Assembly (NCBI RefSeq): GCF_003334305.1
Contig: NZ_QOWS01000021.1
Strand: one strand, 5' to 3'
Origin: Escherichia coli
GTDB lineage: Bacteria; Pseudomonadota; Gammaproteobacteria; Enterobacterales; Enterobacteriaceae
DNA length: 64,000 bases
Part shown: piece after piece, positions 1 through 64,000 of the stretch
How the letters are laid out: each line of letters opens with the position of its first letter
Position numbering within the stretch: position 1 is the stretch's first letter
Made by a program: the position numbers and the translations under genes
Notes under the pieces: model-generated
Told to the model about the DNA's origin: nothing
Seen by the model: the letters and a program-made list of their open reading frames with translations, nothing else
The model's database searches: none

Positions 1-451
1 GAAGACGACTGCAAAATAAGAAGAGGAAACGCCGCAGAATTATTTTCAGGGATACGGCACATCGCTATTAATATTTTAACGAATGATAAGGTATTCAAGG
101 CAGGGTTAAGACGTAAGATGCGAAAAGCAGCCATGGACAGAAACTATCTCGCGTCAGTCCTTGCGGGGAGCGGGCTTTCGTAATCTTGCCCTGCCTGCTC
201 ACCTCCTCCAGGCACTTCCACTACATTATGACCTGCTCGGTGCCACCGCTCCTTTTCACTATGACGTTAACCTCCCCTCCTTGACACCATGCTTTTGTCT
301 ACATTCTACGCAAACGGCAACTTTTATAACCAGTGTAAAAATAACGTGCCGCAATAGTCATACCTATTAATGGTAAAAAGCTGTCACAATTCATAAAAAA
401 CCTTAATATACGCCACCCTAAACATAACCAGCGTTAATGTAAGGTTTTTGT

Positions 452-2689
452 GTGGACTGGCTTCTTGATGTTTTTGCAACCTGGCTCTACGGCTTAAAAG
501 TAATCGCGATAACGTTAGCGGTCATCATGTTCATCAGCGGGCTGGACGATTTTTTTATTGATGTCGTCTACTGGGTACGCCGCATTAAACGCAAGTTGAG
601 TGTTTATCGCCGCTACCCGCGAATGAGTTACCGCGAACTGTATAAACCAGATGAAAAACCGTTAGCGATTATGGTTCCGGCGTGGAATGAAACGGGCGTC
701 ATCGGCAATATGGCCGAGCTGGCGGCGACCACGCTCGACTACGAAAACTATCATATCTTTGTTGGCACCTACCCCAACGACCCCGATACTCAACGTGATG
801 TTGACGAAGTGTGCGCTCGCTTTCCGAACGTGCATAAGGTAGTCTGCGCGCGTCCTGGTCCCACCAGCAAAGCCGACTGTCTGAACAACGTGCTGGACGC
901 CATCACCCAGTTTGAACGTAGCGCCAATTTCGCTTTTGCTGGTTTTATTCTGCATGACGCCGAAGATGTGATTTCACCGATGGAATTGCGTCTGTTCAAC
1001 TATCTGGTCGAGCGTAAAGATCTGATTCAGATCCCGGTGTATCCGTTCGAACGCGAATGGACGCACTTCACCAGCATGACTTACATTGATGAGTTTTCAG
1101 AGCTGCATGGCAAAGATGTTCCGGTGCGTGAAGCCCTCGCCGGACAAGTGCCCAGCGCAGGCGTCGGCACCTGTTTCAGCCGCCGCGCCGTGACCGCTCT
1201 GTTAGCTGACGGTGACGGTATTGCTTTCGACGTGCAGAGTCTGACTGAAGATTACGACATTGGTTTCCGCCTGAAAGAGAAAGGTATGACGGAAATTTTT
1301 GTCCGTTTTCCGGTGGTGGACGAAGCCAAAGAACGCGAGCAGCGCAAATTTTTACAGCACGCACGGACGTCAAACATGATCTGCGTGCGCGAATATTTCC
1401 CCGATACCTTTTCGACTGCAGTTCGACAAAAATCTCGCTGGATCATCGGCATTGTTTTCCAGGGCTTTAAAACCCACAAATGGACCTCCAGCCTGACGCT
1501 GAACTACTTTCTCTGGCGCGACCGCAAAGGGGCAATCAGTAACTTTGTCAGCTTCCTCGCGATGCTGGTGATGCTCCAGCTTTTGCTGTTGCTGGCGTAT
1601 GAAAGTTTGTGGCCCAATGCCTGGCATTTCCTTTCTATTTTTAGCGGCAGCGCATGATTAATGACCCTGCTGTGGCTAAACTTTGGCTTGATGGTTAACC
1701 GCATCGTGCAGCGGGTGATTTTCGTCACTGGCTACTACGGTCTGACGCAGGGGCTGCTATCTGTCCTGCGTCTTTTCTGGGGCAACCTGATTAACTTCAT
1801 GGCCAACTGGCGCGCGCTAAAACAGGTACTTCAACACGGCGATCCACGTCGCGTCGCGTGGGATAAAACAACGCATGACTTCCCCAGCGTGACTGGCGAT
1901 ACCCGCTCGTTGCGCCCGTTAGGCCAAATTCTGCTGGAAAATCAGGTCATCACTGAAGAACAACTCGATACAGCACTGCGTAATCGCGTCGAAGGTCTAC
2001 GCCTGGGCGGTTCAATGCTGATGCAGGGGCTGATTAGCGCCGAGCAGCTGGCACAGGCGCTGGCAGAGCAAAACGGCGTGGCGTGGGAATCCATCGATGC
2101 CTGGCAGATCCCGTCCTCGCTGATTGCCGAAATGCCAGCCTCCGTAGCGCTGCATTATGCAGTACTGCCGCTGCGTCTGGAAAATGATGAGTTAATTGTC
2201 GGCAGTGAAGATGGTATTGACCCGGTTTCGCTGGCGGCCCTGACGCGTAAAGTCGGACGCAAAGTGCGTTACGTCATTGTTCTGCGGGGACAAATTGTCA
2301 CGGGGTTACGTCACTGGTATGCACGCCGACGCGGTCACGATCCGCGGGCAATGTTGTACAATGCGGTTCAGCATCAGTGGCTCACGGAACAGCAGACCGG
2401 TGAAATCTGGCGGCAATATGTGCCGCATCAGTTCCTGTTCGCCGAAATACTGACCACGCTCGGTCATATTAATCGTTCAGCAATTAACGTGTTGTTATTG
2501 CGCCATGAACGCAGTTCTCTGCCGCTCGGCAAGTTTTTGGTCACCGAAGGCGTTATCAGCCAGGAAACGTTGGATCGCGTCCTGACAATTCAACGCGAAT
2601 TACAAGTTTCGATGCAATCACTATTACTCAAAGCAGGTTTAAACACAGAACAGGTTGCGCAACTGGAGTCCGAAAATGAAGGAGAATAA
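452..2689 (+). pseudogene. nfrB: NfrB-like GT2 glycosyltransferase (phage N4 adsorption protein B) interrupted by an in-frame TGA at 1655-1657
   Basis: ORFs 452-1657 and 1661-2689 are in the same frame, separated only by a stop and one codon; the joined translation reads as one continuous NfrB-like protein. Confidence 0.7.
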
Positions 2690-5648
2690 CCTTAATCGCG
2701 TCATCGGATGGTCTGGTTTACTGCTGACGTCTTTATTGAGTACCAGCGCACTCGCAGACAATATCGGCACCAGCGCAGAAGAGCTGGGGCTGAGCGATTA
2801 TCGCCATTTTGTTATTTATCCCCGTCTCGATAAGGCGCTGAAGGCACAGAAAAATAACGACGAAGCAACCGCCATCCGCGAATTTGAATATATACACCAG
2901 CAGGTGCCGGATAATATTCCGCTGACTTTATACCTTGCGGAAGCCTATCGCCATTTTGGTCATGATGACCGGGCGCGGCTGTTGCTTGAGGATCAACTGA
3001 AACGTCACCCAGGAGATGCCCGACTTGAGCGCAGTCTGGCGGCTATTCCGGTTGAAGTGAAAAGCGTTACGACTGTTGAAGAACTGCTTGCCCAGCAAAA
3101 AGCGTGCGACGCTGCGCCGACCCTGCGTTGTCGCAGTGAAGTCGGGCAGAATGCCCTGCGGCTGGCACAATTACCTGTCGCCAGAGCGCAACTGAACGAT
3201 GCGACGTTTGCTGCATCGCCAGAAGGAAAAACGCTGCGAACCGATCTGCTGCAACGGGCAATCTACCTGAAACAATGGTCCCAGGCAGATACGCTATACA
3301 ATGAAGCACGCCAGCAGAACACATTAAGCGCGGCAGAACGCCGTCAGTGGTTTGACGTGCTTCTTGCCGGGCAGCTGGACGATCGGATCCTGGCACTGCA
3401 ATCACAGGGGATCTTCACCGATCCTCAGTCATATATTACTTACGCGACCGCGCTGGCTTATCGTGGCGAAAAAGCACGCCTCCAGCATTATCTCAATGAA
3501 AATAAGCCGCTGTTTACCACGGACGCACAAGAGAAAAGTTGGCTCTATCTGTTATCTAAATACAGCGCCAACCCCGTTCAGGCATTGGCGAATTATACGG
3601 TGCAGTTTGCCGATAACCGCCAGTATGTTGTTGGCGCGACGCTACCGGTGCTGTTAAAAGAAGGTCAGTACGACGCAGCGCAAAAACTGCTCGCCACCCT
3701 CCCCGCCAATGAAATGCTTGAGGAGCGTTATGCTGTCAGCGTGGCGACCCGTAACAAGGCTGAATCTCTGCGTCTGGCACGATTGCTGTATCAGCAAGAA
3801 CCGGCAAATCTTACCCGCCTGGATCAACTGACCTGGCAACTGATGCAGAACGAGCAGTCACGCGAAGCTGCCGATTTATTGCTGCAACGCTATCCTTTCC
3901 AGGGCGATGCGCGTGTCAGCCAGACTTTAATGGCGCGACTGGCGTCTCTGCTGGAAAGTCATCCTTACCTGGCAACGCCGGCGAAGGTGGCGATTTTATC
4001 GAAACCCTTACCGCTGGCGGAGCAACGTCAGTGGCAAAGTCAGTTGCCGGGTATTGCAGATAATTGCCCGGCAATAGTTCGCTTGCTGGGCGATATGTCG
4101 CCTTCCTACGATGCTGCCGCCTGGAACCGTCTGGCAAAGTGTTATCGGGACACGCTACCCGGTGTGGCGCTGTATGCATGGCTTCAGGCCGAACAACGAC
4201 AACCGAACGCCTGGCAACATCGTGCGGTAGCCTATCAGGCGTATCAGGTTGAGGACTACGCCACCGCACTGGCGGCCTGGCAGAAAATCAGTCTTCACGA
4301 CATGAGCAATGAGGATCTGCTTGCTGCTGCCAATACCGCCCAGGCGGCAGGAAATGGTGCAGCTCGCGATCGCTGGCTACAACAGGCAGAACAACGTGGA
4401 CTGGGAAACAATGCCCTCTACTGGTGGCTGCATGCGCAACGTTACATTCCTGGTCAGCCGGAACTCGCACTGAGCGATCTCACGCGCTCAATCAATATTG
4501 CGCCTTCTGCCAACGCTTACGTTGCGCGGGCGACAATTTATCGCCAACGTCATAATGTCCCGGCGGCGGTGAGTGATTTGCGCGCCGCGCTGGAACTGGA
4601 ACCGAATAATAGCAACATCCAGGCAGCGCTTGGTTACGCCTTGTGGGATAGCGGTGATATCGCACAGTCGCGGGAAATGCTCGAACAGGCGCATAAAGGG
4701 CTTCCGGACGATCCGGCACTGATCCGACAACTGGCCTACGTGAACCAGCGTCTGGATGACATGCCTGCGACGCAGCACTACGCCCGGCTGGTGATTGATG
4801 ACATTGATAATCAGGCGCTGATAACCCCACTGACCCCAGAGCAAAATCAGCAACGCTTCAATTTCCGCCGTTTGCATGAGGAGGTCGGTCGCCGCTGGAC
4901 GTTCAGTTTCGATTCTTCTATCGGCTTGCGTTCCGGGGCAATGAGCACCGCTAACAATAATGTCGGCGGCGCAGCGCCAGGGAAAAGCTATCGTAGCTAC
5001 GGGCAACTGGAAGCCGAGTACCGCATCGGACGCAATATGCTGCTGGAAGGCGACCTGCTCTCAGTTTATAGCCGCGTCTTTGCCGATACCGGAGAAAACG
5101 GGGTGATGATGCCGGTGAAAAATCCGATGTCCGGCACCGGTCTGCGCTGGAAGCCGCTGCGCGATCAGATCTTTTTCCTCGCCGTCGAACAGCAGTTGCC
5201 GCTGAACGGGCAAAATGGCGCATCCGATACCATGCTGCGCGCCAGCGCCTCATTCTTTAATGGCGGCAAATACAGCGACGAATGGCACCCGAACGGTTCA
5301 GGCTGGTTTGCCCAAAACCTGTACCTCGATGCGGCGCAATATATCCGCCAGGATATTCAGGCGTGGACGGCAGATTATCGCGTCAGCTGGCATCAGAAGG
5401 TAGCTAACGGACAGACTATTGAGCCTTACGCTCACGTTCAGGACAACGGCTATCGTGATAAAGGCACTCAGGGCGCGCAGCTTGGCGGAGTCGGGGTCCG
5501 CTGGAATATCTGGACCGGCGAGACGCACTACGACGCCTGGCCGCACAAAGTCAGTCTCGGCGTCGAGTATCAACATACCTTTAAGGCGATTAATCAACGT
5601 AACGGAGAGCGCAACAACGCGTTTCTCACCATTGGAGTGCACTGGTAA
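2676..5648 (+). CDS. nfrA: Outer membrane protein NfrA (phage N4 adsorption protein A), TPR-rich, 990 aa
   Basis: ORF 2655-5648; internal Met at codon 8 gives a signal-peptide-like N-terminus (MKENNLNRVIGWSGLLLTSLL); synteny with nfrB. Confidence 0.85.
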   Translation: MKENNLNRVIGWSGLLLTSLLSTSALADNIGTSAEELGLSDYRHFVIYPRLDKALKAQKNNDEATAIREFEYIHQQVPDNIPLTLYLAEAYRHFGHDDRARLLLEDQLKRHPGDARLERSLAAIPVEVKSVTTVEELLAQQKACDAAPTLRCRSEVGQNALRLAQLPVARAQLNDATFAASPEGKTLRTDLLQRAIYLKQWSQADTLYNEARQQNTLSAAERRQWFDVLLAGQLDDRILALQSQGIFTDPQSYITYATALAYRGEKARLQHYLNENKPLFTTDAQEKSWLYLLSKYSANPVQALANYTVQFADNRQYVVGATLPVLLKEGQYDAAQKLLATLPANEMLEERYAVSVATRNKAESLRLARLLYQQEPANLTRLDQLTWQLMQNEQSREAADLLLQRYPFQGDARVSQTLMARLASLLESHPYLATPAKVAILSKPLPLAEQRQWQSQLPGIADNCPAIVRLLGDMSPSYDAAAWNRLAKCYRDTLPGVALYAWLQAEQRQPNAWQHRAVAYQAYQVEDYATALAAWQKISLHDMSNEDLLAAANTAQAAGNGAARDRWLQQAEQRGLGNNALYWWLHAQRYIPGQPELALSDLTRSINIAPSANAYVARATIYRQRHNVPAAVSDLRAALELEPNNSNIQAALGYALWDSGDIAQSREMLEQAHKGLPDDPALIRQLAYVNQRLDDMPATQHYARLVIDDIDNQALITPLTPEQNQQRFNFRRLHEEVGRRWTFSFDSSIGLRSGAMSTANNNVGGAAPGKSYRSYGQLEAEYRIGRNMLLEGDLLSVYSRVFADTGENGVMMPVKNPMSGTGLRWKPLRDQIFFLAVEQQLPLNGQNGASDTMLRASASFFNGGKYSDEWHPNGSGWFAQNLYLDAAQYIRQDIQAWTADYRVSWHQKVANGQTIEPYAHVQDNGYRDKGTQGAQLGGVGVRWNIWTGETHYDAWPHKVSLGVEYQHTFKAINQRNGERNNAFLTIGVHW

Positions 5649-6539
5649 ATGCGTAAGTTCATTTTCGTATTGCTGACACTGCTTTTGGTCAGCCCTTTTT
5701 CCTTTGCGATGAAAGGTATTATCTGGCAACCACAAAACCGAGATAGTCAGGTTACCGATACCCAGTGGCAGGGGCTGATGAGTCAGTTACGTTTGCAAGG
5801 CTTCGATACCCTGGTTTTGCAATGGACCCGTTACGGCGATGCATTTACCCAGCCAGAACAGCGCACGTTATTGTTTAAGCGTGCCGCAGCTGCGCAACAG
5901 GCTGGCCTGAAGCTGATTGTCGGGCTGAACGCCGATCCGGAATTTTTTATGCACCAGAAACAGTCGTCCGCAGCGCTGGAAAGCTATCTTAATCGCCTGC
6001 TGGCTGCCGATCTCCAGCAAGCCAGATTATGGAGCGCCGCGCCTGGCATAACGCCGGATGGCTGGTACATCAGCGCGGAAATTGACGACCTGAACTGGCG
6101 CAGCGAAGCTGCCCATCAGCCTTTGCTAACATGGTTAAACAACGCGCAGCGGCTGATTAGCGATGTTTCAGCAAAACCGGTTTATATCAGTAGTTTTTTC
6201 GCCGGAAACATGTCGCCCGATGGCTATCGCCAACTGCTGGAACACGTTAAAGCAACCGGCGTTAATGTTTGGGTACAGGATGGCAGCGGCGTGGATAAAC
6301 TGACCGCTGAACAGCGTGAACGTTATCTACAAGCCAGCGCCGATTGCCAAAGTTCCGCCCCAGCAAGCGGCATTGTTTATGAACTTTTTGTCGCCGGCAA
6401 AGGCAAAACCTTTACAGCGAAACCGAAACCGGACGCAGAAATTGCCTCGCTGTTAGCGAAACGTTCCTCTTGCGGTAAAGACACTCTCTATTTCTCTCTG
6501 CGCTATTTGCCCGTCGCGCACGGCATTCTCGAGTATTAA
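5649..6539 (+). CDS. ybcH: YbcH-like secreted protein (DUF4434-like), 296 aa
   Basis: ORF with N-terminal signal peptide immediately after nfrA; matches recalled K-12 gene order nfrB-nfrA-ybcH. Confidence 0.75.
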   Translation: MRKFIFVLLTLLLVSPFSFAMKGIIWQPQNRDSQVTDTQWQGLMSQLRLQGFDTLVLQWTRYGDAFTQPEQRTLLFKRAAAAQQAGLKLIVGLNADPEFFMHQKQSSAALESYLNRLLAADLQQARLWSAAPGITPDGWYISAEIDDLNWRSEAAHQPLLTWLNNAQRLISDVSAKPVYISSFFAGNMSPDGYRQLLEHVKATGVNVWVQDGSGVDKLTAEQRERYLQASADCQSSAPASGIVYELFVAGKGKTFTAKPKPDAEIASLLAKRSSCGKDTLYFSLRYLPVAHGILEY

Positions 6540-6721
6540 ATCTCCTCCAGGTAAGTCGGGTACGACCTGGCTTACCTCTTTCGCTCTCGTCAGAATTCCA
6601 TCAAGATTAATTGCTAAAAAGCGTGCTAAAGAAAGAAGATCGTTATCGGCGAACGGGCCGATCACTCATGCAGGAAGCATAGATCCTTTGAGCGGAGTTT
6701 CTGATATCTGAGGAGTGCGAA

Positions 6722-7483
6722 ATGCAATTGAGCAGCAGTGAACCTTGCGTGGTGATCCTGACCGAAAAAGAGGTAGAGGTAAGCGTCAATAACCATGCTA
6801 CGTTTACCCTTCCGAAAAACTACCTGGCCGCCTTCGCGTGCAACAATAACGTCATTGAACTCTCAACGTTAAATCACGTATTAATCACCCACATCAACCG
6901 TAACATCATCAACGATTATCTGTTGTTTTTAAATAAGAACTTAACCTGTGTAAAGCCCTGGTCGCGGCTGGCAACCCCGGTTATTGCTTGTCATAGCCGT
7001 ACACCGGAAGTGTTCCGGCTAGCCGCCAACCACAGCAAGCAGCAACCCAGCAAACCCTGCGAAGCGGAGTTGACGCGCGTATTGCTTTTTACCGTATTGT
7101 CTAACTTTCTTGAGCAATCGCGGTTTATTGCCCTACTGATGTATATCTTACGCAGCAGCGTCCGCGACAGCGTCTGCCGCATTATTCAAAGCGATATTCA
7201 GCATTACTGGAATCTGCGAATTGTCGCCAGTTCGCTATGTTTAAGCCCCAGCCTGCTCAAAAAGAAATTAAAAAACGAAAATACCAGCTATAGCCAGATT
7301 GTCACAGAGTGTCGTATGCGTTACGCCGTACAGATGTTATTGATGGATAACAAAAATATCACTCAGGTGGCGCAATTATGTGGCTATAGCAGCACGTCAT
7401 ACTTTATCTCTGTTTTTAAGGCGTTTTACGGCCTGACACCGTTGAATTATCTCGCCAAACAGCGACAAAAAGTGATGTGGTGA
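6722..7483 (+). CDS. envY: AraC-family transcriptional regulator EnvY (porin thermoregulation)
   Basis: 253-aa ORF with a C-terminal AraC-type HTH (…YSSTSYFISVFKAFYGLTPLNY); position next to the argU-derived att remnant. Confidence 0.8.
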   Translation: MQLSSSEPCVVILTEKEVEVSVNNHATFTLPKNYLAAFACNNNVIELSTLNHVLITHINRNIINDYLLFLNKNLTCVKPWSRLATPVIACHSRTPEVFRLAANHSKQQPSKPCEAELTRVLLFTVLSNFLEQSRFIALLMYILRSSVRDSVCRIIQSDIQHYWNLRIVASSLCLSPSLLKKKLKNENTSYSQIVTECRMRYAVQMLLMDNKNITQVAQLCGYSSTSYFISVFKAFYGLTPLNYLAKQRQKVMW

Positions 7484-7528
7484 AGGGCAAAGCGGAAACG
7501 GATAAGACGGGCATAAATGAAGAAGAAA

Positions 7529-7573
7529 TGGCGCGCCCTGCAGGATTCGAACCTGCGGCCCACGACTTAGAAG
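7529..7573. repeat. attL: 45-bp partial copy of the tRNA-Arg 3' end (pauD-like remnant)
   Basis: tggcgcgccctgcaggattcgaacctgcggcccacgacttagaag is identical to 54073-54117; coordinates approximate. Confidence 0.85.
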
Positions 7574-7995
7574 TTCCTAGAACGACATTTTAAGTCAACA
7601 AATTACCGCGCCATCTCTGCGCTCACACGTCCCACTACCTCAAAACATGTAAAGCCTTGCAAGCCATTGTGAGGCCTTATGTGTCTCAGTTTTGTCCCTC
7701 TTTTTTGTACTAAAAAACATAGCAATTGAGGATAAACCTCATGCTATTTTCGCTTATATGCCTTTAAAGGCATGGCGCTTAAATAGATAAAAACACCACA
7801 AAAGCATAAAAAACCACACAGTAAAACCGCAACATAAAACAATAACAGATAATTAAACCAAAAACAGATAGCGCATTGTGATAATCATTCAATACTAAAC
7901 AAAATATAAACAGTGGAGCAATATGTGATTGACTCATTAAGTTAGATATAAAAAATACATATTCAATCATTAAAACGATTGAATGGAGAACTTTT

Positions 7996-8949
7996 ATGCG
8001 GGCGAAACTTCTGGGAATAGTTCTGACAACCCCTATTGCGATCAGCTCTTTTGCTTCTACCGAGACTATATCGTTTACTCCTGACAACATAAATGCGGAC
8101 ATTAGTCTTGGAACTCTGAGCGGAAAAACAAAAGAGCGCGTTTATCTAGCTGAAGAAGGAGGCCGAAAAGTCAGTCAACTCGACTGGAAATTCAATAACG
8201 CTGCAATTATTAAAGGTGCAATTAATTGGGATTTGATGCCCCAGATATCTATTGGGGCTGCGGGCTGGACTACTCTCGGCAGCCGAGGTGGCAATATGGT
8301 CGATCAGGACTGGATGGATTCCAGTAACCCCGGAACCTGGACAGATGAAAGTAGGCACCCTGATACACAACTCAATTATGCCAACGAATTTGATCTGAAT
8401 ATCAAAGGCTGGCTCCTCAACGAACCCAATTACCGCCTGGGACTCATGGCCGGATATCAGGAAAGCCGTTATAGCTTTACAGCCAGAGGTGGTTCCTATA
8501 TCTACAGTTCTGAGGAGGGATTCAGAGATGATATCGGCTCCTTCCCGAATGGAGAAAGAGCAATCGGCTACAAACAACGTTTTAAAATGCCCTACATTGG
8601 CTTGACTGGAAGTTATCGTTATGAAGATTTTGAGCTAGGTGGCACATTTAAATACAGCGGCTGGGTGGAAGCATCTGATAACGATGAGCACTATGACCCA
8701 GGAAAAAGAATCACTTATCGCAGTAAAGTCAAAGACCAAAATTACTATTCTGTTGCAGTCAATGCAGGTTATTACGTAACACCTAACGCAAAAGTTTATG
8801 TTGAAGGCGCATGGAATCGGGTTACGAATAAAAAAGGTAATACTTCACTTTATGATCACAATGATAACACTTCAGACTACAGCAAAAATGGTGCAGGCAT
8901 AGAAAACTATAACTTCATCACTACTGCTGGTCTTAAGTACACCTTTTAA
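7996..8949 (+). CDS. ompT: Outer membrane protease OmpT (omptin), 317 aa
   Basis: Full-length match to the OmpT sequence as recalled (MRAKLLGIVLTTPIAISSFA…TTAGLKYTF). Confidence 0.95.
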   Translation: MRAKLLGIVLTTPIAISSFASTETISFTPDNINADISLGTLSGKTKERVYLAEEGGRKVSQLDWKFNNAAIIKGAINWDLMPQISIGAAGWTTLGSRGGNMVDQDWMDSSNPGTWTDESRHPDTQLNYANEFDLNIKGWLLNEPNYRLGLMAGYQESRYSFTARGGSYIYSSEEGFRDDIGSFPNGERAIGYKQRFKMPYIGLTGSYRYEDFELGGTFKYSGWVEASDNDEHYDPGKRITYRSKVKDQNYYSVAVNAGYYVTPNAKVYVEGAWNRVTNKKGNTSLYDHNDNTSDYSKNGAGIENYNFITTAGLKYTF

Positions 8950-9135
8950 CGAAGTTAACCAGATTTTCTCCCCGGTGGTATTGTATAACCCCGGGGAATT
9001 TGTTTACAGTTACAAGTAGGCAATATCCACTAATTTTGTAAGCATTTAACCTATGTCATAACGTGTAATCTCTTACCGCAACACAAGACCTCAATATATT
9101 CAAATCTTATCTTTATTCCGATATTCAGAGACACA

Positions 9136-10620
9136 ATGCGAAAAATAATCACTCATTTCAAAGTTGTTTTAACGTTACTTCTACCAGTAACCGTATCTGC
9201 CCAGCAGATACAGTGGCAATCCTGTATGGCCAGTCAATTCAACCACTGGTTTGGTGAGGAAAAACCGTCTCCTGACTTACTATGTGGTTATTTGTCTGTT
9301 CCATTAAAATATACAGACACAGGCGGAGATGCTTCTTATGAAAAAAAATCACAAGTCAAACTAGCGTTGACAAAATTGCCGGCAAAAAGCAAGCATAAAG
9401 GAAGTATCCTGATAATAAGTGGTGGTCCCGGGTTACCAGGCATAAATCCTTATATTAACTTTGACTGGCCAGTCACAAATCTTCGTGAGTCATGGGATAT
9501 TATTGGATTTGATCCTCGAGGCGTCGGACAGTCCACTCCGACAATAAACTGCCGGCAATCAGATACAGAGACTCAGGAAAACATAACCGAAAAGCAACAA
9601 GTATTAAATAAAATTAATGCCTGTATCCATAATACCGGAGCCGAAGTCATTCGCCATATCGGCTCTAACGAGGCTGTATACGATATTGATCGTATTAGGC
9701 AAGCCTTGGGGGATAAACAACTGACAGCCGTGGCGTATTCGTATGGAACTCAAATTGCAGCCTTATATGCAGAACGTTTTCCCTACAACGTAAGATCTAT
9801 CGTTCTTGATGGAGTCGTCGATATCGATGACCTGGAGGACAACTTCACATGGCAACTCAAACAGGCACAGAGTTATCAGGAAACGTTTGATCGCTTTGCA
9901 TCCTGGTGTGCGCGTACAAAAAGTTGCCCGCTTTCTTCAGACAGAGATAAGGCAATAACTCAGTTCCATGAGCTATTATCAAAATTACATCACAAACCTT
10001 TATTAGACAGTAAGGGAGAAAATATATCTTCAGATGAACTCATATCATTAACAACAGACCTTCTGCTATGGCGTTCATCATGGCCAACCCTTGCAACTGC
10101 CATACGCCAGTTCTCTCAGGGGATTGTCAGTAATGAAATTGAAACTGCGCTCAGTGCTCCGATAGCCTCAGAAGAGTCAAGCGATGCTTCGGGGGTAATC
10201 CTCTGTGTAGATCAGGGGGATGAGCAATTAACACCAGAAGAGCGAAAATCCCGAAAAGACGCTCTTGCGAATGCCTTCCCGGCTATTAACTTTGACAATG
10301 GACGTTCCGATTCACCTGATTTTTGTGAATTATGGCCAATACATAGCGACCTGAACAAAACTCGCCTGAAAAATACTGTTCTGCCCTCTGGTTTACTGTT
10401 TGTAGCACACAAATACGACCCAACAACGCCCTGGATTAATGCCCGTAAGATGGCAGAGAAATTTTCCAGCCCGTTACTAACAATAAATGGTGATGGGCAT
10501 ACATTAGCTCTCACCGGAGTTAATTTATGTGTAGATAAAGCAGTTGTACATTACCTGATCACTCCACAAAAAATAGAAAATATATACTGCCCAGGAAATT
10601 CTGAAGCAGAAATACAATAA
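9136..10620 (+). CDS. Secreted alpha/beta-hydrolase-fold peptidase-like protein (S33 / tripeptidyl-aminopeptidase-like), 494 aa
   Basis: Signal peptide (…VTVSA|QQ), GGPG and Ser-nucleophile-like AYSYGTQ motifs; AT-rich; sits where appY is in K-12. Confidence 0.55.
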   Translation: MRKIITHFKVVLTLLLPVTVSAQQIQWQSCMASQFNHWFGEEKPSPDLLCGYLSVPLKYTDTGGDASYEKKSQVKLALTKLPAKSKHKGSILIISGGPGLPGINPYINFDWPVTNLRESWDIIGFDPRGVGQSTPTINCRQSDTETQENITEKQQVLNKINACIHNTGAEVIRHIGSNEAVYDIDRIRQALGDKQLTAVAYSYGTQIAALYAERFPYNVRSIVLDGVVDIDDLEDNFTWQLKQAQSYQETFDRFASWCARTKSCPLSSDRDKAITQFHELLSKLHHKPLLDSKGENISSDELISLTTDLLLWRSSWPTLATAIRQFSQGIVSNEIETALSAPIASEESSDASGVILCVDQGDEQLTPEERKSRKDALANAFPAINFDNGRSDSPDFCELWPIHSDLNKTRLKNTVLPSGLLFVAHKYDPTTPWINARKMAEKFSSPLLTINGDGHTLALTGVNLCVDKAVVHYLITPQKIENIYCPGNSEAEIQ

Positions 10621-10641
10621 TTTCAAAATATTCCGCTATTT

Positions 10642-10692
10642 GCTCCCAATGCAAAACATATATTGCATTGGGAGCATATTCATATTTTTGTT
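10642..10692 (+). terminator. Rho-independent terminator after the hydrolase gene
   Basis: 12-bp perfect inverted repeat gctcccaatgca / tgcattgggagc followed by a T-rich tail; coordinates approximate. Confidence 0.6.
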
Positions 10693-10803
10693 ATTATTGT
10701 ATGAAATCGTCTCATGTACACGGTCCTTTTTTCGCCGAAAACTGATATTACTTTAATCAAAAGTTGACGTGCCAGATTCGAAGTAAATTTATAAAATATC
10801 AAA

Positions 10804-11109
10804 TCAATATACATTTTGCACCTTCGAGATAGTAATGACTGTTACTGTAACATGAGTTACAAACAGCTTCATACCCAGAGCTACTGATGTATCAACTCGA
10901 TTCAACAATACCCGATATTTATTCCATGCCTCCAGCAACGATCTTTCTTCCTCCGTTGCGATTTCCAGATCTACAGCATCCTGCAGTGGCGCAATATACT
11001 CACTGAATTCCTGGATGTAGAACTGTGTGGTGACGGTCTTCCAGCCATTCGGCTCCTGCTGTATCGAAGCATACCAGGCTATTTCAATATCGCTATGCTG
11101 CGGCAGCAT
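10804..11109 (-). pseudogene. Tail fibre assembly protein C-terminal remnant (tfaX-like)
   Basis: Translation contains the conserved Tfa motif [37 protein letters not shown] with no N-terminal domain; about 110 nt is a direct repeat of 13690-13800. Confidence 0.7.
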
Positions 11110-11165
11110 TTAACCCCTTGTAATTCATCGCCATAATTGATTTAATTCACAAATAAAACTATAAC

Positions 11166-11834
11166 ATGGTGAAATTAATGAAAAAAAACACAGATGATGG
11201 GGCTAAAATTTACACACCACTTACCCTAAAGCTTTATGACTGGTGGGTTTTGGGAGTATCAAATCGGCTTGCATGGGGATGTCCTACAAAGGAACACCTT
11301 CTTCCACACTTTCTGGAACATTTAGGTAACAACCATCTGGATATTGGTGTTGGAACTGGGTTTTACCTTACTCACGTACCTGAGAGTAGTCTGATATCTT
11401 TAATGGATTTGAACGAAGCTAGCCTGAACGCGGCATCTACAAGGGCTGGGGAATCAAAAATTAAACATAAAATTAACCATGATGTTTTTGAACCTTATCC
11501 CGCGGCGTTACATGGTCAATTTGATTCCATTTCCATGTTTTACCTTCTTCACTGCCTGCCTGGAAATATATCTACAAAAAGCTGTGTAATACGCAATGCG
11601 GCGCAGGCCTTAACTGACGATGGAACTCTATACGGAGCCACAATTCTTGGCGATGGAGTTGTGCACAATAGCTTCGGTCAAAAACTGATGCGCATTTACA
11701 ATCAGAAAGGCATCTTTTCAAACACAAAAGATTCCGAAGAAGGCTTAACACATATACTCTCAGAGCATTTCGAGAATGTTAAAACCAAGGTTCAAGGTAC
11801 TGTAGTAATGTTTTCCGCTTCAGGGAAAAAATAG
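11166..11834 (+). CDS. ybcY: Class I SAM-dependent methyltransferase (YbcY-like), 222 aa
   Basis: Gly-rich SAM-binding motif DIGVGTGFY; same position as the ybcY pseudogene of DLP12. Confidence 0.65.
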   Translation: MVKLMKKNTDDGAKIYTPLTLKLYDWWVLGVSNRLAWGCPTKEHLLPHFLEHLGNNHLDIGVGTGFYLTHVPESSLISLMDLNEASLNAASTRAGESKIKHKINHDVFEPYPAALHGQFDSISMFYLLHCLPGNISTKSCVIRNAAQALTDDGTLYGATILGDGVVHNSFGQKLMRIYNQKGIFSNTKDSEEGLTHILSEHFENVKTKVQGTVVMFSASGKK

Positions 11835-11840
11835 CATCCA

Positions 11841-11882
11841 ACCGCAGCACGTTCTTGCATAAGGCGTGTCTGCGGTTTTTCA
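11841..11882 (+). terminator. Rho-independent terminator after ybcY
   Basis: Stem accgcagcacg…cgtgtctgcggt followed by TTTTT; coordinates approximate. Confidence 0.55.
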
Positions 11883-12348
11883 ACTATTCAGATACATCAC
11901 TCCCATCACATTCATTCCTCCGCATCATAGGCATATAGGCTATATCACCTTGATATTTTTCTTCTTCAGATAAAAACTGTTATCTATGTATACTTTTAAA
12001 CCCAATCCGTGTAGAGTCTCTGCATAAGATAGTTTGCAGTTGCCACTTCAGCTTGCGCCATAAACCGCCTGATTTTTGCCGCCACCTGTTAGCATTCCTG
12101 TATACCTGAAACGACAATGTTTATCTACGAACTTTAAGAACACCCAGGATAAAAATTGTCAACTATATCATATATAACACATTACTAATTCGAGGCTATA
12201 TGAACAGCATACTGATAATCACTTCTCTCCTTATCATATTCAGCATTTTTAGTCATGCCCTAATAAAATTAGGGATTGGCATATCCAATAACCCAGACAA
12301 AACCGATGTATAAGTCAACATATCCTGAATCAGACATACAATATCGCA

Positions 12349-12615
12349 ATGAAAATCAATAATATTTTAAGGAATATCTTCATGAAATCAAAAGACACCC
12401 TAAAGTGGTTCCCTGCGCAGCTTCCTGAAGTAAGAATTATCCTAGGGGATGCTGTAGTGGAAGTAGCAAAACAGGGAAGACCTATCAATACCAGAACATT
12501 GCTTGATTACATTGAAGGAAACATAAAGAAAAAATCATGGCTGGATAACAAAGAATTATTACAAACAGCGATATCAGTTCTTAAAGACAACCAAAATTTA
12601 AATGGTAAAATGTAA
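12349..12615 (+). CDS. Hypothetical protein, 88 aa, AT-rich cargo
   Basis: ORF only; no recognisable motif. Confidence 0.3.
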   Translation: MKINNILRNIFMKSKDTLKWFPAQLPEVRIILGDAVVEVAKQGRPINTRTLLDYIEGNIKKKSWLDNKELLQTAISVLKDNQNLNGKM

Positions 12616-12931
12616 TATAATAAACTTACTTTTTTATCATTTTTCCACTTTAACAACATTTTGCTCCACTTTTCCACGATCAAACAACTTGAAATCTGGT
12701 TAAAATAACACGCAACACTATTCTTCTTCCTTGAGTCCGCCCGGAACTCGAAAAACAAACCGAGTTAAAGCCATTTTTCACAAAATCGATTTTGGGTCTC
12801 ACCAAAATTACGGGGTTGCATACGCATTCGTTTATTTTCGAACGTGTACATACAAATATGCACAAAAATAATCAAAATTATTTTCTGAGATGCATTATGA
12901 TATGAACACCAATTTCGTATAGAGTCTCACT

Positions 12932-13522
12932 ATGTCTCGAATTTTTGCTTACTGTCGGATATCAACGCTGGATCAGACCATCGAAAATCAACGCAGGGAA
13001 ATCGAAAGTGCAGGTTTTAAAATCAAACCTCAGCAAATAATCGAAGAACACATTAGCGGCTCAGCAGCAACCAGTGAGCGTCCTGGTTTTAACCGGTTGC
13101 TTGCTCGCCTGAAATGTGGTGATCAATTGATTGTGACAAAACTGGATCGCCTTGGTTGTAATGCAATGGATATCAGGAAAACAGTGGAACAACTGACCGA
13201 AACAGGTATCAGAGTGCATTGCTTAGCATTGGGGGGCATTGACCTGACCAGTCCAACAGGAAAAATGATGATGCACGTAATTTCAGCAGTCGCTGAATTT
13301 GAACGAGACCTTTTACTTGAACGCACTCATTCCGGGATAGTAAGAGCCCGCGGCGCAGGGAAACGTTTTGGTCGACCACCTGTGTTAAATGAAGAACAGA
13401 AACAGGTGGTATTCGAACGAATTAAGTCAGGTGTAAGTATAAGTGCCATTGCCCGGGAATTCAAAACCTCGCGGCAAACCATTTTAAGAGCCAAAGCAAA
13501 ACTTCAGACACCTGACATATAA
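12932..13522 (+). CDS. pin: Serine recombinase / DNA invertase (Pin/Gin/Hin family), 196 aa
   Basis: N-terminal resolvase catalytic motif (YCRISTLDQ) and C-terminal HTH; strong similarity to e14 Pin as recalled. Confidence 0.9.
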
Positions 13523-13619
13523 AAAATAATCTCGGTGTGAGATGCTTTACGTCTTCCAAGCCCCCTTCCTTGCCGTAAATGGAAAGATACATCTAATTAT
13601 AGAATTTATATGTTTTACC

Positions 13620-14195
13620 CTACGGCAGTGCTGGCCATTCAATATCCTGTGCAGTTGACGTATCAACACGGTTCAGCAACACCCGATACTTTTTCCAGGC
13701 TTCCAGCAATGAGGTTTCTTCCTCCGTTGCGATTTCCAGATCTACAGCATCCTGAAGTGGCGCAATATGCTCACTGGCTACCTGCATCAGGCTGTTTTTT
13801 GTTTCTTCCGCCTCTCGGATCCGGAACAGTTTTTCTGCTTCTGCATCTTTCACCCAGGCTGTGCCGTTCCACTTCTGAAACTCCCCTTCCGGCGATAACC
13901 AGGTAACATTTTCCGGTAACGGACCGAGTTCAGAAATAAATAACGCGTCCCCTGACGCTACGTCATAAACCGTTTTACCCCGATGGTCTTCAACGAGATG
14001 CCACGATGCCTTATCACTGTTGAAAACAGCCACAAAGCCAGCAGGAATATCTGGTGGTGCAATATCGGTACTGTTTGCTGGCAGACCTGTATGAGGCGGA
14101 ATATATGCGTCACCTTCACCAATAAATTCATTAGTTCCGGCCAGCAGATTATAAATTTTTATGGTCCGTGGTTGTTCACTCATTCTGAATGCCAT
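13620..14195 (-). CDS. tfa: Tail fibre assembly protein Tfa, 191 aa
   Basis: Conserved Tfa C-terminal motif; immediately downstream of the side tail fibre gene. Confidence 0.85.
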
Positions 14196-17029
14196 TATGC
14201 AAGCCTCACAATATAGTTAAATGCGATGTTTTTGACGGTGTTTTCCGCGTTACCAGCAGCGTTAACGGTGATGGTGTGTCCATGTGAACCAATCGCAACG
14301 GAGTGCGTATGAGCACCAATACCGACAGTATGCGCGTGTGCACCTGCAGATGCTGCTGTGCCGGACAGTGAATGGCTATGATTACCATCTGTACTGGTAT
14401 TCGCTAACCACCCCGTAGACATACCTACTGAGCCTTGTACACCCCAGGTATTTTGACCTGAGCTTGTATAACCATATTGATAAGTATCTTTAAAAACACT
14501 GGGGTTAAATCGACGGCCATCTCTATGGCTGTGATTACCAGCTGCATTCGTGCTGCCACTTAAACTATGGGTATGCGCACCAGTGTTATTCGTGGATTTA
14601 GTGCCGTAATCAAACGACGATGTGGTTTTCGTCCCCAAATCCGTACTGGATGCGCTGGCGCTGTGGGTATGCGATTTAATGCCGTCCTGTTCCTGAGACA
14701 ATACGGCCCGACCACTGGCAGGTTTGCCCTTAATCGTCCAGCCACGCATATCAGGGATCACGCCTGACGGATAAGCGGCTGCAAGTTTCGGGTATGCAGA
14801 TTTGTCAAAAGTCTGCCCCTGCATCAGGGCATAGCCAGACGGAACGGTATCTGATGGCCACGGGATTGGTGCGCCAGGCGGATAAAACTGCTCTGATGGC
14901 GTATAGAGTGAATAAACTGTACCGTCCGTTAACCCTTCCGGCTTATTAGCAGAATATGCTGGTGACGTATGAATCGTCACGCTGGCATTACTGGTATAAT
15001 CCCATTGAATATTTACACCAGTCGCATAATTTCCGATTGCAACGTAAATATCGTAAGTATCACCAGATGTATTGACCCAGGCAAAATTTGTAAACCCTGT
15101 CGATGTGCGCTGCCATAAAGCACCAGTAATCCCCTTCGGATTACCATTACCTGCACGTAAAACAAGTTCAGATATACCTGCCTGTTGAGGTGACCCCACG
15201 TTAAATCCAGCGCCACCAATCAACGTAATTGAAACAACAGAACTCGCCTGTGGCATGGTTACCGTTGCTAATTTGAACCAACCAGCACCACCGCTGAATG
15301 ACATTGTTGTTGAGTTAAGCGTACCAATATCTTTCGGCGTCAGTGTTATATCCGCTGAAAGCGCCTTACCATTCACCTTACGGGCAGAAGGTACCCGACC
15401 ATTCGCATTGTCATTAGCTGCTTTCACTGCTTTCGGTGTCGCAGCAAGCGTTTCAGATGTGCTGTTGGTTGCACTACTGAGCTGGACAATTCCTTTTTGT
15501 GCTGTCGTAGCGTCCTGTGCGGTGTATTTCCCGTTAGCCAGGTCATACGCGGCCTTAACGGCTTTTGGCGTTGCCGCCTGTGACTCGGAAGTGCTGTTGG
15601 TCGCACTGCTGAGCTGTACTATCCCCTTTTTCGTCGTGCTCGCATCCTCAAGCGCCACGGCGGATGCAATATCCTCTGCCCGTTTTGCTGCTGTCTCGGC
15701 GCGCGTTGCCGCGGATTCCGCCGTACTTTTGCTCTGTGCTGCCGCTGCCGCACTGCCAGCAGCCTCTGTCGCCTTCGTGGATGCCGTCGTGGCGCTGCCC
15801 CTCGCTGCTGACGCCTGTCTGGTCGCCTCATCTTTTGAAGCAGACGCAGATGATGCCGATGACGCCGCCGAACTGGCGGACGATGCGGCAGCCGTTTTTG
15901 AGGATTCTGCGCTGGTTTCCGACGCTTTCGCGTTCGTTTCGGATGTCTTCGCTGCGGAAGCAGACCTCGCTGCTGCGCTGGCCTGTTCAGTGGCTTCGCC
16001 AGCCTTCGTTGTGGCTGTTGAAGCGGATGATGCGGCGCTTTCTGCCGATTTTCCGGCGGCGGTGGCACTGACTGCTGCCTCCTCTGCCTTAATGGACGCC
16101 TCACGGGCCGATGATGCAGCTGCTGTCTCAGAGTCTGCCGCAGCTGAGGCGCTCTGTTCCGCTGCCGTTTCAGAAGACCTGGCATTCGTCTCGGACGTTT
16201 TTGCCGCCTTCACGGAATTTCCTGCCGCCGTTGCCGAGGAGGCTGCACTGCTGGCGCTTGTGGAGGCGTTCGTTTCTGATGATTTTGCCGCCTCTTTGGA
16301 GGCCGCCGCATCTCTGGCTGAAGTGGCGGCTTCTGACGCTTTCGTCGTCGCAGTGGATGCAGAAGTGGCTGCTGATTTTTGTGACGCTGCAGCATTCGTT
16401 TCTGACGTTTTCGCCGCACCGGCACTGGTGGCCGCCGCGCTTTTTGAGGACTCTGCAGCGGCAGCACTTTTTGATGCTTCAGTGGCCTTTGTTGATGCCG
16501 TTCCTGCGCTGGAAGACGCCTCCTGAGCCGAAGTCGCGGCCTGTCCGGCTGACGTGCTGGCTGCACGCGCTGAGCCTGCAGCATCAGTCGCATGGGTTGC
16601 CGCCTCACGGGCAGATGTGCCGGCATCACTGGCTGACTTCTTCGCGGCTGCCGTGTTCTGTGCCACCGCGGACGCGTTACGCGTCACCTCTTCCACCATC
16701 AGTTCAAAACGGCGCAGAGCCTCCGGACGGGCATCATCCTCCGTCATGGCACCGAGAAAATCATTCAGCGTACCGGGTCGGGAATCTTCATACACGGTGA
16801 TGGTCCCGGCATGTGACGGCGGGAATCCTTCCACCAACAGAATAACGCTGTACTGACCGTACTCAACGTCCATGCTGTAACGCCCGGCTTCATCCGGATT
16901 TTCTGAGGCCAGCGTGTTCACCACCACCGTGGTGCTGTTACGTTTTGCTTTCAGCTGGATTGTGCAGTTCTGTACCGGTTTTCCTGTGCCGTCTTTCAGT
17001 ACACCTGAAATCTTTACTGCCATATTCAC
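14195..17029 (-). CDS. stf: Side tail fibre protein (Stf-like), 944 aa, with long Ala/Ser/Thr-rich repeats
   Basis: Repeated KTSETNA-type units, His-rich C-terminal tip (HTHS…HSHS…HAHT…HGHT); lies between lom and tfa. Confidence 0.85.
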
Positions 17030-17087
17030 CCCACAAAAAAGCCCGCCTGAACCGGCGGGCTGTCATAACACTGTGTTACCTGGCTAA

Positions 17088-17687
17088 TCAGAACTTATAA
17101 CCGACACCCACGATGAAACCGTCAGTGCGCCAGTCGCCACTGCCGGAGCCTTCATAAGCAATATCAATGGCCACGGATTCGGTCGGGTTAAACTGCACGC
17201 CAGCTCCCCACGCCAGAGACGTGTTGCTGTGGCGACCGTCATCACTTCCGGTCAGCACGTCGTGCGTTTTCCCCTTGTTGTCAGTTACGCGGAGATAATC
17301 CCCGGAGAAAGTCGACACACGGCTGTAAGCCACACCCGCCATCGCATACGCGCTGAACCATTCATTCACGCGCACAGACGGCCCCGCCATTACGCTGAAC
17401 CAGCGGTTACGAACGGAATCTTCATGCCAGCGAGTATCGCTGTAATGGGTCAGTTGGCGATTCTTGTCTCCTGCATAGCTGAATGACGTCACCAGCCCCA
17501 GCGTATCCGTAAACTCATAACGGTATTTCACGTTAATCCCGTTCAGATCATCACTGCCGGGAACGTTGGTCCGGGCATGAAGATACCCCGCGCTCAGCGT
17601 GGACTGATGTTCAGACGCCCATGCAGGCGCACCGGATACGGCCAGACAAATGGCTGCGGACAAAATGGCGGCACAAACTTTACGCAT
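17088..17687 (-). CDS. lom: Lom outer membrane protein (Ail/Lom family), 199 aa
   Basis: Signal peptide plus beta-barrel-like sequence ending …VGVGYKF; directly downstream of J as in lambda. Confidence 0.85.
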   Translation of the reverse strand: MRKVCAAILSAAICLAVSGAPAWASEHQSTLSAGYLHARTNVPGSDDLNGINVKYRYEFTDTLGLVTSFSYAGDKNRQLTHYSDTRWHEDSVRNRWFSVMAGPSVRVNEWFSAYAMAGVAYSRVSTFSGDYLRVTDNKGKTHDVLTGSDDGRHSNTSLAWGAGVQFNPTESVAIDIAYEGSGSGDWRTDGFIVGVGYKF

Positions 17688-17757
17688 AATTACCTCTCGC
17701 TTTTCTGCAATAAAAAAGGCGTCATTCCTGACGCCATTTATTGGGGTTATAAATATT

Positions 17758-20700
17758 TCAACGAATACTGATGCCGGAAGCCGCTTTTTTGGTCACAATC
17801 ACCGTACAGTCGGTGATATTGCCTGCCCCCTGATTGCCTTTCTGGAAAATCTTAAACTCCAGAGTGACGCTACCACCACCACTAGGCATATCAATAACTG
17901 CACTGTAACTACCGGGAATGGCCCCTTTAGTTTCTCTGGATGCGATTAATACGCCGTTTTTGCGAACTTCAAAACCATAACCCGTGTATCGCGTGCCTCC
18001 TGGGTTATTTCCGCTCCCCGGATCGTCATACGCTATACCGTTAAAAATAATGGGCGGAATAATAATCTGGCGGTCAAAGTTATGATCATCGCTGATGGTG
18101 ACTGTAACCGTACCGTTTGGTGTTTCCGTGTTACCCCACGTACCGACTTTTTTCGGGAAGGCTTTTGATACAGCTTTAACGAAATCCCCTCTGACCTGGG
18201 TCGCCTCCAGCATGCCCTTAATCGTACAGTTTTCATTTACCGTGACATTGTTGAGCGTTCCTGAGTTCGCATTCACACTACCACTGATATCCGCATTTTT
18301 AGCGGTCAGCTTTCCGTCTGATGTCAGGGAAAATACCGGAGGACTGCCACCGCTGGTAATGGTGGGGGCTGTCAGGCGCTTCAGGAACACGTCGTTCATG
18401 AATATCTGGTTGCCCTGCGCCACAAACATCGGCGTTTCATTCCCGTTTGCCGGGTCAATAAACGCGATACGATTGGCGGCAACCAGAAACTGGCTCAGCT
18501 TGCCTTCCTCCGTGTCCTCCATGCTGAGGCCAATACCCGCGACATAATGTTTGCCGTCTTTGGTCTGCTCAATTTTGACGCCCCACATAGCATTCCATTT
18601 ATCGTTAGCGTCCTTCCACTCTTTCGAAAACTCATCCAGTCTGCTGGCGTTATCCTCCGTCAGGTCGACTTTTTCCAGCAGCTCTTTACCGAGATGGGAT
18701 TCGGTTATCTTGCCTTTGAAAAAATCCAGGTAACCTTCCGCATCATCGCTCGCCCGACCGACGGCCTCCACGAATGCCGATTTGCCAACGGTGTTCACAC
18801 TGCGGATATAAAAGTAATAATCATGGCCCGGTTTGATATTGATACTGGCGGCTATCCAGTACAGCCCCGTGCCAAGGTAGCGGGCTGTGGTTTCAACCTG
18901 CCTGATATCGGTAATCCGCGTTTCCGAGAACCAGAACTCAAACTGTACCGTCGGATCATAAACCGCAAGATGCGGCGTGGCGGTTATCTGAAAATAGCCC
19001 GGCGTCAGCTCAATCCGCGACGGCGCTGCCGGGGCGGCAATCCGGAACGATACCGACGCCGGATCGCCCTGCTGTCCCCGGGCATTTACCGCCCGGACCG
19101 TCAGCGTGTAACGCCCCAGCGCCAGTTGCCTGAAGCGGTAAGTGGTTTCCGTCGTCCGGGCCGTGCTGACCAGCCGCTCACTGCCGTCATCGGCGGCCAC
19201 GGTCAGGCGAAGCATAAAGCTCACGCCCTTCACCACCTTCGGCGTATCCCAGCGCGCCAGCACCTGGTATTCCCCGCTGTCTGCGGTGACTTCGGCGGTC
19301 AGGTGCTGCACCGCTGGCGGCGTGACACCATTCACCGTGCCGCTCTGGTCGCCGTCAAAGTGCGCCCCGTTATCCACGATGGCTTCTTTTTCCGGTACAT
19401 GCTGCACGGCGGTGATGGCATACGTGCCGTCGTCGTTCTCACGGATACTCACGCAGCGGAACAGGCGCTGGCGCAGCGTCGGCAGCTTCAGCCCCCACAC
19501 GCTGTATTCAGCAACGCCGTCAGGAACACGGCTCACTTTCACCTTCACGCCGTCGGTGACGGACTGAACCTCCACGCTGACCGGATTGCCACTTCCGTCA
19601 ACCAGGCTTATCAGCGTGGTACCGGAGGATGGCAGCGTGATTTCACGGTCGAGCGTCAGCGTCCGGGTCTGGCTGTTTACCGCCAGCACGCGACCACCGG
19701 TGCTGATACCGGCATAGTCATCATCGCAGATTTCAATGACATCGCCCGGTACATGGCGAAGCCCTTCAGCACCCACGCTGAAGTCCACGGTCTGCGTTTC
19801 CAGCAGTTCCGTTTTAATCAGCCACAGCCCGGCGCGGTGCGCCTGCCCCCGGCTGGTACAGCCAAAGGCATCCATCTTCGTGACGTTACGACCGTAACGG
19901 GCAATGGCCTGCGCATCTTCAACAAGCTCTGTCGCCGTCTCCCAGCCGTTATCCGGGTCAATCCAGTTCACCTCAACGGCATTATGGCGGTCCTTCAGGG
20001 CGCTGAAACTGTAGCGGAACGGCGCGCCATCATCCGGCATCACCACATTACTGCGGTTATAGGTCCACACCTTATCTGATGGTCGGTCCTGCACGAACGT
20101 CAGCGTCTGCCCGTTCCATACCGGCATACAGCGCATCGCCGAGCAGAAATCACTGAGCACATCCCACGCCTTACGCTGCGTGGTCAGGTAGGCATTACAG
20201 GTGATGCGCGGCTCCGTGCCGCCAAAACCGTCCGGCACTGACTGGTCGCAGTACTGGCCGATGACATACAGCGCCCATTTATCCACATCCGCCGCACCAA
20301 GACGTTTCCCCATGCCGTAGCGCGGATGGGTCAGCATATCCCACAGACACCAGGCCATGTTGTTGCTGTATGCCGGTTTAAACGTTCCGTCCCAGATACC
20401 GCTGTATTGCCGCGTCTGCGGGTTATAGTTCGACGGCACCTGCAGAATGCGCCCGCGCAGATGATAATTACGGCTCACCTGCTGGCTGCCGAACTGCTCC
20501 GAATCCACCTGCACGCCGACCAGTGCCGTGTTCGGGTAGCCCTGTTTCACATCGATGATTTCGGTGTATGACGACCAGAGCGTTTTGTTCTGCAGCTGGT
20601 CTGTGGTGCTGTCCGGCGTCATCCTGCGCATCCGGATATTAAACGGGCGCGGCGGCAGGCTACCCACCACCACCGAGGCCAGATACTGCGAGGTGGTTTT

Positions 20701-21171
20701 GCCCTTAATGGTGATGTCTTTTTCCGTCACCCAGCCACCGTTACGTTGTATCTGAACCAGCAGACGGACTTCCGACGGATTCCTGTCACCCTTTGAGGTG
20801 GTTTCCACCAGTGCCTGTACACCGAAGGTAAAGCGCAGACGGTCGATGTTTGCAGACGTAATGGTGCGGGTGATCGGCGTGTCATATTTCACTTCCGTAC
20901 CCAGCACCGTCTCGGAGCCGGAGGATTCAAACCCCTCCGGCGGTGTCTGCTCCTGCTCACCGGCACGGAACACCACCGTGACACCGGAGATGTTGGTATT
21001 CCCCTCAGTGTCCAGCACCGGCGTACTGTTCAGCAGCACGCTTTTTAATCCATCCACCGGACCTTCAACCGGCCCTTCGCTGATGGCATCGATCACACTC
21101 AGCAACTGCGTGGACTTCAGGTTGTCCTTCGCTTCGCGCGGGGTATGCCCCTTACTGCTTCCTTTACCCAT
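17758..21171 (-). CDS. J: Tail tip / host specificity protein J, 1137 aa
   Basis: Near-identical to lambda J over about the first 980 residues as recalled; the C-terminal ~150 aa diverge. Confidence 0.95.
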
Positions 21172-21231
21172 TCCTCACGCTCCATAAATGACAAAACCGC
21201 CCGCAGGCGGTTTCACATAAAACATTTTGCA

Positions 21232-21903
21232 TCAGCGACCAATCACCACAACCTGACCACCGTCCCCTTCGTCTGCCGTGCTGATCTCCTGAGAAACCAC
21301 GCGTGACCCCACGCGCATTTCCCCGTACAGAACAGGCAGAACATTGCCCTGGGCAACCATGTTATCCAGTGAGGAGAAATAGGTGTTCTGCTTACCGTTA
21401 TCCGTTGTCTGTGTACGGGGAGTTCTGGCTTTCGGTGCCAGCATCTGCGCCACACCACCGAGCACCATACTGGCACCGAGAGAAAACAGGATGCCGGTCA
21501 TACCACCGGCCCCAATGGCTGCCCCCCATGCTGCAAGGGTGGCTCCGGCGGTAAAGAATGATCCGGCAATGGCGGCAGCCCCCAGGACAATCTGGAATAC
21601 GCCACCTGACTTGGCCCCGGCGACTCTGGGAACAATATGAATCACAGCGCCATCAGGCAGAGTCTCATGTAACTGCGCCGTTAACCCGGACGTGCTGACG
21701 TCCCGCCCGGCAATCCGTACCTGATACCAGCCGTCGCTCAGTTTCTGACGAAACGCCGGGAGCTGTGTGGCCAGTGCCCGGATGGCTTCAGCCCCCGTTT
21801 TCACACGAAGGTCGATGCGGCGACCAAGTCGTTGTAAATCCCCGTAAAGGCAGATGCGCGCCATGCCCGGTGACGCCAGAGGGAGTGTGTGCGTCGCTGC
21901 CAT
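21232..21903 (-). CDS. I: Tail tip assembly protein I, 223 aa
   Basis: Matches lambda I as recalled (MAATHTLPLASPGMARICLYGDLQ…). Confidence 0.9.
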   Translation of the reverse strand: MAATHTLPLASPGMARICLYGDLQRLGRRIDLRVKTGAEAIRALATQLPAFRQKLSDGWYQVRIAGRDVSTSGLTAQLHETLPDGAVIHIVPRVAGAKSGGVFQIVLGAAAIAGSFFTAGATLAAWGAAIGAGGMTGILFSLGASMVLGGVAQMLAPKARTPRTQTTDNGKQNTYFSSLDNMVAQGNVLPVLYGEMRVGSRVVSQEISTADEGDGGQVVVIGR

Positions 21904-22544
21904 TTGTCGGTGTACCTCTCTCGTTTGCTCAGTTGTTCAGGAATATGGTGCAGCAGCTCGCCGTCGCCGCAGTAAATTGCGGCGTGATTCGGCACCGATG
22001 AACCAAAACAGCACAGCAGCACATCGCCCGGCTGTGCCGCTGACAACGGCACCTGATACAGCCCCGTCGCCTCCAGATTATCCAGATAGAGATTCTGGCC
22101 GTTACGCCACCAGTCATCCTCACGATGAAAGTCCGGCATCTCAATCCCCGCCAGATGATAAGCATCCCGGAACAGTGTGTAACAGTCCGTCACACCGTGC
22201 TCAAAGCGCCGCCCGGTGAGATGCGGCACACAGCGGAACTTATGAATCGTCCCCCGGCAGACCAGCCACCACGGCAAATCACTCTGCACCTGCAGCCGCC
22301 GGTCGGCCTCACTCAGCCAGGGCAGACCACCGGGGTGGCTGTGGACCAGCGCCACAATCTCACCCTGCATTTCTGCCTGCAGCCAGTCTTCCGGCGACAT
22401 ACGGAAATACGCCTCCGGCTCACCGGAGATATTCACGCAGGGGAAATATCTTTCCCCCTCCGGCGTGCTTACCACGAAGCCGCACGACTCCGCTGGCGCA
22501 CATCGCCGGGCGTGCGCCAGAATCGCTGATTCTGTCTGTGTCAT
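21801..22544 (-). CDS. K: Tail tip assembly protein K (JAB/MPN + NlpC/P60-like)
   Basis: Matches lambda K; the classical lambda annotation uses an internal start (about 22400, 199 aa); overlaps I by about 100 nt. Confidence 0.85.
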   Translation of the reverse strand: MTQTESAILAHARRCAPAESCGFVVSTPEGERYFPCVNISGEPEAYFRMSPEDWLQAEMQGEIVALVHSHPGGLPWLSEADRRLQVQSDLPWWLVCRGTIHKFRCVPHLTGRRFEHGVTDCYTLFRDAYHLAGIEMPDFHREDDWWRNGQNLYLDNLEATGLYQVPLSAAQPGDVLLCCFGSSVPNHAAIYCGDGELLHHIPEQLSKRERYTDKWQRRTHSLWRHRAWRASAFTGIYNDLVAASTFV

Positions 22545-22549
22545 GGGAT

Positions 22550-23248
22550 TTACTGCGAAAGTTTGTTAATGGAAAGGAAGCCGCCAAAGTTGCCGACGTT
22601 ATTGCGGAACTTACAACCGCTCAGGCATTTGCTGCATTTATCCTTCGTGATATCGGACGTTGGCTGGTCATATTCATCCGCGACAGCCGGACCGCTATAA
22701 CCGCACTCGTCACCGCGATAGGTCCAGGTGCAGGTGTTGGCCAGCATGATACGTCCCGGAAAAACAGCGCCATCCGTTTCCGTCGGCGTGGACAGTACAA
22801 AGGAGGCACTCACCGCGCTCAGTTCGCTGCACTGCTCAATGCGCCAGCGGCTGATCACCTCCTGCTCCGGATCGGCATAACTGTTTCCGTTGACGAAGTT
22901 CACCGCATCCAGAAAACGGGCGTAAACCTTACGCCGGACCACCGTTCCGCCGACCAGACTCTGCATATCTTCCGCCATCCCGGTGACCATACCGTACAGG
23001 TTAGAAACCGTCAGCGTGGGGCGCGTACTGGTGCCTTTGCCATTCAGTTCAAAACCGCTCCCCTGAATGGGATACGGCTGATACTGTCGCCCCTGCCAGG
23101 TGACCGGCTCACCTTTTTCGTTCTGCTCATTACAGAAAAAATAACGTTCTCCACCGACCTCTGTCAGGTCGATTTCCCAGAGCACCACGCTGGCCGACTG
23201 CTCCGCACGGGTGCATTCATTCAGTGTTTCCTGCCGGATATCCTGCAT
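22550..23248 (-). CDS. L: Minor tail protein L, 232 aa
   Basis: Matches lambda L as recalled. Confidence 0.9.
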   Translation of the reverse strand: MQDIRQETLNECTRAEQSASVVLWEIDLTEVGGERYFFCNEQNEKGEPVTWQGRQYQPYPIQGSGFELNGKGTSTRPTLTVSNLYGMVTGMAEDMQSLVGGTVVRRKVYARFLDAVNFVNGNSYADPEQEVISRWRIEQCSELSAVSASFVLSTPTETDGAVFPGRIMLANTCTWTYRGDECGYSGPAVADEYDQPTSDITKDKCSKCLSGCKFRNNVGNFGGFLSINKLSQ

Positions 23249-23577
23249 CAGTTCACCACCTGTTCAAACTCTGCGCTGAACTCAACACGCAGCATACTGA
23301 CCCGCGACGACCATTTTGCGCAGGTCACCTTTATCTGCCGCCACTCATAAGGCGGCGTCCACAGAAAGGATTTCCAGCCCCCGTGCTCTTCCAGAAACGA
23401 CTCCAGTACCGTGGCCTCCTCACGGGGGACAGAAAGCGTCACGCTGTACGTTTTCAGGTTGGCATTCAGCCCGGCAGGCGCTCGCTGAGAATAGCCATCA
23501 CCAAAGCGCACCTTTCTTACAGAAGGGACCGAAGCCACATCCATACCGGGTTTCACTTTCCAGCGGAAGGTCTTCAT
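23248..23577 (-). CDS. M: Minor tail protein M, 109 aa
   Basis: Matches lambda M; lambda gene order. Confidence 0.9.
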   Translation of the reverse strand: MKTFRWKVKPGMDVASVPSVRKVRFGDGYSQRAPAGLNANLKTYSVTLSVPREEATVLESFLEEHGGWKSFLWTPPYEWRQIKVTCAKWSSRVSMLRVEFSAEFEQVVN

Positions 23578-26135
23578 CGTCCACCTCCGGAGAACAGGCC
23601 ACCATCACGCATCTGTGTCTGAATTTCATCACGGGCACCCTTGCGGGCCATGTCATACACCGCCTTCAGAGCAGCCGGACCTATCTGCCCGTTCGTGCCG
23701 TCGTTGTTAATCACCACATGGTTATTCTGCTCAAACGTCCCGGACGCCTGCGACCGGCTGTCTGCCATGCTGCCCGGTGTACCGACATAACCGCCGGTGG
23801 CATAGCCGCGCATCAGCCGGTAAAGATTCCCCACGCCAATCCGGCTGGTTGCCTCCTTCGTGAAGACAAACTCACCACGGTGAACAATCCCCGCTGGCTC
23901 ATATTTGCCGCCGGTTCCCGTAAATCCTCCGGTTGCAAAATGGAATTTCGCCGCAGCGGCCTGAATGGCTGTACCGCCTGACGCGGATGCGCCGCCACCA
24001 ACAGCCCCGCCAATGGCGCTGCCGATACTCCCGACAATCCCCACCATTGCCTGCTTAAGCAGAATTTCTGTCATCATGGACAGCACGGAACGGGTGAAGC
24101 TGCGCCAGTTCTGCTCACTGCCGGTCAGCATCGCTGCCATATTCTGTGCAATACCATCAAAGGTCTGCGTGGCTGCACTTTTTACCTGCGACATACTGTC
24201 CGTGGCGCTCTCTTCCCACTCACTCCAGCCGGACTTCAGGCCTGCCATCCAGCTCCCGCGAAGCTGGTCTTCAGCCGCCCAGGTCTTTTTCTGCTCTGAC
24301 ATGACGTTATTCAGCGCCAGCGGATTATCGCCATACTGTTCCTTCAGGCGCTGTTCCGTGGCTTCCCGTTCTGCCTGCCGGTCAGTCAGCCCCCGGCTTT
24401 TCGCATCAATGGCGGCCCGTTTTGCCCGTTGCTGCTGTGCGAATTTATCCGCCTGCTGCGCCAGCGCGTTCAGGCGCTCCTGATACGTAACCTTGTCGCC
24501 AAGTGCAGCCAGCTGGCGTTTGTACTCCAGCGTCTCATCTTTATGCGCCAGCAGGGATTTCTCCTGTGCGGATAGCTGGCGACGTTGTGCCGCCTCCTCC
24601 AGTACCGCGAACTGACTTTCTGCCTTCCACAAATCCCGGCGCTGCTGGCTGATTTTCTCATTTGCTCCGGCATGCTTCTCCAGCGTCCGGAGTTCTGCCT
24701 GAAGCGTCAGCAGGGCAGCATGAGCACTGTCTTCCTGACGATCGCCCGCAGACACCTTCACGCCGGACTGTTTCGGCTTTTTCAGCGTCGCTTCATAATC
24801 CTTTTTCGCCGCCGCCATCAGCGTGTTGTAATCCGCCTGCAGGATTTTCCCGTCTTTCAGTGCCTTGTTCAGTTCTTCCTGACGGGCGGTATATTTCTCC
24901 AGCGGCGTCTGCAGCCGTTCGTAAGCCTTCTGCGCCTCTTCGGTATATTTCAGCCGTGACGCTTCGGTATCGCTCTGCTGCTGCGCATTTTTGTCCTGTT
25001 GAGTCTGCTGCTCAGCCTTCTTTCGGGCGGCTTCAAGCGCAAGACGGGCCTTTTCACGATCATCCCAGTAACGCGCCCGCGCTTCATCGTTAACAAAATA
25101 ATCATCCTTGCGCAGATTCCAGATGTCGTCTGCTTTCTTAAACGCAGCCTCTGCCTTAATCAGCATCTCCTGCGCGGTATCAGGACGACCAATATCCAGC
25201 ACCGCATCCCACATGGATTTGAAGGCCCGCGCAGTCCTGTCTGCCCAGGTCTCCAGCGTGCCCATGTTCTCTTTCAGGCGGCGGGTCTGGTCATCAAACC
25301 CTTTCGTTGCGGCCTCGTTCGCCGCCTGCAATGCCCCGGCTTCATCGCCGGAACGCTGCAACTGAGCAACATACGCAATCTGCTCCGCCGTCACGTTATG
25401 GAACTGGCGTGCCATCGCCGTCAGCCCCGACGTCGGGTCTGTGGTCAGCTTCCCGAAGGCTTCAGCGACCTTGTCCACCTCCACGCCGGATGCAGAGGAG
25501 AAACGCGCCACACTCTGGCTGATGGACGCAATCTGAGCCTCACCGCTTACCCCCGCCTTAACCAGTGCGCTGAGTGACTCGCTGGTCTGGTTAAACGTCA
25601 GCCCTGCCGCCTGCCCGGCTCTGGACAGGACCAGCATACGATCTGCCGTCAGCCCCGACTGATTGCCGGAAAGGACCAGCGTTTTGTTGAAATCGGACAA
25701 GGTTGAGTTGCCCTGATACCAGGCATACGCCAGCGCACCGGTCGCCACCGCCAGCGAGGTGGCCCCCACCATCGGCAGGGTGATCGCACCGGCAAGCCCC
25801 CTGAACATGGGGATCATCCCGCCGAAGGAGTCCTTAACCTGACCACCCTGTTGCAGCAGGATCAGCCACGGACTTTGCCCGCCTGCAAGCTGCGTGGCCA
25901 CGTCGGTGAACTGTGCAGGCAGCATACGCATGGCGGCTTTATACTGCCCGACGGAAATCCCCGCTTTCTGTGCAGCCAGCGCCTGTCGGCTCAGCGACTG
26001 TTCAACGACTGCCGCTGTTTTTTTCGCATCACTTTCCGTACCGGAAAAATGACGCCTGACTCTGGCCATCTGCTCGTCAAATCTGGCCGCATCCAGACTC
26101 AAATCAACGACCAGATCGCCTACCGGTTCAGCCAT
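23574..26135 (-). CDS. H: Tail tape measure protein H, 853 aa
   Basis: Same length and sequence as lambda H as recalled. Confidence 0.95.
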   Translation of the reverse strand: MAEPVGDLVVDLSLDAARFDEQMARVRRHFSGTESDAKKTAAVVEQSLSRQALAAQKAGISVGQYKAAMRMLPAQFTDVATQLAGGQSPWLILLQQGGQVKDSFGGMIPMFRGLAGAITLPMVGATSLAVATGALAYAWYQGNSTLSDFNKTLVLSGNQSGLTADRMLVLSRAGQAAGLTFNQTSESLSALVKAGVSGEAQIASISQSVARFSSASGVEVDKVAEAFGKLTTDPTSGLTAMARQFHNVTAEQIAYVAQLQRSGDEAGALQAANEAATKGFDDQTRRLKENMGTLETWADRTARAFKSMWDAVLDIGRPDTAQEMLIKAEAAFKKADDIWNLRKDDYFVNDEARARYWDDREKARLALEAARKKAEQQTQQDKNAQQQSDTEASRLKYTEEAQKAYERLQTPLEKYTARQEELNKALKDGKILQADYNTLMAAAKKDYEATLKKPKQSGVKVSAGDRQEDSAHAALLTLQAELRTLEKHAGANEKISQQRRDLWKAESQFAVLEEAAQRRQLSAQEKSLLAHKDETLEYKRQLAALGDKVTYQERLNALAQQADKFAQQQRAKRAAIDAKSRGLTDRQAEREATEQRLKEQYGDNPLALNNVMSEQKKTWAAEDQLRGSWMAGLKSGWSEWEESATDSMSQVKSAATQTFDGIAQNMAAMLTGSEQNWRSFTRSVLSMMTEILLKQAMVGIVGSIGSAIGGAVGGGASASGGTAIQAAAAKFHFATGGFTGTGGKYEPAGIVHRGEFVFTKEATSRIGVGNLYRLMRGYATGGYVGTPGSMADSRSQASGTFEQNNHVVINNDGTNGQIGPAALKAVYDMARKGARDEIQTQMRDGGLFSGGGR

Positions 26136-26562
26136 ACCGGACTCCTCCTGCGATCCCTTCTGATACTGTCATCAGCATTACGTCATCCTCCGTCATGTCC
26201 GCCACATCCGGGGAAGTAGGGATAACTTCATTCCCGTCCGGGCCAAAGCGGACACCTCCGGCAAGCCCTGCCGCTTTCTGCATCAGCACATCATCTTCAG
26301 GCTCTTCGTCAGCCTCGCGCCGGTTCAGCAGACTGAAATCCAGCGGATGCATATCCGGATCGCTGAAAAACAGGCTGAGCACGGTGTACGTCAGCCCGGA
26401 AAAGTGCATATCCAGCAGAACATCATGAAAATAATGGGTACTGTAAAAGCGGTGCCAGTCGGCATACTCCGTGGATGACATCCCGGCAAGCATGGCACGC
26501 CAGTCGGGTCGCCCCATCTCACGCGCCAGTTTCAGGGCAAAACTCAGCTCACCGTCGAACAC
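26128..26562 (-). CDS. T: Tail assembly chaperone T segment (expressed as the G-T frameshift fusion)
   Basis: 144-aa ORF overlapping the 3' end of G in the -1 frame. Confidence 0.85.
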   Translation of the reverse strand: MFDGELSFALKLAREMGRPDWRAMLAGMSSTEYADWHRFYSTHYFHDVLLDMHFSGLTYTVLSLFFSDPDMHPLDFSLLNRREADEEPEDDVLMQKAAGLAGGVRFGPDGNEVIPTSPDVADMTEDDVMLMTVSEGIAGGVRYG

Positions 26563-26966
26563 TTTCCCGCAGAAACAGGCTCTGCGGGCCCGGCGACCTC
26601 TGTCTGTTCAGGGGCATTATTCACAACAAACTCATACATACCAGACAGCCGGTACACCACGTTTTCAGCATGAGAAATTGCCTCCGTGGGCCAGGTGGTA
26701 AGCACTTCCTGCTCAATCTGTTTAACGGCTTCATTCATGGACGGCATCTGCGTCTTCTGCGGATGGTTATGCCACAGGGACATCGCCACCAGAAACGCGC
26801 CGGTTCTGATGGCGTCTTCCACAGTAAACTTCCGGTTGCTGTCTGACTCCGCCTGTTCTGCCTGCCGTTTCATCAGGGCGAGATGCTCAATACGCTGCAG
26901 GGCTGACAGTTCAGAAAGCGTGACGGTCACGCCGTTATGTTCAAATGATTCGGTTTTCAGGAACAT
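26544..26966 (-). CDS. G: Tail assembly chaperone G, 140 aa
   Basis: Matches lambda G; lambda gene order V-G-T-H. Confidence 0.9.
   Translation of the reverse strand: MFLKTESFEHNGVTVTLSELSALQRIEHLALMKRQAEQAESDSNRKFTVEDAIRTGAFLVAMSLWHNHPQKTQMPSMNEAVKQIEQEVLTTWPTEAISHAENVVYRLSGMYEFVVNNAPEQTEVAGPAEPVSAGKCSTVS
26563..26569 (-). other. Programmed -1 ribosomal frameshift slippery site GGGAAAG (G to G-T)
   Basis: The heptamer is present on the coding strand exactly in the G/T overlap; coordinates approximate. Confidence 0.7.
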
Positions 26967-26981
26967 CGCTGACTCTCCGGA

Positions 26982-27722
26982 TTAACTGTCGGTGACAGTG
27001 ATTTCTGCAACCGCAGCAAGTTCACCATTACCGGATACAACCGGAATGTTGACCTTACCTGCAGCAACGCCTTTCACGGTGATGGTCATACCACTGACCG
27101 ACACGGTGGCTTTTGTTTTATCCGCTGACACCGCACGGAAGCTCTTGTCAGTTGCGCCCTCCGGCTGGAATGCTGCGGTCAGCGTGGTGCTCTGCCCTTT
27201 CACCACCGAGGAGCTGGCAGGCGTCACAGTCATACCGGTTGCCGCCGTCACCGTACTGCGATCTTCTGCCATTGACGGACGGCCCACATTGGTGACCTTC
27301 ACCGTACGGGTGATCACTTCCTTCGCCGTCACCGCCTTACCGATACTGCTGACCCAGCCACGGAACACATCGACCGTGCCGTTCGGGAAGCGGATTTTAT
27401 AGGCACGGGTATCACCTTCATTAAACCACGCCAGCAGCGCCTGCTGCCCCTGCTCTCCGGGCATCCACGCCAGCGTGAAGCTGGTATCTCCGGCGGATTT
27501 CTGCCCCTGCCCGGTCGCGGTCCAGTCCGCATCTTCATCATCGAGATAACTGTCGTCATAGGACTCAGCGGTCAGTTCGCCGGGCGTCAGGTCTTTAACT
27601 TTAGCCAGACGCGACCAGTCAACGTCTGAAAGCGGGTTCGCATAAGGGTCGCCGCTCCCGTTATAAACCCACAGGGTGGTTCCGGCACCTTTCACCGGTA
27701 TTGCTGGATTTGGTACAGGCAT
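26982..27722 (-). CDS. V: Major tail tube protein V, 246 aa
   Basis: ORF 26982-27752; internal Met gives the lambda V N-terminus MPVPNP…. Confidence 0.9.
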
Positions 27723-27729
27723 ATCGTCC

Positions 27730-28125
27730 TCACATTTCATAGGTAATGACATAAGTCAGATCGGCAGAACTCCACAGGCCCGCATCATCGTCGCGCCGGT
27801 AGTCATAGCCACTGGCCACCATACTGGTGATCAAATCTGACAGTGCCGGGATATCGCTCATCACCGGATAAATCCGGGACTCCATCCACGCATCCAGCTC
27901 TGAATCCGGCACCTGAGCAGGCAGGAAAACTTCGATATGCAGTTCCGCCTGCCAGGTATCGCTGTCCAGCTCTTCGCCCGTGTATTCAGCGCCGGTGAGA
28001 TAAACGGCAACTGCCGGAAAATCCGCCTCATCAAAAACAGCGGGGCGACCATCAAAAAACGTCGCCCCGGTGTCATGCTTCTCCAGTGCATCCAGTACGG
28101 CTGCACGGAGTTCAGTATGTTTCAT
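27730..28125 (-). CDS. U: Tail terminator protein U, 131 aa
   Basis: Matches lambda U. Confidence 0.9.
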
Positions 28126-28700
28126 CGCTTTATTACCATCCTCAGTTGATGCTGCAGCGCATAGCCCAGCTCTTTCGGAAGACGCTCACGCCGTATCCGC
28201 TCAATATTCTGTTTAAACGCCGTGGTCAGCGGCACCGCCATCGGGATTTTCACCACATCAATGGGGTAACGGTTTTTCCCGGCCACACGCTGCATGACAT
28301 GCCAGCGGCCATTTTTCAGTTGCTGAATAAACGCGCCGGGAATACGACGGTTTCCCACCACAAGCACGCTGCCGCCACCTTTCAGGGCTGAACGCTGCCC
28401 CTTTTTACGACGCCTGCGTCGGGACAGGACAATCCGCGCGTTACCCAGCTTTATTACGGGCAAATCCCCCCGGTTAACCTTGATTCTGGCCTGCGGATTT
28501 TTGACCGTGGCCCTTTTCAGCCTGGCCCTTTCCTTTACCAGTTTCCGGCGTACCTTTGTCTCACGGGCAACCTGTGACGCCGACTGCGATATCGCGGATG
28601 AAGCAACGCGGTTAATGGCCATTGCGGCGGCACCAGGCACCGCCGTTTTGCTGATACGGCTGAGGTTTTCAATGGCCTGCTCAAGACCTTTTATGGCCAT
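28122..28700 (-). CDS. Z: Tail completion protein Z, 192 aa
   Basis: Matches lambda Z. Confidence 0.9.
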   Translation of the reverse strand: MAIKGLEQAIENLSRISKTAVPGAAAMAINRVASSAISQSASQVARETKVRRKLVKERARLKRATVKNPQARIKVNRGDLPVIKLGNARIVLSRRRRRKKGQRSALKGGGSVLVVGNRRIPGAFIQQLKNGRWHVMQRVAGKNRYPIDVVKIPMAVPLTTAFKQNIERIRRERLPKELGYALQHQLRMVIKR

Positions 28701-28711
28701 ACATCCCCCTT

Positions 28712-29065
28712 TCAGCGGCGACGGTTAACGGCAGGCGGTACGCCCCGCCCAAGCCAGAGATGACAGCTTCCACCATCATCCGGCGAAACCCGGTCTATCC
28801 AGAAGTTTTCCTCACCGATGGTCAGCGTGTCTCCACGCCGCAGCTGCCGCACATCATCAGTCCGGACAAACAGGGACGGGCTGGAGCCTTCAACGCGCAC
28901 GCCCTGTCCGGCATAGCTGATATTTTCAGGGTCATCAAAAACACCACGTATTACTGCGCCGGACTGCTCACCGGATGTCATGGTGGCTGACGTTCCCATG
29001 TACCCGCGTATCGTTTCATCGGCGCGGACAATGGCAGCATCGAACAGGTTATCGAAATCAGCCAC
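28712..29065 (-). CDS. FII: Head-tail joining protein FII, 117 aa
   Basis: Matches lambda FII. Confidence 0.9.
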   Translation of the reverse strand: MADFDNLFDAAIVRADETIRGYMGTSATMTSGEQSGAVIRGVFDDPENISYAGQGVRVEGSSPSLFVRTDDVRQLRRGDTLTIGEENFWIDRVSPDDGGSCHLWLGRGVPPAVNRRR

Positions 29066-29076
29066 AGCGCCTCCCG

Positions 29077-29472
29077 TTATTGCATTCTGGCCAGGCCGCG
29101 CTCTGTCATTTCGGCTGCCACACCGGCAGAGACACGGAACGCCGTTCCCGGCAGCACAAATGCCACAGCCTCATCCCGCGTGGCGTGAAGTGCATCAGTA
29201 TGCAGCGTCACCAGTGCCACAACCGTGACCAGATCAGCCGTATCAGTCACGGTATCCGGCTGCGCTGATACAACCTCATTTTCATGTCCGGTCAGCGCAT
29301 TTTCCGGGCTGACAGATGTGTCCTGACCAGCAGCGTCATCCGTGTCATCAAGCTCCTCTTCCAGCTCTGCCACACGGAGTGCCAGTTCTTCTTTCGTCCC
29401 CGTCAGGCTGACATCACGGTTCAGTTGCTCACCCAGCACCTGAAGACGGGCAATCAGTTCATCTTTCGTCAT
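29077..29472 (-). CDS. FI: DNA packaging protein FI
   Basis: ORF 29077-29511; internal Met gives the lambda FI N-terminus MTKDELIARL. Confidence 0.85.
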   Translation of the reverse strand: MTKDELIARLQVLGEQLNRDVSLTGTKEELALRVAELEEELDDTDDAAGQDTSVSPENALTGHENEVVSAQPDTVTDTADLVTVVALVTLHTDALHATRDEAVAFVLPGTAFRVSAGVAAEMTERGLARMQ

Positions 29473-29513
29473 GGACTCCTCCACAGAGAGAAAATGGCCC
29501 CGAAGGGCCATGA

Positions 29514-30539
29514 TTACGCCAGTTGTACGGACACGAACGCATCAGGGTCAGCCAGCAGCATCAGCGGTGCTGACTGAATCATGGTGAACTCACGCGCCGG
29601 ATCGCCGGTGGTCACCCAGTTTTTCGGGTAGCGGGCAGAGGCGTTAATACCTTCGCGCTGTGCGTCCGCATCCTGAATGCAGCCATAGGTGCGCAGACCG
29701 CGTGCCTGAGTGTTCCCCAGCACCATCGTGTTGTCCGGCAGGAAGTTCTTTTTGACGTCGTTTTCCACGTACTGTCCGGAATACACGACGATCGCCGTAT
29801 CGCCATACATCCCCTTATAGGACACCGCTTCGCCCAGGTCTTTTACCGCTGTCTCCAGCTCGGAATTAGAGCCGCGACGGGTATCCAGCTTCTCCTTGAC
29901 GGCTTTGAAGGAACGGAACAGCGCCCAGCCTTTCGGATCAAACACGATGATATTCACCACACCGCTGGCGTTCAGCGCGTAGGCTTCGATATCGTCGGTC
30001 GGGTCATACGTGGACTTGTCACGCTTGCTCCACTCCGTACCGCCGGACTGCGTGATGTTGTTCGCCACACTGCGGCCCATATCCACTTCAACCGGATCGA
30101 AGGCTTCACCGGTCATGGTATATTTGCCCTTAAGCACGGCAGAAACGGCCTGCATCTCTTCGACCTGAGCAATGGCCAGCTCTTCGTCTCGCATGTTCTG
30201 CAGGATGATGCGACGGCGGCGGTAAGCCGGGTCCGCCAGATTCTGTGGATCTTCATCCGGCAGGCGACGCAGGGTCATCTGCGGATTCACCTCATGCTTC
30301 GGCTTGACATATCCCGGTGTAAATTCAGAGGTGGAGCCGCCACGGGAGCGGATAACCTCACCGGAAACAATCGGCGAAACGTACAGCGCCATGTTTACCA
30401 GTCCCGGAATTTGTGAGAGATAGACTTTCTCCGTGGTGAAGGGATAGCTCTCACGGAAAAAGAGACGCAGAAACAGCGGATCAAACTTAAATTTCTTCTC
30501 ATTTGCCGCCAGCAGCTGGGCGGTTGTGTACATCGACAT
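29514..30539 (-). CDS. E: Major capsid protein E, 341 aa
   Basis: Internal Met gives the lambda E N-terminus MSMYTTAQLLAANE. Confidence 0.95.
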   Translation of the reverse strand: MSMYTTAQLLAANEKKFKFDPLFLRLFFRESYPFTTEKVYLSQIPGLVNMALYVSPIVSGEVIRSRGGSTSEFTPGYVKPKHEVNPQMTLRRLPDEDPQNLADPAYRRRRIILQNMRDEELAIAQVEEMQAVSAVLKGKYTMTGEAFDPVEVDMGRSVANNITQSGGTEWSKRDKSTYDPTDDIEAYALNASGVVNIIVFDPKGWALFRSFKAVKEKLDTRRGSNSELETAVKDLGEAVSYKGMYGDTAIVVYSGQYVENDVKKNFLPDNTMVLGNTQARGLRTYGCIQDADAQREGINASARYPKNWVTTGDPAREFTMIQSAPLMLLADPDAFVSVQLA

Positions 30540-30594
30540 AAAAAAATCCCGTAAAAAAAGCCGCACAGGCGGCCTTTAGTGATGAAGGGTAAGG

Positions 30595-30927
30595 TTAAAC
30601 GATGCTGATTGCCGTTCCGGCAAACGCGGTCCGTTTTTTCGTCTCGTCGCTGGCAGCCTCCGGCCAGAGCACATCCTCATAACGGAACGTGCCGGACTTG
30701 TAGAACGTCAGCGTGGTGCTGGTCTGGTCAGCAGCAACCGCCAGAATGCCAACGGCAGCACCGTCGGTGGTGCCATCCCACACAACCAGCTTACGGGTGG
30801 AGGTGTCCAGCATCAGCGGGGTCATTGTAGGCGCTTTCGCACTCAATCCGCCGGGCGCGGTTGCCGTATGTGCCGGGTCACTGTTGCCCAGCGGCTGGTA
30901 ATGGGTAAAGGTTTCTTTGCTCGTCAT
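30595..30927 (-). CDS. D: Head decoration protein D, 110 aa
   Basis: Matches lambda D ([12 protein letters not shown]…). Confidence 0.95.
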
Positions 30928-30936
30928 AAACATCCC

Positions 30937-32236
30937 TTACACTGGTGTGTTCAGCAAATCGTTAACGGCATCAGATGCCGGGTTACCTGCAGCCAGCGGT
31001 GCCGGTGCCCCCTGCATCAGACGATCCAGCGCAGTGTCACTGCGCGCCTGTGCACTCTGTGGTGCAGCTGCCAGAATGCGGCGGGCCGTTTCCACGGTCA
31101 TACCGGGGGTTTCGGCCAGCACGCGTGCCTGTTCTTCGCGTCCGTGAGCCTCCTCACAGTTGAGGATCCCCATAATGCGACTGTTTTCTGCCGCAACCGC
31201 TGCGGTGATCTGCGCGTTCACGTCCGGCTGCGCCGCGCTGGCGTTCTCGCCCTCCGTCGCTTGCACCACGCCAGTAACGTCAGCCTGCGAAGCAGTGGCT
31301 GAAACAGTTGTTGATTGAGTCTCTTTGGTCATTCGCCCTCCTGAGAGACGGGATTTACGTGCATCCAGTGCATCACGCATGACGGTGATCGCATCGGTAC
31401 TGTTAACAAGTTCATCAGCCAGTCCGGCATCAATGGCCTCCTGACCGCTGTACACTGCAGCCTCGGTATCCAGCACAGCCTGCACGGACAGGCCGGTATA
31501 TGCCGACACCTTCTGTGCAAACATCCGGCGGGTTGCATCCATCCGGGACTGCAATGTTTCCCGGACATCATCCGGTAGATGGCTGTAGGGGTTGCCATCC
31601 ACCTTATGGCTACCGCTGTAAATCAGCGTGATTTCCACGCCCTGTTTCTCCAGCGCAGCGCCGTAATTACTGTGAGCCATCATGACGCCGATGGAGCCTG
31701 TCCGGGCGGTCTGCGTGACCAGACGCCGGGAGGAGGCACTGGCAAGCAACTGACCTGCGCTGCAGTTCATGTCATTGGCCAGCGCCCATACCGGCTTTAT
31801 GTCACGCACACGGGCGATGATGTCAGCGCAGTCAAATGCCCCTGCCACCATCCCGCCTGGCGTATCCATATCGAGCAGAATGCCGTCCACCATCGGGTCG
31901 CTGGCAGCCTGTTGCAGACGGGCGATAATGCCGTTGTAACCGGTCATCCCCGAATACGGCTGCAGCGCCCGCGTCCGGCTGACCAGCGTGCCGGACACCG
32001 GCAGCACGGCGATGCCGTTCATGACCTGATAACTGCGGGCCTGTCGTGGTCCGTCATCATCAACGGATAACGCCAGCGCCGCGGGTGCCTCTCCGGCAGT
32101 CAGGCTGTCGCCGGATACCGCATCCGTCAGGCGGCTGATCCCAAGCTGGCCTGCAAGCGCACAAAAGAAAACCCGCGCATAGGCGGGTTCAAGCATCAGC
32201 GGCTCATTAAAGGCCATACTGGCAATATGCGGGAGA

Positions 32237-32256
<20 letters not shown>
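30937..32256 (-). CDS. C: Capsid assembly protease C (Nu3 scaffold nested in frame), probable GTG start
   Basis: ORF 30937-32391; the lambda C N-terminus (TAELRNLPH) begins at a Val codon about 32256, overlapping the end of B. Confidence 0.85.
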
Positions 32257-35937
<3,681 letters not shown>

Positions 35938-35963
<26 letters not shown>

Positions 35964-36483
35964 TCAGCAACCCCGGTATCAGTTCATCCAGCGCGGCTGC
36001 TTTGTTCATGGCTTTGATGATATCCCGTTTCAGGAAATCAACATGTCGGTTTTCCAGTTCCGGAAAACGCCGCTGCACCGACAGGGGGATCCCGTCGAGA
36101 ATACTGGCAATTTCACCTGCGATCCGCGACAGCACGAAAGTACAGAATGCGGTTTCCACCACTTCAGCGGAGTCTCTGGCATTTTTCAGCTCCTGTGCGT
36201 CGGCCTGCGCACGCGTAAGTCGATGGCGTTCGTACTCAATAGTCCCTGGCTGGAGATCTGTCTCGCTGGCCTGCCGCAGTTCTTCAACTTCCCGGCGCAG
36301 CTTTTCGTTCTCAATTTCAGCATCCCTTTCGGCATACCATTTTATGACGGCGGCAGAATCATAAAGCACCTCATTACCCTTGCCACCGCCTCGCAGAACG
36401 GGCATTCCCTGCTCCTGCCAGTTCTGAATGGTACGGATACTCGCACCGAAAATATCAGCCAGCTGCTTTTTGTTGACTTCCAT
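35938..36483 (-). CDS. nu1: Terminase small subunit Nu1, 181 aa
   Basis: Matches lambda Nu1 (MEVNKKQLADIFGASIRTIQNWQEQGMP…). Confidence 0.95.
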
Positions 36484-36660
36484 TGTTCATTCCACGGACA
36501 AAAACAGAGAAAGGAAACGACAGAGGCCAAAAAGCTCGCTTTCAGCACCTGTCGTTTCCTTTCTTTTCAGAGGGTATTTTAAATAAAAACATTAAGTTAT
36601 GACGAAGAAGAACGGAAACGCCTTAAACCGGAAAATTTTCATAAATAGCGAAAACCCGCG

Positions 36661-36672
36661 AGGTCGCCGCCC
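36661..36672. other. cos cohesive-end site (cosN core)
   Basis: aggtcgccgccc is the reverse complement of the lambda left cohesive end GGGCGGCGACCT, upstream of nu1; coordinates approximate. Confidence 0.8.
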
Positions 36673-36871
36673 CGTAACCTGTCGGATCGCCGGAAAGGAC
36701 CCGCAAAATGATAATAATTATCATCTACATGTCACAACGTGCATCTACGCCATCAAACCACGTCAAATAATCAATTATGACGCAGGTATCGTATTAATTG
36801 ATCTGCATCAACTTAACGTAAAAACAACTTCAGACAATACAAATCAGCGACACTGAATACGGGGCAACCTC

Positions 36872-37066
36872 ATGTCAACGAAGAACAGAACCCGCAGAAC
36901 AACAACCCGCAACATCCGCTTTCCTAACCAAATGATTGAACAAATTAACATCGCTCTTGAGCAAAAAGGGTCTGGGAATTTCTCAGCCTGGGTCATTGAA
37001 GCCTGCCGTCGGAGACTAACGTCAGAAAAGAGAGCATATACATCAATCCAAAGTGATGATGGATGA
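36872..37066 (+). CDS. Small hypothetical protein near cos (lambda right-end ORF equivalent), 64 aa
   Basis: ORF in a region colinear with the lambda right end. Confidence 0.4.
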   Translation: MSTKNRTRRTTTRNIRFPNQMIEQINIALEQKGSGNFSAWVIEACRRRLTSEKRAYTSIQSDDG

Positions 37067-37427
37067 ACATCCCGGTTTCTTCCACCATCGCACCGGAAAA
37101 GCGACTATGAGGGTAACCCTGCGTCTGTCAGCACAGTAAAACCCGGTGTGCATCGTTTTTGATTATTCCCGCACACTCACGCAGAAGGAATTCCCCGTCG
37201 GGCTACGGTCATGGTTAATGCGGGAATACGGCGACGATACAGCGCAGCTAAAAGGGTAATGGACAGATAGAGCGGTTTATTTCATTCCACAGGATTCTGA
37301 GTGCCCCCCCCTCCTCCAATAGGCTGAGCATCCACCTATATAGTTTTAATTTTCATCAATCCATTTAACTATCGTTTAATTGTTGTCACATAGGATTCTG
37401 CCGTTTTTAACAATGCAGGATAATAAG

Positions 37428-37721
37428 ATGAAAAAAATGTTGTTTTCTGCCGCTCTGGCAATGCTTATTACAGGATGTGCTCAACAGACGTTTACTGTTG
37501 GAAACAAACCGACAGCAGTAACACCAAAGGAAACCATCACCCATCATTTCTTCGTTTCGGGAATTGGACAGGAGAAAACTGTTGATGCAGCCAAAATTTG
37601 TGGCGGCGCAGAAAATGTTGTTAAAACAGAAACCCAGCAAACATTCGTAAATGGATTTCTCGGTTTTATTACTTTAGGCATTTATACTCCGCTGGAAGCG
37701 CGTGTGTATTGCTCACAATAA
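37428..37721 (+). CDS. bor: Bor lipoprotein (serum-resistance-associated), 97 aa
   Basis: MKKMLFSAALAMLITGCAQQ lipobox; matches lambda Bor; opposite orientation to the lysis genes. Confidence 0.85.
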   Translation: MKKMLFSAALAMLITGCAQQTFTVGNKPTAVTPKETITHHFFVSGIGQEKTVDAAKICGGAENVVKTETQQTFVNGFLGFITLGIYTPLEARVYCSQ

Positions 37722-37752
37722 TTGCATGAGTTGCCCATCGATATGGGCAGCT

Positions 37753-38214
37753 CTATCTGCACTGCTCATTAATATACTTCTGGGTTCCTTCCAGTTGTTT
37801 TTGCATAGTGATCAGCCTCTCTCTGAGGGTGAAATAATCCCGTTCAGCGGTGTCTGCCAGTCGGGGGGAGGCTGCATTATCCACGCCGGAGGCGGTGGTG
37901 GCTTCACGCACTGACTGACAGACTGCTTTGATGTGCAACCGACGACGACCAGCGGCAACATCATCACGCAGAGCATCATTTTCAGCTTTCGCATCAGCTA
38001 ACTCCTTCGTGTATTTTGCATCGAGCGCAGCAACATCACGCTGACGCATCTGCATGCCAGTAATTGCCGCGTTCGCCAGCTTCAGTTCTCTGGCATTTTT
38101 GTCGCGCTGGGCTTTGTAGGTAATGGCGTTATCACGGTAATGATTAACAGCCAATGACAGGCAGACGATGATGCAGATAACCAGAGCGGAGATAATCGCG
38201 GTTACTCTGCTCAT
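37753..38214 (-). CDS. Rz: Spanin inner-membrane subunit Rz, 153 aa
   Basis: Matches lambda/DLP12 Rz; follows the endolysin gene. Confidence 0.85.
37812..37994 (-). CDS. Rz1: Spanin outer-membrane lipoprotein Rz1, embedded in Rz in the +1 frame
   Basis: 60-aa ORF with a lipobox (VVGC) and proline-rich sequence, fully nested within Rz. Confidence 0.75.
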
Positions 38215-38708
38215 TGTTTCCCCCACAAACAGACTTCACGCTCAATCTCACGGCGAGTCATCAGTCCTTTCCATTGATTACCGCCAGCGTATGTCCAGCG
38301 CTGTAGCTGATCACATGCGCCTTTAATATCACCCTGGTTTATTTTGCGAAGAAGCGTCGATGTTCTGAAATTGCCAGCACCCACGTTGTAGACGAACGAG
38401 TAAAGAGCGCCGCGCGTTGTTTCCGGTATATCGACTTTGATGTACCGGTTAATTTGTCTGGCGACAGTTGCAAGGTCTTTATTCAGGAGGGCTTTGCACT
38501 CTGCTTCGGTATACGTTTTACCGGGAATGATGTCTTTTCCTGTATGCCCGTAACATACAGTCCATACACCAACTATGTCTTTGTAAGGATTATGTCTCAC
38601 ACCTTCCAGACCATCGTTACCACTTGGGCCAGTGATTAACACAGATGCTATAGCAATAGCCCCGCCACCAATAGCAGCAGCAACAGCTTTTCGTAATGAT
38701 GGAGGCAT
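38211..38708 (-). CDS. rrrD: SAR endolysin (phage-21-type lysozyme, RrrD-like), 165 aa
   Basis: N-terminal signal-anchor-release segment ([16 protein letters not shown]) plus T4-lysozyme-like domain; matches DLP12 RrrD as recalled. Confidence 0.85.
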
Positions 38709-38923
38709 TATTCACCTCTCGCAGCCTTGCGCTTATCTTCTTTAATCTTGAAATAAAGGTTTGTCAGGTACGTCAGCAGGCCAAATACCAGGCTACCCAG
38801 CACACCTATTGCTGCCCACTGTGAGGGCGTGACTTTATCGAGCAGCTGTAAAAACCAGTACCCGGCACTACCTGCTGAGGTGCCATAGGCGACACCCGTT
38901 GTTAACTTATCCATGGATTTCAT
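38708..38923 (-). CDS. essD: Pinholin S (phage-21-type, EssD-like), 71 aa
   Basis: Two TM segments and a charged C-terminus; immediately upstream of the SAR endolysin. Confidence 0.85.
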
Positions 38924-39032
38924 AACCCCACCTCGCAGACAAAGCGGGTGTAAATTGAGGGAATACTACGAAACGTAACAGACTCGGAGTCAGTGAATAA
39001 CTCAGGTATTGGGTTATCAGCTAATATCGAGA

Positions 39033-39068
39033 CTCAAAAAATGGAAAAACCCGCTCGACGGCGGGTTT
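39033..39068 (-). terminator. Intrinsic terminator hairpin upstream of S
   Basis: On the minus strand: aaacccgccgtcgagcgggttt followed by a T-tract; coordinates approximate. Confidence 0.5.
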
Positions 39069-39496
39069 AAGCTGTGTGACGAAGTAACCACTCTTAACAG
39101 CATAACCAATTTTTTACGTACGTAAACCACTAAATGATATTTGCGAGAATGCTACCGAGTATTGAAAACACCACTACAAATACATAAGCAAATCTCAACA
39201 AATAACCAACAAATAATTTCCAGCGTTATTTTTAGCCAATTTAAATTGAACCTTCAAATTATAGAGCACTTATAAATAACAGCCATTAATATAAATTGGC
39301 TAATAGATTTATTTTTATTCAGCCAAGAGCCATGAATAGGATTCGATAGAAAAAAGTTCAGATAAAAATAGAGATCTACTTCACAAATTAAACGAGAAAC
39401 CAAAACTTACATCTTGAAATAATCACATTGATTAGATGAATATTTATCGCGCAGTGACATCATTTTTTAATAATAGTTCAAAAAAAAGGGCTCACG

Positions 39497-40579
39497 ATGA
39501 AAAAATTAACAGTGGCAATTTCTGCTGTAGCTGCATCAGTACTGATGGCGATGTCTGCTCAGGCAGCTGAAATTTATAATAAAGACAGTAACAAGCTGGA
39601 TCTGTACGGGAAAGTTAATGCTAAGCACTACTTCTCCTCTAATGATGCAGATGATGGTGATACTACTTATGCCCGTCTTGGCTTCAAAGGTGAAACCCAA
39701 ATCAACGATCAACTGACTGGTTTCGGTCAGTGGGAATATGAATTCAAAGGCAACCGCGCTGAATCTCAAGGTTCCTCCAAAGATAAAACCCGTCTTGCCT
39801 TCGCTGGCCTGAAATTCGGTGACTACGGCTCCATCGATTATGGCCGTAACTACGGTGTAGCATACGATATTGGTGCATGGACCGACGTTCTGCCAGAATT
39901 CGGTGGCGATACCTGGACCCAAACAGATGTATTCATGACTGGTCGCACCACAGGTGTTGCAACTTATCGTAACAACGACTTCTTTGGTCTGGTTGATGGC
40001 CTGAACTTTGCAGCTCAGTATCAGGGCAAAAATGACCGAAATGAAGTAACTGAAGCTAATGGCGATGGTTTCGGTTTCTCAACTACTTATGAGTATGAAG
40101 GATTCGGCGTGGGTGCAACCTATGCTAAATCTGATCGCACTAATAATCAGGTTATCTACGGTAACAACGGTCTGAATGCTTCTGGTCAAAATGCTGAAGT
40201 ATGGGCAGCTGGTCTGAAATATGATGCGAACAACATCTATCTGGCCACCACCTATTCTGAAACCCAGAACATGACTGTTTTTGGTAATAACCATATTGCC
40301 AACAAAGCACAAAACTTCGAAGCTGTTGCACAATATCAGTTCGACTTCGGCCTGCGTCCATCCGTTGCTTACCTGCATTCTAAAGGAAAAGACTTGGGTG
40401 TTTGGGGTGATCAGGACCTGGTTGAATATGTTGATGTAGGTGCAACCTATTACTTCAACAAAAATATGTCCACTTTTGTTGACTACAAAATCAACCTGAT
40501 TGATAAGAGCGATTTCACGAAAGCATCTGGCGTTGCTACCGATGATATCGTTGCTGTAGGTATGGTTTACCAGTTCTAA
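39497..40579 (+). CDS. nmpC: Prophage-encoded general porin (NmpC/Lc, OmpC/OmpF family), 360 aa, apparently intact
   Basis: Signal peptide, porin beta-barrel sequence ending …VGMVYQF; located between Q and the lysis genes as in DLP12. Confidence 0.9.
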
Positions 40580-40594
40580 TTTGATTACTAAAAG

Positions 40595-40650
40595 ATATGT
40601 TGTGGGAGGCTTTGCCTCCCCAACATATAAGTGGCTCCCTCAAGCCACTT
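40595..40650. terminator. Two adjacent hairpins downstream of the porin gene (candidate bidirectional terminator / tR')
   Basis: 15-bp inverted repeat atatgttgtgggagg…cctccccaacatat followed by a second hairpin aagtggct…agccactt; coordinates approximate. Confidence 0.45.
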
Positions 40651-40715
40651 CCTTTAGAAGCACAACCTTGCTTCTAACTATACAAACCTTCTGTTATATA
40701 TTACCCTTTATTTTT

Positions 40716-40742
40716 GGGGGCGTTTCAACGCCCCATTTTTAA
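40716..40742 (+). terminator. Rho-independent terminator (plus strand)
   Basis: ggggcgtttcaacgcccc followed by TTTTT; coordinates approximate. Confidence 0.55.
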
Positions 40743-40767
40743 TAACTTTTAGTAAATAATTGGCGTA

Positions 40768-41151
40768 TTAATTAGAGTTATTAACAACGATATCCATCTC
40801 TAACCGGATATCTAATGCCATTAACATCCCTTCAATTATGCCCTCAGCCTTTTGTAACCTTTTCCCGATATAACCATCAGAGCAGCAATGCTTACCTGCC
40901 AGTGACATGAATGTCATACCGACTACATAATAATCTACTAATAAATCGTGCAAATCGCTGTTGTTCTTTTTCAGACGGGCCATGCACCCGCAAATGATCA
41001 TCGCGTCATCGTCACAACATTGCGGGCGAGATTTTACTTTTGAAGGAATTAATCCCTTAAAACCGGCGGCAATGGACGACCAGGTCACATCTTCATGATT
41101 ATTAGCCGCCCACGCTCCCCAACGCTCAAGAACCATCTGAATATCACGCAT
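40768..41151 (-). CDS. quuD: Late-gene antiterminator Q (QuuD-like), 127 aa
   Basis: Matches DLP12 QuuD as recalled ([21 protein letters not shown]…). Confidence 0.85.
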
Positions 41152-41236
41152 CAACTTACTCCACAAAAATCAGACCAGAACGCCAATTACAAGCAAAAAT
41201 CAACAAAACAGTATTAGTTGATTGTTATCTCTGACT

Positions 41237-41377
41237 TCATACTCCTGCTCCTGTCAGTGTTTTGGCGTAATTCTTCAGTATTCGGTAATCGGTCAAAACA
41301 GAACCGGGGAAACGATATAAGCGCAGGCGCACCCAGCGGCGGCGAAGACGCTCTGCCATATAAGACTCAAACATCAT
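41237..41377 (-). CDS. ylcG: Small protein YlcG-like, 46 aa
   Basis: Manually translated ([46 protein letters not shown]); ATGA overlap with the rusA stop; coordinates approximate. Confidence 0.55.
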
Positions 41378-41736
41378 TCATCTCCCAGTTCGGTGATGGT
41401 CAGTTCCAGCCTCCCACCTTTGGTAACAGGCATCTTCACAACGCGGTAATCAACGACCTGAGCATCATCCAGCCAGAAACCTGCTTTGGTGAGTGCGTCA
41501 AAAGCGGCTTTTTGCAGATTATCCAGGTCACGGCGACGGCGATCCGGCATGTGGCACTCAATACGGATTTTCACTGGCATAGCCAGGCCGATATCCAGCA
41601 TTGCGTTTTTAATGATTCGGGTGACGTTATCGCGGTATGCCTGCCCTTCTGCGCTGATGTGTGTGCGCCCGCGATTATGGCGGTAATAGCGGTTATTGCT
41701 CGGAGGCCAGGGTAATGTGATGCTGTAGGTATTCAC
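41374..41736 (-). CDS. rusA: Holliday junction resolvase RusA, 120 aa
   Basis: Matches RusA as recalled. Confidence 0.9.
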
Positions 41737-42023
41737 GCCTTAATAACCCCCTCTTTCAGCCAGATAACCTGCGTTCTCGCCATACCTTCCAGCGCGCATT
41801 CTTTTGCATACTCAGCATCGACAAAATATGTGCGGCGGTCGATTTCGTCGTGACAGGCAGAACATGCAATGGTGGCAATCAGGTCTGGCGGTTTGATACC
41901 GGTACCGCACAATCCAGCCAGCCGGATATGTGCCAGTACTGACGTTTCAGGATTGCCATTACATACGCCAGGGATTCTTACCTGGCATTCCCGACCACGC
42001 GCTGCTTTTCTCAAATCAGCCAT
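41733..42023 (-). CDS. ybcO: YbcO-like putative nuclease, 96 aa
   Basis: Internal Met gives [16 protein letters not shown]… with Cys-rich motifs; DLP12 gene order. Confidence 0.75.
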
Positions 42024-42186
42024 GATTCCTCCTTGCTGCCAGTCGCAACCATTTTTTATCAACCAGGCTAGCGGTATATCCGAGCAGTGTTGGTATTTCG
42101 GATGGCTTCAGCTCAGGCTTACGCTTACGACGATTTGATACTCTGTAGATGTGCCCGTTCATGACACGAATAAGCGGTGTAGCCAT
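42016..42186 (-). CDS. ninE: NinE-like protein, 56 aa
   Basis: Manually translated ([56 protein letters not shown]); start overlaps the ybcN stop; coordinates approximate. Confidence 0.55.
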   Translation of the reverse strand: MATPLIRVMNGHIYRVSNRRKRKPELKPSEIPTLLGYTASLVDKKWLRLAARRNHG

Positions 42187-42641
42187 TACGCCTCCTGCTT
42201 ATCGCGCAGCTGCTGGTATTCACAGCTCTGCGGAATTGTCAGGTGGCAGCCGATATTCATCGCCCAGGCTTCGACTTTGCACAGGAAGATGTACATCTCG
42301 CCGGTTTCCAGCTCTGACGTATGGCGGAGGGATTGGACGGTGGTGACCTCGCCGGACACGACATCTACACGGTCTTTGCTTTCGTAGCCGAGATAGGTGT
42401 GCTTCATCGCGTCTTTGACCCACTCAGGCGTAGCGAAGGTCTTGCCGCGGGCGATGAGATATTCGCTGATCTCCGTGTACCACATGTGGCTGAGCGCGTT
42501 CTGCGACAGGCTGCGCTTCTCGCGCCACGGCTTAACCTGCAGGCGTAAGCATTGCCCGGCATCCAGCAATGGCTGAATCTGCTGGCCGATGGCCGCGAAG
42601 TTACCGCGATGGAGTTTGATGCCGTCTACTGGCAGAGTCAT
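42186..42641 (-). CDS. ybcN: YbcN-like nin-region protein, 151 aa
   Basis: Same size and position as DLP12 ybcN; function not assigned from sequence. Confidence 0.6.
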   Translation of the reverse strand: MTLPVDGIKLHRGNFAAIGQQIQPLLDAGQCLRLQVKPWREKRSLSQNALSHMWYTEISEYLIARGKTFATPEWVKDAMKHTYLGYESKDRVDVVSGEVTTVQSLRHTSELETGEMYIFLCKVEAWAMNIGCHLTIPQSCEYQQLRDKQEA

Positions 42642-42905
42642 ACGGCCTCCCTAACGGAAACCGCAGAATGCAGAAAATCGCAGGTGCATTTCTGCATCTG
42701 TGACAAGGTGATGAGTTCAGATTGTGGTCGCATTTAAGTCCCCTTAAATGCGCAGAAGTCACCGGAGTTGTTCAGGCTCCGATGAGAGGATTATGGCGGA
42801 TTGATTACGATAAATCAAAACTATCTTGAAGCCAAAACAGTGATCTTCGCTTTAAAAACCTTGTATACTTTCACCTAATCACAGCCAGAACTATGGATCT
42901 AACCA

Positions 42906-43283
42906 ATGACCAACAAAGAAAACAAAGATAAATATATTAACAAGTTCAAGAAAGAGCTTTCAAAATATATACAACCAACTGCTGGAGTGGACATTCAATT
43001 ATTTAACTCTAAGGATGGTGGTGGTGTAATTAAAGCCACTTTGAATAGAAGTGGAAAAAGAAAATCATCTATTGCAGGTAATTTTACTAAATTAGGTGAG
43101 GCAATTACCTCGAGTGGGCAGAGGGTTTTTGGTGGTGATCTATCAAATGTAAATTTTTACGGAACAAATACGATTTTTGATGGAGATACAATATTTTTAA
43201 TTAAATCACCTGATTCAGAGGAGTGGTCATCACAAAAAGCTTCCAAAGACGTAGAGGGCATCGTATTTGGAGGGAAAAAATGA
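42906..43283 (+). CDS. Hypothetical small soluble protein, 125 aa (first gene of an AT-rich reverse-oriented cargo pair)
   Basis: ORF on the strand opposite to the flanking early genes; Lys/Gly-rich; no recognisable motif. Confidence 0.5.
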   Translation: MTNKENKDKYINKFKKELSKYIQPTAGVDIQLFNSKDGGGVIKATLNRSGKRKSSIAGNFTKLGEAITSSGQRVFGGDLSNVNFYGTNTIFDGDTIFLIKSPDSEEWSSQKASKDVEGIVFGGKK

Positions 43284-43708
43284 TTAACATTACTACTAAG
43301 GATGGCACTCAAGTCAGTGGTGAAGTAAGAGATCTAGTAATTCTTCTTGAAACTGATGGAAAAACGGTGTCTGATTATTTGCAGCCAATCCCTCCCAAAA
43401 AAGATACACACTGGAGCATGATTTTCATTCCGGTAGCAATTTATATACTACTTAATCTTGTATACATTATTGCTCACCCATTATTTCCTGAAAAATATCT
43501 AAAAACATCAACATCTATATTTCTATTCATTTCCTTCATATTAAGTGCAATAGTAGCATATTTTGTTTTCCATAAGCATAAATCTGCCACTCTATCCATA
43601 TGCAGCTTAGTGTTCTTAGTGTTAATTGTAGGTGCTAACGTAGGGTTTATCAGTTACAGCGACCTAACACAAAAAGCGACGCAAAAATTAGATAGTTTGT
43701 CTAAATAA
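43280..43708 (+). CDS. Hypothetical membrane protein with about 3 TM helices, 142 aa
   Basis: ATG preceded by GGAGGG; ATGA overlap with the upstream gene; three hydrophobic stretches of about 20 aa. Confidence 0.5.
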   Translation: MINITTKDGTQVSGEVRDLVILLETDGKTVSDYLQPIPPKKDTHWSMIFIPVAIYILLNLVYIIAHPLFPEKYLKTSTSIFLFISFILSAIVAYFVFHKHKSATLSICSLVFLVLIVGANVGFISYSDLTQKATQKLDSLSK

Positions 43709-43786
43709 TTATGTTGCCATGCGAAGTATGCATGGCTGCATGTCTGCCTTCCATTTAAAATGGGCTAAGACCTATAACCCTAAATA

Positions 43787-44500
43787 TTATTCTTTATTAT
43801 CTTCTTTACCACTTCGCACCATCCCGTTCGACTTGTTGCGGTTGTACTTCGCCTGAAGCAGCTGGATTGGCGTCGGGCCATGCTCGGCAGCCGGTGCTGC
43901 AATCGCCCGGCGCACAGGCGGTACTGGTTTGCCCTCGGTGACGCGCCTCTCCCACATGTCCAGCAGATCGCCGGCTTCACGCGCCAGCTCACCATGCGTT
44001 AACTGGCGCTCTGTGCTGCGGTGGCGCAGTTCGACGCAGATGTGGTACATGACAGGCTGTGACCACGGGAAATGCTCGCTGGAAGTGAATTCGAAGGAAC
44101 GATTACGCCAATCCCAGTATTCGGTTATGACTTGGTCAACAGTGATACCTAACGCCCCGCCACTCTGCTTACACCACGCTACGAACTGGCCGGGCGACGG
44201 CAGGAATGGTCGCTCCTGTCGGCGGGCCACGCGCATTCCGGCGTTAACCTGTTCCATTGTGGTGATCCCGTTTTCCCGGAAAGCCAGAACCCACTGGCGG
44301 CGAATTTCGTTCAGTTCGTTCTGGTCACGGTTAGCCAGGCTCGCAGGGAAAGTTGCCAGCAACTGGCTGAATACACCGTTGATGATCTGCGCTACCTGCT
44401 GTACCTGCGGCTTTTCGTCGTACTGTTCCGGCATGTTGTTGGCGATCCGGCGCATCTGCTCACGGTCAAAGTTAACCATCTGTGCGGCGATGTTTTTCAT
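43787..44500 (-). CDS. P: Replication protein P (helicase loader), 237 aa
   Basis: N-terminal two-thirds match lambda P as recalled; the C-terminus diverges. Confidence 0.85.
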   Translation of the reverse strand: MKNIAAQMVNFDREQMRRIANNMPEQYDEKPQVQQVAQIINGVFSQLLATFPASLANRDQNELNEIRRQWVLAFRENGITTMEQVNAGMRVARRQERPFLPSPGQFVAWCKQSGGALGITVDQVITEYWDWRNRSFEFTSSEHFPWSQPVMYHICVELRHRSTERQLTHGELAREAGDLLDMWERRVTEGKPVPPVRRAIAAPAAEHGPTPIQLLQAKYNRNKSNGMVRSGKEDNKE

Positions 44501-45426
44501 AAATCCACCCCGTAAATCCAGTCAGTGTTCGTCAGGTCGAGTTTTGGTTTGCCGGCTGTCACGCCAGCCTGTTGCTTGTTTCGGTTGATTTCGAGCTGGG
44601 TCCACTTGTCGCGGAGTTTGGCCGGACTCAGCACGTTACCGGACCAGAAGTTGTCCTGGCAGGCCCAGCGAAACAGTACACACATGTCGCGGTGGTTACG
44701 TCCATCACGTTCACGCATCAGACGGATATCGTTAGCCCACCCTGCAAAATTCGGTTTTCTGGCTGATGGTGCGATAGTCTTCACCATGTCAAACATCCAC
44801 TCTGCGGCGGTCAGGTCTTCTGCTGTCCCCCACTTGCTGCCGTTCTGAATCGCAGCATCCGCTTTCACCACAGGAAGGTCGTTTTCTGGCAGGTCAGAGG
44901 ATTCGCCAGAATTCTCTGACGAATAAGGTTTTATATTGTCTTTTGTTAGTTTGTCTTTTGTGTTTACCGGATTCGGGTAAGTGCCTTTACCTGATTTGGG
45001 TAAACTTTTCTTACCTGATTCAGGTAAATTTACCTCTTTCAGGTAAACTTTATTTTTCTTACCTGATTCGGGTAATGTTGACCATTCACTGACCACATTA
45101 TTAATGCCTATATTCCGCCCGCTCTGAATAAAAATCCCACGCTTTACCAGAACACTTTTTGCAGCAGAACACTTGTGCGGCAATATCCCGGTCAACTCGG
45201 AAAGTTGCTCGTTGCTCACCCAATCCAGTTTTTTATTAAAGCCATATGTTTTGCGCATGACAGCCAGGAAGACCAGAAGCTGGTGCTGTGTTAATCCGGC
45301 CAGCATTACAGCTTCCAGCAACTCATTTGCAATGCGCGTATAACCATCATCGAGATCTGCCACGCGCGGCTCCTTTTGTGCCGCATCCGGCACAGGAAAA
45401 TTGAATATCTCAGCAGTGTTTGCCAT
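44497..45426 (-). CDS. O: Replication initiator O (contains ori iterons)
   Basis: ORF 44497-45516; ATG at 45426 has a GGGAGG SD and an N-terminus (MANTAEIFNF) like lambda O (MTNTAKILNF). Confidence 0.8.
   Translation of the reverse strand: MANTAEIFNFPVPDAAQKEPRVADLDDGYTRIANELLEAVMLAGLTQHQLLVFLAVMRKTYGFNKKLDWVSNEQLSELTGILPHKCSAAKSVLVKRGIFIQSGRNIGINNVVSEWSTLPESGKKNKVYLKEVNLPESGKKSLPKSGKGTYPNPVNTKDKLTKDNIKPYSSENSGESSDLPENDLPVVKADAAIQNGSKWGTAEDLTAAEWMFDMVKTIAPSARKPNFAGWANDIRLMRERDGRNHRDMCVLFRWACQDNFWSGNVLSPAKLRDKWTQLEINRNKQQAGVTAGKPKLDLTNTDWIYGVDL
44963..45075. repeat. ori: five ~17-bp iterons (ttacctgattcgggtaa-like) with a flanking AT-rich stretch, inside the O gene
   Basis: Direct repeats ttaccggattcgggtaa, ttacctgatttgggtaa, ttacctgattcaggtaa, ttacctctttcaggtaa, ttacctgattcgggtaa; coordinates approximate. 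Confidence 0.75.
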
Positions 45427-45512
45427 AATTCCTCCCGCAATGAGTGTGTTACGATTTGCACCTGAAAGTCGGTTCTGTTCCCGCAGACCGACTTTCGCCA
45501 TTTTTAAACCTG

Positions 45513-46058
45513 TCATATTGCCCCCAACATGGTGGTAACCATCGCCATCAATGGACCAGCCAGATCCGGGTCCACACGAAACATCGACACAATACCTTCA
45601 CTCATCTCCTTCAGTTTCTGGTGGCGTGGTGCGTTGAGAATGACAGCCTGTTTTGCCTCACTGAGTTCCTTTTCCATTTCAGCCAACCGAGTCATGAAGC
45701 TATCCTGCTCAACCAGGTAACCGCGATATTCCAGCGGTAGTACCGCCAGAATTGCCGGGGTCAGTTCACGCACGTTATTTCGGTATTTTTCAGAATCGAA
45801 TTTGTTATCGAGGAAGCGGAACAGCTTCTGGCGTGCACGGCTGACATCATCAGGGAAATCGATGGTGCCGCCGCCCTGTGCTCGATACTCATTCACAATG
45901 AGTGCGGCAACAACATCCTGATTATCTGCAGCCGACCAGGCGCGGACGGCATCACGGATTTTTTCGTGGCCTGGCACCTGTTTTGTTTGAGAACGATTTA
46001 TCACCGCAGTCGGGCTAAATCCGCTAGTCTGTTGGTATGTAAGTGGTTGCATAGTCAT
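45513..46058 (-). CDS. YdaT-family protein in the cII position, 181 aa
   Basis: Similarity to Rac YdaT as recalled (EYRAQGGG…LTPAILAVLP vs EYLRQGGG…LIPAILAILP). Confidence 0.6.
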   Translation of the reverse strand: MTMQPLTYQQTSGFSPTAVINRSQTKQVPGHEKIRDAVRAWSAADNQDVVAALIVNEYRAQGGGTIDFPDDVSRARQKLFRFLDNKFDSEKYRNNVRELTPAILAVLPLEYRGYLVEQDSFMTRLAEMEKELSEAKQAVILNAPRHQKLKEMSEGIVSMFRVDPDLAGPLMAMVTTMLGAI

Positions 46059-46082
46059 TGCCTTATCAGTTAACGCCGCAGT

Positions 46083-46316
46083 TTAGGCGGCAGAATTACT
46101 CGCGTTAAACAATGGTGCGAGGTCGGGACGAATATCTGCTGGTTTAATCTTTCCACCAGTGGCTGAGACAATTTTCATTACATAGCGGGCATCAATTCCG
46201 CCACCGTGTAGCCAACGCCAAACTGTGGGTTGGGCTACACCGCATAGATCTGCCAGTCGTTTTTGACTACCTGTAATACTGATTGCGAGTTGAATGGTTT
46301 GATTTGTCATTATCAA
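46083..46316 (-). CDS. Cro/YdaS-like HTH regulator, 77 aa
   Basis: HTH (LADLCGVAQPTVWRW); divergent from the cI-like gene across an operator region. Confidence 0.7.
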   Translation of the reverse strand: MIMTNQTIQLAISITGSQKRLADLCGVAQPTVWRWLHGGGIDARYVMKIVSATGGKIKPADIRPDLAPLFNASNSAA

Positions 46317-46324
46317 TTCCTATT

Positions 46325-46380
46325 GGTATTGCAATGAATGAATAATAGCAATGAGTATTAACCCAAGCAATAGCAAAACG
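46325..46380. promoter_or_regulatory. OR-like operator/promoter region between the cro-like and cI-like genes
   Basis: Repeated atagcaat(g/a)agtatt-type motifs shared with the OL region; TATAAA about 9 nt upstream of the cI ATG suggests a leaderless PRM transcript; coordinates approximate. Confidence 0.5.
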
Positions 46381-46420
46381 TGTTTTGACCATCAATACGC
46401 AAGCGTATAAATTAAAACTT

Positions 46421-47113
46421 ATGAAAAAAGAAACTCTTGCTGATCGCTTAAATCTAGCGATGGAACAATCTGGAATGTCTCAAGGCGCTCTTGCAAAGGC
46501 GTCTGGCGTAGCTCAACCCACAATCTGGAGACTGACAAGCGGCAACGCGCGCGGCTCAACAAAAATTGTTGAAATAGCTAATGCATTGGGTGTTCGAACA
46601 GAATGGCTCTCTTCAGGCATAGGCCCGATGAGAAATGACGGTCAACAATCAGGGAAGCCTGCTGTCAGCCATTCCAAATACTTCAAAATTGACGTTCTTG
46701 ATATAGAAGTCAGTGCCGGGCCGGGTGTAATCAACCGTGAGTTTGTAGAAGTTCTACGCTCGGTTGAATACTCGTTTGACGATGCTCGTCACATGTTCGA
46801 TGGCAGGAAGGCGGAAAATATCCGCATCATTAACGTGCGTGGTGACAGCATGTCAGGAACGATCGAACCAGGTGATCTGCTGTTCGTTGATATCACGGTT
46901 AAATCTTTCGACGGTGATGGTATCTATGCGTTTCTGTATGACGACACCGCCCATGTAAAACGCCTGCAAATGATGAAGGATAAGCTGCTGGTTATCTCTG
47001 ATAACAAGAGCTACTCACCGTGGGACCCGATCGAGAAAGACGAGATGAACCGCGTGTTCATCTTCGGGAAAGTCATCGGGAGCATGCCGCAGACATATAG
47101 AAAGCATGGGTAG
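46421..47113 (+). CDS. cI: CI-type repressor (HTH + S24 LexA-like peptidase domain), 230 aa
   Basis: N-terminal HTH (MSQGALAKASGVAQPTIWRL) and C-terminal S24 region (VRGDSMSGTIEPGDLLFVD…KRL). Confidence 0.85.
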   Translation: MKKETLADRLNLAMEQSGMSQGALAKASGVAQPTIWRLTSGNARGSTKIVEIANALGVRTEWLSSGIGPMRNDGQQSGKPAVSHSKYFKIDVLDIEVSAGPGVINREFVEVLRSVEYSFDDARHMFDGRKAENIRIINVRGDSMSGTIEPGDLLFVDITVKSFDGDGIYAFLYDDTAHVKRLQMMKDKLLVISDNKSYSPWDPIEKDEMNRVFIFGKVIGSMPQTYRKHG

Positions 47114-47175
47114 AAATCAGAACAAAATTATGCACTTCGCTTTTCAGCTTACTGTAGTAAGGCAATAAATTAGGC

Positions 47176-47212
47176 TTGACGTTAGCTATCAGGTGCACAA
47201 CAATAATTGTTG
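47176..47212 (+). promoter_or_regulatory. Candidate promoter with a 15-bp perfect palindrome (caacaataattgttg) upstream of the HTH-peptidase gene
   Basis: TTGACG -35-like hexamer followed by the palindrome, 30-65 nt upstream of the 47243 start; coordinates approximate. Confidence 0.4.
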
Positions 47213-47242
47213 AATAATAGGTTTTTTTAACTAGGTGATAAC

Positions 47243-48382
47243 ATGGCAGCGGTTGAATTTCAATTGTCTAGGAAGATGATTGATTGGATAGCAAATTCTC
47301 AAGGAGTTTCTATCGAAACTCTTGCTGACCAAGTCATGCCCAAAAAGATTAATAAATTTCTTAACGGAGTGGTAAGTAAATCCGCAGCAGAAAAACTGGC
47401 AAAAATTGGAGGAATCCCTTTCGGTTTTTTATTTCTTGAAACGCCACCAACTCCAGCCAAACCCAAGATCCCTGACTTAAGGCAAGCTATAAATAGCCGT
47501 GAGTTAGGAAAAGATTTTTTTGATGTTTACTATGATATAGAATATAAACTTGAGTGGTACAAAGACTATTTAAGAGAAAATGGTAATGATGATCCACTCG
47601 ATTTTATTGGTAAATTTAAATTTAATAGAAAATTAAATTATAAGGTTGTTGCTACAGACATAGCAAACACAATACATTTTGATATACAAAAAGAGATAAA
47701 AAATGTCACTTTTGAGAGCTATTTTTCTAAAGTGGCAAAACTAATAGAAGACACTGGCGTATTAGTTTTCAAGAATGGTGTTGTGGGTAATAATAATAAA
47801 AGAAAACTTGACACGCGAGAGTTTCGTGGTTTCTGTATATCTGATAGCGTTGCTCCGATCATTTTTGTAAATAGCTCGGACGCGTTATCTGCGCAGGTAT
47901 TTACATTATTTCATGAGGTGGCTCATCTTTGGCTTGGAGTCGATGGAGTCTCTGGGTGGGACACAGAAAAAAACATAGAATCTTTTTGTAATAAAGTTGC
48001 TGCTGAAATCTTAATGCCTGATAATCTCTTCAAATCTTTCTGGCTTAATGCATCCAGCGATAATAATTATTATCGAGTAAAAGAGGTTTCTAAGTTATTT
48101 AAGGTTAGTGATTTCGCTTGTGCAATCAAAGCGTTACAATTAGATTTGATAGAAAGAAACACTTTGGAGATAATTAAAGATCAAGCTTACAATAAGCCCA
48201 AAAAAGAATCCAATGGTGGTTCTTTCTTTAACACATTACCTGTTCGTAACAGTCCAAAACTTACGAATATAATAATTTCCAAAGCAATGTCTCAACAATT
48301 ACCATTAAGGGAAGCAGGCGTACTGCTAAATGTAAAAGCAGATACAGTTGTTGAATTTTATAAAAAACGAGAATCTCTATGA
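47243..48382 (+). CDS. HTH-fused ImmA/IrrE-family (M78/DUF955-like) zinc metallopeptidase, 379 aa
   Basis: N-terminal XRE-like HTH; HEXXH motif (FHEVAHLW); AGGTGA SD; AT-rich; directly downstream of cI. Confidence 0.7.
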   Translation: MAAVEFQLSRKMIDWIANSQGVSIETLADQVMPKKINKFLNGVVSKSAAEKLAKIGGIPFGFLFLETPPTPAKPKIPDLRQAINSRELGKDFFDVYYDIEYKLEWYKDYLRENGNDDPLDFIGKFKFNRKLNYKVVATDIANTIHFDIQKEIKNVTFESYFSKVAKLIEDTGVLVFKNGVVGNNNKRKLDTREFRGFCISDSVAPIIFVNSSDALSAQVFTLFHEVAHLWLGVDGVSGWDTEKNIESFCNKVAAEILMPDNLFKSFWLNASSDNNYYRVKEVSKLFKVSDFACAIKALQLDLIERNTLEIIKDQAYNKPKKESNGGSFFNTLPVRNSPKLTNIIISKAMSQQLPLREAGVLLNVKADTVVEFYKKRESL

Positions 48383-48891
48383 TTCATAATGGAAAATTCT
48401 TAATTGATAGTAATGTCTTCATAGAGGCAAAAAACTTTGCATATAACTTCAATTATTGCAAAATATTTTGGGATTTTCTTCTCGCTTTACACATTAATGG
48501 TCTGATTTATAGCATTAATGCTGTAAAAAAAGAACTATGTGCAAAAGATGATCCATTGTGTAAATGGATTAAAGAAGAGTTACCATCATCATTCTTCGAA
48601 GATGAGCATAGTTCAATAGAAAATTATGCAAAGTTAATAAATTGGTCAACTAAATTAGATGTTACCGAAAAGGCAAAGTTTGATTTTGCAAGCCATGAAA
48701 AAGCAGATGCTTTTTTAATAGCCCATGCGATGACACATGGATATACTATTATTACCCATGAGAAACCATCCGGTGGCAAACCTAAAAAAAGAATAATGAT
48801 CCCGGATGCTGCTGCTTCTCACGGCGTTAAGACATTAACACTATATGAATTTCTTCCAAGATACGCTAGTCATAATTTTTCTTTGAAATAA
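48379..48891 (+). CDS. PIN-like (possibly DUF4411-family) putative nuclease/effector, 170 aa
   Basis: ATGA overlap with the upstream gene; N-terminal strand-Asp motif (FLIDSNVFIEA) typical of PIN folds; fold assignment is tentative. Confidence 0.5.
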   Translation: MIHNGKFLIDSNVFIEAKNFAYNFNYCKIFWDFLLALHINGLIYSINAVKKELCAKDDPLCKWIKEELPSSFFEDEHSSIENYAKLINWSTKLDVTEKAKFDFASHEKADAFLIAHAMTHGYTIITHEKPSGGKPKKRIMIPDAAASHGVKTLTLYEFLPRYASHNFSLK

Positions 48892-48896
48892 AACGT

Positions 48897-48923
48897 CCCG
48901 GCCACCGTGCCGGGTTTTCTTTT
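48897..48923 (+). terminator. Rho-independent terminator after the two-gene cassette
   Basis: cccggccaccgtgccggg followed by TTTTCTTTT. Confidence 0.75.
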
Positions 48924-49044
48924 GCCTCCCCTCATCACACACACCGTTCAAAAAACCACCACAACCCCGCTTCAGTTATCGCTATGCGATGCAAGTCACA
49001 AAATTAATTCTTTTTGCTATCAAATATTTAATATCAAAACACAT

Positions 49045-49092
49045 CTAGCAATAGCAATAAGTATTGATATCATCAATAGCAATAGCTATTAT
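49045..49092. promoter_or_regulatory. OL-like operator region (pL)
   Basis: tagcaatagcaataagtattg and atcaatagcaatagctattatc repeat the motif seen in the OR region; coordinates approximate. Confidence 0.45.
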
Positions 49093-49198
49093 CACCATGT
49101 CGCAACAACACAACGATACGGCAATCACCTGATTCACCGTTGCGATGACCGCTTAGATCCGCAGCTTGAATTTCAGCAGGCTCCGGGGAGTGCGAGGG

Positions 49199-49576
49199 GT
49201 GAAGCGGACGCGTGAACGTCGGTGTGACCAGCTGAAATCAACTCAACACTTCATACCTCAGTCGCTTCAACGAGGCGGCTTAGTTATGACAACCGGCGGC
49301 CATCCACCGCCTGAATACGCGCAGAAGTCTTTATATGTTCAGCAGCCCAGCTTACGGGCAGGAGTTTTTATGGTTCATCAACATTACGGAACGCAGACCG
49401 TTAATCGCGGTGCGGTCATGCCAGGAATGCTGGTCAAACACAAAGATGGTACCTGGACTGCATCAGCTAATTTACGCGGACGGCTTTATCTGCATCGCGG
49501 CATCGAGCGCACTTATACCCGTGATTTGCTCGTAGAAGTTTTTCTCGACGGACGCGGTAACGGCCTGAATCACTAA
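49199..49576 (+). CDS. Possible N-like antitermination protein with an arginine-rich motif (GTG start)
   Basis: First gene after the OL region; KRTRERR at the N-terminus resembles N-protein ARMs; no other similarity recognised. Confidence 0.3.
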   Translation: MKRTRERRCDQLKSTQHFIPQSLQRGGLVMTTGGHPPPEYAQKSLYVQQPSLRAGVFMVHQHYGTQTVNRGAVMPGMLVKHKDGTWTASANLRGRLYLHRGIERTYTRDLLVEVFLDGRGNGLNH

Positions 49577-49652
49577 CCCCCCTTTCCTGTTTTCCTAATC
49601 AGCCTGGCATTTCGCAGGCGATATTTTCACAGCCATTTTCAGGAGTTCAGCC

Positions 49653-49949
49653 ATGAACGCTTATTACATTCAGGATCGTCTTGAGGCTCAGAGCTGGGCA
49701 CGTCACTACCAGCAGATCGCCCGTGAAGAGAAAGAGGCAGAACTGGCAGACGACATGGAAAAAGGTCTTCCACAGCACCTGTTTGAATCACTCTGTATCG
49801 ATCATTTGCAACGCTGCGGGGCCAGCAAAAAAGCCATTACCCGTGCGTTTGATGACGATGTTGAGTTTCAGGAGCGCATGGCAGAACACATCCGGTACAT
49901 GGTTGAAACCATTGCTCACCACCAGTTTGATATTGATTCAGAGGTATAA
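49653..49949 (+). CDS. gam: Gam (RecBCD inhibitor, short form), 98 aa
   Basis: Matches lambda GamS as recalled ([21 protein letters not shown]…). Confidence 0.9.
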
Positions 49950-49954
49950 AACGG

Positions 49955-50740
49955 ATGAGTACAGCACTCGCAACGCTGGCAGGAAAGCTGGCTGAACGTG
50001 TCGGCATGGATTCTGTCGACCCACAGGAACTGATCACCACTCTTCGCCAGACGGCATTTAAAGGTGATGCCAGCGATGCGCAGTTCATCGCATTGTTGAT
50101 CGTCGCCAACCAGTACGGCCTTAATCCGTGGACGAAAGAAATTTACGCCTTCCCTGATAAGCAGAACGGCATCGTTCCGGTGGTGGGCGTTGATGGCTGG
50201 TCCCGCATCATCAATGAAAACCAGCAGTTTGATGGCATGGACTTTGAGCAGGACAATGAATCCTGTACATGCCGGATTTACCGCAAGGACCGTAATCATC
50301 CGATCTGCGTTACCGAATGGATGGATGAATGCCGCCGCGAACCATTCAAAACTCGCGAAGGCAGAGAAATCACGGGGCCGTGGCAGTCGCATCCCAAACG
50401 GATGTTACGGCATAAAGCCATGATTCAGTGTGCCCGTCTGGCCTTCGGATTTGCTGGTATCTATGACAATGATGAAGCCGAGCGCATTGTCGAAAATACT
50501 GCATACACTGCAGAACGTCAGCCAGAACGCGACATCACTCCGGTTAACGATGAAACCATGCAGGAGATTAACACTCTGCTGATCGCCCTGGATAAAACAT
50601 GGGATGACGACTTATTGCCGCTCTGTTCCCAGATATTTCGCCGCGACATTCGCGCATCGTCAGAACTGACACAGGCCGAAGCAGTGAAAGCTCTTGGATT
50701 CCTGAAACAGAAAGCCACTGAGCAGAAGGTGGCAGCATGA
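49955..50740 (+). CDS. bet: Bet single-strand annealing recombinase, 261 aa
   Basis: Matches lambda Beta. Confidence 0.95.
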
Positions 50741-51417
50741 TACCGGACATTATCCTGCAGCGTACCGGGATCGACGTGAGAGCTGTCGAACAGGGGGATG
50801 ATGCATGGCACAAATTACGGCTCGGCGTCATCACCGCTTCAGAAGTTCACAACGTGATAGCAAAACCCCGCTCCGGAAAGAAATGGCCTGACATGAAAAT
50901 GTCCTACTTCCACACCCTGCTTGCCGAGGTTTGCACCGGTGTGGCTCCGGAAGTTAACGCTAAAGCACTGGCCTGGGGAAAACAGTACGAGAACGACGCC
51001 AGAGCCCTGTTTGAGTTTACTTCCGGCGTGAATGTTACTGAATCCCCGATCATCTATCGCGACGAAAGTATGCGTACCGCCTGCTCTCCGGATGGTTTAT
51101 GCAGTGACGGCAACGGCCTTGAACTGAAATGCCCGTTTACCTCCCGGGATTTCATGAAATTCCGGCTCGGTGGTTTCGAGGCCATAAAGTCGGCTTACAT
51201 GGCCCAAGTGCAGTACAGCATGTGGGTGACGCGAAAAGATGCCTGGTACTTTGCCAACTATGACCCGCGCATGAAGCGTGAAGGCCTGCATTATGTCGTG
51301 ATTGAGCAGGATGAAAAGTACATGGCGAGTTTTGACGAGATGGTGCCGGAGTTCATCGAAAAAATGGACGAGGCACTGGCTGAAATTGGTTTTGTATTTG
51401 GGGAGCAATGGCGATGA
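50737..51417 (+). CDS. exo: Lambda-type exonuclease Exo, 226 aa
   Basis: Matches lambda Exo. Confidence 0.95.
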
Positions 51418-51596
51418 AGCATCCTCACGATAATATCCGGGTAGGTGCGATCACTTTCGTCTACTCCGTTACAAAGCGAGGCTGGGTATTTCCCGGCCTT
51501 TCTGTTATCCGAAATCCACTGAAAGCCCAGCGGCTGGCTGAGGAGATAAATAATAAACGAGGGGCTGTATGCACAAAGCATCTCCTGTTGAGTTAA
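51408..51596 (+). CDS. Small hypothetical protein (lambda orf60a position)
   Basis: ORF following exo, colinear with lambda. Confidence 0.5.
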
Positions 51597-51760
51597 GAAC
51601 GAGCATTGAGATGGCACATAGCCTTGCTCAAATTGGAGTCAGGTTTGTGCCAATACCAGCAGAAACAGACGAAGAATTTCATACGTTAGCCACATCCCTT
51701 TCACAAAAGCTGGAAATGATGGTGGCGAAAGCAGAAGCAGATGAGAGAGACCCGGTATGA
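51569..51760 (+). CDS. Small hypothetical protein (lambda orf63 position)
   Basis: ORF; colinear with lambda. Confidence 0.5.
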   Translation: MHKASPVELRTSIEMAHSLAQIGVRFVPIPAETDEEFHTLATSLSQKLEMMVAKAEADERDPV

Positions 51761-52058
51761 CAGCCACGGAATGCATTTTTCTGGCAGCGGGCTTCATATT
51801 CTGTGTGCTTATGCTTGCCGACATGGGACTTGTTCAATGACACCTCAGCAGGAAAACGCCCTTCGCAGCATTGCCCGTCAGGCTAATTCTGAAATCAAAA
51901 AAGCCAGACAGCAGTTTCCGGATAAAAACGTCGATGACATTTGCCGTAGCGTACTGAAGAAGCACCGTGAAACGGTAACGCTGATGGGATTCACACCGAC
52001 TCATTTAAGCCTGGCGATCGGCATGTTAAACGGCGTCTTTAAGGAACGGTTAACATGA
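51741..52058 (+). CDS. Small hypothetical protein (lambda orf61 position); the true start may be the internal MTPQQ about 51837
   Basis: ORF; colinear with lambda. Confidence 0.45.
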   Translation: MRETRYDSHGMHFSGSGLHILCAYACRHGTCSMTPQQENALRSIARQANSEIKKARQQFPDKNVDDICRSVLKKHRETVTLMGFTPTHLSLAIGMLNGVFKERLT

Positions 52059-52074
52059 AAAGCAAAATCATCAG

Positions 52075-52098
52075 GGAGCTACAGGCTCCTTTTTTATT
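52075..52098 (+). terminator. Rho-independent terminator
   Basis: ggagctacaggctcc followed by TTTTTTATT; coordinates approximate. Confidence 0.6.
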
Positions 52099-52150
52099 GT
52101 TCGCATTCATCCTCAAGCGTATTAACCAACAATTCAGGGATTAATGGAAG

Positions 52151-52369
52151 ATGGCAGACATCATTGATTCAGCATCAGAAATCGAAGAATTACAGCGCAA
52201 TACAGCAATAAAAATGCGTCGTCTGAACTACCAGACTGTATCCGCAACTCATTGTTGTGAGTGTGGCGATCCGATAGATGAGCGAAGACGCCTGGCTGTT
52301 CAGGGTTGTCGGACTTGTGCAAGTTGCCAGGAGGAGATCGAACTTAAGAACAAACAATGGGGACTGTGA
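52151..52369 (+). CDS. TraR/DksA-family C4 zinc-finger protein, 72 aa
   Basis: CxxC…CxxC motif (CCECGDPIDERRRLAVQGCRTCASC). Confidence 0.7.
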   Translation: MADIIDSASEIEELQRNTAIKMRRLNYQTVSATHCCECGDPIDERRRLAVQGCRTCASCQEEIELKNKQWGL

Positions 52370-52416
52370 TGGCCTCAAAGCAGCAAATTTCAACATCGTC
52401 CAACTGAGGTGTAAAA

Positions 52417-52695
52417 ATGTTCAGAATCATTTTTCCTAACACCTGGTACGTCGACCACCACGGCACTCCCTGCAAAATCCTGCGTTCTACCCACAACAAA
52501 GTTCACTACATCCGAAAAGGCAGAACATGTATCGCCAGCATGTTCCGCTTTAATCATGACTTTGAACCTGTGAATAAAGCTGATGCAGATCAGATAGCAG
52601 AAGAGATCGAAACGGCAGAACACATTAAGAAGTTACGTGACATGCGTTCAAAAAGCAGAGGTAACCATGGAATCATACAGCCTCACACTCGATGA
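52417..52695 (+). CDS. Hypothetical protein, 92 aa
   Basis: ORF only. Confidence 0.35.
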   Translation: MFRIIFPNTWYVDHHGTPCKILRSTHNKVHYIRKGRTCIASMFRFNHDFEPVNKADADQIAEEIETAEHIKKLRDMRSKSRGNHGIIQPHTR

Positions 52696-53038
52696 GGCCT
52701 GTCAGTTTCTTAAGATATCCAGACCAACCGCCACCAACTGGATACGAACAGGCCGCCTACAGGCAACACGTAAAGATCCAACCAAGCCAAAATCTCCTTA
52801 CCTCACAACACGGCAAGCCTGCATTGCGGCGCTTCAGTCTCCGCTGCATACTGTCCAGGTGAGCGCGGGTGATGGCATAACAGAGGAAAGAAAATGTCAC
52901 TCTTCCGCAGAAATGAAATATGGTATGCCTCGTATTCGCTCCCGGGCGGGAAACGAATTAAGGAATCTCTTGGCACAAAGGACAAGCGGCAAGCTCAGGA
53001 GTTGCACGACAAGCGAAAAGCAGAACTCTGGCGAGTAG
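52667..53038 (+). CDS. xis: Putative excisionase (Xis-like HTH protein); overlaps the int start
   Basis: ORF 52637-53038; internal Met [31 protein letters not shown] has an HTH; lies immediately upstream of int. Confidence 0.45.
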
Positions 53039-54057
53039 AAAAGCTAGGGGATTTACCTGATGTCACTTTTGAAGAGGCCTGCCTAAGATGGCTTGAGGAA
53101 AAAGCTGATAAAAAATCTCTCGATTCAGATAAAAGCCGGATTGAGTTCTGGCTTGAACATTTTGAGGGTATAAGGCTTAAAGATATCTCGGAGGCAAAGA
53201 TTTACTCTGCTGTAAGCAGAATGCATAACAGAAAGACGAAAGAAATATGGAAACAGAAAGTTCAGGCCGCCATCAGGAAAGGTAAAGAACTGCCTGTTTA
53301 TGAACCAAAGCCAGTATCAACTCAGACAAAGGCAAAGCATCTTGCCATGATAAAGGCCATTCTCCGTGCTGCAGAACGCGACTGGAAGTGGCTGGAAAAA
53401 GCGCCTGTCATCAAGATACCAGCGGTCAGAAACAAGCGAGTCAGATGGCTGGAAAAGGAGGAAGCAAAACGCCTTATTGATGAGTGCCCCGAACCACTGA
53501 AATCTGTCGTCAAGTTTGCGCTGGCAACTGGTCTGAGAAAGTCGAACATCATAAATCTGGAATGGCAACAAATCGACATGCAGCGACGAGTTGCCTGGGT
53601 GAATCCAGAAGAGAGCAAATCAAACCGCGCCATTGGTGTGGCGCTGAACGATACCGCCTGTAAAGTGTTGCGTGATCAAATAGGCAAGCATCACAAATGG
53701 GTGTTTGTACATACCAAGGCGGCTAAGCGAGCAGATGGAACATCAACGCCTGCGGTCAGGAAGATGCGCATCGACAGCAAGACATCATGGCTATCAGCTT
53801 GTCGTCGTGCAGGAATTGAAGATTTCCGTTTCCATGACCTCAGACACACCTGGGCAAGCTGGCTGATTCAGTCAGGCGTCCCATTATCAGTGCTTCAGGA
53901 AATGGGCGGATGGGAGTCCATAGAAATGGTTCGTAGGTATGCTCACCTTGCGCCTAATCATTTGACAGAGCATGCGAGGAAAATAGACGACATTTTTGGT
54001 GATAATGTCCCAAATATGTCCCACTCTGGAATTATGGAGGATATAAAGAAGGCGTAA
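52894..54057 (+). CDS. intD: Tyrosine integrase (IntD-like), 387 aa
   Basis: Matches DLP12 integrase as recalled; C-terminal catalytic region (…[15 protein letters not shown]…RYAHL); adjacent to tRNA-Arg. Confidence 0.9.
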
Positions 54058-54072
54058 CTGATTGAATTGTAA

Positions 54073-54117
54073 TGGCGCGCCCTGCAGGATTCGAACCTGC
54101 GGCCCACGACTTAGAAG
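54073..54117. repeat. attR core (3' 45 nt of argU), identical to 7529-7573
   Basis: Direct repeat seen in sequence. Confidence 0.85.
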
Positions 54118-54149
54118 GTCGTTGCTCTATCCAACTGAGCTAAGGGCGC
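54073..54149 (-). tRNA. argU: tRNA-Arg (anticodon UCU), argU; prophage attachment site
   Basis: Reverse complement reads GCGCCCTTAGCTCAGTTGGATAGAGCAACGACCTTCTAAGTCGTGGGCCGCAGGTTCGAATCCTGCAGGGCGCGCCA (77 nt, cloverleaf-compatible, CCA end); coordinates approximate. Confidence 0.9.
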
Positions 54150-54391
54150 GTTGATACCGCAATGCGGTGTAATCGCGTGAATTATACGGTCAACCCTTGC
54201 TGAGTCAATGGCTTTTGATCTGGTTGCTGAACAAGTGAACGACCGCGTCTGATTTTCTGATTTATTTCGCTATAGCGGCAAACAAACACACACCGCTGCG
54301 CGTCTGAATCAAGAAAACCCGTATTTTCATGTATCAAAGTACAATTTACCGCCCTAACGGAAAATTGTCCGCTCCTATGAGACTGGTAACT

Positions 54392-55024
54392 ATGAAACCA
54401 ACGTCGGTGATCATTATGGATACTCATCCTATCATCAGAATGTCTATTGAAGTTCTGTTGCAAAAAAACAGTGAATTGCAGATTGTCCTGAAAACGGATG
54501 ATTACCGCATAACCATCGATTATCTCCGAACCCGTCCTGTTGATTTAATCATTATGGATATAGACTTGCCCGGAACAGACGGTTTTACCTTCCTGAAAAG
54601 GATCAAACAAATCCAGAGCACAGTGAAAGTGTTATTTTTATCATCGAAATCAGAATGCTTTTATGCTGGCAGAGCGATACAAGCTGGTGCTAACGGTTTT
54701 GTCAGTAAATGCAATGATCAGAATGATATTTTTCATGCCGTTCAGATGATCCTCTCCGGATACACGTTTTTTCCCAGCGAAACGCTTAACTATATAAAAA
54801 GCAATAAATGTAGTACGAATAGTTCAACGGTCACTGTACTATCTAATCGTGAAGTGACCATATTACGTTATCTGGTTAGCGGATTATCTAATAAAGAAAT
54901 TGCCGATAAGTTATTACTTAGCAATAAAACAGTTAGTGCGCATAAATCTAATATTTATGGCAAGCTAGGTTTGCATTCAATTGTAGAACTTATCGACTAC
55001 GCCAAATTATACGAATTAATATAA
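54392..55024 (+). CDS. fimZ: LuxR-family response regulator FimZ, 210 aa
   Basis: ORF 54329-55024; internal Met gives MKPTSVIIMDTHPI…; REC domain plus LuxR HTH. Confidence 0.85.
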   Translation: MKPTSVIIMDTHPIIRMSIEVLLQKNSELQIVLKTDDYRITIDYLRTRPVDLIIMDIDLPGTDGFTFLKRIKQIQSTVKVLFLSSKSECFYAGRAIQAGANGFVSKCNDQNDIFHAVQMILSGYTFFPSETLNYIKSNKCSTNSSTVTVLSNREVTILRYLVSGLSNKEIADKLLLSNKTVSAHKSNIYGKLGLHSIVELIDYAKLYELI

Positions 55025-55026
55025 TA

Positions 55027-55542
55027 TTAATTATAATTGATCATAAATATCGCATCCGCTTTCGCCACACCTGGCCGAACACCGCTGGCTAACGCTCGAT
55101 AATTGGCAAAAAAGTTTAGTGTGACATTGCCATTTGCATCTACTTCCTCAGTCGGGCTCGCCGCTCCCAGTGCGAGCCGGGAGCGATCGCTATTACGTAA
55201 TTCGATGGCGATGGTTTGCGCCATTGCGGGATCATCCAGAGCCAGCAGGTTGGTATCGGATGCCGGCGTTCCCGTAAATAAAATCGCAACTGAACCCGGA
55301 GGACATCCCTCCAGCCGCAGGCTAAAAGGGACGAGTGCCGTGGTATCGCCAGCGTTCAGTAATTGTGTCGTAGGCCATCTGCCTAAATCTACCGTCTTAT
55401 CAATATCCGCAGTGTTTACGGTACAGGAGAAATCAACAACGTTACCGTGCAAATTGATATTAATCGTTCCCAAAGGGTCAGCTACCCATCCACTGGAAAT
55501 CCACAGTAACCCGCAGAAACAGCTAAAGAGTGCTCTTCTCAT
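55027..55542 (-). CDS. sfmF: Fimbrial-like protein SfmF, 171 aa
   Basis: Internal Met with a signal peptide; fimbrial subunit-like; sfm operon synteny. Confidence 0.75.
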   Translation of the reverse strand: MRRALFSCFCGLLWISSGWVADPLGTININLHGNVVDFSCTVNTADIDKTVDLGRWPTTQLLNAGDTTALVPFSLRLEGCPPGSVAILFTGTPASDTNLLALDDPAMAQTIAIELRNSDRSRLALGAASPTEEVDANGNVTLNFFANYRALASGVRPGVAKADAIFMINYN

Positions 55543-55552
55543 TCTCCGTACC

Positions 55553-56560
55553 TCATTGATAATCGACGCGTAAATACCCCAGCGCGCTAAACGGCCCTTC
55601 GGTCGGTTTTTGACCGGTAATACTGATAGGCCAGGCGCGAAGTGTGACATTGGCTGCCGCAGCTGCATCCAGACGGAAAGGAATAACGCTATTGAGATCG
55701 TTAGGCGTGATCGGCGTATCGTTCTGATCGGCGACAATAAAACCTAAATCCTGATTGTCCGACACCATCGCCTGACCAGAAACGGCACTGGCTTCCAGAC
55801 GCATTGTTAAATAAGCCTGCGCAGCAACATTCGTACATTTGACCGCAATGCTCTTGGTTTGCGGCATGACACCAGCAGGTCGATTACCCGGCCCTGCCGC
55901 ACTAAATAACGATGCGCCGATATCACCAAAATCAAATTCAACAATCTGCCCGGCATTTAATTCGCAGTTTTGCGGTACTTCAACCCGGCCACCAAAACTA
56001 ATGGTATAAACAGGTGTAACCAACGGATCGTAAGGCGTTGATGTCACATACACGGTAAACATCACCTGTCTGGGGATCTCCACCATGTTAATAAAGGGAC
56101 GAATAACCTTTAAACGAAATATTAAACGAGAATCCATCACCCCGAATGGAAGGTTTTGTGAAACGTTAGGATCTGTTCCCATCCGAATATAATTTTGCGG
56201 GGGGAACTGAATATCCATCACACTATCAACCAGACTCACCGCACCTAATAGATAATCATTTAATTGCATATATTTATAATTATCGATAGTTTCCTGAACA
56301 ATAAAGTTGGTGACATAACTACGGTATGTATAATTCACCAGCGTGCCGGGTGGACAAATTGCTGACACACCTACCCAGCCGGATTTTTCCGGTAAAACAA
56401 CAATCTGCCCTGGCTGGTTATTGGTGCTATTAAAGATATTTGAGAGATCATAGTGTTCATCTTCTGCTACGCCAGTACTATTTGCACAAACAGTAGCCCA
56501 GGATATGTTTGCCAGACACAAACATTCCATCGCCAATAATAATCTGCAGATTATCTTCAT
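55553..56560 (-). CDS. sfmH: Fimbrial adhesin-like protein SfmH
   Basis: FimH-like two-domain protein in the sfm operon; start codon uncertain. Confidence 0.75.
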   Translation of the reverse strand: MKIICRLLLAMECLCLANISWATVCANSTGVAEDEHYDLSNIFNSTNNQPGQIVVLPEKSGWVGVSAICPPGTLVNYTYRSYVTNFIVQETIDNYKYMQLNDYLLGAVSLVDSVMDIQFPPQNYIRMGTDPNVSQNLPFGVMDSRLIFRLKVIRPFINMVEIPRQVMFTVYVTSTPYDPLVTPVYTISFGGRVEVPQNCELNAGQIVEFDFGDIGASLFSAAGPGNRPAGVMPQTKSIAVKCTNVAAQAYLTMRLEASAVSGQAMVSDNQDLGFIVADQNDTPITPNDLNSVIPFRLDAAAAANVTLRAWPISITGQKPTEGPFSALGYLRVDYQ

Positions 56561-56572
56561 TGATAATTTCCT

Positions 56573-59182
56573 TTATGAGCCAGGATGTGTGCAAACTGCC
56601 GAAATAACAGTGACGGCTTGCTGTAAGCTTTGCTTCGGCAATACATAGTGCGCAATGCAGCGTGAGTTCGCGCCGTCTCCCCACTGAACCAGTAATTCAC
56701 CAGACAATGGCGCACCACTTAAATAAACTTGCCCGTCATCACCCACCATACTGGTTATTCCGGTACTGTTTTCCCGTACCAGTGATCCAAACGGCACCGG
56801 TTTTCCGCCCTGGGTAACGGTAATGAGCGCCCGCACGCCTATGCGGGTATCAAAATTGGCACGAACCAACGCGCCTTGCGTCGGCACAACGCTGCTAATA
56901 TTTTTTTCAACATCGATGGAATTCCCCATCGTATTGGTATCAAGCGCGATACGGTTATACCGATAAACCGTGGCATACGGCATCACCGCATAGCCGCGCC
57001 AGTCGGTTAAAATGCCAGTTTGATTTTCAATGCGTACACCGCCTGCGCCAGGCGCTTTAATCAAAACATTGGTATCCCCTAAAGGCTGGCTCAGCGTTAT
57101 GCCATTTTCGTGCCCGACCACACCGCCAGACAGCTGCCAGTTAACGTCATGTTGATCGCGGTCGTAGTTATACCCGACCCCCAGCGTACCGTAAGTGGCC
57201 TGCCAGTTTGCCGTGGCGCTGCCCGTATACCCATTATTCGAGGTATCACCCTGGCTTACGTGATAACTCAGGTTGTGGCCTTCCAGTAAGGTCCCACCTA
57301 CACCTGCCAGCCAGCTATTTTGCCCGTTGCTGTTACGGTTGGCGTTAAAGGAGGCATAAGCGCGGTCGAGCGCATTTTCCCGGGTGTAGCGACGTTTGGT
57401 CAGAACATTGAAAGGCACTGAAACATTAAGTCCGACAATACGTTCGTTATCGGGGATCCCTACAGATTCATTCCACGAAAATGAGAGTGAATAACTGATA
57501 CCAACCCAGCTGCTGGTATACCCCACCTGATACCAGGTATCTGAATCCGAAGTATTCCAGTATTTTTGATGGGTACCAGAGATATAAAGCGAGCCAAAGT
57601 CATTAAGTGATTGTGAAATATTTAACTGCAAACGGTCTTTACGGCTAAAGCGTAAATTGTGGTAATTCACGATTATCGGTTCATCCCGATGCTCACCGTC
57701 GTAATCGTAATCATATTCGTACCCCTCCATTCGACGATACGCAACATCATCAAGGGTATAAAAACCTTGTGTCGAATAGCGGTAACCCATTAACTGAAAA
57801 TTGGTGCCGAAGGTGTTCATCGATTTCGCATAGAGGAAGCGAATGGAATCCCCCTCATGACGACTGTCGTCGGCTAACTGACTGCGCGCATGGGTCACAT
57901 CCAGCGACACTGCCCCCCAGTTTCCGAGATTGCGCCCCAGTCCTAATAAAAAGGCGGTGTAATTGGCAGATAATTGCGTCCCGCCGTAGGCAGTAAATTC
58001 CTGTGGTAAACCGCCGAGTGCCGTGCCCTGAAAAAAGAAAGGTGATGATTGCTGACTATTACCGCTACGAAAATCGCCCGCCTTCAGGTCAAATTTGAAA
58101 CGCCCTTCGCGTTGTAAAATCGGCACTGTTGAATACGGAATTGTGTAATTCTGCTGATTGCCATCGCGCTCGTCGATGGTGACATCCAGATCGCCATTTG
58201 AAGATGTCGGGTGCAAATCTGTAATTTCAAAAGCGCCGGGGGAAACATAGCTTTGATAGATAATCAAACCATTTTGCCGAATCGTTAGCTGGGCCGCCGT
58301 ACGGGCAATCCCACGTACCGTTGGGGCAAACCCTTGCTGGCTATCAGGATACATATTATCGGAAGAGTAAAGCCGTATACCACGAAATCCAACACCATCG
58401 AAAATATCACTTCCTGTATTGCCGTCTCCCATTACCAGTTCACTTTTCAGCGGAATAATGGCGCGCTGTACCCAGGTGCCAATATTATTCCACTGCTCTG
58501 AATGATATCCATTTCCGCGAAAATAGTTCCAGGAACCATTGTTGCGTAAACGCCACGGGCCAATATTAATCCCGCTGAGCTCACTAAAAAAATAGCTATC
58601 GTTACCATTACCTCTGTTACCGGTGAAATTATAATTCAGGAGTAAAGCAGGAATACCTTCATCCCACTCTTCAGGCGGAATGTAACCGTGAGCGCTACTC
58701 AACAACGCTATCTGAGGAATAGTGATGTTCAGGCGCATCGCTGCAAAATCAAAGTTAATTGTGGCATCAGGTACAGCTTTCAGTAAATTGATGCATTTAT
58801 TGTTTTGCTGCTGGGCTAACTCGGGAAATGCACTGCTATTAAGGCCAATTCGTTCAAGGAGTACCTGGTTAAAACAGGGCATTAACCCACCTGATTTATC
58901 ACCTGTATTTTCTGTTGTCGATTCAAATACGATATCCTGTGAACCAATGAACTCATCATTACGCCAGAGATCCACCCGATACACGCCCGCAGGTTGATGA
59001 TTACCTCTCTCAAAGCGCGATAAATCAGCAACGGATGTGCCATTCTCTAATAAAAATGCCGGGTTGAAATAACTTTCCGCATAGCTTAAAAAGGAGGGTA
59101 AAATGGCAAGAGATGAATAACAAATTCCGGCCAGACACCAGGTATACCTCTGCGGAATATCCGTAGTAGTGGGTATTTTCAT
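56573..59182 (-). CDS. sfmD: Fimbrial usher SfmD
   Basis: About 869-aa outer-membrane usher-like protein. Confidence 0.85.
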
Positions 59183-59212
59183 AATTAGCTCTGATATTGT
59201 CAGATGATTCGG

Positions 59213-59905
59213 TTAGTTTAAGTTCACTTCTCTGACCGGGGTTACTGAACCATAATCATTAACGGTCTGAAATTTCAGCTTTCCCTGCACTCCTGAGGGT
59301 AAGGGAATTTGTGAACTAACTCTGGGTGCCGCCATAGCATTCCCCAACTTTTGGCTGCCCACTTGCAGGTTAACGAGGGTGACATAAAAAGGTGATGGAT
59401 TATGAACATTGATATAGTTACCGGATCGCGAAAACTTGAGTGTGTCCGGCGCTTCTGCGGGTAATTCTTGTAATTGAATTGGACGGAGAAATAATTTCAT
59501 GCGCGATAAAATCGCCAGTTGCAAAACATTCCTGCCGTTCAATGCATTTTTATCTACCGAAGGGATCGTCTTAACATTCATCCAGAACAGAGACTCACGA
59601 TCTGCTGCCAGCGGTGGACCGGTGTAAATAATACGCAAAGTATTTTCGCTTTTGGGTTCACTAACAAACAGTGGCGGTGTAATGATGAATGACTTTTCTT
59701 TTACACCGCTGCTGTTTTCAATCCACGAATTGACCAGAAAACGCTCATTGGTATGGCTATTTCTAATCCATACCGCAGTCTGTTTAGCATCAGCGGGATA
59801 AATAATACGCGTGGCACCTAATGCGATCCCTCCGGCAGCATGGGCGCTGGCCGAAATGATTAAAAAAAATATAATGAGCATCAATAACTTTATTTTAGTC
59901 ATCAT
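59213..59905 (-). CDS. sfmC: Periplasmic fimbrial chaperone SfmC, 230 aa
   Basis: PapD-like chaperone sequence with a signal peptide. Confidence 0.85.
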
Positions 59906-60124
59906 AGTTAATACGCCTTGTGTATTCCTGACGGCAAAAATAAGAAATATAAAGAAATGATTGCTTTGGTTTCTTACAACACATCATTCCCTTTTCATTT
60001 AATAAAGCGGCATGATACAAAGTGAACATGATTTCGATTTACATTGCCACCATACCGCTTCAGACAACCGGCACATTACTTTGTTATAAGACGTGATATA
60101 TAATTCAAAACAACGTGGTTTTGA

Positions 60125-60667
60125 TTATTCGTATCTCATAATAAAAGTCGCGTCAGCATTTGCTTGCCCTGCTGATGCACTTGTACCGGTGCCTTTATAA
60201 CGTGCAGAAAAATGAAGAACGTTGGTCCCGGGGATCAAGTTCTGGTTGGTTGAGAAGCTATTCCCATCAGGTTTGAGAATTGCGGATGTATTATCAAGTA
60301 TTTCAATACCGACACCCGTTGCTGTTGTTGTATTGGTACTGGATGCAATGGCCAATAAATTATCATTGATTGCATCAGCCTGACCAGAAAATGCAACGGC
60401 AGCATTAGCGGCAACAACAGGATCGCAGTCGTTCAACTGAATGGTGAATGGAATTAATGCAGAGGTATTACCAACAGCATTGAAAATATCGGTACGATAT
60501 TGACCGAGTGTGACAACCTGGTCTGCCGAGTCAGTATTCACTGAACAGGCAGCATTCACCAGTTCGCCTTCAAAGTGAATTGTACCGCCATCTACAACGG
60601 CAGCATAACTACCCGTAGCGGCGAATAGTGCGGCAGCCAGCGCAGACGAAATAAATCTTAATTTCAT
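60125..60667 (-). CDS. sfmA: Type 1 fimbrial-like major subunit SfmA, 180 aa
   Basis: Internal Met [22 protein letters not shown] signal peptide; FimA-like. Confidence 0.8.
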
Positions 60668-61147
60668 ATATATTCCTTCAATCTCATTTATCGACTCCAC
60701 ATCCGTATATAACCGATTACTTTATTTAAGTCACTGATAGTAGTAAAATTCCTTTTTATCCTCTAAGAATGTCTTAATTGAAAATATGCACTCTAATCTA
60801 AAAAATAGAGAGCCCCGTTAGATGAATACTTCCGCGCAAAATATATTCAACACAAATATAGACCTGAAGCGGTAAATCACCAGGCTGAAAATTCTTTTTA
60901 TATTGTCAGGTATTTCTTAAATTATCTTAATCCTTAAACAAGGAAATAAATCAGTTCCAGATTTACAACGCCATCATGGACGAAAAATGAAGCTTTCAAT
61001 CTCAGCGACCTCAGCGACGGTGCGCCTAACCTTCGCAAGAGGTCGCTTCACGCGATAAATCTGAAACGAAACCTGACAGCGCGCCCCGCTTCTGACAAAA
61101 TAGGCGCATCCCCTTCGACCTACGTAACAGATGGAATCCTCTCTCTG

Positions 61148-62014
61148 ATGGCAGCAAAGATTATTGACGGTAAAACGATTGCGCAGCAGGTGCGCTCTGA
61201 AGTTGCTCAAAAAGTTCAGGCGCGTATTGCAGCCGGACTGCGGGCACCAGGACTGGCCGTTGTGCTGGTGGGTAGTAACCCTGCATCGCAAATTTATGTC
61301 GCAAGCAAACGCAAGGCTTGTGAAGAAGTCGGGTTCGTCTCCCGCTCTTATGACCTCCCGGAAACCACCAGCGAAGCGGAGCTGTTGGAGCTTATCGATG
61401 CGCTGAATGCCGACAACACCATCGATGGCATTCTGGTTCAACTGCCGTTACCGGCGGGTATTGATAACGTCAAAGTGCTGGAACGTATTCATCCGGACAA
61501 AGACGTGGACGGTTTCCATCCTTACAACGTCGGTCGTCTGTGCCAGCGCGCGCCGCGTCTGCGTCCCTGCACCCCGCGCGGTATCGTCACGCTGCTTGAG
61601 CGTTACAACATTGATACCTTCGGCCTCAACGCCGTGGTGATTGGCGCATCGAATATCGTCGGTCGCCCAATGAGCATGGAACTGTTGCTCGCAGGTTGCA
61701 CCACTACCGTGACTCACCGCTTCACTAAAAATCTGCGTCATCACGTAGAAAATGCCGATCTGTTGATCGTTGCCGTTGGCAAGCCAGGCTTTATTCCCGG
61801 TGACTGGATCAAAGAAGGCGCAATTGTGATTGATGTCGGCATCAACCGTCTGGAAAATGGCAAAGTTGTGGGCGACGTCGTGTTTGAAGACGCGGCTAAA
61901 CGCGCCTCATACATTACGCCTGTTCCCGGCGGCGTTGGCCCGATGACGGTTGCCACGCTGATTGAAAACACGCTACAGGCGTGCGTTGAATATCATGATC
62001 CACAGGATGAGTAA
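61148..62014 (+). CDS. folD: Bifunctional methylenetetrahydrofolate dehydrogenase/cyclohydrolase FolD, 288 aa
   Basis: Full-length match to FolD as recalled. Confidence 0.95.
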
Positions 62015-62015
62015 C

Positions 62016-62228
62016 ATGGCGACATTTTCTTTAGGTAAACATCCGCACGTTGAGCTGTGCGACTTGCTGAAACTGGAAGGCTGGAGCGAAAGCGGCGCGC
62101 AGGCGAAAATCGCGATTGCCGAAGGCCAGGTGAAAGTCGACGGTGCGGTTGAAACGCGCAAACGCTGCAAAATCGTCGCCGGTCAGACAGTGAGTTTTGC
62201 AGGTCACAGCGTACAGGTTGTTGCCTGA
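62016..62228 (+). CDS. ybcJ: S4-like RNA-binding protein YbcJ, 70 aa
   Basis: Internal Met MATFSLGKHPHVELCDLLK…. Confidence 0.8.
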   Translation: MATFSLGKHPHVELCDLLKLEGWSESGAQAKIAIAEGQVKVDGAVETRKRCKIVAGQTVSFAGHSVQVVA

Positions 62229-62335
62229 TCCCTTTCCCGGCCTGTATCAACAGGCCGGTTCTCTTTTCAGACTTTTGCCCTCTACGCCCCGTTCATCCAT
62301 GCTGATAGCATCGACATTTTGCCGAAGCGACCATC

Positions 62336-62857
62336 ATGCCAACCGTTATTACGCACGCCGCCGTTCCCCTATGCATTGGTTTAGGGTTGGGTTCGAAAGT
62401 CATCCCTCCGCGTCTGTTATTTGCCGGAATCATCCTGGCGATGCTGCCCGACGCCGACGTATTGTCGTTTAAATTTGGCGTTGCTTACGGCAATGTTTTT
62501 GGTCATCGCGGTTTTACCCATTCGCTGGTGTTTGCGTTTGTTGTCCCGCTGTTATGTGTGCTGATTGGACGCCGATGGTTCAGGGCTGGGCTGATTTGCT
62601 GCTGGCTGTTTTTAACCGTCTCGTTGCTATCGCACAGCTTGCTGGATTCGGTAACCACTGGCGGTAAGGGCGTTGGCTGGCTGTGGCCGTGGTCAGATGA
62701 ACGCTTTTTCGCTCCCTGGCAGGTGATTAAAGTCGCGCCGTTTGCATTGTCTCGTTACACCACGCCGTACGGGCATCAGGTGATAATTTCTGAATTGATG
62801 TGGGTGTGGTTGCCGGGGATGGTGCTTATGGGAATGTTGTGGTGGCGCAGGCGATAA
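62336..62857 (+). CDS. ybcI: Inner membrane protein YbcI (DUF457-like), 173 aa
   Basis: Multi-TM ORF; synteny. Confidence 0.8.
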   Translation: MPTVITHAAVPLCIGLGLGSKVIPPRLLFAGIILAMLPDADVLSFKFGVAYGNVFGHRGFTHSLVFAFVVPLLCVLIGRRWFRAGLICCWLFLTVSLLSHSLLDSVTTGGKGVGWLWPWSDERFFAPWQVIKVAPFALSRYTTPYGHQVIISELMWVWLPGMVLMGMLWWRRR

Positions 62858-62892
62858 CCGGATGCGAAAACTCGCATCCGGCAACAGCGCAA

Positions 62893-64000
62893 TTACTTAC
62901 GACGCCAGGTGGTCCCTTGCGGGCCATCTTCCAGCACGATCCCCATCTCGTTAAGACGGTCACGCGCCGCATCTGCCGCCGCCCAGTCTTTCGCTTTACG
63001 GGCATCCAGACGCTGTTGAATTAACGCTTCAATCTCAGCCACTTCGCTGTCGTCTGCCTGCGCGCCGCTTTGCAGGAACGCTTCCGGTTCTTGCTCCAGC
63101 AGGCCCAATACAGCGGAAAGTTTACGCAGGTGAGATGCCATTGCATTCGCCGCTGCCATATCTTCTGCTTTCAGACGGTTTACTTCACGCGCCATATCAA
63201 ACAGTACGGAATAGGCTTCCGGGGTGTTGAAATCGTCGTCCATCGCTTCAATAAAGCGCGCTTCAAACGCTTCGCCACCGGCAGGCGCAACGGTTTTATC
63301 TGTGCCGCGCAGCGCAGTGTAGAGACGCTCCAGCGCCGCACGCGCCTGCTTCAGGTTCTCTTCGCTGTAGTTCAACTGGCTGCGATAGTGGCCCGACATC
63401 AGGAAGTAACGCACGGTTTCCGCGTCGTAGTATTTCAGCACATCGCGCACGGTAAAGAAGTTACCCAGCGATTTGGACATCTTCTCGCGGTCAACCATCA
63501 CCATCCCCGAGTGCATCCAGTAGTTCACATACTGGCCATCATGGGCACAGGTGGACTGCGCGATTTCGTTCTCGTGGTGCGGGAACATCAGGTCTGAACC
63601 GCCGCCGTGGATATCAAAGTGGTTACCCAGCTGCTTGCAGTTCATTGCCGAACATTCAATGTGCCAGCCTGGACGGCCCGCGCCCCACGGAGACGGCCAG
63701 CTCGGTTCGCCCTCTTTCGACATCTTCCACAGAACGAAGTCCATCGGGTTGCGTTTGTCGTCGACCACGTCAACGCGCGCACCTGCCTGCAGCTGGTCGA
63801 GATCCTGACGCGACAGCACGCCATATGTCGGATCGGTCGGGACGTCGAACATCACGTCGCCGTTGTCCGCCACATAAGCGTGACCTTTGGCGATCAGTTG
63901 TTCAGTGAGTTCAATAATTTCTGCGATATGGTGCGTCGCGCGCGGCTCCATATCCGGGCGCAGAATGTTCAAAGCATCAAAATCTTTGTGCATTTCGGCG
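62893..64000 (-). CDS. cysS: Cysteine--tRNA ligase CysS, 3' part only; the gene runs past the window end
   Basis: C-terminal CysS sequence including the KMSKS motif; no N-terminus within the window. Confidence 0.9.

Follow-up and report, generated by a model that had tools for sequence, protein, structure and literature searches.

A predicted lambda-type G-T programmed −1 ribosomal frameshift site in a lambda-like Escherichia coli prophage

The overlapping tail genes G and T of a lambda-like prophage in Escherichia coli raise the question of how the T sequence is expressed, whether as the carboxy-terminal part of a fusion protein (gpGT) made by a programmed −1 ribosomal frameshift, as a protein initiated on its own, or not at all. 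We analyzed this locus within a stretch of 64,000 nucleotides from contig NZ_QOWS01000021.1, termed the window in the following. The data point to the canonical lambda G-T programmed −1 ribosomal frameshift site in a lambda-like E. coli prophage, a reading to which we assign a probability of about 95%.

An exact read of the sequence located the heptamer GGGAAAG at positions 26562–26568 on the minus strand, which is the coding strand here. In the frame of gene G it is phased as G GGA AAG, within the context ...CCT GTT TCT GCG GGA AAG TGT TCG ACG GTG AGC TGA, and from its end 18 nt remain to the end of the G stop codon, a TGA at 26546–26544 that starts 15 nt past the heptamer. Read from the heptamer in the −1 frame, the same nucleotides give GGG AAA GTG TTC GAC..., translating into GKVFDGELSFALKLAREMGRPDWRAM... 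(GKVFDGELSF...), and this T frame continues uninterrupted over 146 codons from the slip down to position 26128, with its stop lying 8 nt inside the H open reading frame (ORF). On the upstream side the T frame is closed by a TGA at 26610–26608 and is open only back to 26607. The site and the overlap are thereby defined as follows.

26562–26568, minus strand: slippery heptamer G GGA AAG (type X XXY YYZ) in the zero frame of G, identical to lambda in sequence and position

26547–26607, minus strand: G/T overlap of 61 nt in which both frames are open and in which a −1 shift must fall for a fusion to form

Within this 61-nt overlap, GGGAAAG is the sole complete X XXY YYZ motif in the G frame. The first-pass annotation had placed the heptamer on the coding strand in the overlap of G with the T ORF, which is where we found it; the range given at that time, 26544–26569, extends from the TGA stop of G to one base 5′ of the heptamer and contains it.

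The genes surrounding the site, together with the composite coding region expected from a shift, comprise the following features.

26544–26966, minus strand: gene G, tail assembly chaperone gpG, 140 aa, ending with ...PVSAGKCSTVS before the stop (TIGR01674, PF06894)

26128–26568, minus strand: T frame from slip to stop, 146 codons, GKVFDGELSF...GGVRYG followed by the stop, predicted carboxy-terminal part of gpGT (TIGR01715, PF06223)

26128–26966, minus strand: composite gpGT coding region, a predicted 279-aa fusion of G codons 1–135, a −1 shift and the T frame

26982–27722, minus strand: gene V, major tail tube protein, directly upstream of G (coordinates mapped from the annotation of strain A7)

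23574–26135, minus strand: gene H, tape measure protein, 853 aa, its start overlapping the T stop by 8 nt (from the ORF list and the A7 annotation)

All four genes lie on the minus strand in the order V-G-T-H as in lambda, with the overlapping G and T between the genes for the tube and the tape measure protein. None of the four contains a premature stop, and the ORFs of G and of the T frame are full length. For family searches the fusion was built from G residues 1–135 and the T frame, resulting in a sequence of 279 aa. This predicted protein passed two curated NCBIfam equivalog models, TIGR01674 (phage_lambda_G) with 212 bits against a cut-off of 74.45 and TIGR01715 (phage_lam_T) with 185.8 bits against a cut-off of 77.35, and matched the Pfam families PF06894 (Phage_TAC_2; E = 2.7e-60) and PF06223 (Phage_tail_T; E = 1.6e-13). 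It also aligned end to end, over residues 1–278 of 279, with the full-length GT family PHROG 32165 (E = 8e-126); among solved structures, none matched gpGT by sequence. The full-length ORFs, the V-G-T-H order and the passing of both NCBIfam models corroborate the earlier proposal of an intact tail assembly chaperone module.

We compared the locus with known phages, and the segment 26100–27000 (minus strand) matched 121 phage records. Escherichia phage PhiR30_1 matches the G-T region at 100% identity; lambda (NC_001416/J02459, positions 9678–10577, where its records carry annotations for G, T, V and H) matches it at 99.1%, with 8 differences in 900 nt. In the pairwise alignment with lambda the stretch from 30 nt before to 343 nt beyond the heptamer is free of differences. 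Six of the eight differences are located in G or T coding sequence (four synonymous, two missense), the remaining two upstream of the G start; at the protein level gpG differs from its lambda counterpart by one residue, a D in lambda that is V here, near residue 124, and T likewise by one, an A in lambda that is T here. The codon-level alignment with lambda, which the first-pass annotation had suggested as a check, yielded an identical site, phase and distance to the stop, and the description of the site as being as in lambda holds for the heptamer, its phase, the stop distance and the flanks alike. The likeness to the lambda G/G-T system (Levin, Hendrix & Casjens 1993; Xu, Hendrix & Duda 2004, 2013, 2014), all as cited in PMC5009743, comprises the heptamer, its phase, the 18-nt distance, the V-G-T-H order, a G of 140 aa and a T ORF of 144 aa, whereas the element here, unlike lambda, has a DLP12-type integrase and resides as a prophage at argU instead of attB-lambda. 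Since the window sequence is identical to lambda around the site, we infer with high confidence that it would behave in the same way as the experimentally characterized lambda site.

The same comparison returned a GenBank record, MW057783.1, entitled 'Campylobacter phage CJLB-4' (host Campylobacter jejuni, 48,361 bp), whose match to the G-T region is 99.1%, the same as that of lambda, and which carries lambda gene names. This record looks like lambda contamination or a mislabelled entry.

In lambda the shift occurs at G GGA AAG, where the zero frame is kept at ~96% and the efficiency amounts to ~4% (PMC3296357), and hypomodification of tRNA-Lys at U34 leads to a higher shift rate and a lower phage yield (PMC3296357, PMC7618472). 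By analogy, a ribosome translating G in the prophage would have its P site occupied by tRNA-Gly on GGA and its A site by the only tRNA-Lys of E. coli (anticodon mnm5s2UUU) on AAG. In a small fraction of passes the two tRNAs would slip back by one base and re-pair with GGG and AAA, after which the next codon would be GTG (Val) instead of TGT (Cys), the G stop would be bypassed and 144 more codons would be translated. The expected outcome is gpG (140 aa) as the main product, accompanied by a few per cent of gpGT (279 aa). PMC5009743, with reference to Levin et al. 1993 and to Xu et al. [quoted passage not shown] With these roles carried over from lambda, the G part of gpG and gpGT would coat gpH here, and the T part of gpGT would recruit gpV. 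On the side of the literature, we observed that section 9 of Maynard et al. 2012 (PMC3296357) gives the lambda site in its text as 'GGGTTTG', with codons GGT-TTG, whereas Table 1 of the same paper lists GGGAAAG; the version in the text is a complementation error on the part of the authors that does not affect the window.

The conservation of the site was assessed across 13 related loci anchored on the G stop, with whole-region nucleotide identity down to ~75% and partial matches at ~72%. A slippery site is located at the homologous point in all 13 relatives and always ends in A AAG, taking the form GGGAAAG in lambda, HK630, PhiR30_1, PhiR11_1, PhiR12_2 and an Stx2a phage, AAAAAAG in Stx1_9793, VT1-Sakai and 1720a-02, and GGAAAAG in N15, mEp213, LLS and the Klebsiella phage Kp4865-4. 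Twelve of the 13 have 18 nt between the end of the heptamer and the end of the G stop; the exception, Kp4865-4, has its stop 12 nt closer to a site that is nonetheless homologous. A heptamer whose wording varies, with slipperiness and the A-site AAG kept, is the signature one would expect of selection on a property and not on a sequence. The sites of N15, phi80-like phages, mEp213 and LLS (GGAAAAG) and those of the Stx1 phages (AAAAAAG) resemble the present one in a homologous G/T pair, a homologous slip position, an A-site AAG and a −1 fusion to T. They differ in the P-site codon, which is GAA or AAA versus GGA here, and GGAAAAG departs from the strict X XXY YYZ pattern; moreover, T is shorter in the N15-type and Stx1 phages, with 115–119 codons versus 146 here.

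T-frame length also varies within these groups, with 119 codons in VT1-Sakai and 1720a-02 versus 154 in the closely related Stx1_9793, and 115–119 in the N15-type phages. Based on these length differences among relatives, the carboxy-terminal third of T would appear to be variable or dispensable.

The mere presence of the heptamer carries little information, as the window contains 8 copies of GGGAAAG compared with 7.75 ± 2.64 expected. Heptamer enrichment was therefore dropped as evidence, the count being at chance level, and with the bare heptamer occurring at the chance rate the evidence rests on its phase and context, which were used instead. To this end all in-frame X XXY YYZ heptamers in stop-to-stop ORFs of at least 100 codons were scanned in the six frames (n = 115). 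Wherever the −1 extension is longer than at the G-T site, the heptamer belongs to an ORF that runs in the wrong frame or on the wrong strand of a larger one, and in two such longer-extension cases, at terminase A and int, a check by position confirmed that the supposed −1 frame is the frame of the real gene. Of the X XXA AAG type, which is shift-prone in E. coli (PMC5009743), seven heptamers occur in frame in ORFs of at least 100 codons, and only at the G-T site does the −1 frame pass the zero-frame stop, by 413 nt.

T might alternatively initiate separately at the GTG at 26562–26560, giving a 144-aa 'minor tail protein T', in which case the heptamer would be incidental. This is how T is commonly recorded: a free-standing 144-aa CDS from GTG, of the type 26128–26562 (minus strand) and with no ribosomal-slippage join, is listed in RefSeq lambda, in many phage records including PhiR30_1 and in E. 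coli genomes annotated by PGAP, which at the A7 locus calls gpG and 'phage tail assembly protein T' as two CDSs, and the ORF listing of the window gives the same ORF. The GTG, however, lies inside or abuts the heptamer, and the 20 nt upstream of it (GAGCCTGTTTCTGCGGGAAA) contain no properly spaced Shine-Dalgarno element. Furthermore, this database start is not conserved, being replaced by GTC, GCA or GCC in relatives, whereas conservation of the −1-frame peptide sets in right at the first post-slip codon (VFDGELSFALKLAR / AFEGELNFVLKLAR / ALASELKFAMKLAR). As the peptide is conserved upstream of any start codon, this stretch must be translated by ribosomes coming from G, and the conservation of the T-frame peptide argues for a fusion over separate initiation. 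In line with this, the T sequence has been reported only as part of gpGT (PMC5009743, PMC3296357). We rejected independent initiation of T on the basis of the non-conserved start codon and of the Shine-Dalgarno element absent from those 20 nt, and regard it as very improbable; the separate T CDS of most records is an annotation convention and not evidence. Among the records examined, some already describe the shift: the LLS record contains a joined CDS together with the slip site and the N15 record a slip site, both as a −1 frameshift, a note in the mEp213 record describes T as the downstream half of a frameshift product, and HK630 names the product 'GT'.

A further alternative concerns the state of the prophage, which could be defective or never expressed, the site being a relic kept by recent descent and without current function. 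The element extends from ~13.6 to 54.1 kb, adjoins tRNA-Arg(TCT) at 54073–54149 (minus strand) and carries a DLP12-type integrase gene, int, at 52894–54057 (plus strand); sfm/fimZ flank it on one side and ompT/envY/nfrAB on the other. We interpret the region ~13600–54150 as a lambda-like prophage that is integrated at argU, the DLP12 site, and seems complete. With the chromosome of E. coli strain A7 (NZ_CP028767.1) the window shares 99.98% identity, and the late genes are 96.6–99.2% identical to lambda-like phages such as PhiR30_1. In favor of a relic, argU is the location of the defective prophage DLP12 in E. coli K-12, and the near-identical A7 copy has a frameshifted Rz/Rz1 lysis region. 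In the window, on the other hand, the Rz ORF is open, the late-gene ORFs, Nu1 through tfa, have all kept their full length, G, T, V and H contain no premature stops, and the phage records that best match the late region at the above identities have laboratory or reference strains of E. coli (C, K-12 MG1655, ECOR13) as their GenBank hosts. We thus consider it very doubtful that the site is a mere remnant.

Least credible of all is transcriptional slippage, in which RNA polymerase would gain or lose a base in the GGGAAA run in place of a shift by the ribosome. Polymerase slippage depends on homopolymer tracts that are much longer than the three-base runs present here, and since the runs are only this long and the conserved feature is codon phase, we give this explanation almost no weight. 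Slippage of this kind is used in some other systems (PMC5009743) and some relatives do carry a six-A run, AAAAAAG, at the same position, but the conserved X XXY YYZ phase matters for tRNA re-pairing and not for a polymerase, and the lambda shift responds to thiolation of tRNA-Lys U34, which is a translational effect (PMC3296357).

For the programmed −1 ribosomal frameshift we also considered elements that might stimulate it. Upstream of the slip, the 25 nt CCGGGCCCGCAGAGCCTGTTTCTGC contain no Shine-Dalgarno-like element, neither GGAGG nor an AGGA-like one. Downstream, folding suggested one candidate.

26485–26553, minus strand: predicted RNA hairpins, a candidate frameshift modulator, beginning 8 nt 3′ of the heptamer

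In a single-sequence fold, the 92 nt after the heptamer reached a minimum free energy of −38.7 kcal/mol (z = −2.4). A consensus fold over 12 relatives, whose sequences are not independent, comprised 24 pairs with 95.8% of the cells paired, and compensatory change was observed in only 2 of the 24 pairs, one of them being a G-C to A-U switch in a single clade. In a crude scan of 12 relatives, synonymous variation dipped to 0.09–0.15 over T codons 4–18, just 3′ of the G stop, compared with 0.29 overall. The hairpin and the synonymous signals are confounded, as part of the stretch is dual-coded with the last codons of G, the helices coincide with LAREMGRPDWRAMLAGM, the T motif of highest conservation, and the sequences are related. 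That the ~70 nt after the slip (26485–26553, minus strand) form a conserved hairpin tuning a low frameshift rate, and thereby setting the G:GT ratio, is in our view a tentative and rather unlikely proposal derived from folding models. An Rfam scan of the whole window yielded no family over the slip site, the only matches being tRNA-Arg and IS009 elsewhere. For lambda itself we know of no recognizable stimulatory structure that has been established, and the 1993 lambda study reportedly observed a modest effect of downstream sequence without a recognizable structure. A useful comparison is provided by E. coli dnaX, where A AAA AAG gives rise to tau and gamma and which shares the shift-prone A-site Lys codon, the single tRNA-Lys and tandem slippage (PMC5009743). 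In contrast to the present site, where the corresponding Shine-Dalgarno-like element is missing from the 25 nt upstream and a hairpin is only predicted, dnaX possesses both an upstream Shine-Dalgarno-like element and a downstream hairpin; its efficiency is ~50% and the shift truncates the protein, whereas the efficiency in lambda is ~4% (PMC3296357) and the G-T shift extends the protein.

Several observations were made in the remainder of the window. The side tail fibre gene stf (14195–17023, minus strand) lacks 132 nt (44 codons, in frame) relative to its counterpart in the otherwise near-identical A7, with the junction near 15459–15629; the overlap of BLAST segments at this junction suggests a copy-number change in an internal repeat. 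The Rfam IS009 (RF02111) match, with 226.7 bits at 13654–13852 (minus strand), lies within the tail fibre assembly gene tfa (13620–14195, minus strand), and this family is probably built on prophage tfa sequence and does not represent an independent RNA gene. An XRE-type repressor gene (46385–47113, plus strand) adjoins genes for an ImmA/IrrE metallopeptidase (47243–48382, plus strand) and a DUF4411 protein (48379–48891, plus strand), of which the latter two overlap. These two genes could constitute an anti-repressor or defence pair; PADLOC run on the neighbouring accessory genes, which are unrelated to the slip site, produced only weak RmrA/CapP-like matches for the peptidase and no match for the DUF4411 protein. 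Further accessory genes encode an OmpC/NmpC-like porin between Q and the lysis genes (39497–40579, plus strand), an Iss/Bor serum-survival lipoprotein (~37429–37722, plus strand) and an Ail/Lom outer-membrane protein (17088–17687, minus strand). Outside the prophage, nfrB (452–2689, plus strand) seems to be split by an internal stop into ORFs at 452–1657 and 1661–2689, and A7 has a pseudogene call with an 'internal stop' for it; nfrA and nfrB are phage N4 adsorption genes.

G-T DNA is widespread in the species, being present with at least 80% of the segment covered in 3693 of 5426 complete E. coli genomes, about two thirds, and at a median of two copies among the genomes with any match. Given this distribution, there is nothing strain-specific to be learned from the locus: the G-T frameshift is already known and this copy is entirely ordinary. 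The finding matters little beyond annotation, where T is better described as the ribosomal-slippage product gpGT, with the join at 26562–26568, than as a separate 144-aa CDS. For the prophage, our analysis indicates an intact G-T module that, by analogy with lambda, would be expected to produce gpG and gpGT at the ratio found in lambda, which fits a prophage still able to build tails.

Follow-up and report, generated by a model that had tools for sequence, protein, structure and literature searches.

The 64,000 nucleotides of the Escherichia coli contig NZ_QOWS01000021.1 analysed here (the window) contain, upstream of the terminase gene nu1, the two genome ends of a lambda-like phage in joined form. 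The preliminary description had recognised the reverse complement of the lambda left end at this place, including the 12-nt cohesive end, and had proposed that it is joined to sequence resembling the lambda right end. Alignment with lambda (NC_001416) bears out both parts. Lambda nt 1-200 correspond to the reverse complement of window 36474-36672 with a single difference (199/200), and a match of this extent makes a chance resemblance impossible. Window 36673 then corresponds to lambda 48502, from where the right-end homology continues to approximately window 37083 (lambda 48092), a segment of 411 bp that contains 16 substitutions (~96% identity). Past this position, the sequences of lambda and the window are unrelated. 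The sole difference in the left end is a 1-bp deletion at G138, which falls in the R2-R1 spacer; the alignment is free of gaps over lambda nt 1-137, and the distance from cosN to R3 is thus exactly that of lambda. Judged by its sequence, this is an ordinary lambda-type cos, almost base for base that of lambda, and it had been read correctly.

Subsites of cos

The subsites were defined according to Feiss et al. 2015 (PMC4669245), a 2022 review (PMC9026076) and the annotated phage 21 record, and their positions were mapped by identity to lambda. All the described cos subsites are present, with the sequence, order and orientation that they have in lambda:

36673..37083, minus strand: lambda right-end-like segment (lambda 48502 back to 48092), which holds cosQ and a plus-strand ORF of the ylcI/ynfO family (36872-37066)
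36696..36702, minus strand: cosQ GGGTCCT, the packaging-termination subsite, exact at lambda position 48473-48479
36661..36672, minus strand: cosN cohesive end GGGCGGCGACCT, lambda nt 1-12 (12/12), the surrounding 36 bp being identical to lambda
36624..36660, minus strand: cosN-R3 spacer, lambda nt 13-49, with neither sequence nor length changed from lambda
36608..36623, minus strand: cosB R3 AGGCGTTTCCGTTCTT, lambda nt 50-65 (16/16 identical), TerS (gpNu1) binding site by identity to lambda
36587..36599, plus strand: cosB I1, IHF binding core AAACATTAAGTTA, exact match to the complementary strand of lambda nt 74-86
36549..36564, plus strand: cosB R2 CTGTCGTTTCCTTTCT, lambda nt 109-124, exact 16-mer, inverted relative to R3 and R1 as in lambda
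36508..36523, minus strand: cosB R1 CTGTCGTTTCCTTTCT, lambda nt 151-166, exact 16-mer
36481-36483, minus strand: ATG of nu1, 190 bp from the left end (191 in lambda)

A complex cosB is defined by the order R3-I1-R2-R1, with R2 inverted and R3 located at bp 50-65 (PMC4669245, PMC9026076), and the window shows each of these properties. The cosQ heptamer lies 24-30 bp before the right end, which is the distance at which cosQ is annotated in the phage 21 record. The cohesive-end sequence has no second match in the 64-kb window, even when one mismatch is allowed, with 0.23 matches expected by chance. By analogy with lambda, the cosN nicks are expected at 36673/36672 on the minus strand and at 36661/36660 on the plus strand. 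The length of the spacer between cosN and R3 is critical for nicking (PMC9026076); a deletion of 3 bp is already severely defective. Nearest to the subsites, the window departs from lambda at three positions. A48471G is two bases ahead of cosQ, T48486C falls into the stretch that separates cosQ from cosN, and the deleted G138 belongs to the R2-R1 spacer; according to the alignment, none of them is inside a defined subsite.

The extent of the site needs some correction. The preliminary description had assigned it to positions 36600-36700, and cosN, R3 and five of the seven cosQ bases are indeed within these limits. However, the whole cos runs from about 36508 (R1) to 36702 (cosQ) and exceeds them on both sides, with R2, R1 and most of I1 being located just below the range.

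Because the I1 core AAACATTAAGTTA does not conform to the textbook consensus for IHF, WATCAANNNNTTR, I1 was located by its identity to lambda together with the phage 21 record, in which the equivalent segment is annotated as an IHF site. An exact search of the window for the consensus gave three matches, no more than expected by chance, all of them outside cos. No RNA family was found in the cos region using Rfam, and a promoter and terminator pattern scan returned only weak consensus matches near the chance level.

The presence of cosQ and cosN could also be accounted for by a PICI-type satellite that hijacks the terminase of a helper phage, as PICI cosQ and cosN are nearly identical to those of lambda (PMC9026076). 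The cos of PICIs, however, is devoid of R sequences and I1 and is followed by an rpp gene (PMC9026076), whereas in the window a full R3-I1-R2-R1 array is followed by nu1, A and the virion genes. The presence of cosB, nu1 and A rules out a satellite cos, to which we accord a negligible probability.

Two ORFs on the plus strand are close to the site. One of them (36872-37066), approximately 200 bp from cosN, encodes 64 aa and was assigned to the YlcI/YnfO family by a family match; an intact and nearly identical 64-aa ORF is present in lambda (complement 48109-48303), where it is unannotated in the RefSeq record. The other ORF (36599-36856, 85 aa) crosses R3, cosN and cosQ; some phage records, among them that of phage Turner, list its equivalent as a hypothetical protein. 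As it spans the virion genome ends, it is almost certainly not a gene, and a chance ORF is the better explanation.

Terminase genes and packaging specificity

The genes nu1 and A are located directly downstream of cosB, and both products are ~99% identical to the lambda proteins:

35938..36483, minus strand: nu1, terminase small subunit TerS (181 aa), 179/181 identical to lambda Nu1, with the differences A75T and L132I
34038..35963, minus strand: A, terminase large subunit TerL (641 aa), 638/641 identical to lambda gpA, its start overlapping the end of nu1

The substitutions in gpA are T334S, T466I and E534G. None of the NCBIfam models matched Nu1 or gpA, and the assignment of both was made via their identity to the lambda proteins. 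The first 74 residues of Nu1 are those of lambda and include the recognition helix (residues 17-24) and the wing (residues 31-39), in which K35 is present as in lambda.

[quoted passage not shown] In these three phages cosN and cosQ are shared nearly exactly, so that cosN by itself does not discriminate between them (PMC4669245). Lambda and 21 share both subsites and yet package each other's DNA more than 1000-fold less well, and the discrimination between the two has been mapped to bp 56 and 59 of R3 and to residues 20 and 24 of TerS (PMC4669245). The window has the lambda state at all four positions:

R3 bp 56: T in the window, T in lambda, G in phage 21
R3 bp 59: C in the window, C in lambda, G in phage 21
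TerS residue 20: Q in the window, Q in lambda, E in phage 21
TerS residue 24: E in the window, E in lambda, S in phage 21

The lambda cos (NC_001416, nt 48473-48502 joined to nt 1-166) is like that of the window in cosQ, cosN, R3, I1, R2, R1, nu1 and A, and differs from it in the R2-R1 spacer, which in the window is one base shorter owing to the missing G138. The cos of phage 21 (OL657228) shares the 12-nt cohesive end, cosQ and the overall layout with the window, but differs in its R sequences and in the recognition helix of TerS; its R3 departs from that of the window at 5 of the 16 positions, among them bp 56 and 59. N15 (NC_001901) has a cohesive end that matches at 10 of 12 positions and the same cosQ, but it has a single R site, no I1 and a different TerS recognition helix. 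The TerS of the window is 99% identical to that of lambda, 52% to that of phage 21 (gp1) and 59% to that of N15. The R sequences and TerS helix that would denote phage 21 specificity are not found in the window. Nor does it contain the simple cosB of the N15 type, with a single R3, no I1, R2 or R1, and a terS start near bp 89; instead, there are three R sites plus I1, and terS starts at bp 190.

The sharing of cosN and cosQ would be compatible with a 21- or N15-type specificity that has only cosN in common with lambda, or with a chance resemblance. The 199/200 identity to lambda extends, however, across cosB, and the cosB and TerS of 21 and N15 are clearly different. These alignments rule out both options, whose joint probability we regard as minute. 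R3, I1, R2, R1, the spacing between cosN and R3, R3 bp 56 and 59 and TerS residues 20 and 24 are all of the lambda type. The lambda packaging specificity that had been proposed for this site is supported, at the level of sequence, by every determinant described in the literature that could be examined.

The prophage, its natural relatives and the cryptic DLP12

The preliminary description had considered the arrangement to be either the circularised or the prophage form. It is specifically the prophage form, and not a circular or concatemeric molecule, as follows from the att repeats, the integrase gene beside a tRNA gene and the host genes outside the repeats:

54071..54117, strand not applicable: att repeat, overlapping the 3' end of tRNA-Arg(UCU), with the integrase gene adjacent
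7527..7573, strand not applicable: second copy of the att repeat, marking the other end of the prophage, between envY and ompT
54073-54149, minus strand: argU, tRNA-Arg(UCU), the one tRNA gene at this place, adjoining the integrase ORF
52894-54057: integrase gene, next to tRNA-Arg(UCU)

The two 47-bp direct repeats are exact and lie 46,544 bp apart, a size within the range that lambda can package. Outside them are fimZ and the fimbrial sfm/fim genes on one side, and envY, ybcH and nfrA on the other. The cos is interior to the prophage, ~17.4 kb from its int end.

E. coli strain A7 (NZ_CP028767) and window 16300-57098 are 99.995% identical and differ only in the lengths of two homopolymers. In the A7 annotation, the lambdoid gene set is full and, ahead of cos, comprises int, exo/bet/gam, the repressor and cro-like genes, replication genes, Q, a porin gene, holin, endolysin, bor/iss and ylcI. 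From cos onwards it continues with nu1, A, W, portal, protease, D, E, FI, FII, tail genes, J, lom, tail fibres, an invertase and cargo including ompT. Those annotated as intact in A7 are int, exo/bet/gam, the repressor, the replication genes, Q, holin and endolysin and the terminase, portal, head, tail and fibre genes. Rz/Rz1 are given as pseudogenes in A7, but the Rz ORF of the window is intact. Full-length ORFs are present in the window for the terminase, portal, head, tail, lysis, replication, regulatory and integration genes.

The two homopolymers (C8 versus C9 and G6 versus G7 over 40.8 kb) are located at window positions 37312 and 37869. The second lies in Rz/Rz1, where Rz is intact in the window (157-aa ORF) and frameshifted in A7; this difference may be due to a sequencing error in either assembly. 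Within the tail fibre assembly gene and adjoining a pin-type invertase, Rfam gave a full-length match to IS009 (13654-13852, minus strand, 226.7 bits). Beside the prophage repressor, two paired genes (47243-48891, plus strand) encode an ImmA/IrrE-family metallopeptidase and a DUF4411 protein, named as in the A7 annotation only; the pair may constitute an accessory or defence module.

The prevalence of this region was determined with an 801-bp query centred on cos and covering cos/nu1. The query matches 167 phage records. Part or more of it is present in 4633 of the 5426 complete E. coli genomes, and at least 80% of it in 3273, with a median of two places per matching genome. Alleles were compared in a 280-nt alignment that extends from upstream of cosQ to the start of nu1. 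Phage Turner, a water isolate, has the same sequence as the window throughout this segment. All six natural phages compared (Turner, 2H10, Chlobot, PhiR34_1, PhiR49_1 and mEp332; records for natural lambda-like phages PP925837, LR595862 and PV3405xx) have an R2-R1 spacer that lacks 1 bp relative to lambda, and most of the six also agree with the window in having C at 48486 and G at 48471. Based on these alignments, the window carries the common wild cos allele, and it is laboratory lambda that stands apart from the other sequences compared in having the extra G (G138). The nearest whole phages, PhiR68_2, PhiR30_1 and PhiR34_1, cover 85-87% of the int-to-head half at ~97% identity. Natural lambda-like phages show mosaic differences from the window elsewhere, and no single deposited phage in the collection spans the whole 25-kb half compared. 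The viability of the PhiR and mEp phages is taken from the isolation and host fields of their records, because a literature search on the PhiR phage names yielded no paper, only an older one that names mEp332.

The cryptic prophage DLP12 of K-12 occupies the same argU integration site and has the same flanking genes as the prophage in the window. Its cos region, located at 580.6 kb in NC_000913, differs from that of the window at only ~5 positions in 280 nt, and it has kept nohD. The block missing from DLP12, however, extends from approximately codon 100 of gene A (window 35656) as far as the tail fibre assembly gene (window 14049). Because this morphogenetic block has been lost, the cos of DLP12 has no terminase or capsid to serve, whereas the whole block is present in the window. 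The prophage in the window looks like the intact form, and DLP12 like a deletion derivative of such a prophage; the cos marks the former as an intact relative of the latter. The prophage is a mosaic in which the packaging, head and tail genes are of the lambda type, and the lysis cassette, Q and the porin gene (37753-40579) are annotated as DLP12-type (essD, rrrD, quuD and nmpC/ompC; holin of 71 aa, endolysin of 165 aa). The porin gene (39497-40579) is intact in the window and disrupted by IS5 in K-12.

DLP12 also illustrates the only serious alternative, namely that the site is the relic cos of a prophage that is unable to make particles, intact in sequence but never used. At the same argU site, DLP12 has retained a near-identical cos together with nohD despite the loss of its morphogenetic genes, and among the cos/nu1 matches in 4633 of 5426 E. 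coli genomes many copies must reside in defective prophages. In contrast to DLP12, the prophage in the window has an apparently complete gene set made up of full-length ORFs, which are annotated as intact in A7 apart from Rz/Rz1, both of its att repeats are intact, and its size is packageable. It should be noted that the prophage may still be defective for reasons that are invisible to a sequence scan. Weighing these points, we consider a relic unlikely. Very probably, the site is the functional cos of an apparently complete lambda-like temperate prophage located at the argU tRNA gene of E. coli.

Expected course of packaging

The lambda packaging mechanism has been summarised in PMC4669245 and PMC9026076: TerL nicks cosN at positions 12 bp apart, DNA is translocated away from cosN, and packaging is terminated by cosQ together with cosN. 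Given the observed sequence identity, the prophage context and the identity to the cos of an isolated phage, analogy with lambda suggests how binding, nicking and packaging would proceed in a functional prophage of this kind. Induction would lead to excision and rolling-circle replication, generating concatemers. With IHF bending the DNA at I1, dimers of TerS (Nu1) would bind R3 and R2 on either side of the bend, R1 playing an accessory role, and TerL (gpA) would thereby be positioned to introduce the two nicks 12 bp apart at cosN. The terminase would stay on the cosB end, dock on the portal and pump the DNA into the prohead, starting with nu1, A, and the head and tail genes, that is, towards lower window coordinates. 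At the next cos, cosQ and cosN would trigger the terminating cut, releasing a linear genome of ~46.5 kb with the 12-nt 5' cohesive ends of lambda.

The cos itself holds nothing new: it is a textbook feature, found in most E. coli genomes and already known. Its value is one of annotation, in that it establishes the ends of the virion genome and the direction in which the prophage is packaged, and it raises no further question on packaging. With such a site, the prophage could swap packaging functions with lambda and serve as helper to satellites that bear a cos.

If excision were late or absent after induction, the terminase could cut cos in situ and pump chromosomal DNA towards lower coordinates. 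The support for this is limited to the site being intact and embedded in the chromosome, and we regard such a course as very unlikely. If it did occur, the packaged order would be the head and tail genes, followed by ompT, envY and nfrA/nfrB, and a second co-oriented lambdoid cos at another place in the chromosome could end packaging, resulting in a transfer of host genes resembling lateral transduction; E. coli genomes that match the cos/nu1 query do so at a median of two places.

The nfrB gene (452-2689, plus strand), which encodes a host factor for phage N4 adsorption, contains an in-frame stop codon at 1655-1657 that divides it into ORFs of 401 and 342 aa; in the A7 record, nfrB is likewise annotated as a pseudogene with an internal stop.

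Follow-up and report, generated by a model that had tools for sequence, protein, structure and literature searches.

The pinholin and SAR-endolysin pathway is the textbook alternative to the S/R lysis genes of phage λ, whose R protein is a transglycosylase. The experimental prototype of a pinholin with a SAR endolysin is phage 21, with S21 (S68/S71), R21 and Rz21/Rz1-21, and the curated annotation of phages 21 and 434B lists these genes as antiholin, pinholin, SAR endolysin, i-spanin and o-spanin. Heptameric pinholes of ~2 nm and triggering by depolarisation are established for S21 only (PMC6116005, PMC9636201), and S21 is unable to release λ R (PMC6116005). λ S, of 107/105 aa, belongs to the class I holins (PMC9636201), and λ R is a soluble cytoplasmic endolysin that gains access to the wall only through the holes made by the holin (PMC6116005). 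A lysis module is also present in DLP12 (qsr'), the cryptic prophage of Escherichia coli K-12, where the order is quuD-nmpC-essD-rrrD-rzpD/rzoD-borD. The cloned DLP12 cassette is lytic (PMC7918800).

The lysis genes described here are found in a 64,000-nt stretch of E. coli DNA, hereafter the window. They are read, with a probability of roughly 0.93, as the late-gene cassette of a complete λ-like prophage at argU that uses the phage 21 pinholin/SAR-endolysin pathway. The joining of lysis genes of the phage 21/DLP12 type to λ head and tail genes is ordinary: both the system and its arrangement have been described before.

Organization of the lysis cassette

All of the lysis genes are on the minus strand (Table 1). 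Along the late strand the order is Q, an antisense porin gene, S, R and Rz/Rz1, with overlapping stop and start codons. An earlier note on this DNA had placed a phage-21-type lysis cassette at 38708-38923. These positions do define a real ORF, on the minus strand, which that note left unstated, but they span the holin gene alone, and the whole cassette is larger, at about 37753-38923.

Table 1. Positions of the lysis genes, neighboring features and segments of λ homology in the window
Feature	Position	Strand	Basis
Q, late-gene antiterminator, quuD type, 127 aa	40768..41151	minus	126/127 identical to K-12 QuuD; PHROG 79
Intact OmpC/NmpC-type porin gene, 360 aa	39497..40579	plus, antisense between Q and S	NF007841
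Terminator-like hairpin and U-run	39047..39068	minus (late strand), 124 nt upstream of S	consensus scan
S gene	38708..38923	minus	ORF of 71 codons; PF04971; homology to S21, EssD and 434B S
R gene, SAR endolysin, GH24-type true lysozyme, 165 aa	38211..38708	minus	structure, Pfam, R21 homology
SAR segment, R codons 1-26	38631..38708	minus	residues 1-37 identical to R21; hydropathy of residues 8-26
Rz, inner-membrane spanin subunit, 153 aa	37753..38214	minus	identity to λ and phage 21; PHROG 13
Rz1, outer-membrane lipoprotein spanin subunit, 60 aa	37812..37994	minus	nested in Rz; lipobox
bor/iss-type lipoprotein gene	37428..37721	plus, convergent with lysis genes	PHROG 260, E 1e-58; lipobox ITGC
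λ-type cos, terminase, head and tail genes (Nu1 through most of J)	18202..36672	minus	λ DNA identity
λ 1-18474 (cos, Nu1 to J)	36672→18202		97.8%, 18,475 nt
λ right end	37083→36673		96.1%
λ Rz, Rz1, bor	38214→37374		94.8%
Part of λ O/P	44963→44172		93.6%
λ exo, bet, gam region	52346→49570		96.9%

The holin gene S

The translated aa sequence of S matches the Pfam family PF04971 ('Bacteriophage P21 holin S') at residues 5-67 with E 2.2e-35, and PHROG holin families are matched as well. An alignment with S21, taken from the curated phage 21 genome OL657228, extends across all 71 residues with 86% identity, and 10 of the 71 residues differ. Identity is 100% to EssD of K-12 DLP12 and also to S of phage 434B, which is annotated there as antiholin / class II holin. 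The label "phage-21-type" is thus right as to the family, but the subtype is that of DLP12/434. A cutoff as loose as E<=100 still yields no alignment between S and λ S. None of S, Rz, Rz1, Bor and Q was assigned to an NCBIfam family, and PADLOC gave no match for S or R.

The alignment with S21 shows that the dual start Met1-Lys2-Ser3-Met4 is kept. This MKSM start is accompanied by the Shine-Dalgarno sequence GAGGTGGGG, and the identical S gene of 434B is annotated with two ribosome-binding sites. By analogy with phage 21, translation from Met1 is taken to give the antiholin of 71 aa (S71 equivalent), and translation from Met4 (38914..38708) the pinholin of 68 aa.

A Kyte-Doolittle scan displays two hydrophobic segments. 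The first, at about residues 8-27, is weakly hydrophobic (mean 0.38-0.68) with 53-60% G+A+S+T, and the second, at residues 36-54, is strongly so (mean 1.72). The C-terminal tail is charged and basic, and is conserved in S21. The description of S in the earlier note as a 71-aa pinholin-like protein with two transmembrane segments is therefore borne out by family, alignment and hydropathy.

Canonical holins can occur in phages with exported endolysins (PMC6116005), and S might accordingly be thought to make large holes instead of pinholes, as P1 LydA does alongside its SAR endolysin. This is most improbable given the close match to S21, which includes equal length and the same two-segment hydropathy profile. 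Moreover G40, G43, S44 and G48 of the second transmembrane segment are invariant between S and S21, and S21 does not itself release λ R. The pinholin reading of S is thus retained.

The endolysin gene R

The start codon of R overlaps the stop codon of S as TAATG. R is 92% identical to R21, and 93% identical both to RrrD and to the 434 protein. Searches against solved structures returned 4zpu (RrrD) at E 1.4e-103, 3hde (R21) at E 1e-102 and 3hdf at E 2e-86. The 3hde entry represents full-length R21 of 165 aa, and 3hdf is a 140-aa chain that matches residues 27-165; the solved structures of these close relatives represent the tethered and the released form.

R residues 1-37, with the SAR segment included, are identical to those of R21. 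Residues 8-26 have a mean hydropathy of 2.11, and 12 of these 19 residues (63%) are Gly, Ala, Ser or Thr. The PF00959 lysozyme domain follows the hydrophobic N-terminus and covers residues 34-156. A pattern search located the E-X8-D-X5-T triad at E35/D44/T50, and all three positions are invariant in the alignment with R21. Published criteria are available for both the SAR domain and the triad (PMC9239132), and on its sequence the N-terminal segment of R fits the published signal-anchor-release description (PMC9239132).

A reading of the cassette as a λ-type system, with a canonical holin of the S105/S107 kind and a cytoplasmic transglycosylase like λ R, would be in keeping with the context, as λ-type virion genes and λ-identical Rz/Rz1 are found on both sides. 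The lysis genes themselves do not agree with it. R shows no significant similarity to λ R (best E 0.75), and S, as noted above, has no alignment to λ S. The hydrophobic N-terminus of R has no counterpart in λ R, in which no hydrophobic window is found (maximum 0.04), and λ R matches no Pfam family, whereas R matches PF00959. A λ-type cassette is thus vanishingly improbable, and it was rejected on the alignments of S and R with their λ namesakes and on hydropathy. The checks proposed in the earlier note, alignment of the pair to S21/R21 and to λ S/R and a membrane prediction for the endolysin N-terminus, have consequently come out in favor of what it had stated: a pair that differs from that of λ, and an endolysin with an N-terminal SAR segment. 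The opposing case that it raised, a cytoplasmic endolysin like λ R, is excluded.

Between R and its relatives R21 and RrrD, 11-13 residues are different (11 in the comparison with RrrD), and the nearest phage allele is 97.6% identical. There is no reason to see more than allelic variation in these differences. Some of the substitutions relative to RrrD are clustered at residues 38-40, in the interval that separates catalytic residues E35 and D44, and this cluster might tune activation.

The spanin genes and bor

The ATG of Rz overlaps the R stop codon as ATGA. Rz shares 99% of its residues with λ Rz and 96% with phage 21 Rz, and it has an N-terminal transmembrane segment at residues 4-22 with a mean hydropathy of 2.87. 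Rz1 shares 98% of its residues with its λ counterpart and all of them with that of phage 21, and displays the lipobox VVGC with Cys20. The Rz1 start is 220 nt past that of Rz, which places it in the +1 frame and wholly inside Rz, as the earlier note had observed. With the transmembrane segment, the lipobox Cys and the +1-frame nesting all present, Rz/Rz1 is a two-component spanin of the embedded λ architecture. The convergent bor/iss-type gene that follows is annotated iss in E. coli strain A7.

Strain A7, which is from orangutan faeces, has a sequence that is 99.995% identical to the window. In its RefSeq record Rz and Rz1 are annotated as frameshifted pseudogenes, and a run of seven C residues (C7) that breaks both genes is present there in place of C6 in the window. 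The run in the window, at 37863-37868 in the minus-strand reading, is C6 as in phage 434B, and both ORFs are intact and full-length, with 96-100% identity to those of λ, phage 21 and K-12. It is therefore very unlikely that Rz and Rz1 are pseudogenes here. The annotation in A7 is due to a single extra C that is not in the window and is likely a homopolymer assembly error, a common kind. A true C7 in this strain would abolish the spanin step. Rz and Rz1 are taken below as intact genes.

The region upstream of S

The porin gene between Q and S scores 515 bits against NCBIfam NF007841, for which the cutoff is 484. It corresponds to nmpC of DLP12, which is disrupted by IS5 in K-12 and in phage 434B. 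As the porin gene lies antisense inside the late operon, late transcription must cross it in antisense.

The terminator-like hairpin upstream of S folds as RNA at -12.2 kcal/mol (z = -1.97). Its putative role would be to prevent expression of S-R-Rz when there is no antitermination by Q. A sigma-70 consensus scan did not locate the late promoter and revealed no promoter-like site downstream of Q; promoter-like sites were fewer than in shuffled sequences. An Rfam gathering search gave nothing in or near the cassette, and its only matches elsewhere in the window are tRNA-Arg and IS009. The IS009 match (226.7 bits, 13654-13852, minus strand) is in the region of the tail-fibre-assembly gene, at the distal end of the prophage.

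Proposed course of lysis

The steps that follow are drawn from work on phage 21 and λ (reviews PMC6116005, PMC9636201). Q-dependent late transcripts would cross the antisense porin gene and the terminator-like hairpin at 39068-39047. After late transcription, S68 and S71 would build up together in the inner membrane. R would be exported by Sec and kept tethered and inactive by its N-terminal segment. Triggering would come at a fixed moment, when the first transmembrane segment of S would exit the bilayer; the extra Lys2 of S71 would slow this exit, so that S71 would act as antiholin. The second segment would then form heptameric pinholes of ~2 nm, with collapse of the proton-motive force. R, freed from the membrane, would refold and cut the peptidoglycan. 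Lastly, Rz-Rz1 complexes would fuse the inner and outer membranes and disrupt the outer membrane.

Homology to λ and phage 21

The claim that the head and tail genes are λ-like holds at 97.8% nt identity over 18,475 nt, and the λ cohesive-end sequence GGGCGGCGACCT begins at position 36672. Head genes compared with those of phage 21 show only 66-69% identity; thus the virion module is that of λ and not that of phage 21. In the comparison of the window with λ, no homology was found downstream of P across nin, Q (quuD type), the porin gene, S and R. The module swap proposed in the earlier note is thus real, but the non-λ block exceeds the S/R pair and takes in nin, Q and the antisense porin gene also.

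The limits of the homologous segments are found at gene boundaries: the match to phage 21 opens 1 nt ahead of the S ATG, and that to λ picks up again exactly at the Rz ATG. The cassette is therefore a clean example of recombination junctions at gene boundaries, on the S ATG side and at the Rz ATG. The replacement of S and R beside λ-type virion genes is real yet routine, and is not unusual.

The prophage at argU

A 47-bp direct repeat is present at 7527-7573, between envY and ompT, and at 54071-54117, where it forms the 3′ part of the tRNA-Arg(UCU) gene argU. The two copies bound a 46.6-kb element at argU, the site occupied by DLP12 in K-12. In the comparison with K-12, the K-12 sequence jumps from window position 35656 to 14049, and K-12 lacks the roughly 21.6 kb that hold the head and tail genes. 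The element at argU corresponds to the cryptic prophage DLP12 of K-12 in its undeleted state.

The prophage is apparently complete, with terminase, head, tail, replication and recombination genes and cos. We tentatively consider it a complete and possibly inducible phage with a λ virion at argU, that is, an undeleted DLP12 with porin gene, lysis cassette and head/tail genes all intact, and would put this at somewhat less than even odds. If true, the "domesticated" lysis module of DLP12 would be open to study in a native, functional phage context. The element shows DLP12 as it was before decay.

The identity of S to EssD and the position of the prophage at the DLP12 site also bring to mind a cassette that mainly serves the host, in cell-wall turnover, vesicle production or biofilm, and is not a working phage lysis system. 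Host phenotypes of the DLP12 module have been reported (PMC7918800). With an apparently complete 46.6-kb prophage around the cassette, phage lysis is the simplest role and a mainly host-directed one is unlikely; the two roles are compatible with each other. The genes are accordingly treated here as a phage lysis system.

Several other genes of the window are set down here as observations. In the plus-strand region 46385-48891, the cI-like XRE repressor gene is directly followed by genes for a metallopeptidase of the ImmA/IrrE family (47243-48382) and for a DUF4411 protein (48379-48891), and this pair occupies the position of rexA/rexB in λ. The metallopeptidase has weak PADLOC matches only (capP, 1e-14; RmrA, 6e-8) and the DUF4411 protein has none. 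The pair may be a prophage exclusion or defence pair. Two small genes of 125 and 142 aa at 42906-43708 (plus strand), antisense between P and ybcN and with no PADLOC match, look like accessory insertions (morons). Cargo genes are present at 9136-10620 and 11166-11834 (both plus strand), between the tail-fibre genes and ompT, and include an alpha/beta hydrolase (494 aa) and a SAM-dependent methyltransferase by the A7 annotation. K-12 appY had no match in the comparison of the window with K-12.

Distribution of the cassette

DNA of the cassette matches 564 phage records, 35 of which cover at least 80% of the cassette, and an S that is at least 99% identical is encoded in 41 phage records. A 5.4-kb query that runs from rusA to the cos-proximal nohD end, and takes in Q, the porin gene, S, R, Rz and bor, was used to scan complete E. 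coli genomes, and at least 80% of this stretch is held by 1896 of 5426. At least 13 named phages are among the best matches both to the λ-type head genes, at 97.9-100% nt identity, and to the S-R-Rz-bor block, at 93-97%. The λ-like phages with the cassette include PhiR30_1, Lambda_2E9, Lambda_4B5, Lambda_2G7a, Lambda_ev087, PhiR29_1/2, Turner, ev243, PhiR34_1, PhiR68_2, PhiR26_1, PhiR11_1 and 434B. The combination of a λ virion with a pinholin and SAR endolysin is thus already known, from DLP12, from phage 434 and from many sequenced λ-like phages. The practical value of the present case is mainly in correct annotation, as a routine case of lambdoid mosaicism.

The 434B genome (OL657227) has at 41277-44868 a stretch, ylcG'-quuD-nmpC::IS5, that is annotated as a "region of 434 nonhomology", with the crossover in ylcG. 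Because the IS5 insertion is that of K-12 DLP12, this suggests that the laboratory stock of 434B acquired the quuD-nmpC::IS5 stretch from its K-12 host. The perfect match of S to that of 434B had been considered as a sign of a natural 434 lineage; this was dropped, the quuD-nmpC::IS5 stretch being annotated as non-434 as far as the S start.

Comparison with known systems

Phage 434B is similar to the window over 20 kb of virion genes (97.1%) and from the porin gene through cos (95.0%). The λ-like phages listed above differ from the present prophage in their integration, immunity and accessory genes.

λ has S-R-Rz-Rz1 in the same place of the late operon, just upstream of cos, and its Rz/Rz1/bor DNA is 94.8% identical. 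However λ S and λ R are without significant similarity to S and R of the window, and λ S, as stated at the outset, belongs to another class of holin.

Phage 21 shares the four lysis genes, their lengths, their overlaps and the dual start (S 86%, R 92%, Rz 96%, Rz1 100%), and its DNA is 93.8% identical over the interval that opens 1 nt before the S ATG and ends with bor. The difference is upstream of S, where phage 21 has another Q, its late promoter and two tRNA genes, whereas the porin gene is found here.

DLP12 is alike in its argU site, its att repeat and its gene order, with the antisense porin gene included. Identity is complete over the 90 nt that precede S, and the gene products agree closely (S 100%, Q 126/127, R 154/165, Rz 146/153, Rz1 59/60). 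The K-12 copy is defective, with nmpC::IS5 and with its virion genes gone, whereas the porin and virion genes of the present prophage are intact.

Follow-up and report, generated by a model that had tools for sequence, protein, structure and literature searches.

A very probable Q-dependent late promoter and terminator on the lysis-gene side of a reverse-oriented porin gene in a DLP12/PA-2-type prophage of Escherichia coli

The closest described counterparts of the locus presented here are the late control regions of phage lambda, phage 21, the 933W group and the K-12 prophage DLP12. In lambda, a constitutive promoter (pR') is followed by a promoter-proximal pause and by a terminator (tR') in front of S, and the late genes are reached by Q-dependent read-through; the lambda promoter lies directly after Q, its 6S RNA is 194 nt long and its Q protein belongs to a family (PF03589) unrelated to the one considered below. 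The Q proteins of lambda, 82 and 21 load only at their own promoter-proximal site. In phage 21, whose Q protein (Q21; PDB 6P18-6P1C) belongs to PF06530, a literature-backed record describes a -35 element, two Q21 subsites in the spacer (direct 8-bp repeats bound by Q21), a -10 element, the start and a sigma-dependent pause element at +2 to +8; the terminator in this record extends to about +50. In 933W and VT1-Sakai, an annotated pR' promoter, a qut site and a first rho-independent terminator are found directly 3' of Q. The 933W cassette overlaps the 3' end of Q. After it come another 200 nt containing a second terminator (the mapped tR', from which StxS RNA originates), tRNA genes and stx. 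In the Sakai prophages Sp5 and Sp15, the 3' end at tR', mapped to this second terminator, is 258 nt downstream of the PR' start according to dRNA-seq and Term-seq (PMC7547250). In E. coli K-12, DLP12 (qsr') carries the genes quuD-nmpC-essD, with nmpC interrupted by IS5, and the lc region of phage PA-2 has the same gene order. Passages of PMC7918800 cite papers of the Hay lab for control of the DLP12 lysis cassette, upstream of essD, by a Q-like protein and by RpoE.

The 64-kb stretch of E. coli DNA analysed here (hereafter the window) contains the late-control segment of a DLP12/PA-2-type lambdoid prophage, with late genes read on the minus strand (Table 1). The first-pass annotation had described Q and S as separated by a reverse-oriented porin gene, and this layout was confirmed. 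The gene order is that of DLP12 and PA-2, and the module is 99% identical at the DNA level to quuD-nmpC-essD of K-12, but the porin gene of the window is intact. Thirty-six phage records share this Q-porin-S module with identities of 92-99%, among them ev243, PhiR70_1, mEp332, PA-2 and a 434B recombinant, and porin homologues in related phages are annotated as OmpD, NmpC or lc. The Q protein is 99% identical to K-12 QuuD, 79% identical to Q933W and 28% identical to Q21, and it matches the PDB entry for Q21 with an E-value of 7.6e-8. As the similarity to Q933W stops after the residues RLEMD, the final 7 codons of Q belong to the inserted module. Q and the porin gene are convergent, with a gap of 188 nt between them.

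Table 1. Features of the late-control segment, with positions and strands given for the window
Feature	Position	Strand	Basis
Q antiterminator gene, 127 aa, Q21/Q933W family	41151..40768	minus	Pfam PF06530, E 9.6e-54, full length
Canonical intrinsic terminator, GGGGCG-TTTCAA-CGCCCC then ATTTTT	40717..40742	plus	Terminator scan, fold
Two stem-loops in the porin 3' region	40629-40650, 40654-40677	plus	Folds, inverted repeat
15-bp hairpin with one bulged base and a 3-nt loop	40595..40628		Folds, variant alignment
Porin gene, OmpC family (nmpC/lc type), intact	39497..40579	plus	NCBIfam NF007841, 515 bits against a cutoff of 484
pR' -35 hexamer TTTACG	39126-39121	minus	Aligned with, and identical to, the annotated 933W pR' -35
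Dyad TTTACGTACGTAAA overlapping the pR' -35, about -34 to -21	39126..39113	minus	Aligned region; candidate Q-binding element
pR' -10 hexamer TATGCT, 16-nt spacer	39104-39099	minus	Aligned with the annotated 933W -10, TATCAT
Putative late start (A39092/G39091) and 24-nt conserved leader AGTGGTTACTTCGTCACACAGCTT	39069..39092	minus	Homology
Intrinsic terminator: stem AAACCCGC/GCGGGTTT (39068-39047), U-tract (39046-39036)	39068..39036	minus	Terminator scan and fold
S, S21-type holin gene, dual start (MKSM...), first late gene	38923..38708	minus	ORFs; annotation of homologous 434B, phage 21 and DLP12 regions
R	38708-38211	minus	ORFs; annotation of homologous 434B, phage 21 and DLP12 regions
Rz	38226-37753	minus	ORFs; annotation of homologous 434B, phage 21 and DLP12 regions
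Dyad variants across Q clades: TTTACGTACGTAAA, TTTACGATCGTAAA, ACGCGTACGC, GCGGTCCGC, TTCGTTACGAA, TGTTATAACA	-35/spacer region		

When the region upstream of S was used as the query in a sensitive DNA search, matches of two kinds were obtained. Thirty-six were full length, all of them from porin-carrying phages, while approximately 320 further records matched only positions 39127-39045. In 933W, VT1-Sakai and many Stx phages, this short match corresponds to the annotated pR' promoter, qut and first terminator, and the identity over the roughly 83 nt is 77-78%. The homologous parts are the -35, the spacer, the -10, the leader and the first hairpin, a likeness that extends to the corresponding regions of H-19B and Sp5. 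Two differences from 933W are apparent. First, the cassette in the window does not overlap Q; the distance from Q to the promoter, on the same strand, is 1.64 kb, and the reverse-oriented porin gene intervenes. Second, homology to 933W ends at position 39045, and S begins 112 nt past a single hairpin in the window, whereas the segment with the second terminator, tRNA genes and stx comes next in 933W. The core of the cassette occurs once in the 64 kb.

The PR' start mapped in Sakai falls on a936/g937 of 933W, 7 nt past the annotated -10, and these bases align with positions 39092/39091 of the window, which we infer to be the late start from this homology. Position 39092 corresponds to K-12 position 577,229, and terminated 3' ends would correspond to K-12 577,275-577,285. 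Downstream of the putative start, the alignment of the window with 933W contains an invariant block, TAAGAGTGGTTAC, and conservation of the core of this leader extends over about 65 distinct variants of the cassette. The leader also carries a -10-like sequence at +7 to +12 (TACTTC; TACATT in 933W), a weak match that does not have the usual final T. This sequence could possibly act as a sigma-dependent pause element.

Promoter prediction, which the first-pass annotation had proposed as a check, was of limited use: the promoter was found by homology to 933W, and the scans either missed or under-ranked it. A simple scan reported no minus-strand promoter in either intergenic region, thereby missing the homologous pR', although the PhiR40_1 version of this promoter was detected. 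By consensus alone, the window pR' matches at 8 of 12 positions and has a position weight matrix (PWM) score of 7.4; chance-level candidates scored above it, and the PWM scan was thus non-discriminating.

Comparison with phage 21 had also been suggested earlier. The S-side cassette shares its compact geometry with the phage 21 region, as well as the PF06530 Q family and the S21-type lysis genes downstream, but the promoter DNA of the two cannot be aligned. In addition, whereas Q21 binds two direct repeats in the spacer, no direct-repeat element of this kind was found in the window cassette, which instead has a dyad over the -35 and the spacer. A direct repeat, TTATTTGTTG, does occur twice at positions 39216-39196 and was considered as a Q21-like binding element. 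This idea was rejected: the repeat is separated from the homologous promoter by 70-90 nt, on its upstream side, and porin-less relatives do not have it.

The first-pass annotation had also noted a strong minus-strand terminator about 110 nt upstream of S. This terminator was recovered by both scan and fold: an 8-bp stem with a 6-nt loop and a folding energy of -12 kcal/mol is followed by UUCCAUUUUUU, and the end of the U-tract is separated from the start codon of S by the 112 nt mentioned above. Relative to the putative start, the hairpin occupies +25 to +46 and the U-tract ends at +57; an RNA initiated at pR' and terminated here would measure approximately 47-57 nt. As the terminator scan of the 112 nt before S found no second terminator-like site, this hairpin is the only tR' candidate on the S side. 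For the main hairpin type, 24 distinct variants were compared: pairing is retained in 92% of cells, versus 41-61% in slid controls, and three pairs are changed on both sides. Ten further cassette variants have an unrelated GC-rich stem and U-run in its place, a few bases downstream. That a hairpin and U-run are kept despite replacement of the sequence argues for a terminator function.

Based on these results, we consider it very likely that the late promoter and tR' are located between the porin gene and S, with the hairpin that precedes S as the tR' equivalent under the control of Q. Either this hairpin or the one on the Q side had been put forward as tR'. The S-side candidate lies within a cassette that is homologous to those of 933W and VT1-Sakai and that accompanies PF06530 Q genes, while the Q-side segment has no late-promoter relative and is restricted to porin-carrying records. 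The arrangement is of a known kind: it conforms to the usual Q-dependent late cassette of the Q21/Q933W family, in DNA that is nearly identical to K-12 DLP12.

Sequence homology, the layout of the elements and their co-occurrence with this Q family allow the following predictions for initiation, Q loading, termination and read-through. Minus-strand transcription would be initiated at about position 39092 by a sigma-70 promoter (TTTACG/TATGCT) and, when Q is absent, would end after approximately 50 nt at the hairpin and U-tract, such that the hairpin would serve as the equivalent of tR'. Q, encoded 1.6 kb upstream, would act in trans, loading onto RNA polymerase at pR', probably by means of the -35/spacer dyad and a promoter-proximal pause, and the modified polymerase would then pass the hairpin into S-R-Rz and the remaining late genes. 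The porin gene, having its own promoter and terminators, would stay outside of the late operon, and the stem-loops on its Q side, described below, would end the Q transcript in one direction and the porin transcript in the other. The earlier view of the porin gene as an insertion into the late operon is not upheld: it is reverse-oriented cargo between Q and pR', upstream of the late start.

Of the alternatives, the one that survives best is that the S-side hairpin is an RNA element of qut, involved in Q loading or pausing, and that termination without Q takes place elsewhere or through Rho. Both leader and hairpin show unusual sequence conservation. Furthermore, the mapped PR' 3' end of Sp5 and Sp15 is at +258 and a 74-nt RNA from the 3' part of this transcript accumulates (PMC7547250), which indicates that the homologous first hairpin in these prophages is passed at least sometimes. 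Nevertheless, we regard this explanation as improbable for three reasons. First, a second terminator is absent from the 112 nt before S, and the homology to 933W ends ahead of this interval. Second, the documented terminator of phage 21 is found at an equal distance from its start. Third, the ten variants with an unrelated stem favour a terminator over a sequence-specific element.

The remaining hairpin in question was described by the first-pass annotation as a 15-bp stem just downstream of Q. The hairpin exists, but it lies 139 nt from the stop codon of Q and only 15 nt past the stop codon of the porin gene. It is the porin-proximal member of four consecutive stem-loops in the Q-porin gap, a region that folds with a z-score of -7 relative to shuffled sequences. 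The outermost (stem at 40717-40734), with its plus-strand U-run, forms the outer terminator for porin transcription, with 26 nt left between it and the stop codon of Q; since its stem is followed on the minus strand by CAAAAATAAA, it is no terminator in the Q direction. The stem-loop next to the 15-bp hairpin is followed on the plus strand by UUCCUUU. Porin transcripts can therefore end both at this stem-loop and at the outermost terminator. The 15-bp hairpin is nearly as stable on the minus strand (-22.7 kcal/mol) as on the plus strand (-23.3 kcal/mol), and is one of only four 40-nt stretches at or below -22 kcal/mol in the 64-kb window. In one variant, an inserted G pairs with the bulged base. 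The terminator scan does not report this hairpin. It has a U-run on the minus strand only (CUUUUAG in the window, CUUUUUCG in K-12 and most variants), with the plus strand continuing as AAGUGGCU and having no U-tract; it would consequently oppose transcription leaving Q into the antisense strand of the porin gene. Most likely, this hairpin is not tR' but a terminator that insulates the convergently oriented Q and porin genes from each other, and we hold with moderate confidence that the four stem-loops together are the terminators of two convergent transcription units. PhiR40_1, which carries different cargo, likewise has a hairpin in the interval between Q and its cargo gene that resembles a terminator for transcription coming from Q.

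A different reading of this gap would place pR' directly downstream of Q, as in lambda, with the 15-bp hairpin as tR' and with Q-modified polymerase crossing the porin gene in antisense to reach S. Lambda bor is a precedent for a reverse-oriented gene within a late operon. The gap does contain a minus-strand promoter-like site (TTGAAA from position 40728 and TAATAT ending at 40698); with a PWM score of 11.2, it ranks in the top 5% when 240-nt chunks of the window are compared. An RNA begun at this site would comprise three stem-loops, with its 3' end at the hairpin that precedes CUUUU, and would loosely resemble lambda 6S RNA. However, the 19-nt spacer of the site is unfavourable, and its -35 is situated in the variable loop of another hairpin. 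In addition, the Q-porin segment had no match outside the 36 porin-carrying phage records in a collection that includes phage 21, lambda and 933W, and no homologue of it was found beside any other PF06530 Q gene. The segment is found only with the porin gene; it travels with the porin and not with Q. Among close relatives of the window Q, the next sequence is either other cargo or the conserved cassette itself, and further downstream the window has a complete homologue of the Q933W-cognate pR' cassette. On these grounds, a late promoter on the Q side is very improbable. [quoted passage not shown]

Least probable is that the lysis genes are driven mainly from upstream, with the S-side hairpin as a general attenuator: passages of PMC7918800 cite a sigma-E-dependent DLP12 start about 525 nt upstream of essD (approximately position 39448 of the window) and Rueggeberg 2015 for a regulatory region of -121 to +650, the primers given there for the regulatory fragment map to 39569 and about 38799 and so put +1 near 39448, a sigma-E-like motif (TGAACTA-16-TCACT) can be read near this position, and a second candidate (ATGGCT-17-TATAAT, with a perfect TATAAT at 39263-39258) has a PWM score of 10.5, but transcripts from either site would reach the hairpin without Q modification, and both sequences belong to the porin module and are missing in porin-less relatives. 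These starts may be extra host-controlled inputs in a cryptic prophage rather than the phage late promoter.

To compare cassettes across phages, viral contigs were scanned with the conserved core of the leader and the flanking sequences were compared. In addition to the approximately 65 distinct homologous cassette variants obtained, a PF06530 Q gene was identified upstream on the same strand in 93 loci (including the window and the reference loci). The gap between Q and the core is 20-69 nt in 25 of these 93 loci and 0.6-3 kb in the other 68. Loci without a detectable Q mostly have less than 2 kb of upstream sequence, with the exception of three that have 2.3-3.9 kb. The inserted DNA consists of about 25 different gene sets, almost always in reverse orientation, of which the porin gene is one. 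Other cargo includes lipoproteins and candidate anti-phage systems, with matches to PDC-S20, PDC-M53A and an OLD-like ATPase accompanied by a methyltransferase; most of the cargo consists of proteins of unknown function.

The Q proteins clustered into 19 clades at 88% identity. Within a single clade, Q may adjoin the cassette in one locus and be separated from it by several different cargos in others. The -35/spacer dyad, on the other hand, is constant within a Q clade and differs between clades (Table 1), whatever the distance to Q. Such a pattern would be expected if promoter and Q are functionally linked in trans, and it makes the dyad a candidate Q recognition element, although genetic linkage could yield the same pattern. 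We tentatively propose, as a possibility that at present falls short of being probable, that the interval between Q and pR' is a widespread, terminator-insulated exchange slot for lysogen-expressed and mostly reverse-oriented cargo outside of the late operon, and that the dyad may mark recognition by Q proteins of the 933W/DLP12 branch, in which case its symmetry would be unlike that of the direct repeats bound by Q21. A literature search for a cargo or defence hotspot between Q and pR' returned nothing specific.

With the late start placed on the S side in DLP12/PA-2-type phages, the porin gene would neither be part of the Q-dependent late transcript nor be transcribed in antisense by it. This bears on the regulation of nmpC/lc and of the DLP12 lysis cassette, as well as on the annotation of such prophages. 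The slot between Q and pR' may merit follow-up, as its cargo could guide searches for prophage accessory and defence genes, and the set of cassettes could supply natural Q-promoter pairs for studies of Q specificity.

A comparison with Rfam gave no credible family, the sole match being a sub-threshold one to Trp_leader (E-value: 0.52). In the 1986 record for PA-2, the sequence corresponding to window positions 39072-39092 is annotated as a CRP site; this sequence is the conserved leader, which is also present in porin-less phages.

Within the late promoter pR', the dyad that overlaps the -35 and spacer occupies the same position in the window and in the homologous cassette loci L003-L124 (see table), but its sequence is not constant. 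The variants found were TTTACGTACGTAAA, TTTACGATCGTAAA, ACGCGTACGC, GCGGTCCGC, TTCGTTACGAA and TGTTATAACA, and in the window and L003-L124 these vary with the Q clade (clusters of Q at 88% identity) regardless of the distance between Q and the promoter. The dyad may be the recognition element of this branch of Q proteins. If so, it differs from that of phage 21, as Q21 binds direct repeats while the candidate element here is a dyad.

In the 1986 PA-2 record (J02580.1), bp 1067-1087 are annotated as a CRP-binding site. This stretch corresponds to window positions 39072-39092 and matches the inferred late transcript exactly from +1 to +21. Its sequence is also conserved in phages that lack the porin gene. 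Downstream of this leader, two types of change were found in the tR' hairpin. In PA-2 (L011) and five viral contigs, a G-to-T substitution is present in the 3' arm (GAGCTGG) at the equivalent of window position 39052. This change weakens the tR' stem in PA-2, which is known to be a functional phage. In ten other cassette variants (L017, L023, L026, L028, L044, L052, L064, L093, L116 and L124), the promoter and leader are kept while the terminator stem is replaced by an unrelated CCTCGC...GCGGGG hairpin with a U-run, located about 10 nt further downstream.

The interval between PF06530-type Q genes and the late promoter is occupied by some 25 distinct gene sets, which are 0.6-3 kb in size and nearly always in reverse orientation. 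The cargo set comprised window positions 39127-40790 and L005, L006, L013, L015, L021, L023, L025, L027, L029, L037, L039, L044, L047, L051, L054, L058, L063, L071, L094, L097, L098, L102, L108, L113, L114 and L118. Some of these genes match PADLOC candidates, namely PDC-S20 (E-value: 4.5e-177), PDC-M53A and a HEC-04/OLD-like ATPase adjoining a Dcm-like methyltransferase. The remaining cargo belongs mostly to PHROG families of unknown function. The same clade of Q is found both without an insert and with several different inserts. At window positions 40768-40790, the similarity of Q to Q933W (from an Stx phage) and to other clades stops directly after the conserved ...LEMD motif, and the last seven codons and stop codon of the window Q derive from the porin module. 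The break falls at this same position in several relatives that carry cargo, suggesting that the 3' end of Q is a recurrent recombination junction.

Between the porin gene and pR' there is a perfect direct repeat that relatives lacking the porin do not have. This repeat may serve the porin promoter as a tandem regulator site. An inverted repeat in the same region encloses a perfect minus-strand TATAAT with a poor -35. A sigma-E-dependent start for the DLP12 lysis cassette was reported by Rueggeberg (2015), as cited in PMC7918800. When the PMC7918800 primers were mapped on the window, the published start was placed near 39448 (minus strand), where a TGAACTA-16-TCACT motif is found. This sigma-E-type start is upstream of the Q-type cassette and distinct from it.

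Repeats and promoter-like motifs near the late promoter
Feature	Window position	Strand	Sequence	Remark
Dyad at pR'	39113-39126	minus
Direct repeat	39196-39216		CAACAAATAA x2	11-nt spacing; minus strand, TTATTTGTTG x2
Inverted repeat	39232-39303		TTAGCCAATTTAAATT / AATATAAATTGGCTAA	16 nt; 94% complementary
-10-like hexamer	39263-39258	minus	TATAAT
Sigma-E-like motif	about 39448-39480	minus	TGAACTA-16-TCACT

Follow-up and report, generated by a model that had tools for sequence, protein, structure and literature searches.

The closest described relatives of the locus analysed here are the lc gene of phage PA-2 and the nmpC gene of the cryptic Escherichia coli K-12 prophage DLP12. Lysogens of PA-2 lose OmpC, which is the PA-2 receptor, and the 3′ end of the lc transcript is said to mediate this loss. 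The ipeX sequence reportedly occupies the untranslated stretch that follows the nmpC stop codon and precedes the terminator, and the channels formed by NmpC are reportedly weakly anion-selective. According to reviews, IpeX is an RNA of 167 nt, found in DLP12 and PA-2, that arises from the phage porin promoter within the porin transcript, and that lowers OmpC and OmpF.

Expression of such genes has been described in several strains. In LF82, NmpC is expressed from the repressed Perceval prophage at about 10-fold above background in LB overnight culture, and in CFT073 both nmpC mRNA and protein are higher at 37 °C (thermoregulated). A role for nmpC in heat resistance was found in AW1.7, the nmpC mRNA has been reported as an sRNA target, and the title of a publication on E. 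coli B terms the gene 'quiescent'. An intact 'ompD (nmpC)' has been published for EAEC 042, where it was contrasted with the pseudogene of MG1655. The locus described below lies in a 64,000-nucleotide stretch of E. coli DNA (contig NZ_QOWS01000021.1; hereafter the window), and very probably is a lysogenic-conversion ('moron') gene, carried in intact form by a complete lambda-like prophage at argU and encoding a general-diffusion porin of the NmpC/Lc/OmpD type.

Location and Integrity of the Porin Gene

The gene sits between the late-gene antiterminator gene Q and the S/R/Rz lysis cassette (37753..38923), on the strand opposite to the late genes. The features of this region are as follows.

39497–40579, + strand: porin coding sequence, NmpC/Lc/OmpD type, 360 codons plus TAA (open reading frame list and profile matches)
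39497–39565, + strand: signal peptide, 23 residues, equal to the annotated Lc sig_peptide; cleavage at AQA/AE, mature start AEIYNK
40768–41151, − strand: late-gene antiterminator Q, QuuD type (phrog_79, 1.7e-53; quuD annotated in identical DNA)
38708–38923, − strand: holin S (PHROG match and open reading frame list)
38211–38708, − strand: endolysin R (PHROG match and open reading frame list)
37753–38214, − strand: Rz spanin (PHROG match and open reading frame list)
37812–37994, − strand: Rz1, embedded in Rz (PHROG matches and open reading frame list)

In the open reading frame list the porin frame starts with ATG, has no internal stop and ends in VGMVYQF. Its product is identical to RefSeq WP_000737263.1, a protein annotated in strains X14-3 and A7, and the gene has 100% DNA identity to annotated database genes. 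The Pfam profile Porin_1 is matched over its whole length (1–337 of 337) with an E value of 4e-152, so that a chance match is not an issue, and the phage protein family PHROG 410 is matched over positions 1–360 of 360 with 745 bits. An earlier note on this DNA had read positions 39497–40579 as a full-length porin of the OmpC/OmpF family, encoded on the strand opposite to the late operon with Q on one side and the lysis cassette on the other, and both the profile matches to the porin and the agreement of the open reading frame list with the PHROG matches bear this out.

The 1986 PA-2 record (J02580) also annotates an 'ORF1' (2428–2637, − strand) that overlaps the 3′ end of lc in antisense direction, for which the equivalent stretch of the window is ~40418–40627. 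The open reading frame list of the window holds no intact counterpart of at least 40 codons, and PA-2 'ORF1' is probably not a gene.

Protein Family and Pore Features

With regard to classification, the protein passes the NCBIfam model for the OmpC subfamily (NF007841; score 515 bits, cut-off 484), and does not reach the cut-off of the NCBIfam PhoE and OmpF equivalog models. For pairwise comparison Lc was taken from the PA-2 record and NmpC was rebuilt from the K-12 gene by removing IS5B; with each of Lc and the NmpC so restored, the window protein shares 90.4% identity. In an alignment of 21 sequences its identity to Salmonella OmpD is 82%, as against 64%, 62%, 64% and 67% to the K-12 porins OmpC, OmpF, PhoE and OmpN. 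On these identities the window porin therefore belongs to the NmpC/Lc/OmpD subgroup, as the earlier note had proposed in calling it NmpC/Lc-type, and the alignments to NmpC, Lc and OmpD that the note had named as a check reveal no frameshift or stop. The name given by PGAP to the gene of this type, 'ompC: porin OmpC', is a family-level name that masks a phage-type NmpC/Lc porin.

The sequence elements that the protein needs in order to be exported, to assemble and to form a pore are all conserved. The signal peptide was assigned by identity to the sig_peptide/mat_peptide annotation of PA-2 lc, and the terminal beta-strand with its C-terminal Phe, which is the assembly signal, is present. The constriction loop L3 carries PEFGGD with D107 and E111, facing a basic cluster of K16, R37, R76 and R127, and the positions equivalent to K16, R42, R82, R132, D113, E117 and G119–D121 of the OmpF pore are all conserved. 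Because the protein aligns over its full length to solved porins (OmpK37, OmpC, OmpK36, PhoE and OmpF in the PDB, with residues 24–360 covered at E values of 1e-119 to 2e-135), a trimeric 16-strand fold is expected. An AlphaFold model built from the 21 sequences has about 16 strands at a pLDDT of 66, and the loop boundaries used below, which are taken from this model of moderate confidence, are approximate.

Selection and Allele Structure

Nei-Gojobori estimates of dN/dS over the whole gene are 0.10 against Lc and 0.08 against the allele of phage Perceval; by region, the values are 0.02–0.05 outside the predicted loops and 0.13–0.17 inside them. Since dN/dS is about 0.1 and lowest outside the loops, the gene is, by these estimates, under purifying selection and its product a maintained protein. 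Together with the conserved export, assembly and pore features, dN/dS values of 0.08–0.10 argue in favour of the earlier suggestion that the gene is functional. Of 120 IMG/VR viral contigs that share this 3′ end, 107 have a full-length porin reading frame; in a further 9 the frame runs off the fetched stretch, and no more than 4 of the 120 are interrupted.

The relationship to Lc and NmpC is uneven along the gene. The first ~345 nucleotides (~115 codons) are essentially identical to K-12 nmpC and PA-2 lc; beyond this point identity to lc and nmpC drops to 57–93% per 60-nt block, and in the flanks it returns to 96–97%. At the protein level there are 35 differences from Lc, 26 of which fall within the predicted loops L4, L5, L6 and L8, and parts of L4 and L5 resemble OmpD variants of Citrobacter and Salmonella more than Lc. 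At least three allele classes occur in phages: one shared by the window, ev243 and PhiR34_1 (360 amino acids), that of Perceval (360 amino acids, 94% identical), and Lc/NmpC (365 amino acids).

Mosaicism of this kind is usual for porins and phages; among the features of the locus, it alone goes beyond the textbook description and is mildly notable. A tentative and rather speculative extension is that the 360-residue allele might be a recombinational 'loop cassette' variant, in which the promoter, the first ~115 codons and the 3′ untranslated region of Lc/NmpC were joined to L4–L8 from another lineage, and that convergent Q-dependent late transcription might switch the porin off on induction. 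If so, prophages would carry serotype-like variants of the porin, selected to evade phages, colicins and antibodies that recognise a particular phage-porin surface.

Prevalence of the Gene

The gene is widespread. At least 80% of its length is found in 2501 of 5426 complete E. coli genomes (46%), with a best genome match of at least 99% in 228 records and of 95–99% in 830, and a 2.3-kb query spanning Q, porin and S has a match of at least 99% in 199 RefSeq records. Some 40 other phage records, PA-2 among them, carry the gene at 88–99% identity (100% in ev243), and the 90% protein cluster that holds the window porin has 2741 member sequences. The window porin is thus a known, common and annotated lysogenic-conversion gene, to which the broken copy of K-12 is the exception.

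The Prophage and Its Integration Site

The element that carries the porin is bounded by 47-bp repeats of the argU 3′ end.

54071–54117, with the repeat at 7527–7573: att core inside tRNA-Arg(UCU) argU (tRNA scan, exact 47-bp direct repeat, K-12 DLP12 annotation)
54073–54149, − strand: tRNA-Arg(UCU) argU (tRNA scan), integrase adjacent

The repeats enclose 46.5 kb, and the outer limits are the same as those of DLP12 in K-12. The element occupies the DLP12 site, because DLP12 also lies at argU in K-12, with the same nin-Q-nmpC-S-R-Rz-bor order and with ompT at the far end. A near-identical record from strain A7 includes integrase, exo/bet/gam, repressor, O/P, nin, Q, porin, lysis, terminase, head, tail, J, lom and tail-fibre genes; its Q-porin-S region is a 100% match, and window positions 1–25000 match at 100% with a 132-bp length difference. 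By its gene content the lambda-like prophage of the window is complete, unlike DLP12. A 24-kb query (window 30000–54000) is 97% identical over 87% of its length to the induced phage PhiR68_2. The Q-porin-S module moves between phages, since an identical copy is also found at a different site, tRNA-Arg/intS, within a degraded prophage of strain X14-3. Phage mEp332 was considered as a porin-less comparator for the boundaries of the insertion and was set aside on finding that it also carries the porin.

Several other genes of the element were observed in passing. Two encode further outer-membrane accessory proteins, namely a Bor/Iss-type serum-resistance lipoprotein (37428–37721, + strand; phrog_260, 1e-58) and an Ail/Lom-family barrel protein (17088–17687, − strand). 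Beyond the tail fibres but inside the 46.5 kb lie ompT (7996–8949), an alpha/beta hydrolase, a methyltransferase and pinR. The hydrolase (9136–10620, + strand, 494 amino acids) lies outside the phage structural genes; its PADLOC hit, at 5.9e-57, is to the candidate model C3a206 (TAP-like protein). The PinR-type invertase (12932–13522, + strand) adjoins a tail-fibre assembly gene (13620–14195, − strand), with a partial second assembly gene at ~10800–11110, an arrangement that an invertible host-range segment may have left behind.

The immunity region encodes an ImmA/IrrE-family metallopeptidase (47243–48382, + strand, 379 amino acids; PADLOC capP at 9.8e-15, with weaker RmrA matches), the gene of which is overlapped by that of a DUF4411 protein (48379–48891, + strand) and adjoined by that of an XRE-type repressor (46385–47113); the metallopeptidase/DUF4411 pair could be an anti-repressor or a defence-type cassette. 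Between the replication genes and the nin region, two + strand frames annotated as hypothetical (42906–43283, 125 amino acids; 43223–43708, 161 amino acids with predicted membrane segments) run opposite to the surrounding phage genes. They have no PADLOC match and may constitute another accessory cassette. Within the lysis genes, Rz/Rz1 of strain A7 (NZ_CP028767, 19653–20115) are annotated as frameshifted or partial, and are intact in the window at 37753–38214.

The 3′ Untranslated Region and Late Transcription

Between the porin stop codon and Q lies a spacer of 188 bp that would be transcribed from both directions, and a further hairpin lies on the other side of the porin.

40580–40744, + strand: structured 3′ untranslated region of the porin mRNA, equivalent to the ipeX region in nmpC and lc (folding and homology)
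40717–40744, + strand: intrinsic terminator of the porin transcript, GGGGCGTTTCAACGCCCC then ATTTTTAATA (terminator scan)
39047–39068, − strand: terminator-like hairpin in the direction of the late operon, between porin and S, AAACCCGCCGTCGAGCGGGTTT then TTCCATTTTT (terminator scan)

The spacer folds at −67.7 kcal/mol, with a z score of −8.2 relative to dinucleotide shuffles. Four hairpins are found in the 3′ untranslated region (40595–40628, 40629–40650, 40654–40677 and 40717–40734), the last of which is followed by ATTTTT and matches an intrinsic terminator on the + strand in the terminator scan. From the stop codon to the T-run of this terminator is ~161 nt, compared with the 167 nt reported for IpeX, and the region is 96% identical to those of K-12 and PA-2. 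On the basis of position and of homology to K-12 and PA-2, the 3′ untranslated region corresponds to IpeX. The earlier note had spoken here of hairpin terminators: the hairpins and an intrinsic terminator are present on the + strand, and the description can be refined to a single structured 3′ untranslated region, the IpeX region. A search of Rfam with window positions 37000–43000 (E ≤ 1) gave no match to the 3′ untranslated region and one chance miRNA hit at E 0.99; absence from Rfam may only mean that no such family has been curated.

Read from the opposite strand, this stretch would form the leader of the late operon. Judging by the organisation of lambdoid phages, both that leader and the late promoter are expected within 40580–40767 (− strand), just downstream of Q, and because of this position Q-modified polymerase would have to run antisense through the porin. 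On induction it would cross 40767–38924 (− strand) to reach S, R and Rz, and would pass two terminator-like hairpins on the way to S. Besides the hairpin at 39047–39068, the minus strand has a hairpin at 40628–40595 with CTTTT after it; this hairpin, uncalled by the terminator scan, is a candidate tR′. The slot occupied by the porin is the one that the stx genes fill in Stx phages.

It has to be considered whether the selected function of the locus is mainly that of the RNA, such that the ipeX 3′ untranslated region lowers OmpC and OmpF and thereby removes the receptors of competing phages (superinfection exclusion), the porin chiefly compensating for the loss of permeability. The region is strongly structured and, across 114 viral contigs, nearly invariant with scattered SNPs only, which makes it more conserved than the coding sequence; moreover, according to reviews, IpeX is part of the porin transcript and reduces OmpC and OmpF. 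A covariation check of the four hairpins in the same 114 contigs found the region too conserved, with three informative stem changes that remain paired only in the + strand RNA, as G-U; these changes lend weak support at best to selection on the + strand RNA, and the substitutions are too few for a real test of covariation. The late-operon leader on the other strand could by itself explain the conservation, however, and the coding sequence is also strongly constrained. A primarily RNA-based function is accordingly possible but doubtful, and the reading of the locus as a porin gene acting in lysogenic conversion is preferred.

The Upstream Region and Expression

Upstream of the porin the following features were identified.

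38924–39496: AT-rich spacer between holin S and porin, 573 bp, presumably with the porin's own promoter and 5′ untranslated region
39072–39092, + strand: distal CRP-binding site, as annotated in PA-2 (21/21 identical to PA-2 1067–1087)
39368–39388, − strand: proximal CRP-binding site, as annotated in PA-2, 109–129 nt 5′ of the ATG (21/21 identical to PA-2 1363–1383)
39486–39490, + strand: Shine-Dalgarno-like AAGGG, 6 nt before the ATG (read from the sequence)

The GC content is 26–30% across 39100–39500, in keeping with the leader-like, AT-rich upstream region noted earlier, and the mean column identity of the spacer to PA-2, K-12 and ev243 is 97%. A sigma-70 consensus scan of the 573 bp found no promoter, and for this reason the positions of the promoter and the transcription start are ones that we infer. 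TTGAAA at 39414–39419 was considered as a −35 element and rejected; by eye it has no convincing −10 partner, and no start site was assigned to it.

These properties bear on the possibility that the porin is intact but effectively silent ('quiescent') under most conditions, the AT-rich upstream DNA being kept inactive by factors such as H-NS, low temperature or glucose, with no outer-membrane phenotype in ordinary culture. An upstream GC content of 26–30% is typical of silenced, horizontally acquired DNA, the consensus scan gave no promoter, the CRP sites imply glucose repression, relatives are strongly temperature-dependent, and 'quiescent' is the word used of nmpC in E. coli B, at least in a title. 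Related alleles, however, are expressed from repressed prophages as RNA and protein, in LB overnight culture and at 37 °C, and strong purifying selection and the full-length frames of 107 of 120 viral contigs argue for regular use. Silence of this kind is unlikely, and as it concerns the degree of expression it is compatible with the main explanation.

Probable Lysogenic Conversion by the Porin

The gene in the window is therefore best discussed as a lysogenic-conversion gene, a reading that the earlier note had put forward and that agrees with the established biology of Lc and NmpC, in that related alleles are expressed from repressed prophages. With regard to a moron as an independent accessory transcription unit, the gene has a terminator on its own (+) strand and AT-rich flanks and is oriented opposite to the late operon; the consensus scan gave no promoter, and the copies in K-12 and BL21 are disrupted. 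In the repressed prophage the porin would be transcribed by host RNA polymerase; in relatives, this transcription is subject to catabolite repression and is stronger at 37 °C. Porin trimers would then enter the outer membrane, while the structured ~161-nt 3′ untranslated region (ipeX region) would lower the synthesis of OmpC and OmpF. Host porins would in part be replaced by the phage porin, altering permeability and the surface presented to phages, colicins and antibodies. From the relatives we infer expression in the window strain, the start of transcription and the effect of IpeX.

It is scarcely credible that the frame is a decaying or non-functional copy, or a chromosomal ompC paralog that lies near phage genes by chance: the PGAP label 'ompC: porin OmpC' and the IS-broken counterparts in K-12 and BL21 might suggest as much, but the gene has no frameshift or stop and a dN/dS of ~0.1, lies between Q and S inside an att-bounded prophage, is packaged in identical form in cultured phages, and is 64% identical to K-12 OmpC as against 90% to Lc, so that the alignments and the genomic context rule out a pseudogene or a chromosomal paralog.

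The locus thus conforms to textbook lysogenic conversion, in which a prophage supplies a porin and the 3′ untranslated region of its transcript lowers OmpC and OmpF of the host. Such a swap of porins can alter the entry of antibiotics and nutrients, and can alter which phages, colicins and antibodies attach. The window porin implies no new biology; its practical value is one of annotation, in that carriers have an extra major porin, which is relevant to antibiotic resistance through porin loss and to phage host range.

Comparison with Known Porins and Phages

The porins of solved structure OmpK37 (6v78), OmpC (2xe2, 2j1n) and OmpF (1opf) align with the window porin over their full length. OmpC, OmpF, PhoE and OmpN of K-12 are more distant at 62–67% identity, and the external loops of the solved porins differ in length; the PDB matches of the window porin include no structure of the NmpC/Lc/OmpD type. 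OmpD of Salmonella and Citrobacter, at 82% identity, is of the same subgroup and has the same pore residues as the window porin, whereas its signal peptide differs (MKLKLVAVAV...) and NCBI records name it as a chromosomal, and not a phage-borne, porin of these genera.

In K-12, nmpC of the cryptic prophage DLP12 (qsr′) lies at the same argU site and in the same nin-Q-porin-S-R-Rz-bor order as the window porin. The MG1655 gene is split by IS5B 58 nt ahead of the stop codon, which replaces the last 19 residues and removes the terminal strand and Phe, and the earlier description of the DLP12 copy as a pseudogene is thus correct. That description had also called nmpC orthologous; the argU site is shared, the window allele is mosaic and its loops differ, and nmpC is not a strict ortholog. 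In DLP12 the porin gene is interrupted and the prophage defective, whereas in the window both are complete and the loops are those of another allele class.

Lc of PA-2 (J02580) has the same position and orientation beside the lysis genes, the same signal peptide and the same first ~115 codons. Both CRP sites are identical (21/21), the 3′ untranslated region is 96% and the protein 90.4% identical, and the window protein is 5 residues shorter. The closest match of all in the comparison with phages is ev243 (NC_049955), which has 100% nucleotide identity across the whole gene and the same Q-porin-S arrangement. Its RefSeq coding sequence (2888–3922) begins at an internal Met and is 344 amino acids long, and a 44-amino-acid 'hypothetical protein' (2779–2913) spans the true start; the internal start looks like an annotation error, and the true start is at position 2840 of that locus, as in the window.

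Follow-up and report, generated by a model that had tools for sequence, protein, structure and literature searches.

A conserved pair of overlapping genes at the replication/nin boundary of lambdoid prophages: a candidate sensor and membrane effector in phage conflict

The lambda-like prophage in this stretch of Escherichia coli DNA carries, between ybcN and P and antisense to the early genes on either side, two overlapping genes whose order and coupling are conserved far beyond the Enterobacteriaceae, in bacteria and environments of widely differing kinds. Their family is undescribed in the libraries checked, with the defence catalogue taken up to PADLOC 2.0.0. What is new here is the breadth of this family, the conserved order and coupling of its two genes, their recurrence in one slot of lambdoid prophages, and a relative of the first protein that is fused to a nuclease. 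We propose that the first protein (ORF1) is a sensor or regulator, that the second (ORF2) is a membrane effector, and that the two act in phage conflict by this route, a reading which we advance tentatively and whose chances we place a little short of even. The window is the whole stretch of 64,000 nucleotides that was analysed, and all positions refer to it unless a locus is named.

Genes, proteins and genomic setting

The window contains a complete lambda-like prophage of the DLP12 type, whose integrase gene lies next to a tRNA gene. On the minus strand, the early-right operon of this prophage proceeds through O, P and YbcN, and continues after YbcN with NinE, YbcO, RusA, YlcG and QuuD. ORF1 and ORF2 are on the plus strand, and RefSeq lists the same two coding sequences as hypothetical proteins WP_000182282.1 and WP_000608370.1. 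The features used below are as follows.

42186-42641, minus strand: YbcN, flanking the ORF1-ORF2 pair
42864-42869, plus strand: candidate -10 element TATACT, about 37 nt upstream of the ATG of ORF1, with a poor -35 in this copy
42906-43283, plus strand: ORF1, 125 aa, a soluble, basic alpha/beta protein
43269-43274, plus strand: ORF2 ribosome-binding site GGAGGG, 5 nt before the ORF2 ATG and within the end of ORF1, read from the sequence
43280-43708, plus strand: ORF2, 142 aa from the ATG at 43280, three transmembrane (TM) helices, inner membrane
43710-43742, no strand assigned: hairpin after the ORF2 stop, core GCCATGC-GAAGTAT-GCATGGC at 43716-43736
43762-43780, minus strand: terminator-like hairpin with T-run directly downstream of P, at the position of lambda tR2, from a consensus scan
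43787-44500, minus strand: P, early-right operon, flanking the ORF1-ORF2 pair
44497-45516, minus strand: O, early-right operon
52894-54057: integrase, adjoining tRNA-Arg(TCT) at 54073-54149

The stop codon of ORF1 and the start codon of ORF2 overlap in the ATGA at 43280-43283, which implies that translation of the two genes is coupled. Against copies that are 69-72% identical in DNA, at which distance synonymous sites are saturated, the dN/dS of both genes is 0.08-0.13 (0.08-0.11 for ORF1), and such low values at saturated synonymous sites indicate that both are genuine coding genes under purifying selection. The GC content of the pair is 0.34 (GC3 0.25-0.28) against 0.57-0.58 for ybcN and P. 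Between the copies of E. coli and those of Klebsiella and Enterobacter, homology covers exactly 42905-43723, which is the two genes plus the hairpin, and the flanking genes differ. The first-pass annotation had described two overlapping genes in reverse orientation between ybcN and P, joined by the ATGA and preceded in the second case by the GGAGGG, and had taken them for independently acquired, AT-rich cargo; its coordinates are correct, and the GC content and the limits of homology are both in agreement with that origin. Composition likewise bears out its account of the first product as a Lys/Gly-rich protein of 125 aa, and hydropathy and structure prediction its account of the second as a 142-aa protein with a short cytoplasmic N-terminus and three helices.

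ORF1 is 13.6% Lys and 12% Gly, has a pI of 9.5 and contains no hydrophobic segment; its AlphaFold model, which is of moderate confidence (pLDDT 58.5, pTM 0.61), is arranged as helix-hairpin-(loop)-hairpin-helix. In ORF2, Kyte-Doolittle profiles over 19-residue windows give hydrophobic segments at residues 43-70, 74-100 and 100-129, and AlphaFold places helices at 44-68, 71-100 and 103-141, after a soluble N-terminus of about 40 aa. The N-terminal domain itself (about 36 aa) is a beta-hairpin plus helix, and the other end of the protein is a short amphipathic C-tail. By the positive-inside rule ORF2 is predicted to be N-in/C-out, because lysines (KK) precede TM1 and an HKHK motif occupies loop 2, between TM2 and TM3. 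Conservation among close relatives of ORF2 is highest in the N-terminal domain, where 32 of the first 36 residues do not vary, as would be expected of a docking surface. Asn59 and GANVG, which lie within membrane helices, are also invariant among close relatives, a pattern that suggests helix-helix association of ORF2, possibly in an oligomer or pore.

It is predicted from comparison of the copies that the cassette has its own promoter. The TATACT of this copy aligns with TATAGT in Klebsiella-type copies, where it forms an extended -10 (TGn before), and in a strongly diverged copy described below (L039) TTGATT-16 nt-TATGAT lies at a similar distance from the ORF1 start; a consensus promoter scan of the window did not list the TATACT at 42864-42869. 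At the other end of the cassette, the hairpin after ORF2 keeps an invariant stem and a variable loop across copies with about 70% identical coding DNA. In a Klebsiella-type copy (L002) the stem is 15 bp long (-27.5 kcal/mol, z -7.3), and in L039 an unrelated 15-bp hairpin stands at the same place after the ORF2-like stop. Hairpins of differing sequence thus come after the ORF2 stop in three lineages. A U-rich tail is present on the minus strand, the direction of the early operon, in L002, L007 and L039, with an A-run on the plus strand; the copy in this window has a weak tail on either strand. The hairpin probably acts as a terminator between the cassette and the early operon of the phage, which converges on it. 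The terminator-like hairpin at 43762-43780 is context, and is not necessarily part of the cassette. Rfam gave no RNA family in 42500-44000.

The slot that the pair occupies is the counterpart of lambda ren/tR2 and of ninA in P22, for which the P22 record annotates a lambda-like terminator within ninA, between the replication gene and ninB. In K-12-type remnants of DLP12 the ybcN-P junction is a breakpoint, with other cargo or deletions. Upstream of ybcN, the non-coding segment at 42642-42820 shows homology both to the ylcH region of K-12 DLP12 and to the region adjoining NinB in locus L007 (85% over 166 nt), which puts the left edge of the cassette somewhere between 42820 and 42905. In lambdoid prophages the segment that follows the replication genes has been described as a usual location for accessory genes, with defence genes reported there too, and it has yielded the HepS defence system (PMC13043305).

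Among 5426 complete E. coli genomes the pair is found in 48 (46 nearly identical copies and two of Klebsiella type), and the ybcN flank in 2778. The nearly identical copies include those of UPEC 536 and F11 and of the probiotics M-17 and A0 34/86. Wherever a fetched locus spans both positions, the two genes occur together. The orientation of the pair is reversed in every case, and its place is just upstream of the first gene of the nin region (DUF1367, YbcN or NinB), which it adjoins directly in most loci, while its neighbour on the replication side varies in Klebsiella and Enterobacter prophages (P, Ead/Ea22, DUF4752, HNH or unassigned genes). It has the marks of a moron: GC content deviates, it is present or absent between related phages, and a hairpin closes its 3' end, together with a promoter predicted at consensus level. 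In L007 (GCA_030132385.1, 3297-4980) other cargo separates the pair from NinB, namely one colicin-like gene of 377 aa and one immunity-like gene of 174 aa, with weak Pfam matches to Colicin and Colicin_im respectively, which indicates that the slot can take up several cargo units. In E. coli CV839-06 (L022; NZ_CP025753.1, 2707-4286) ORF1 is broken by an IS1A element at a point after about codon 48, with ORF2 intact; this strain is viable with ORF1 disrupted, and an IMG/VR locus (L020) seems to end within the same IS1-interrupted ORF1. The insertion is probably polar on ORF2, and as such does not decide between the models that are weighed below.

A family of gene pairs beyond enterobacterial prophages

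Neither ORF1 nor ORF2 has a match in Pfam, NCBIfam or PADLOC, Pfam matches to ORF2 having been rejected as compositional noise from membrane helices, and a PDB sequence search with both proteins gave none. Their sole family matches are phrog_18061 and phrog_16940 in PHROGs, both unnamed and of unknown function. PADLOC-DB 2.0.0 (2023) has no model that matches ORF1 or ORF2 at E<=1, and none for eight distant members of the pair family. Word-indexed protein searches returned close relatives only, in E. coli, Shigella, Enterobacter and Klebsiella, and IMG/VR contained close copies only; tBLASTn against GenBank phages and PLSDB plasmids found no match, and the species-representative genomes of GTDB hold no copy. 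The accessions WP_000182282.1 and WP_000608370.1 are absent from searchable full texts and from the supplements of the DefensePredictor study. No kinship with five known proteins of lambda and P22 was detected by hhalign, which gave probabilities of 1.4% for ORF2 against lambda RexB, 0.3% and 0.7% for ORF2 against SieA and SieB, and 0.2% for ORF1 against both lambda RexA and lambda Ren; Klebsiella-type prophages have a separate ren gene besides the pair.

More distant relatives were reached through structure and profile comparison. With the ORF1 model, Foldseek returned about 20 stand-alone proteins of about 125 aa from unrelated bacteria, at 22-34% identity, one of them from Pseudenterobacter timonensis, which is also the source of the only non-self match of ORF2. 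Foldseek further showed a likeness of the ORF1 model to a domain within adenine-specific DNA methyltransferases, which are 800-1100 aa long (E 1e-4 to 1e-3; UniProt A0A2Z5URX5, A0A1W9MJT0 and A0A0X3TF45 are among these matches, as well as a type I specificity-domain protein). An HMM search found no fusions of ORF1 to methyltransferase or specificity domains, and the likeness may reflect no more than a similarity in fold to target-recognition domains.

A HMMER search with the ORF1 alignment against 1.84 billion representative proteins found relatives in 111 clusters at E<=1e-3, and in 30 at E<=1e-10. Nearly all of these clusters are 120-135 aa long and align end to end, and none of the 40 family members tested matches Pfam. 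G86, K100 and D115 are invariant in the family, and Y10, L22, G39, F84, T87, N88, I99 and W107 nearly so, a pattern of conserved residues which we infer from the alignment to be unlike that of a catalytic site. A few members are extended at the N-terminus. In P0083 (219 aa) the extension has an apparent signal peptide (MKLSACLFPLCFSAWFSASAHA), which fits poorly with a strictly cytoplasmic role of the domain, and P0116, P0132 and P0136 have other N-terminal extensions of about 100 aa.

In all nine distant contigs examined, the relative of ORF1 is followed directly by an ORF2-like gene (125-138 aa), mostly with a 4-nt overlap. The distant partners consist of a soluble N-terminal domain of about 35 aa, with the motif EGTPxEI..F....G.....[YF]L, and then three hydrophobic helices. 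An alignment of four of them matches the ORF2 alignment in hhalign with a probability of 99.0% (E 8e-18, 116 columns). The constant order together with this match implies that the two genes form a conserved module rather than a chance neighbourhood.

Two of the distant versions bear on where the module resides. In L039 (GCA_001546285.1) the pair, 31% identical to ORF1 and with a GC content of 0.33 against 0.47 for the locus, is reverse-oriented in a lambdoid prophage, where it is flanked by O, P and small accessory genes and, at its opposite end, by DUF1367-NinG-YlcG-Q. Two deeply diverged versions of the module are thus found in the same slot and the same orientation, which argues that the placement is functional. 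In L036 (5516-6796 of the 23-kb JGI metagenome contig Ga0394676_56224) a distant pair belongs to a chromosomal islet upstream of rplL-rpoB and adjoins a PIN-like gene and a DUF4160/DUF2442 pair. This chromosomal copy shows that the module is independent of the prophage, and its neighbours are toxin-antitoxin-like. A gene for a 161-aa putative lipoprotein or signal-peptide protein comes after the pair in L036.

One relative has a different architecture. In P0104 (447 aa; one cluster, on short contigs) an ORF1-like domain at residues 7-119 is followed by an HNH nuclease domain, the HNH part being the only segment of any of these proteins to match PADLOC (nuclease models). This is an instance of effector swapping, and the combination of one small domain either with a membrane protein in trans or with a nuclease in cis follows a modular pattern known from many conflict systems.

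The first-pass annotation had recognised no motif in either protein, and the library searches accord with this. It had also proposed a comparison of the junction across related prophages, and in that comparison the pair is conserved and reversed while its neighbours vary. Its description of the cassette stands; what it had not noticed is the broad family beyond prophages and the conserved closing hairpin. The role in exclusion or abortive infection that it suggested for the pair is plausible, with indirect support from the 31%-identical version in the same slot, from the HNH fusion and from the accessory and defence genes reported for that slot; a role as toxin-antitoxin or addiction module would fit these observations too.

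Possible roles of the pair

In the mechanism that we favour, the pair would be a single, translationally coupled moron at the replication/nin boundary of lambdoid prophages, expressed in the lysogen. ORF1 would be a cytoplasmic binding or regulatory subunit, which probably docks on the N-terminal domain of ORF2, and ORF2 a small three-helix effector of the inner membrane, probably oligomeric. ORF1 would keep ORF2 inactive until a phage-derived cue is sensed; released ORF2 would then permeabilise or depolarise the membrane and collapse its potential, and the infection would be aborted. Such logic would be like that of RexA/RexB and of abortive infection of the toxin-antitoxin type, arrived at with unrelated proteins. 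In the lysogen, leaky early transcription would be kept out of the cassette by its reverse orientation and by the hairpin at the end of ORF2, and on induction the N-modified, anti-terminated early transcription would run antisense through the cassette and turn it off. Coupling of prophage defence to the phage life cycle by antisense nesting has been described in S. aureus (PMC11087260).

A close parallel is lambda RexA/RexB. Both are prophage-encoded, with two adjacent genes for a cytoplasmic protein and then a multi-pass membrane protein of about 140 aa; expression in the lysogen, predicted for ORF1-ORF2, is shared, and the proposed logic of sensor and membrane effector is the same. However, RexA has 279 aa and ORF1 125, RexB (144 aa) has four predicted helices and ORF2 (142 aa) three, and rexAB is beside cI in the cI operon whereas ORF1-ORF2 stands at the replication/nin boundary with its own predicted promoter. 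The Tha/Ith systems of S. aureus phages ('noncontiguous operons', PMC11087260) resemble the present pair as cargo inside or beside a phage operon for which control by the life cycle is possible, and HepS of Gifsy-1 (PMC13043305) occupies the same slot as ORF1-ORF2, downstream of the replication genes. Tha/Ith and HepS are HEPN nucleases, in contrast to the unrelated membrane protein pair described here, and unlike in Tha/Ith the antisense regulation of ORF1-ORF2 is one that we infer from orientation and hairpins.

The gene order, sizes and 4-nt overlap are also in the style of type II toxin-antitoxin operons, which are likewise bicistronic and coupled, with a small soluble protein upstream and, in this case, a potential toxin downstream. 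The pair could as such be a plain addiction module, in which ORF2 is a membrane toxin and ORF1 its antitoxin, that stabilises the carrier element and has no dedicated anti-phage role. Like such modules it occurs on mobile elements and near other toxin-antitoxin genes, the chromosomal copy in L036 adjoining the PIN and DUF4160/DUF2442 genes, it is found outside prophages, and its two genes are strictly co-inherited as well as overlapping; the toxicity of ORF2 is putative. In contrast to known type II pairs, neither protein belongs to a recognisable antitoxin or toxin family, with no antitoxin DNA-binding domain or known toxin domain recognised in Pfam or NCBIfam, and fusion of an ORF1-like domain to an HNH nuclease would be unusual for an antitoxin. 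The viability of CV839-06, in which IS1 interrupts ORF1 and leaves ORF2 intact, speaks weakly in the same direction, the insertion being probably polar. We consider a plain addiction pair unlikely, although it is the main rival and overlaps with the explanation that we favour, from which it is not cleanly separated, since many toxin-antitoxin modules act in phage defence.

Among the exclusion factors of prophages, small inner-membrane proteins are common, and P22 SieA, HK97 gp15 and T4 Imm block DNA injection by incoming phages. ORF2, as a small inner-membrane protein of a prophage in a transcription unit of its own (by the predicted promoter), could act in this way at entry, with ORF1 as an accessory and the cell surviving. 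P22 SieA is an example of superinfection exclusion by a prophage (PMC10883804), and SieA and SieB of P22 are, like ORF2, small inner-membrane proteins of lambdoid or P22-like prophages encoded in independent transcription units. They are, however, single genes, as known entry blockers mostly are single membrane proteins, while ORF2 has an obligatory and conserved cytoplasmic partner, and ORF2 has no sequence relation to either (hhalign below 1%). The obligatory partner, the nuclease fusion and the copies outside prophages better fit sensing inside the cell, and we judge a block at entry to be quite improbable. A role outside phage conflict, either in lysogenic conversion (membrane stress, bacteriocin immunity or host interaction) or as a regulator of the timing of lysis or replication, appears improbable as well. 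In its favour, bor/iss, lom and the OmpC-like porin of this prophage (39497-40579) serve the fitness of the host, and the slot in L007 also holds colicin-like and immunity-like genes; among three-helix membrane proteins the size of ORF2 are the immunity proteins against pore-forming colicins. The spread of the family over very different bacteria and environments nevertheless argues against a trait of one host niche, and the HNH fusion fits no function of this sort. The N-in topology and the 40-aa cytoplasmic domain are unlike class I holins, and genes in this reverse orientation are unlikely to be expressed together with the lysis programme.

We return to the reading of ORF1 as sensor and ORF2 as membrane effector. 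If the pair does act in defence or abortive infection, its protein family is missing from the defence catalogues checked, the replication/nin boundary would be a defence slot that is reused by different versions of the module, and the ORF1-like domain would represent a sensor or adaptor domain of a new kind, worth looking for elsewhere. The reverse orientation and terminator would provide a concrete model of how a prophage switches off its own defence on induction. A bolder extension, which we regard as doubtful, is that this is a new and widespread anti-phage system, in which a sensor of about 125 aa with a new fold is combined with a membrane effector in trans or with nucleases in cis, is placed at tR2, and uses N-antiterminated antisense read-through as a self-immunity switch. 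Should the pair be only a toxin-antitoxin module, it would still represent a new family with a small membrane toxin. Its presence in well-studied E. coli strains makes the module easy to test.

Other accessory genes of the prophage

The porin gene, on the plus strand, is intact and OmpC/NmpC-like, and has the Q antiterminator on one side and the lysis genes on the other, and a gene with a YdaT toxin domain (45513-46058, minus strand) is in the position of cII beside a Cro-like regulator; both features are familiar from DLP12- and Rac-type prophages. A second AT-rich insert of two genes (47243-48891, plus strand, GC 0.32-0.34) occupies the position of rexAB, directly downstream of the cI-like repressor. 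Its two overlapping genes encode an ImmA/IrrE-type metallopeptidase of 379 aa and a DUF4411 protein of 170 aa. The DUF4411 protein has no PADLOC match and the peptidase matches the CapP and RmrA models of PADLOC weakly (best E 1e-14), and this insert looks like another candidate defence or regulatory module.

Follow-up and report, generated by a model that had tools for sequence, protein, structure and literature searches.

Two overlapping replication genes lie on the minus strand of a 64-kb stretch of Escherichia coli DNA, referred to below as the window. The first of them, recognized from the list of open reading frames, the RefSeq annotation, Pfam and alignment with lambda O, encodes an O-type replication initiator of 309 aa (44497–45426). 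The open frame reaches further upstream to 45516 (ORF 44497–45516); the likely start at 45426 is backed by a 930-nt RefSeq "replication protein" at the E. coli A7 locus and aligns with the first residue of the 434 and lambda O proteins. The plus-strand ORFs overlapping O (44525–44848 and 45173–45343) were treated as mechanical ORFs. Directly downstream lies a helicase-loader gene of the lambda P family (237 aa, 43787–44500, minus strand; Pfam Phage_lambda_P, PF06992, E = 1.8e-48), and the early-right order cI-cro-cII-O-P expected around a lambdoid origin is present. The ATG of P overlaps the stop codon of O (ATGA), as in phage 434.

Pfam places the Phage_rep_O family (PF04492, E = 1.2e-33) at aa 21–115 of O. 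From this match and an AlphaFold2 model, the segment (45082–45366, minus strand) is predicted to be the N-terminal origin-binding domain, with a winged-helix-like fold. The model runs helix-helix-helix-helix-beta-beta at a pLDDT of 76. Its best fold matches in the PDB are dimers of the CRP/FNR and MarR families, which are weak (E 6e-3 to 3e-2, TM ~0.4–0.47); as matches of a model they are compatible with dimer binding to palindromes, and no proof of it. A PDB sequence search with O gave no match at E ≤ 1, and no O-protein structure was found. The residue differences among related O proteins cluster at aa 70–100, the predicted helix-turn-helix segment, which in the AlphaFold model comprises the last two helices and the beta wing of the winged-helix-like fold. 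Over its whole length O is 67% identical to 434 O, the two being nearly identical from aa 160 onward. The C-terminal half, from the SSENSGESSD motif to the C-terminus, is almost identical to that of lambda and 434, and the N-domain is 47% identical to that of lambda O.

An oop-like antisense unit is located on the plus strand at 45401–45508, where a promoter-like site over the O start codon (TTGAAT-17-CATAAT, with TG) is followed by a strong hairpin and a U-run (RNA fold z = −4.3). The promoter-like site is conserved with the promoter regions of the phi80 M3 RNA and the 434 oop RNA. This unit is separate from the origin proper. An Rfam scan of the whole window returned nothing at the origin or at the oop-like unit, and gave only a tRNA and an IS009 RNA match at 13654–13852 (minus strand). 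A promoter/terminator scan around the origin gave no enrichment over shuffles, with one hit within the array (45085–45114).

Five palindromic repeats inside the O coding sequence

The preliminary description of this DNA had proposed five repeats of about 17 bp inside the O coding sequence. A search of both strands of the 64-kb window for the pattern TTACCNNNNNNNGGTAA, with at most one mismatch allowed, yielded five exact 17-mers of the form TTACC-N7-GGTAA at 44964–45075. Outside the array there is one further match, which carries a mismatch. Dinucleotide-preserving shuffles gave 1.18 matches per 64 kb on average and at most 4, and none of the 100 shuffles reached six. A repeat search returned the same five copies as one family, with start-to-start spacings of 23, 24, 19 and 29 on the plus strand, or 29-19-24-23 along the direction of O, and recognized each copy as an inverted repeat of its own. 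The proposed repeats are thus present above the shuffle background and are recovered by both searches; the strand has to be corrected, since the repeats and the O reading frame are on the minus strand. Tandem Repeats Finder reports 2.2 copies with a 19-bp period, an under-count caused by the irregular spacing.

Read in the direction of O, the array follows AGTGAATGGTCAACA and begins with the distal iteron 1 (45059–45075, TTACCCGAATCAGGTAA, read as LPESGK). After 12 nt comes iteron 2 (45030–45046, TTACCTGAAAGAGGTAA), which is in the other frame and read as YLKEVN, and after 2 nt iteron 3 (45011–45027, TTACCTGAATCAGGTAA, read again as LPESGK). Iteron 4 (44987–45003, TTACCCAAATCAGGTAA, read as LPKSGK) is 7 nt further on, and another 6 nt separate it from iteron 5 (44964–44980, TTACCCGAATCCGGTAA, read as YPNPVN), which adjoins the AT-rich region; ACACAAAAGACAAACTAACAAAAGACAATATAAAACCTTATTC and GTCAGAGAATTCTGGCGAATCCTCTGAC follow. 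All five are minus-strand features and all ten of their arms are perfect. The core consensus is TTTACC-N7-GGTAAA, the sites being dyad-symmetric over 17–19 bp, and in the center iteron 5 has a C where most relatives have an A. The array accords with what is expected of a lambdoid origin, namely at least three to four dyad-symmetric repeats of ~17–19 bp placed about two helical turns apart, between the N-terminal DNA-binding and the C-terminal domains of a Phage_rep_O gene. The iterons correspond to aa 118–154 of O, right after the Pfam domain.

Repeats within a coding sequence may also be a mere peptide linker between two domains, with no role as DNA sites. The region is indeed a low-complexity linker between the O domains, and the LPESGKK-type peptide repeat that had been attributed to the array is encoded by three of the five iterons, as LP(E/K)SGK. 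The attribution fails for the other two, iterons 2 and 5, which are shifted in frame, the codon positions at the starts of the five copies being 1, 3, 1, 1 and 3. With two of the five repeats read in another frame, the conserved unit must be the DNA palindrome and not the peptide, and the peptide-repeat explanation was rejected for this reason. Moreover, every unit is palindromic, the arms are more conserved than the spacers, as described below, and the position, the spacing and the AT-rich neighbor are those of the proven lambda origin. A linker devoid of DNA-site function is therefore hardly credible.

Conservation was compared among the window and 80 related IMG/VR viral loci whose N-domains are at least 98% identical. 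Exactly five sites at 29-19-24-23 are kept in 73 of the 81 sequences; one sequence has seven sites and several have four, one site having been lost or mutated. Among 45 ungapped haplotypes drawn from 74 related sequences, the palindrome arms are least polymorphic (3 of 50 columns) and the spacers between iterons most (7 of 27), a modest contrast (Fisher p = 0.028). In the same 45 haplotypes the variability of the arms is not significantly lower than that of the flanking coding sequence (p = 0.12).

The AT-rich region and the mosaic joints

The presumed DNA-unwinding element is a 43-bp AT-rich region at 44921–44963 (minus strand), with a GC content of 25.6%, versus 48% for the O gene and 50% for the whole window. 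An AT-rich stretch beside the iterons had been noted before as part of the interval 44963–45075; the stretch is real, and its position is just outside that interval. It contains two copies of ACAAAAGACAA, which form a 15-bp direct repeat family, and the same pair occurs in the AT-rich regions of P22, Salmonella phage SEN34 and a Providencia phage. Next to it, at 44893–44920, lies the inverted repeat GTCAGAGAATTC/GAATCCTCTGAC, with 12-nt arms that are 92% complementary. The sequence of this repeat is identical to that of 434 and is common to lambda and 434. An AT-rich region of ~40 bp directly after the last iteron and then an inverted repeat are again what a lambdoid origin is expected to have. 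The iterons, the AT-rich region, the inverted repeat and the overlapping P gene all stand in the lambda order, which bears out the lambdoid arrangement put forward in the preliminary description.

DNA homology to the lambda and 434 O genes (~94%) sets in with the base that follows the last iteron. In megablast, the alignments to 434, SfI, ev099 and many other lambda-type O genes all start at query position 553/554, which is position 44963 of the window, and therefore the mosaic joint is the exact boundary between a type-specific and a common part. The type-specific part consists of the N-domain and the iterons; the common part consists of the AT-rich region, the inverted repeat and the half of O that interacts with P. 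Such a joint between a type-specific and a common part is the textbook organization of lambdoid origins. A second joint can be located within P. Over its first ~110 aa P differs from 434/lambda P by a single residue, and over the other ~125 aa the similarity is only weak, so that recombination has joined the O-adjoining part of the gene to a different remainder.

In lambda, four 18-bp iterons each receive two O molecules, and the AT-rich region measures ~38–39 bp (PMC6022878, PMC3349717). By analogy with lambda, dimers of the N-terminal winged-helix domain of O would bind the five dyad-symmetric iterons of 17–19 bp. The resulting O nucleoprotein complex (O-some) would then strain and open the adjacent 43-bp AT-rich region, after which the lambda-like C-terminal half of O would recruit P and the host DnaB helicase, and replication would start there. 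The four proximal iterons appear to correspond to lambda ITN1–4, as judged from their spacing (19/20-24-23 bp). The fifth is probably an extra distal site, 29 bp upstream, similar to the extra iterons of Stx phages, which have six iterons with the additional ones distal (PMC7466680).

Iteron types and initiator types

Comparison with known systems separates several iteron types. In lambda, 434 and 21 the iteron is TCCC-N9-GGGA, present as four sites at 20-24-23. The origin described here resembles that of these phages in many respects: it lies in the middle of O, it has dyad-symmetric iterons with a proximal spacing of ~20-24-23 bp, ~40 bp of AT-rich DNA and then the GTCAGAGAATTC/GAATCCTCTGAC inverted repeat come after these sites, O is near-identical in its C-terminal half, and P overlaps the O stop codon with a near-identical start. 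It differs in having TTACC-N7-GGTAA instead of TCCC-N9-GGGA, five sites instead of four, an N-domain of only 47% identity, and a diverged C-terminal half of P. No sites of the lambda consensus ATCCCTCAAAACGAGGGAT are present, and the origin accordingly does not fall into the lambda specificity group, to which 434, 21 and the Stx phages also belong. Phage 21 was considered as a separate origin type and ruled out, since its sequenced genome has a lambda-type O gene and lambda-type iterons.

The iteron of phi80 is TTCCC-N6-GGGAA (TTCCCGAAAACGGGAA), known from annotated gp15 sites. Four such sites lie in the initiator gene (gene 15), beyond which come an AT-rich stretch and the inverted repeat described above, and the protein encoded upstream of O in the window shares 66% identity with the 180-aa "CII" protein of phi80. 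Nevertheless, the phi80 iteron sequence, its 20-21-21 spacing and an N-domain only 37% identical to that of O here set it apart, and the origin is not of the phi80 specificity group. The iterons thus differ from those of lambda, phi80 and 21, in agreement with the view that the iteron sequence is not that of lambda; the comparison with these three phages had been suggested together with that view.

Among the named classical phages, the closest N-domains (57–65%) are those of P22 gene 18 and the Providencia phage PSTNGR2lys, with 57–61% identity by alignment and 65–68% by tblastn over the core. Their iteron is TTTACC-N5-GGTAAA at 20-24-23, a spacing that lambda, P22 and the Providencia phage have in common. 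They have the outer half-sites TTTACC and GGTAAA as well as the ACAAAAGACAA pair in common with the origin described here. In P22, however, the half-sites are 5 bp apart instead of 7 bp, there are four sites instead of five, and gp18 differs in its C-terminal domain and has a DnaB-type helicase (gene 12) as its partner instead of P. Judged by its iterons, the origin is thus outside the P22 gene 18 specificity group as well. As the TTTACC/GGTAAA half-site is common to both origins and the half-sites here are 2 bp further apart (N7 versus N5), initiator specificity in this branch of O proteins might have been switched mainly through the spacing of half-sites, that is, through dimer geometry, and not through base contacts. 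Such a switch is conceivable, though on balance unlikely.

Salmonella phage SEN34 has an N-domain 59% identical to that of O here and the iteron TTAGC-N7-GCTAA. Identical iterons, TTACC-N7-GGTAA at 29-19-24-23, are found at N-domain identities of 81–91% in Klebsiella phage RCIP0098, two E. coli loci (L089 and L090) and a Salmonella locus (L091). The iteron type therefore tracks the type of the N-domain, being the same at 81–91% identity and different in P22 and the Providencia phage (57–61%), SEN34 (59%), lambda (47%) and phi80 (37%). RCIP0098, whose N-domain is ~81–82% identical, and the loci L089 and L090 differ from the window in that the N-domain, the five iterons and the AT-rich region are followed by an unrelated C-domain. 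In L089 and L090 (1201–2912) the gene following O encodes a DnaC/IstB-like ATPase, a loader, instead of P. The occurrence of the same N-domain and origin with other C-domains and loaders indicates that the N-domain/origin module is exchanged as a unit; from these sequences, the initiator/origin module and the loader module appear to recombine independently.

The sequences show directly how the region is arranged, which protein families are encoded, where the mosaic boundary falls and that iteron type and N-domain type occur together. On these grounds the five-site array is very probably a lambda-style replication origin with an initiator/iteron specificity of its own. Given that the iterons are not those of lambda and the N-domain is 47% identical, we infer a distinct replication specificity as the natural reading of the divergence of both.

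Alternatively, the origin may be of the classical phage 82 type (ori82), with the same mechanism and no new specificity. Recombination between the O genes of 82 and lambda yields functional hybrids that work with lambda P, and ori82 has five repeats. The phage 82 origin was reportedly treated by Moore, Denniston and Blattner in 1981, ori82 being said to have been sequenced around 1980; we take its specificity to be separate and the C-terminus of its O protein to be compatible with lambda. The function of such lambda-82 hybrid proteins is in keeping with an O whose C-terminal half resembles that of lambda, as here. In addition, the prophage, which occupies the DLP12 site, has a rusA-ylcG-Q (quuD) block, and the Q/rusA region of DLP12 type presumably resembles that of phage 82. 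On the basis of this region, assumed to be held in common, the two origins possibly belong to the same specificity group. However, given the mosaic nature of lambdoid genomes, little can be concluded about O from an 82-like Q region. Neither for the O gene nor for the 82-like Q/rusA region did the matches in the phage collection include a record of phage 82, its name is absent among the members of the O protein cluster, and no description of its iterons was found in the searchable open literature. Identity with ori82 is given a probability slightly short of even. With either outcome the lambda-style mechanism set out above would be the same.

Distribution, integrity and prophage context

A 231-bp query spanning the array matched 2425 of 5426 complete E. 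coli genomes (~45%), of which 2382 were covered over at least 80% of the query length, with up to three copies per genome. This origin type is thus not rare. Similarly, the full O gene and origin are carried at 95–97% DNA identity by 15 sequenced phages, several of which list E. coli C or K-12 as host; phages with this O gene and iteron array include 4A7, Lambda_4C10, Perceval, 1W, 3W, Turner and the PhiR series. Since these are sequenced phages, the O gene and origin evidently work in viable phages. The exact 309-aa O protein occurs on 148 contigs in public data, and 7825 members make up its 90% cluster.

A large share of the public proteins of this O type are labeled partial and end at ~157–250 aa. 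It seems that draft assemblies are interrupted at the origin or shortly beyond it, and these breaks may stem from the lambda-like second half of O being repeated among co-resident prophages.

DLP12-site prophages are often defective, and the array could be the decayed, non-functional origin of such an element. The central A-to-C change of iteron 5, private as compared with most relatives, could be taken as a sign of this. Against decay, O and P are both intact, and the 309-aa O frame is unchanged on all 148 public contigs mentioned above. None of the ten arms has a defect, sequenced phages have the same array at 95–97% identity, and the arrangement of five iterons is kept in 73 of the 81 sequences (80 viral contigs and the window). 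A decayed origin is accordingly very improbable, and the array is better regarded as an origin of lambda style.

The number of iterons is polymorphic, being 4, 5, 7 or 8. For instance, seven sites occur in one Salmonella locus (L093, 1553–1711) and eight in another (L095, 1553–1735). The array expands by a 24-bp unit composed of the iteron and GAAAAGT, which adds LPESGKKS to the protein. As this origin type occurs in ~45% of complete E. coli genomes, in up to three copies and with four to eight iterons, prophages that share a cell may cross-activate one another's initiators or titrate them.

In the phage records with this array, no rep_origin or iteron feature is present beneath the match, and the O coding sequence alone is annotated. 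The records of 434 and 21, by contrast, do annotate rep_origin and iteron features. The exact iteron strings were not found in the searchable open literature. The origin is an ordinary representative of a kind known from textbooks, and E. coli prophages very commonly carry it. The gain lies mostly in annotation: the phage and RefSeq records examined annotate only the protein, and the findings add no new principle. For one of the lambdoid replication modules that are most widespread in prophages of E. coli and Salmonella, the origin now has exact coordinates and a consensus (TTTACC-N7-GGTAAA, 29-19-24-23). The correspondence of initiator domains with iterons could help to predict replication compatibility among co-resident prophages, and could also aid the design of orthogonal vectors of the lambda-dv type.

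The host element is a complete lambdoid prophage at the argU (DLP12) site. A 24.2-kb part of the window (32902–57130) matches the chromosome of E. coli strain A7 (CP028767) at 99.992% identity. A tRNA gene at 54076–54149 (minus strand), annotated as tRNA-Arg in A7, abuts the prophage, and the combination of tRNA-Arg and an intD-type integrase identifies the DLP12 site. Upstream of O are a phi80-CII-like protein, a Cro-like gene and a cI-like repressor. The gene in the cII position (45513–46058, minus strand) encodes a 181-aa YdaT-domain protein and not a CII of lambda type; it is this protein that is 66% identical to the phi80 "CII decision making protein".

Beside the cI-like repressor, at 47243–48891 (plus strand), an ImmA/IrrE-family metallopeptidase (379 aa) and a DUF4411 protein (170 aa) are encoded by two genes whose stop and start codons overlap. 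In lambda the place of this pair is occupied by rexAB, and the pair may be an accessory or defense-like module. Between P and the ybcN/nin genes, at 42906–43708 (plus strand), ORFs of 125 and 161 aa run opposite to the early-right operon. Both are hypothetical in strain A7, and the 161-aa ORF has apparent membrane segments.
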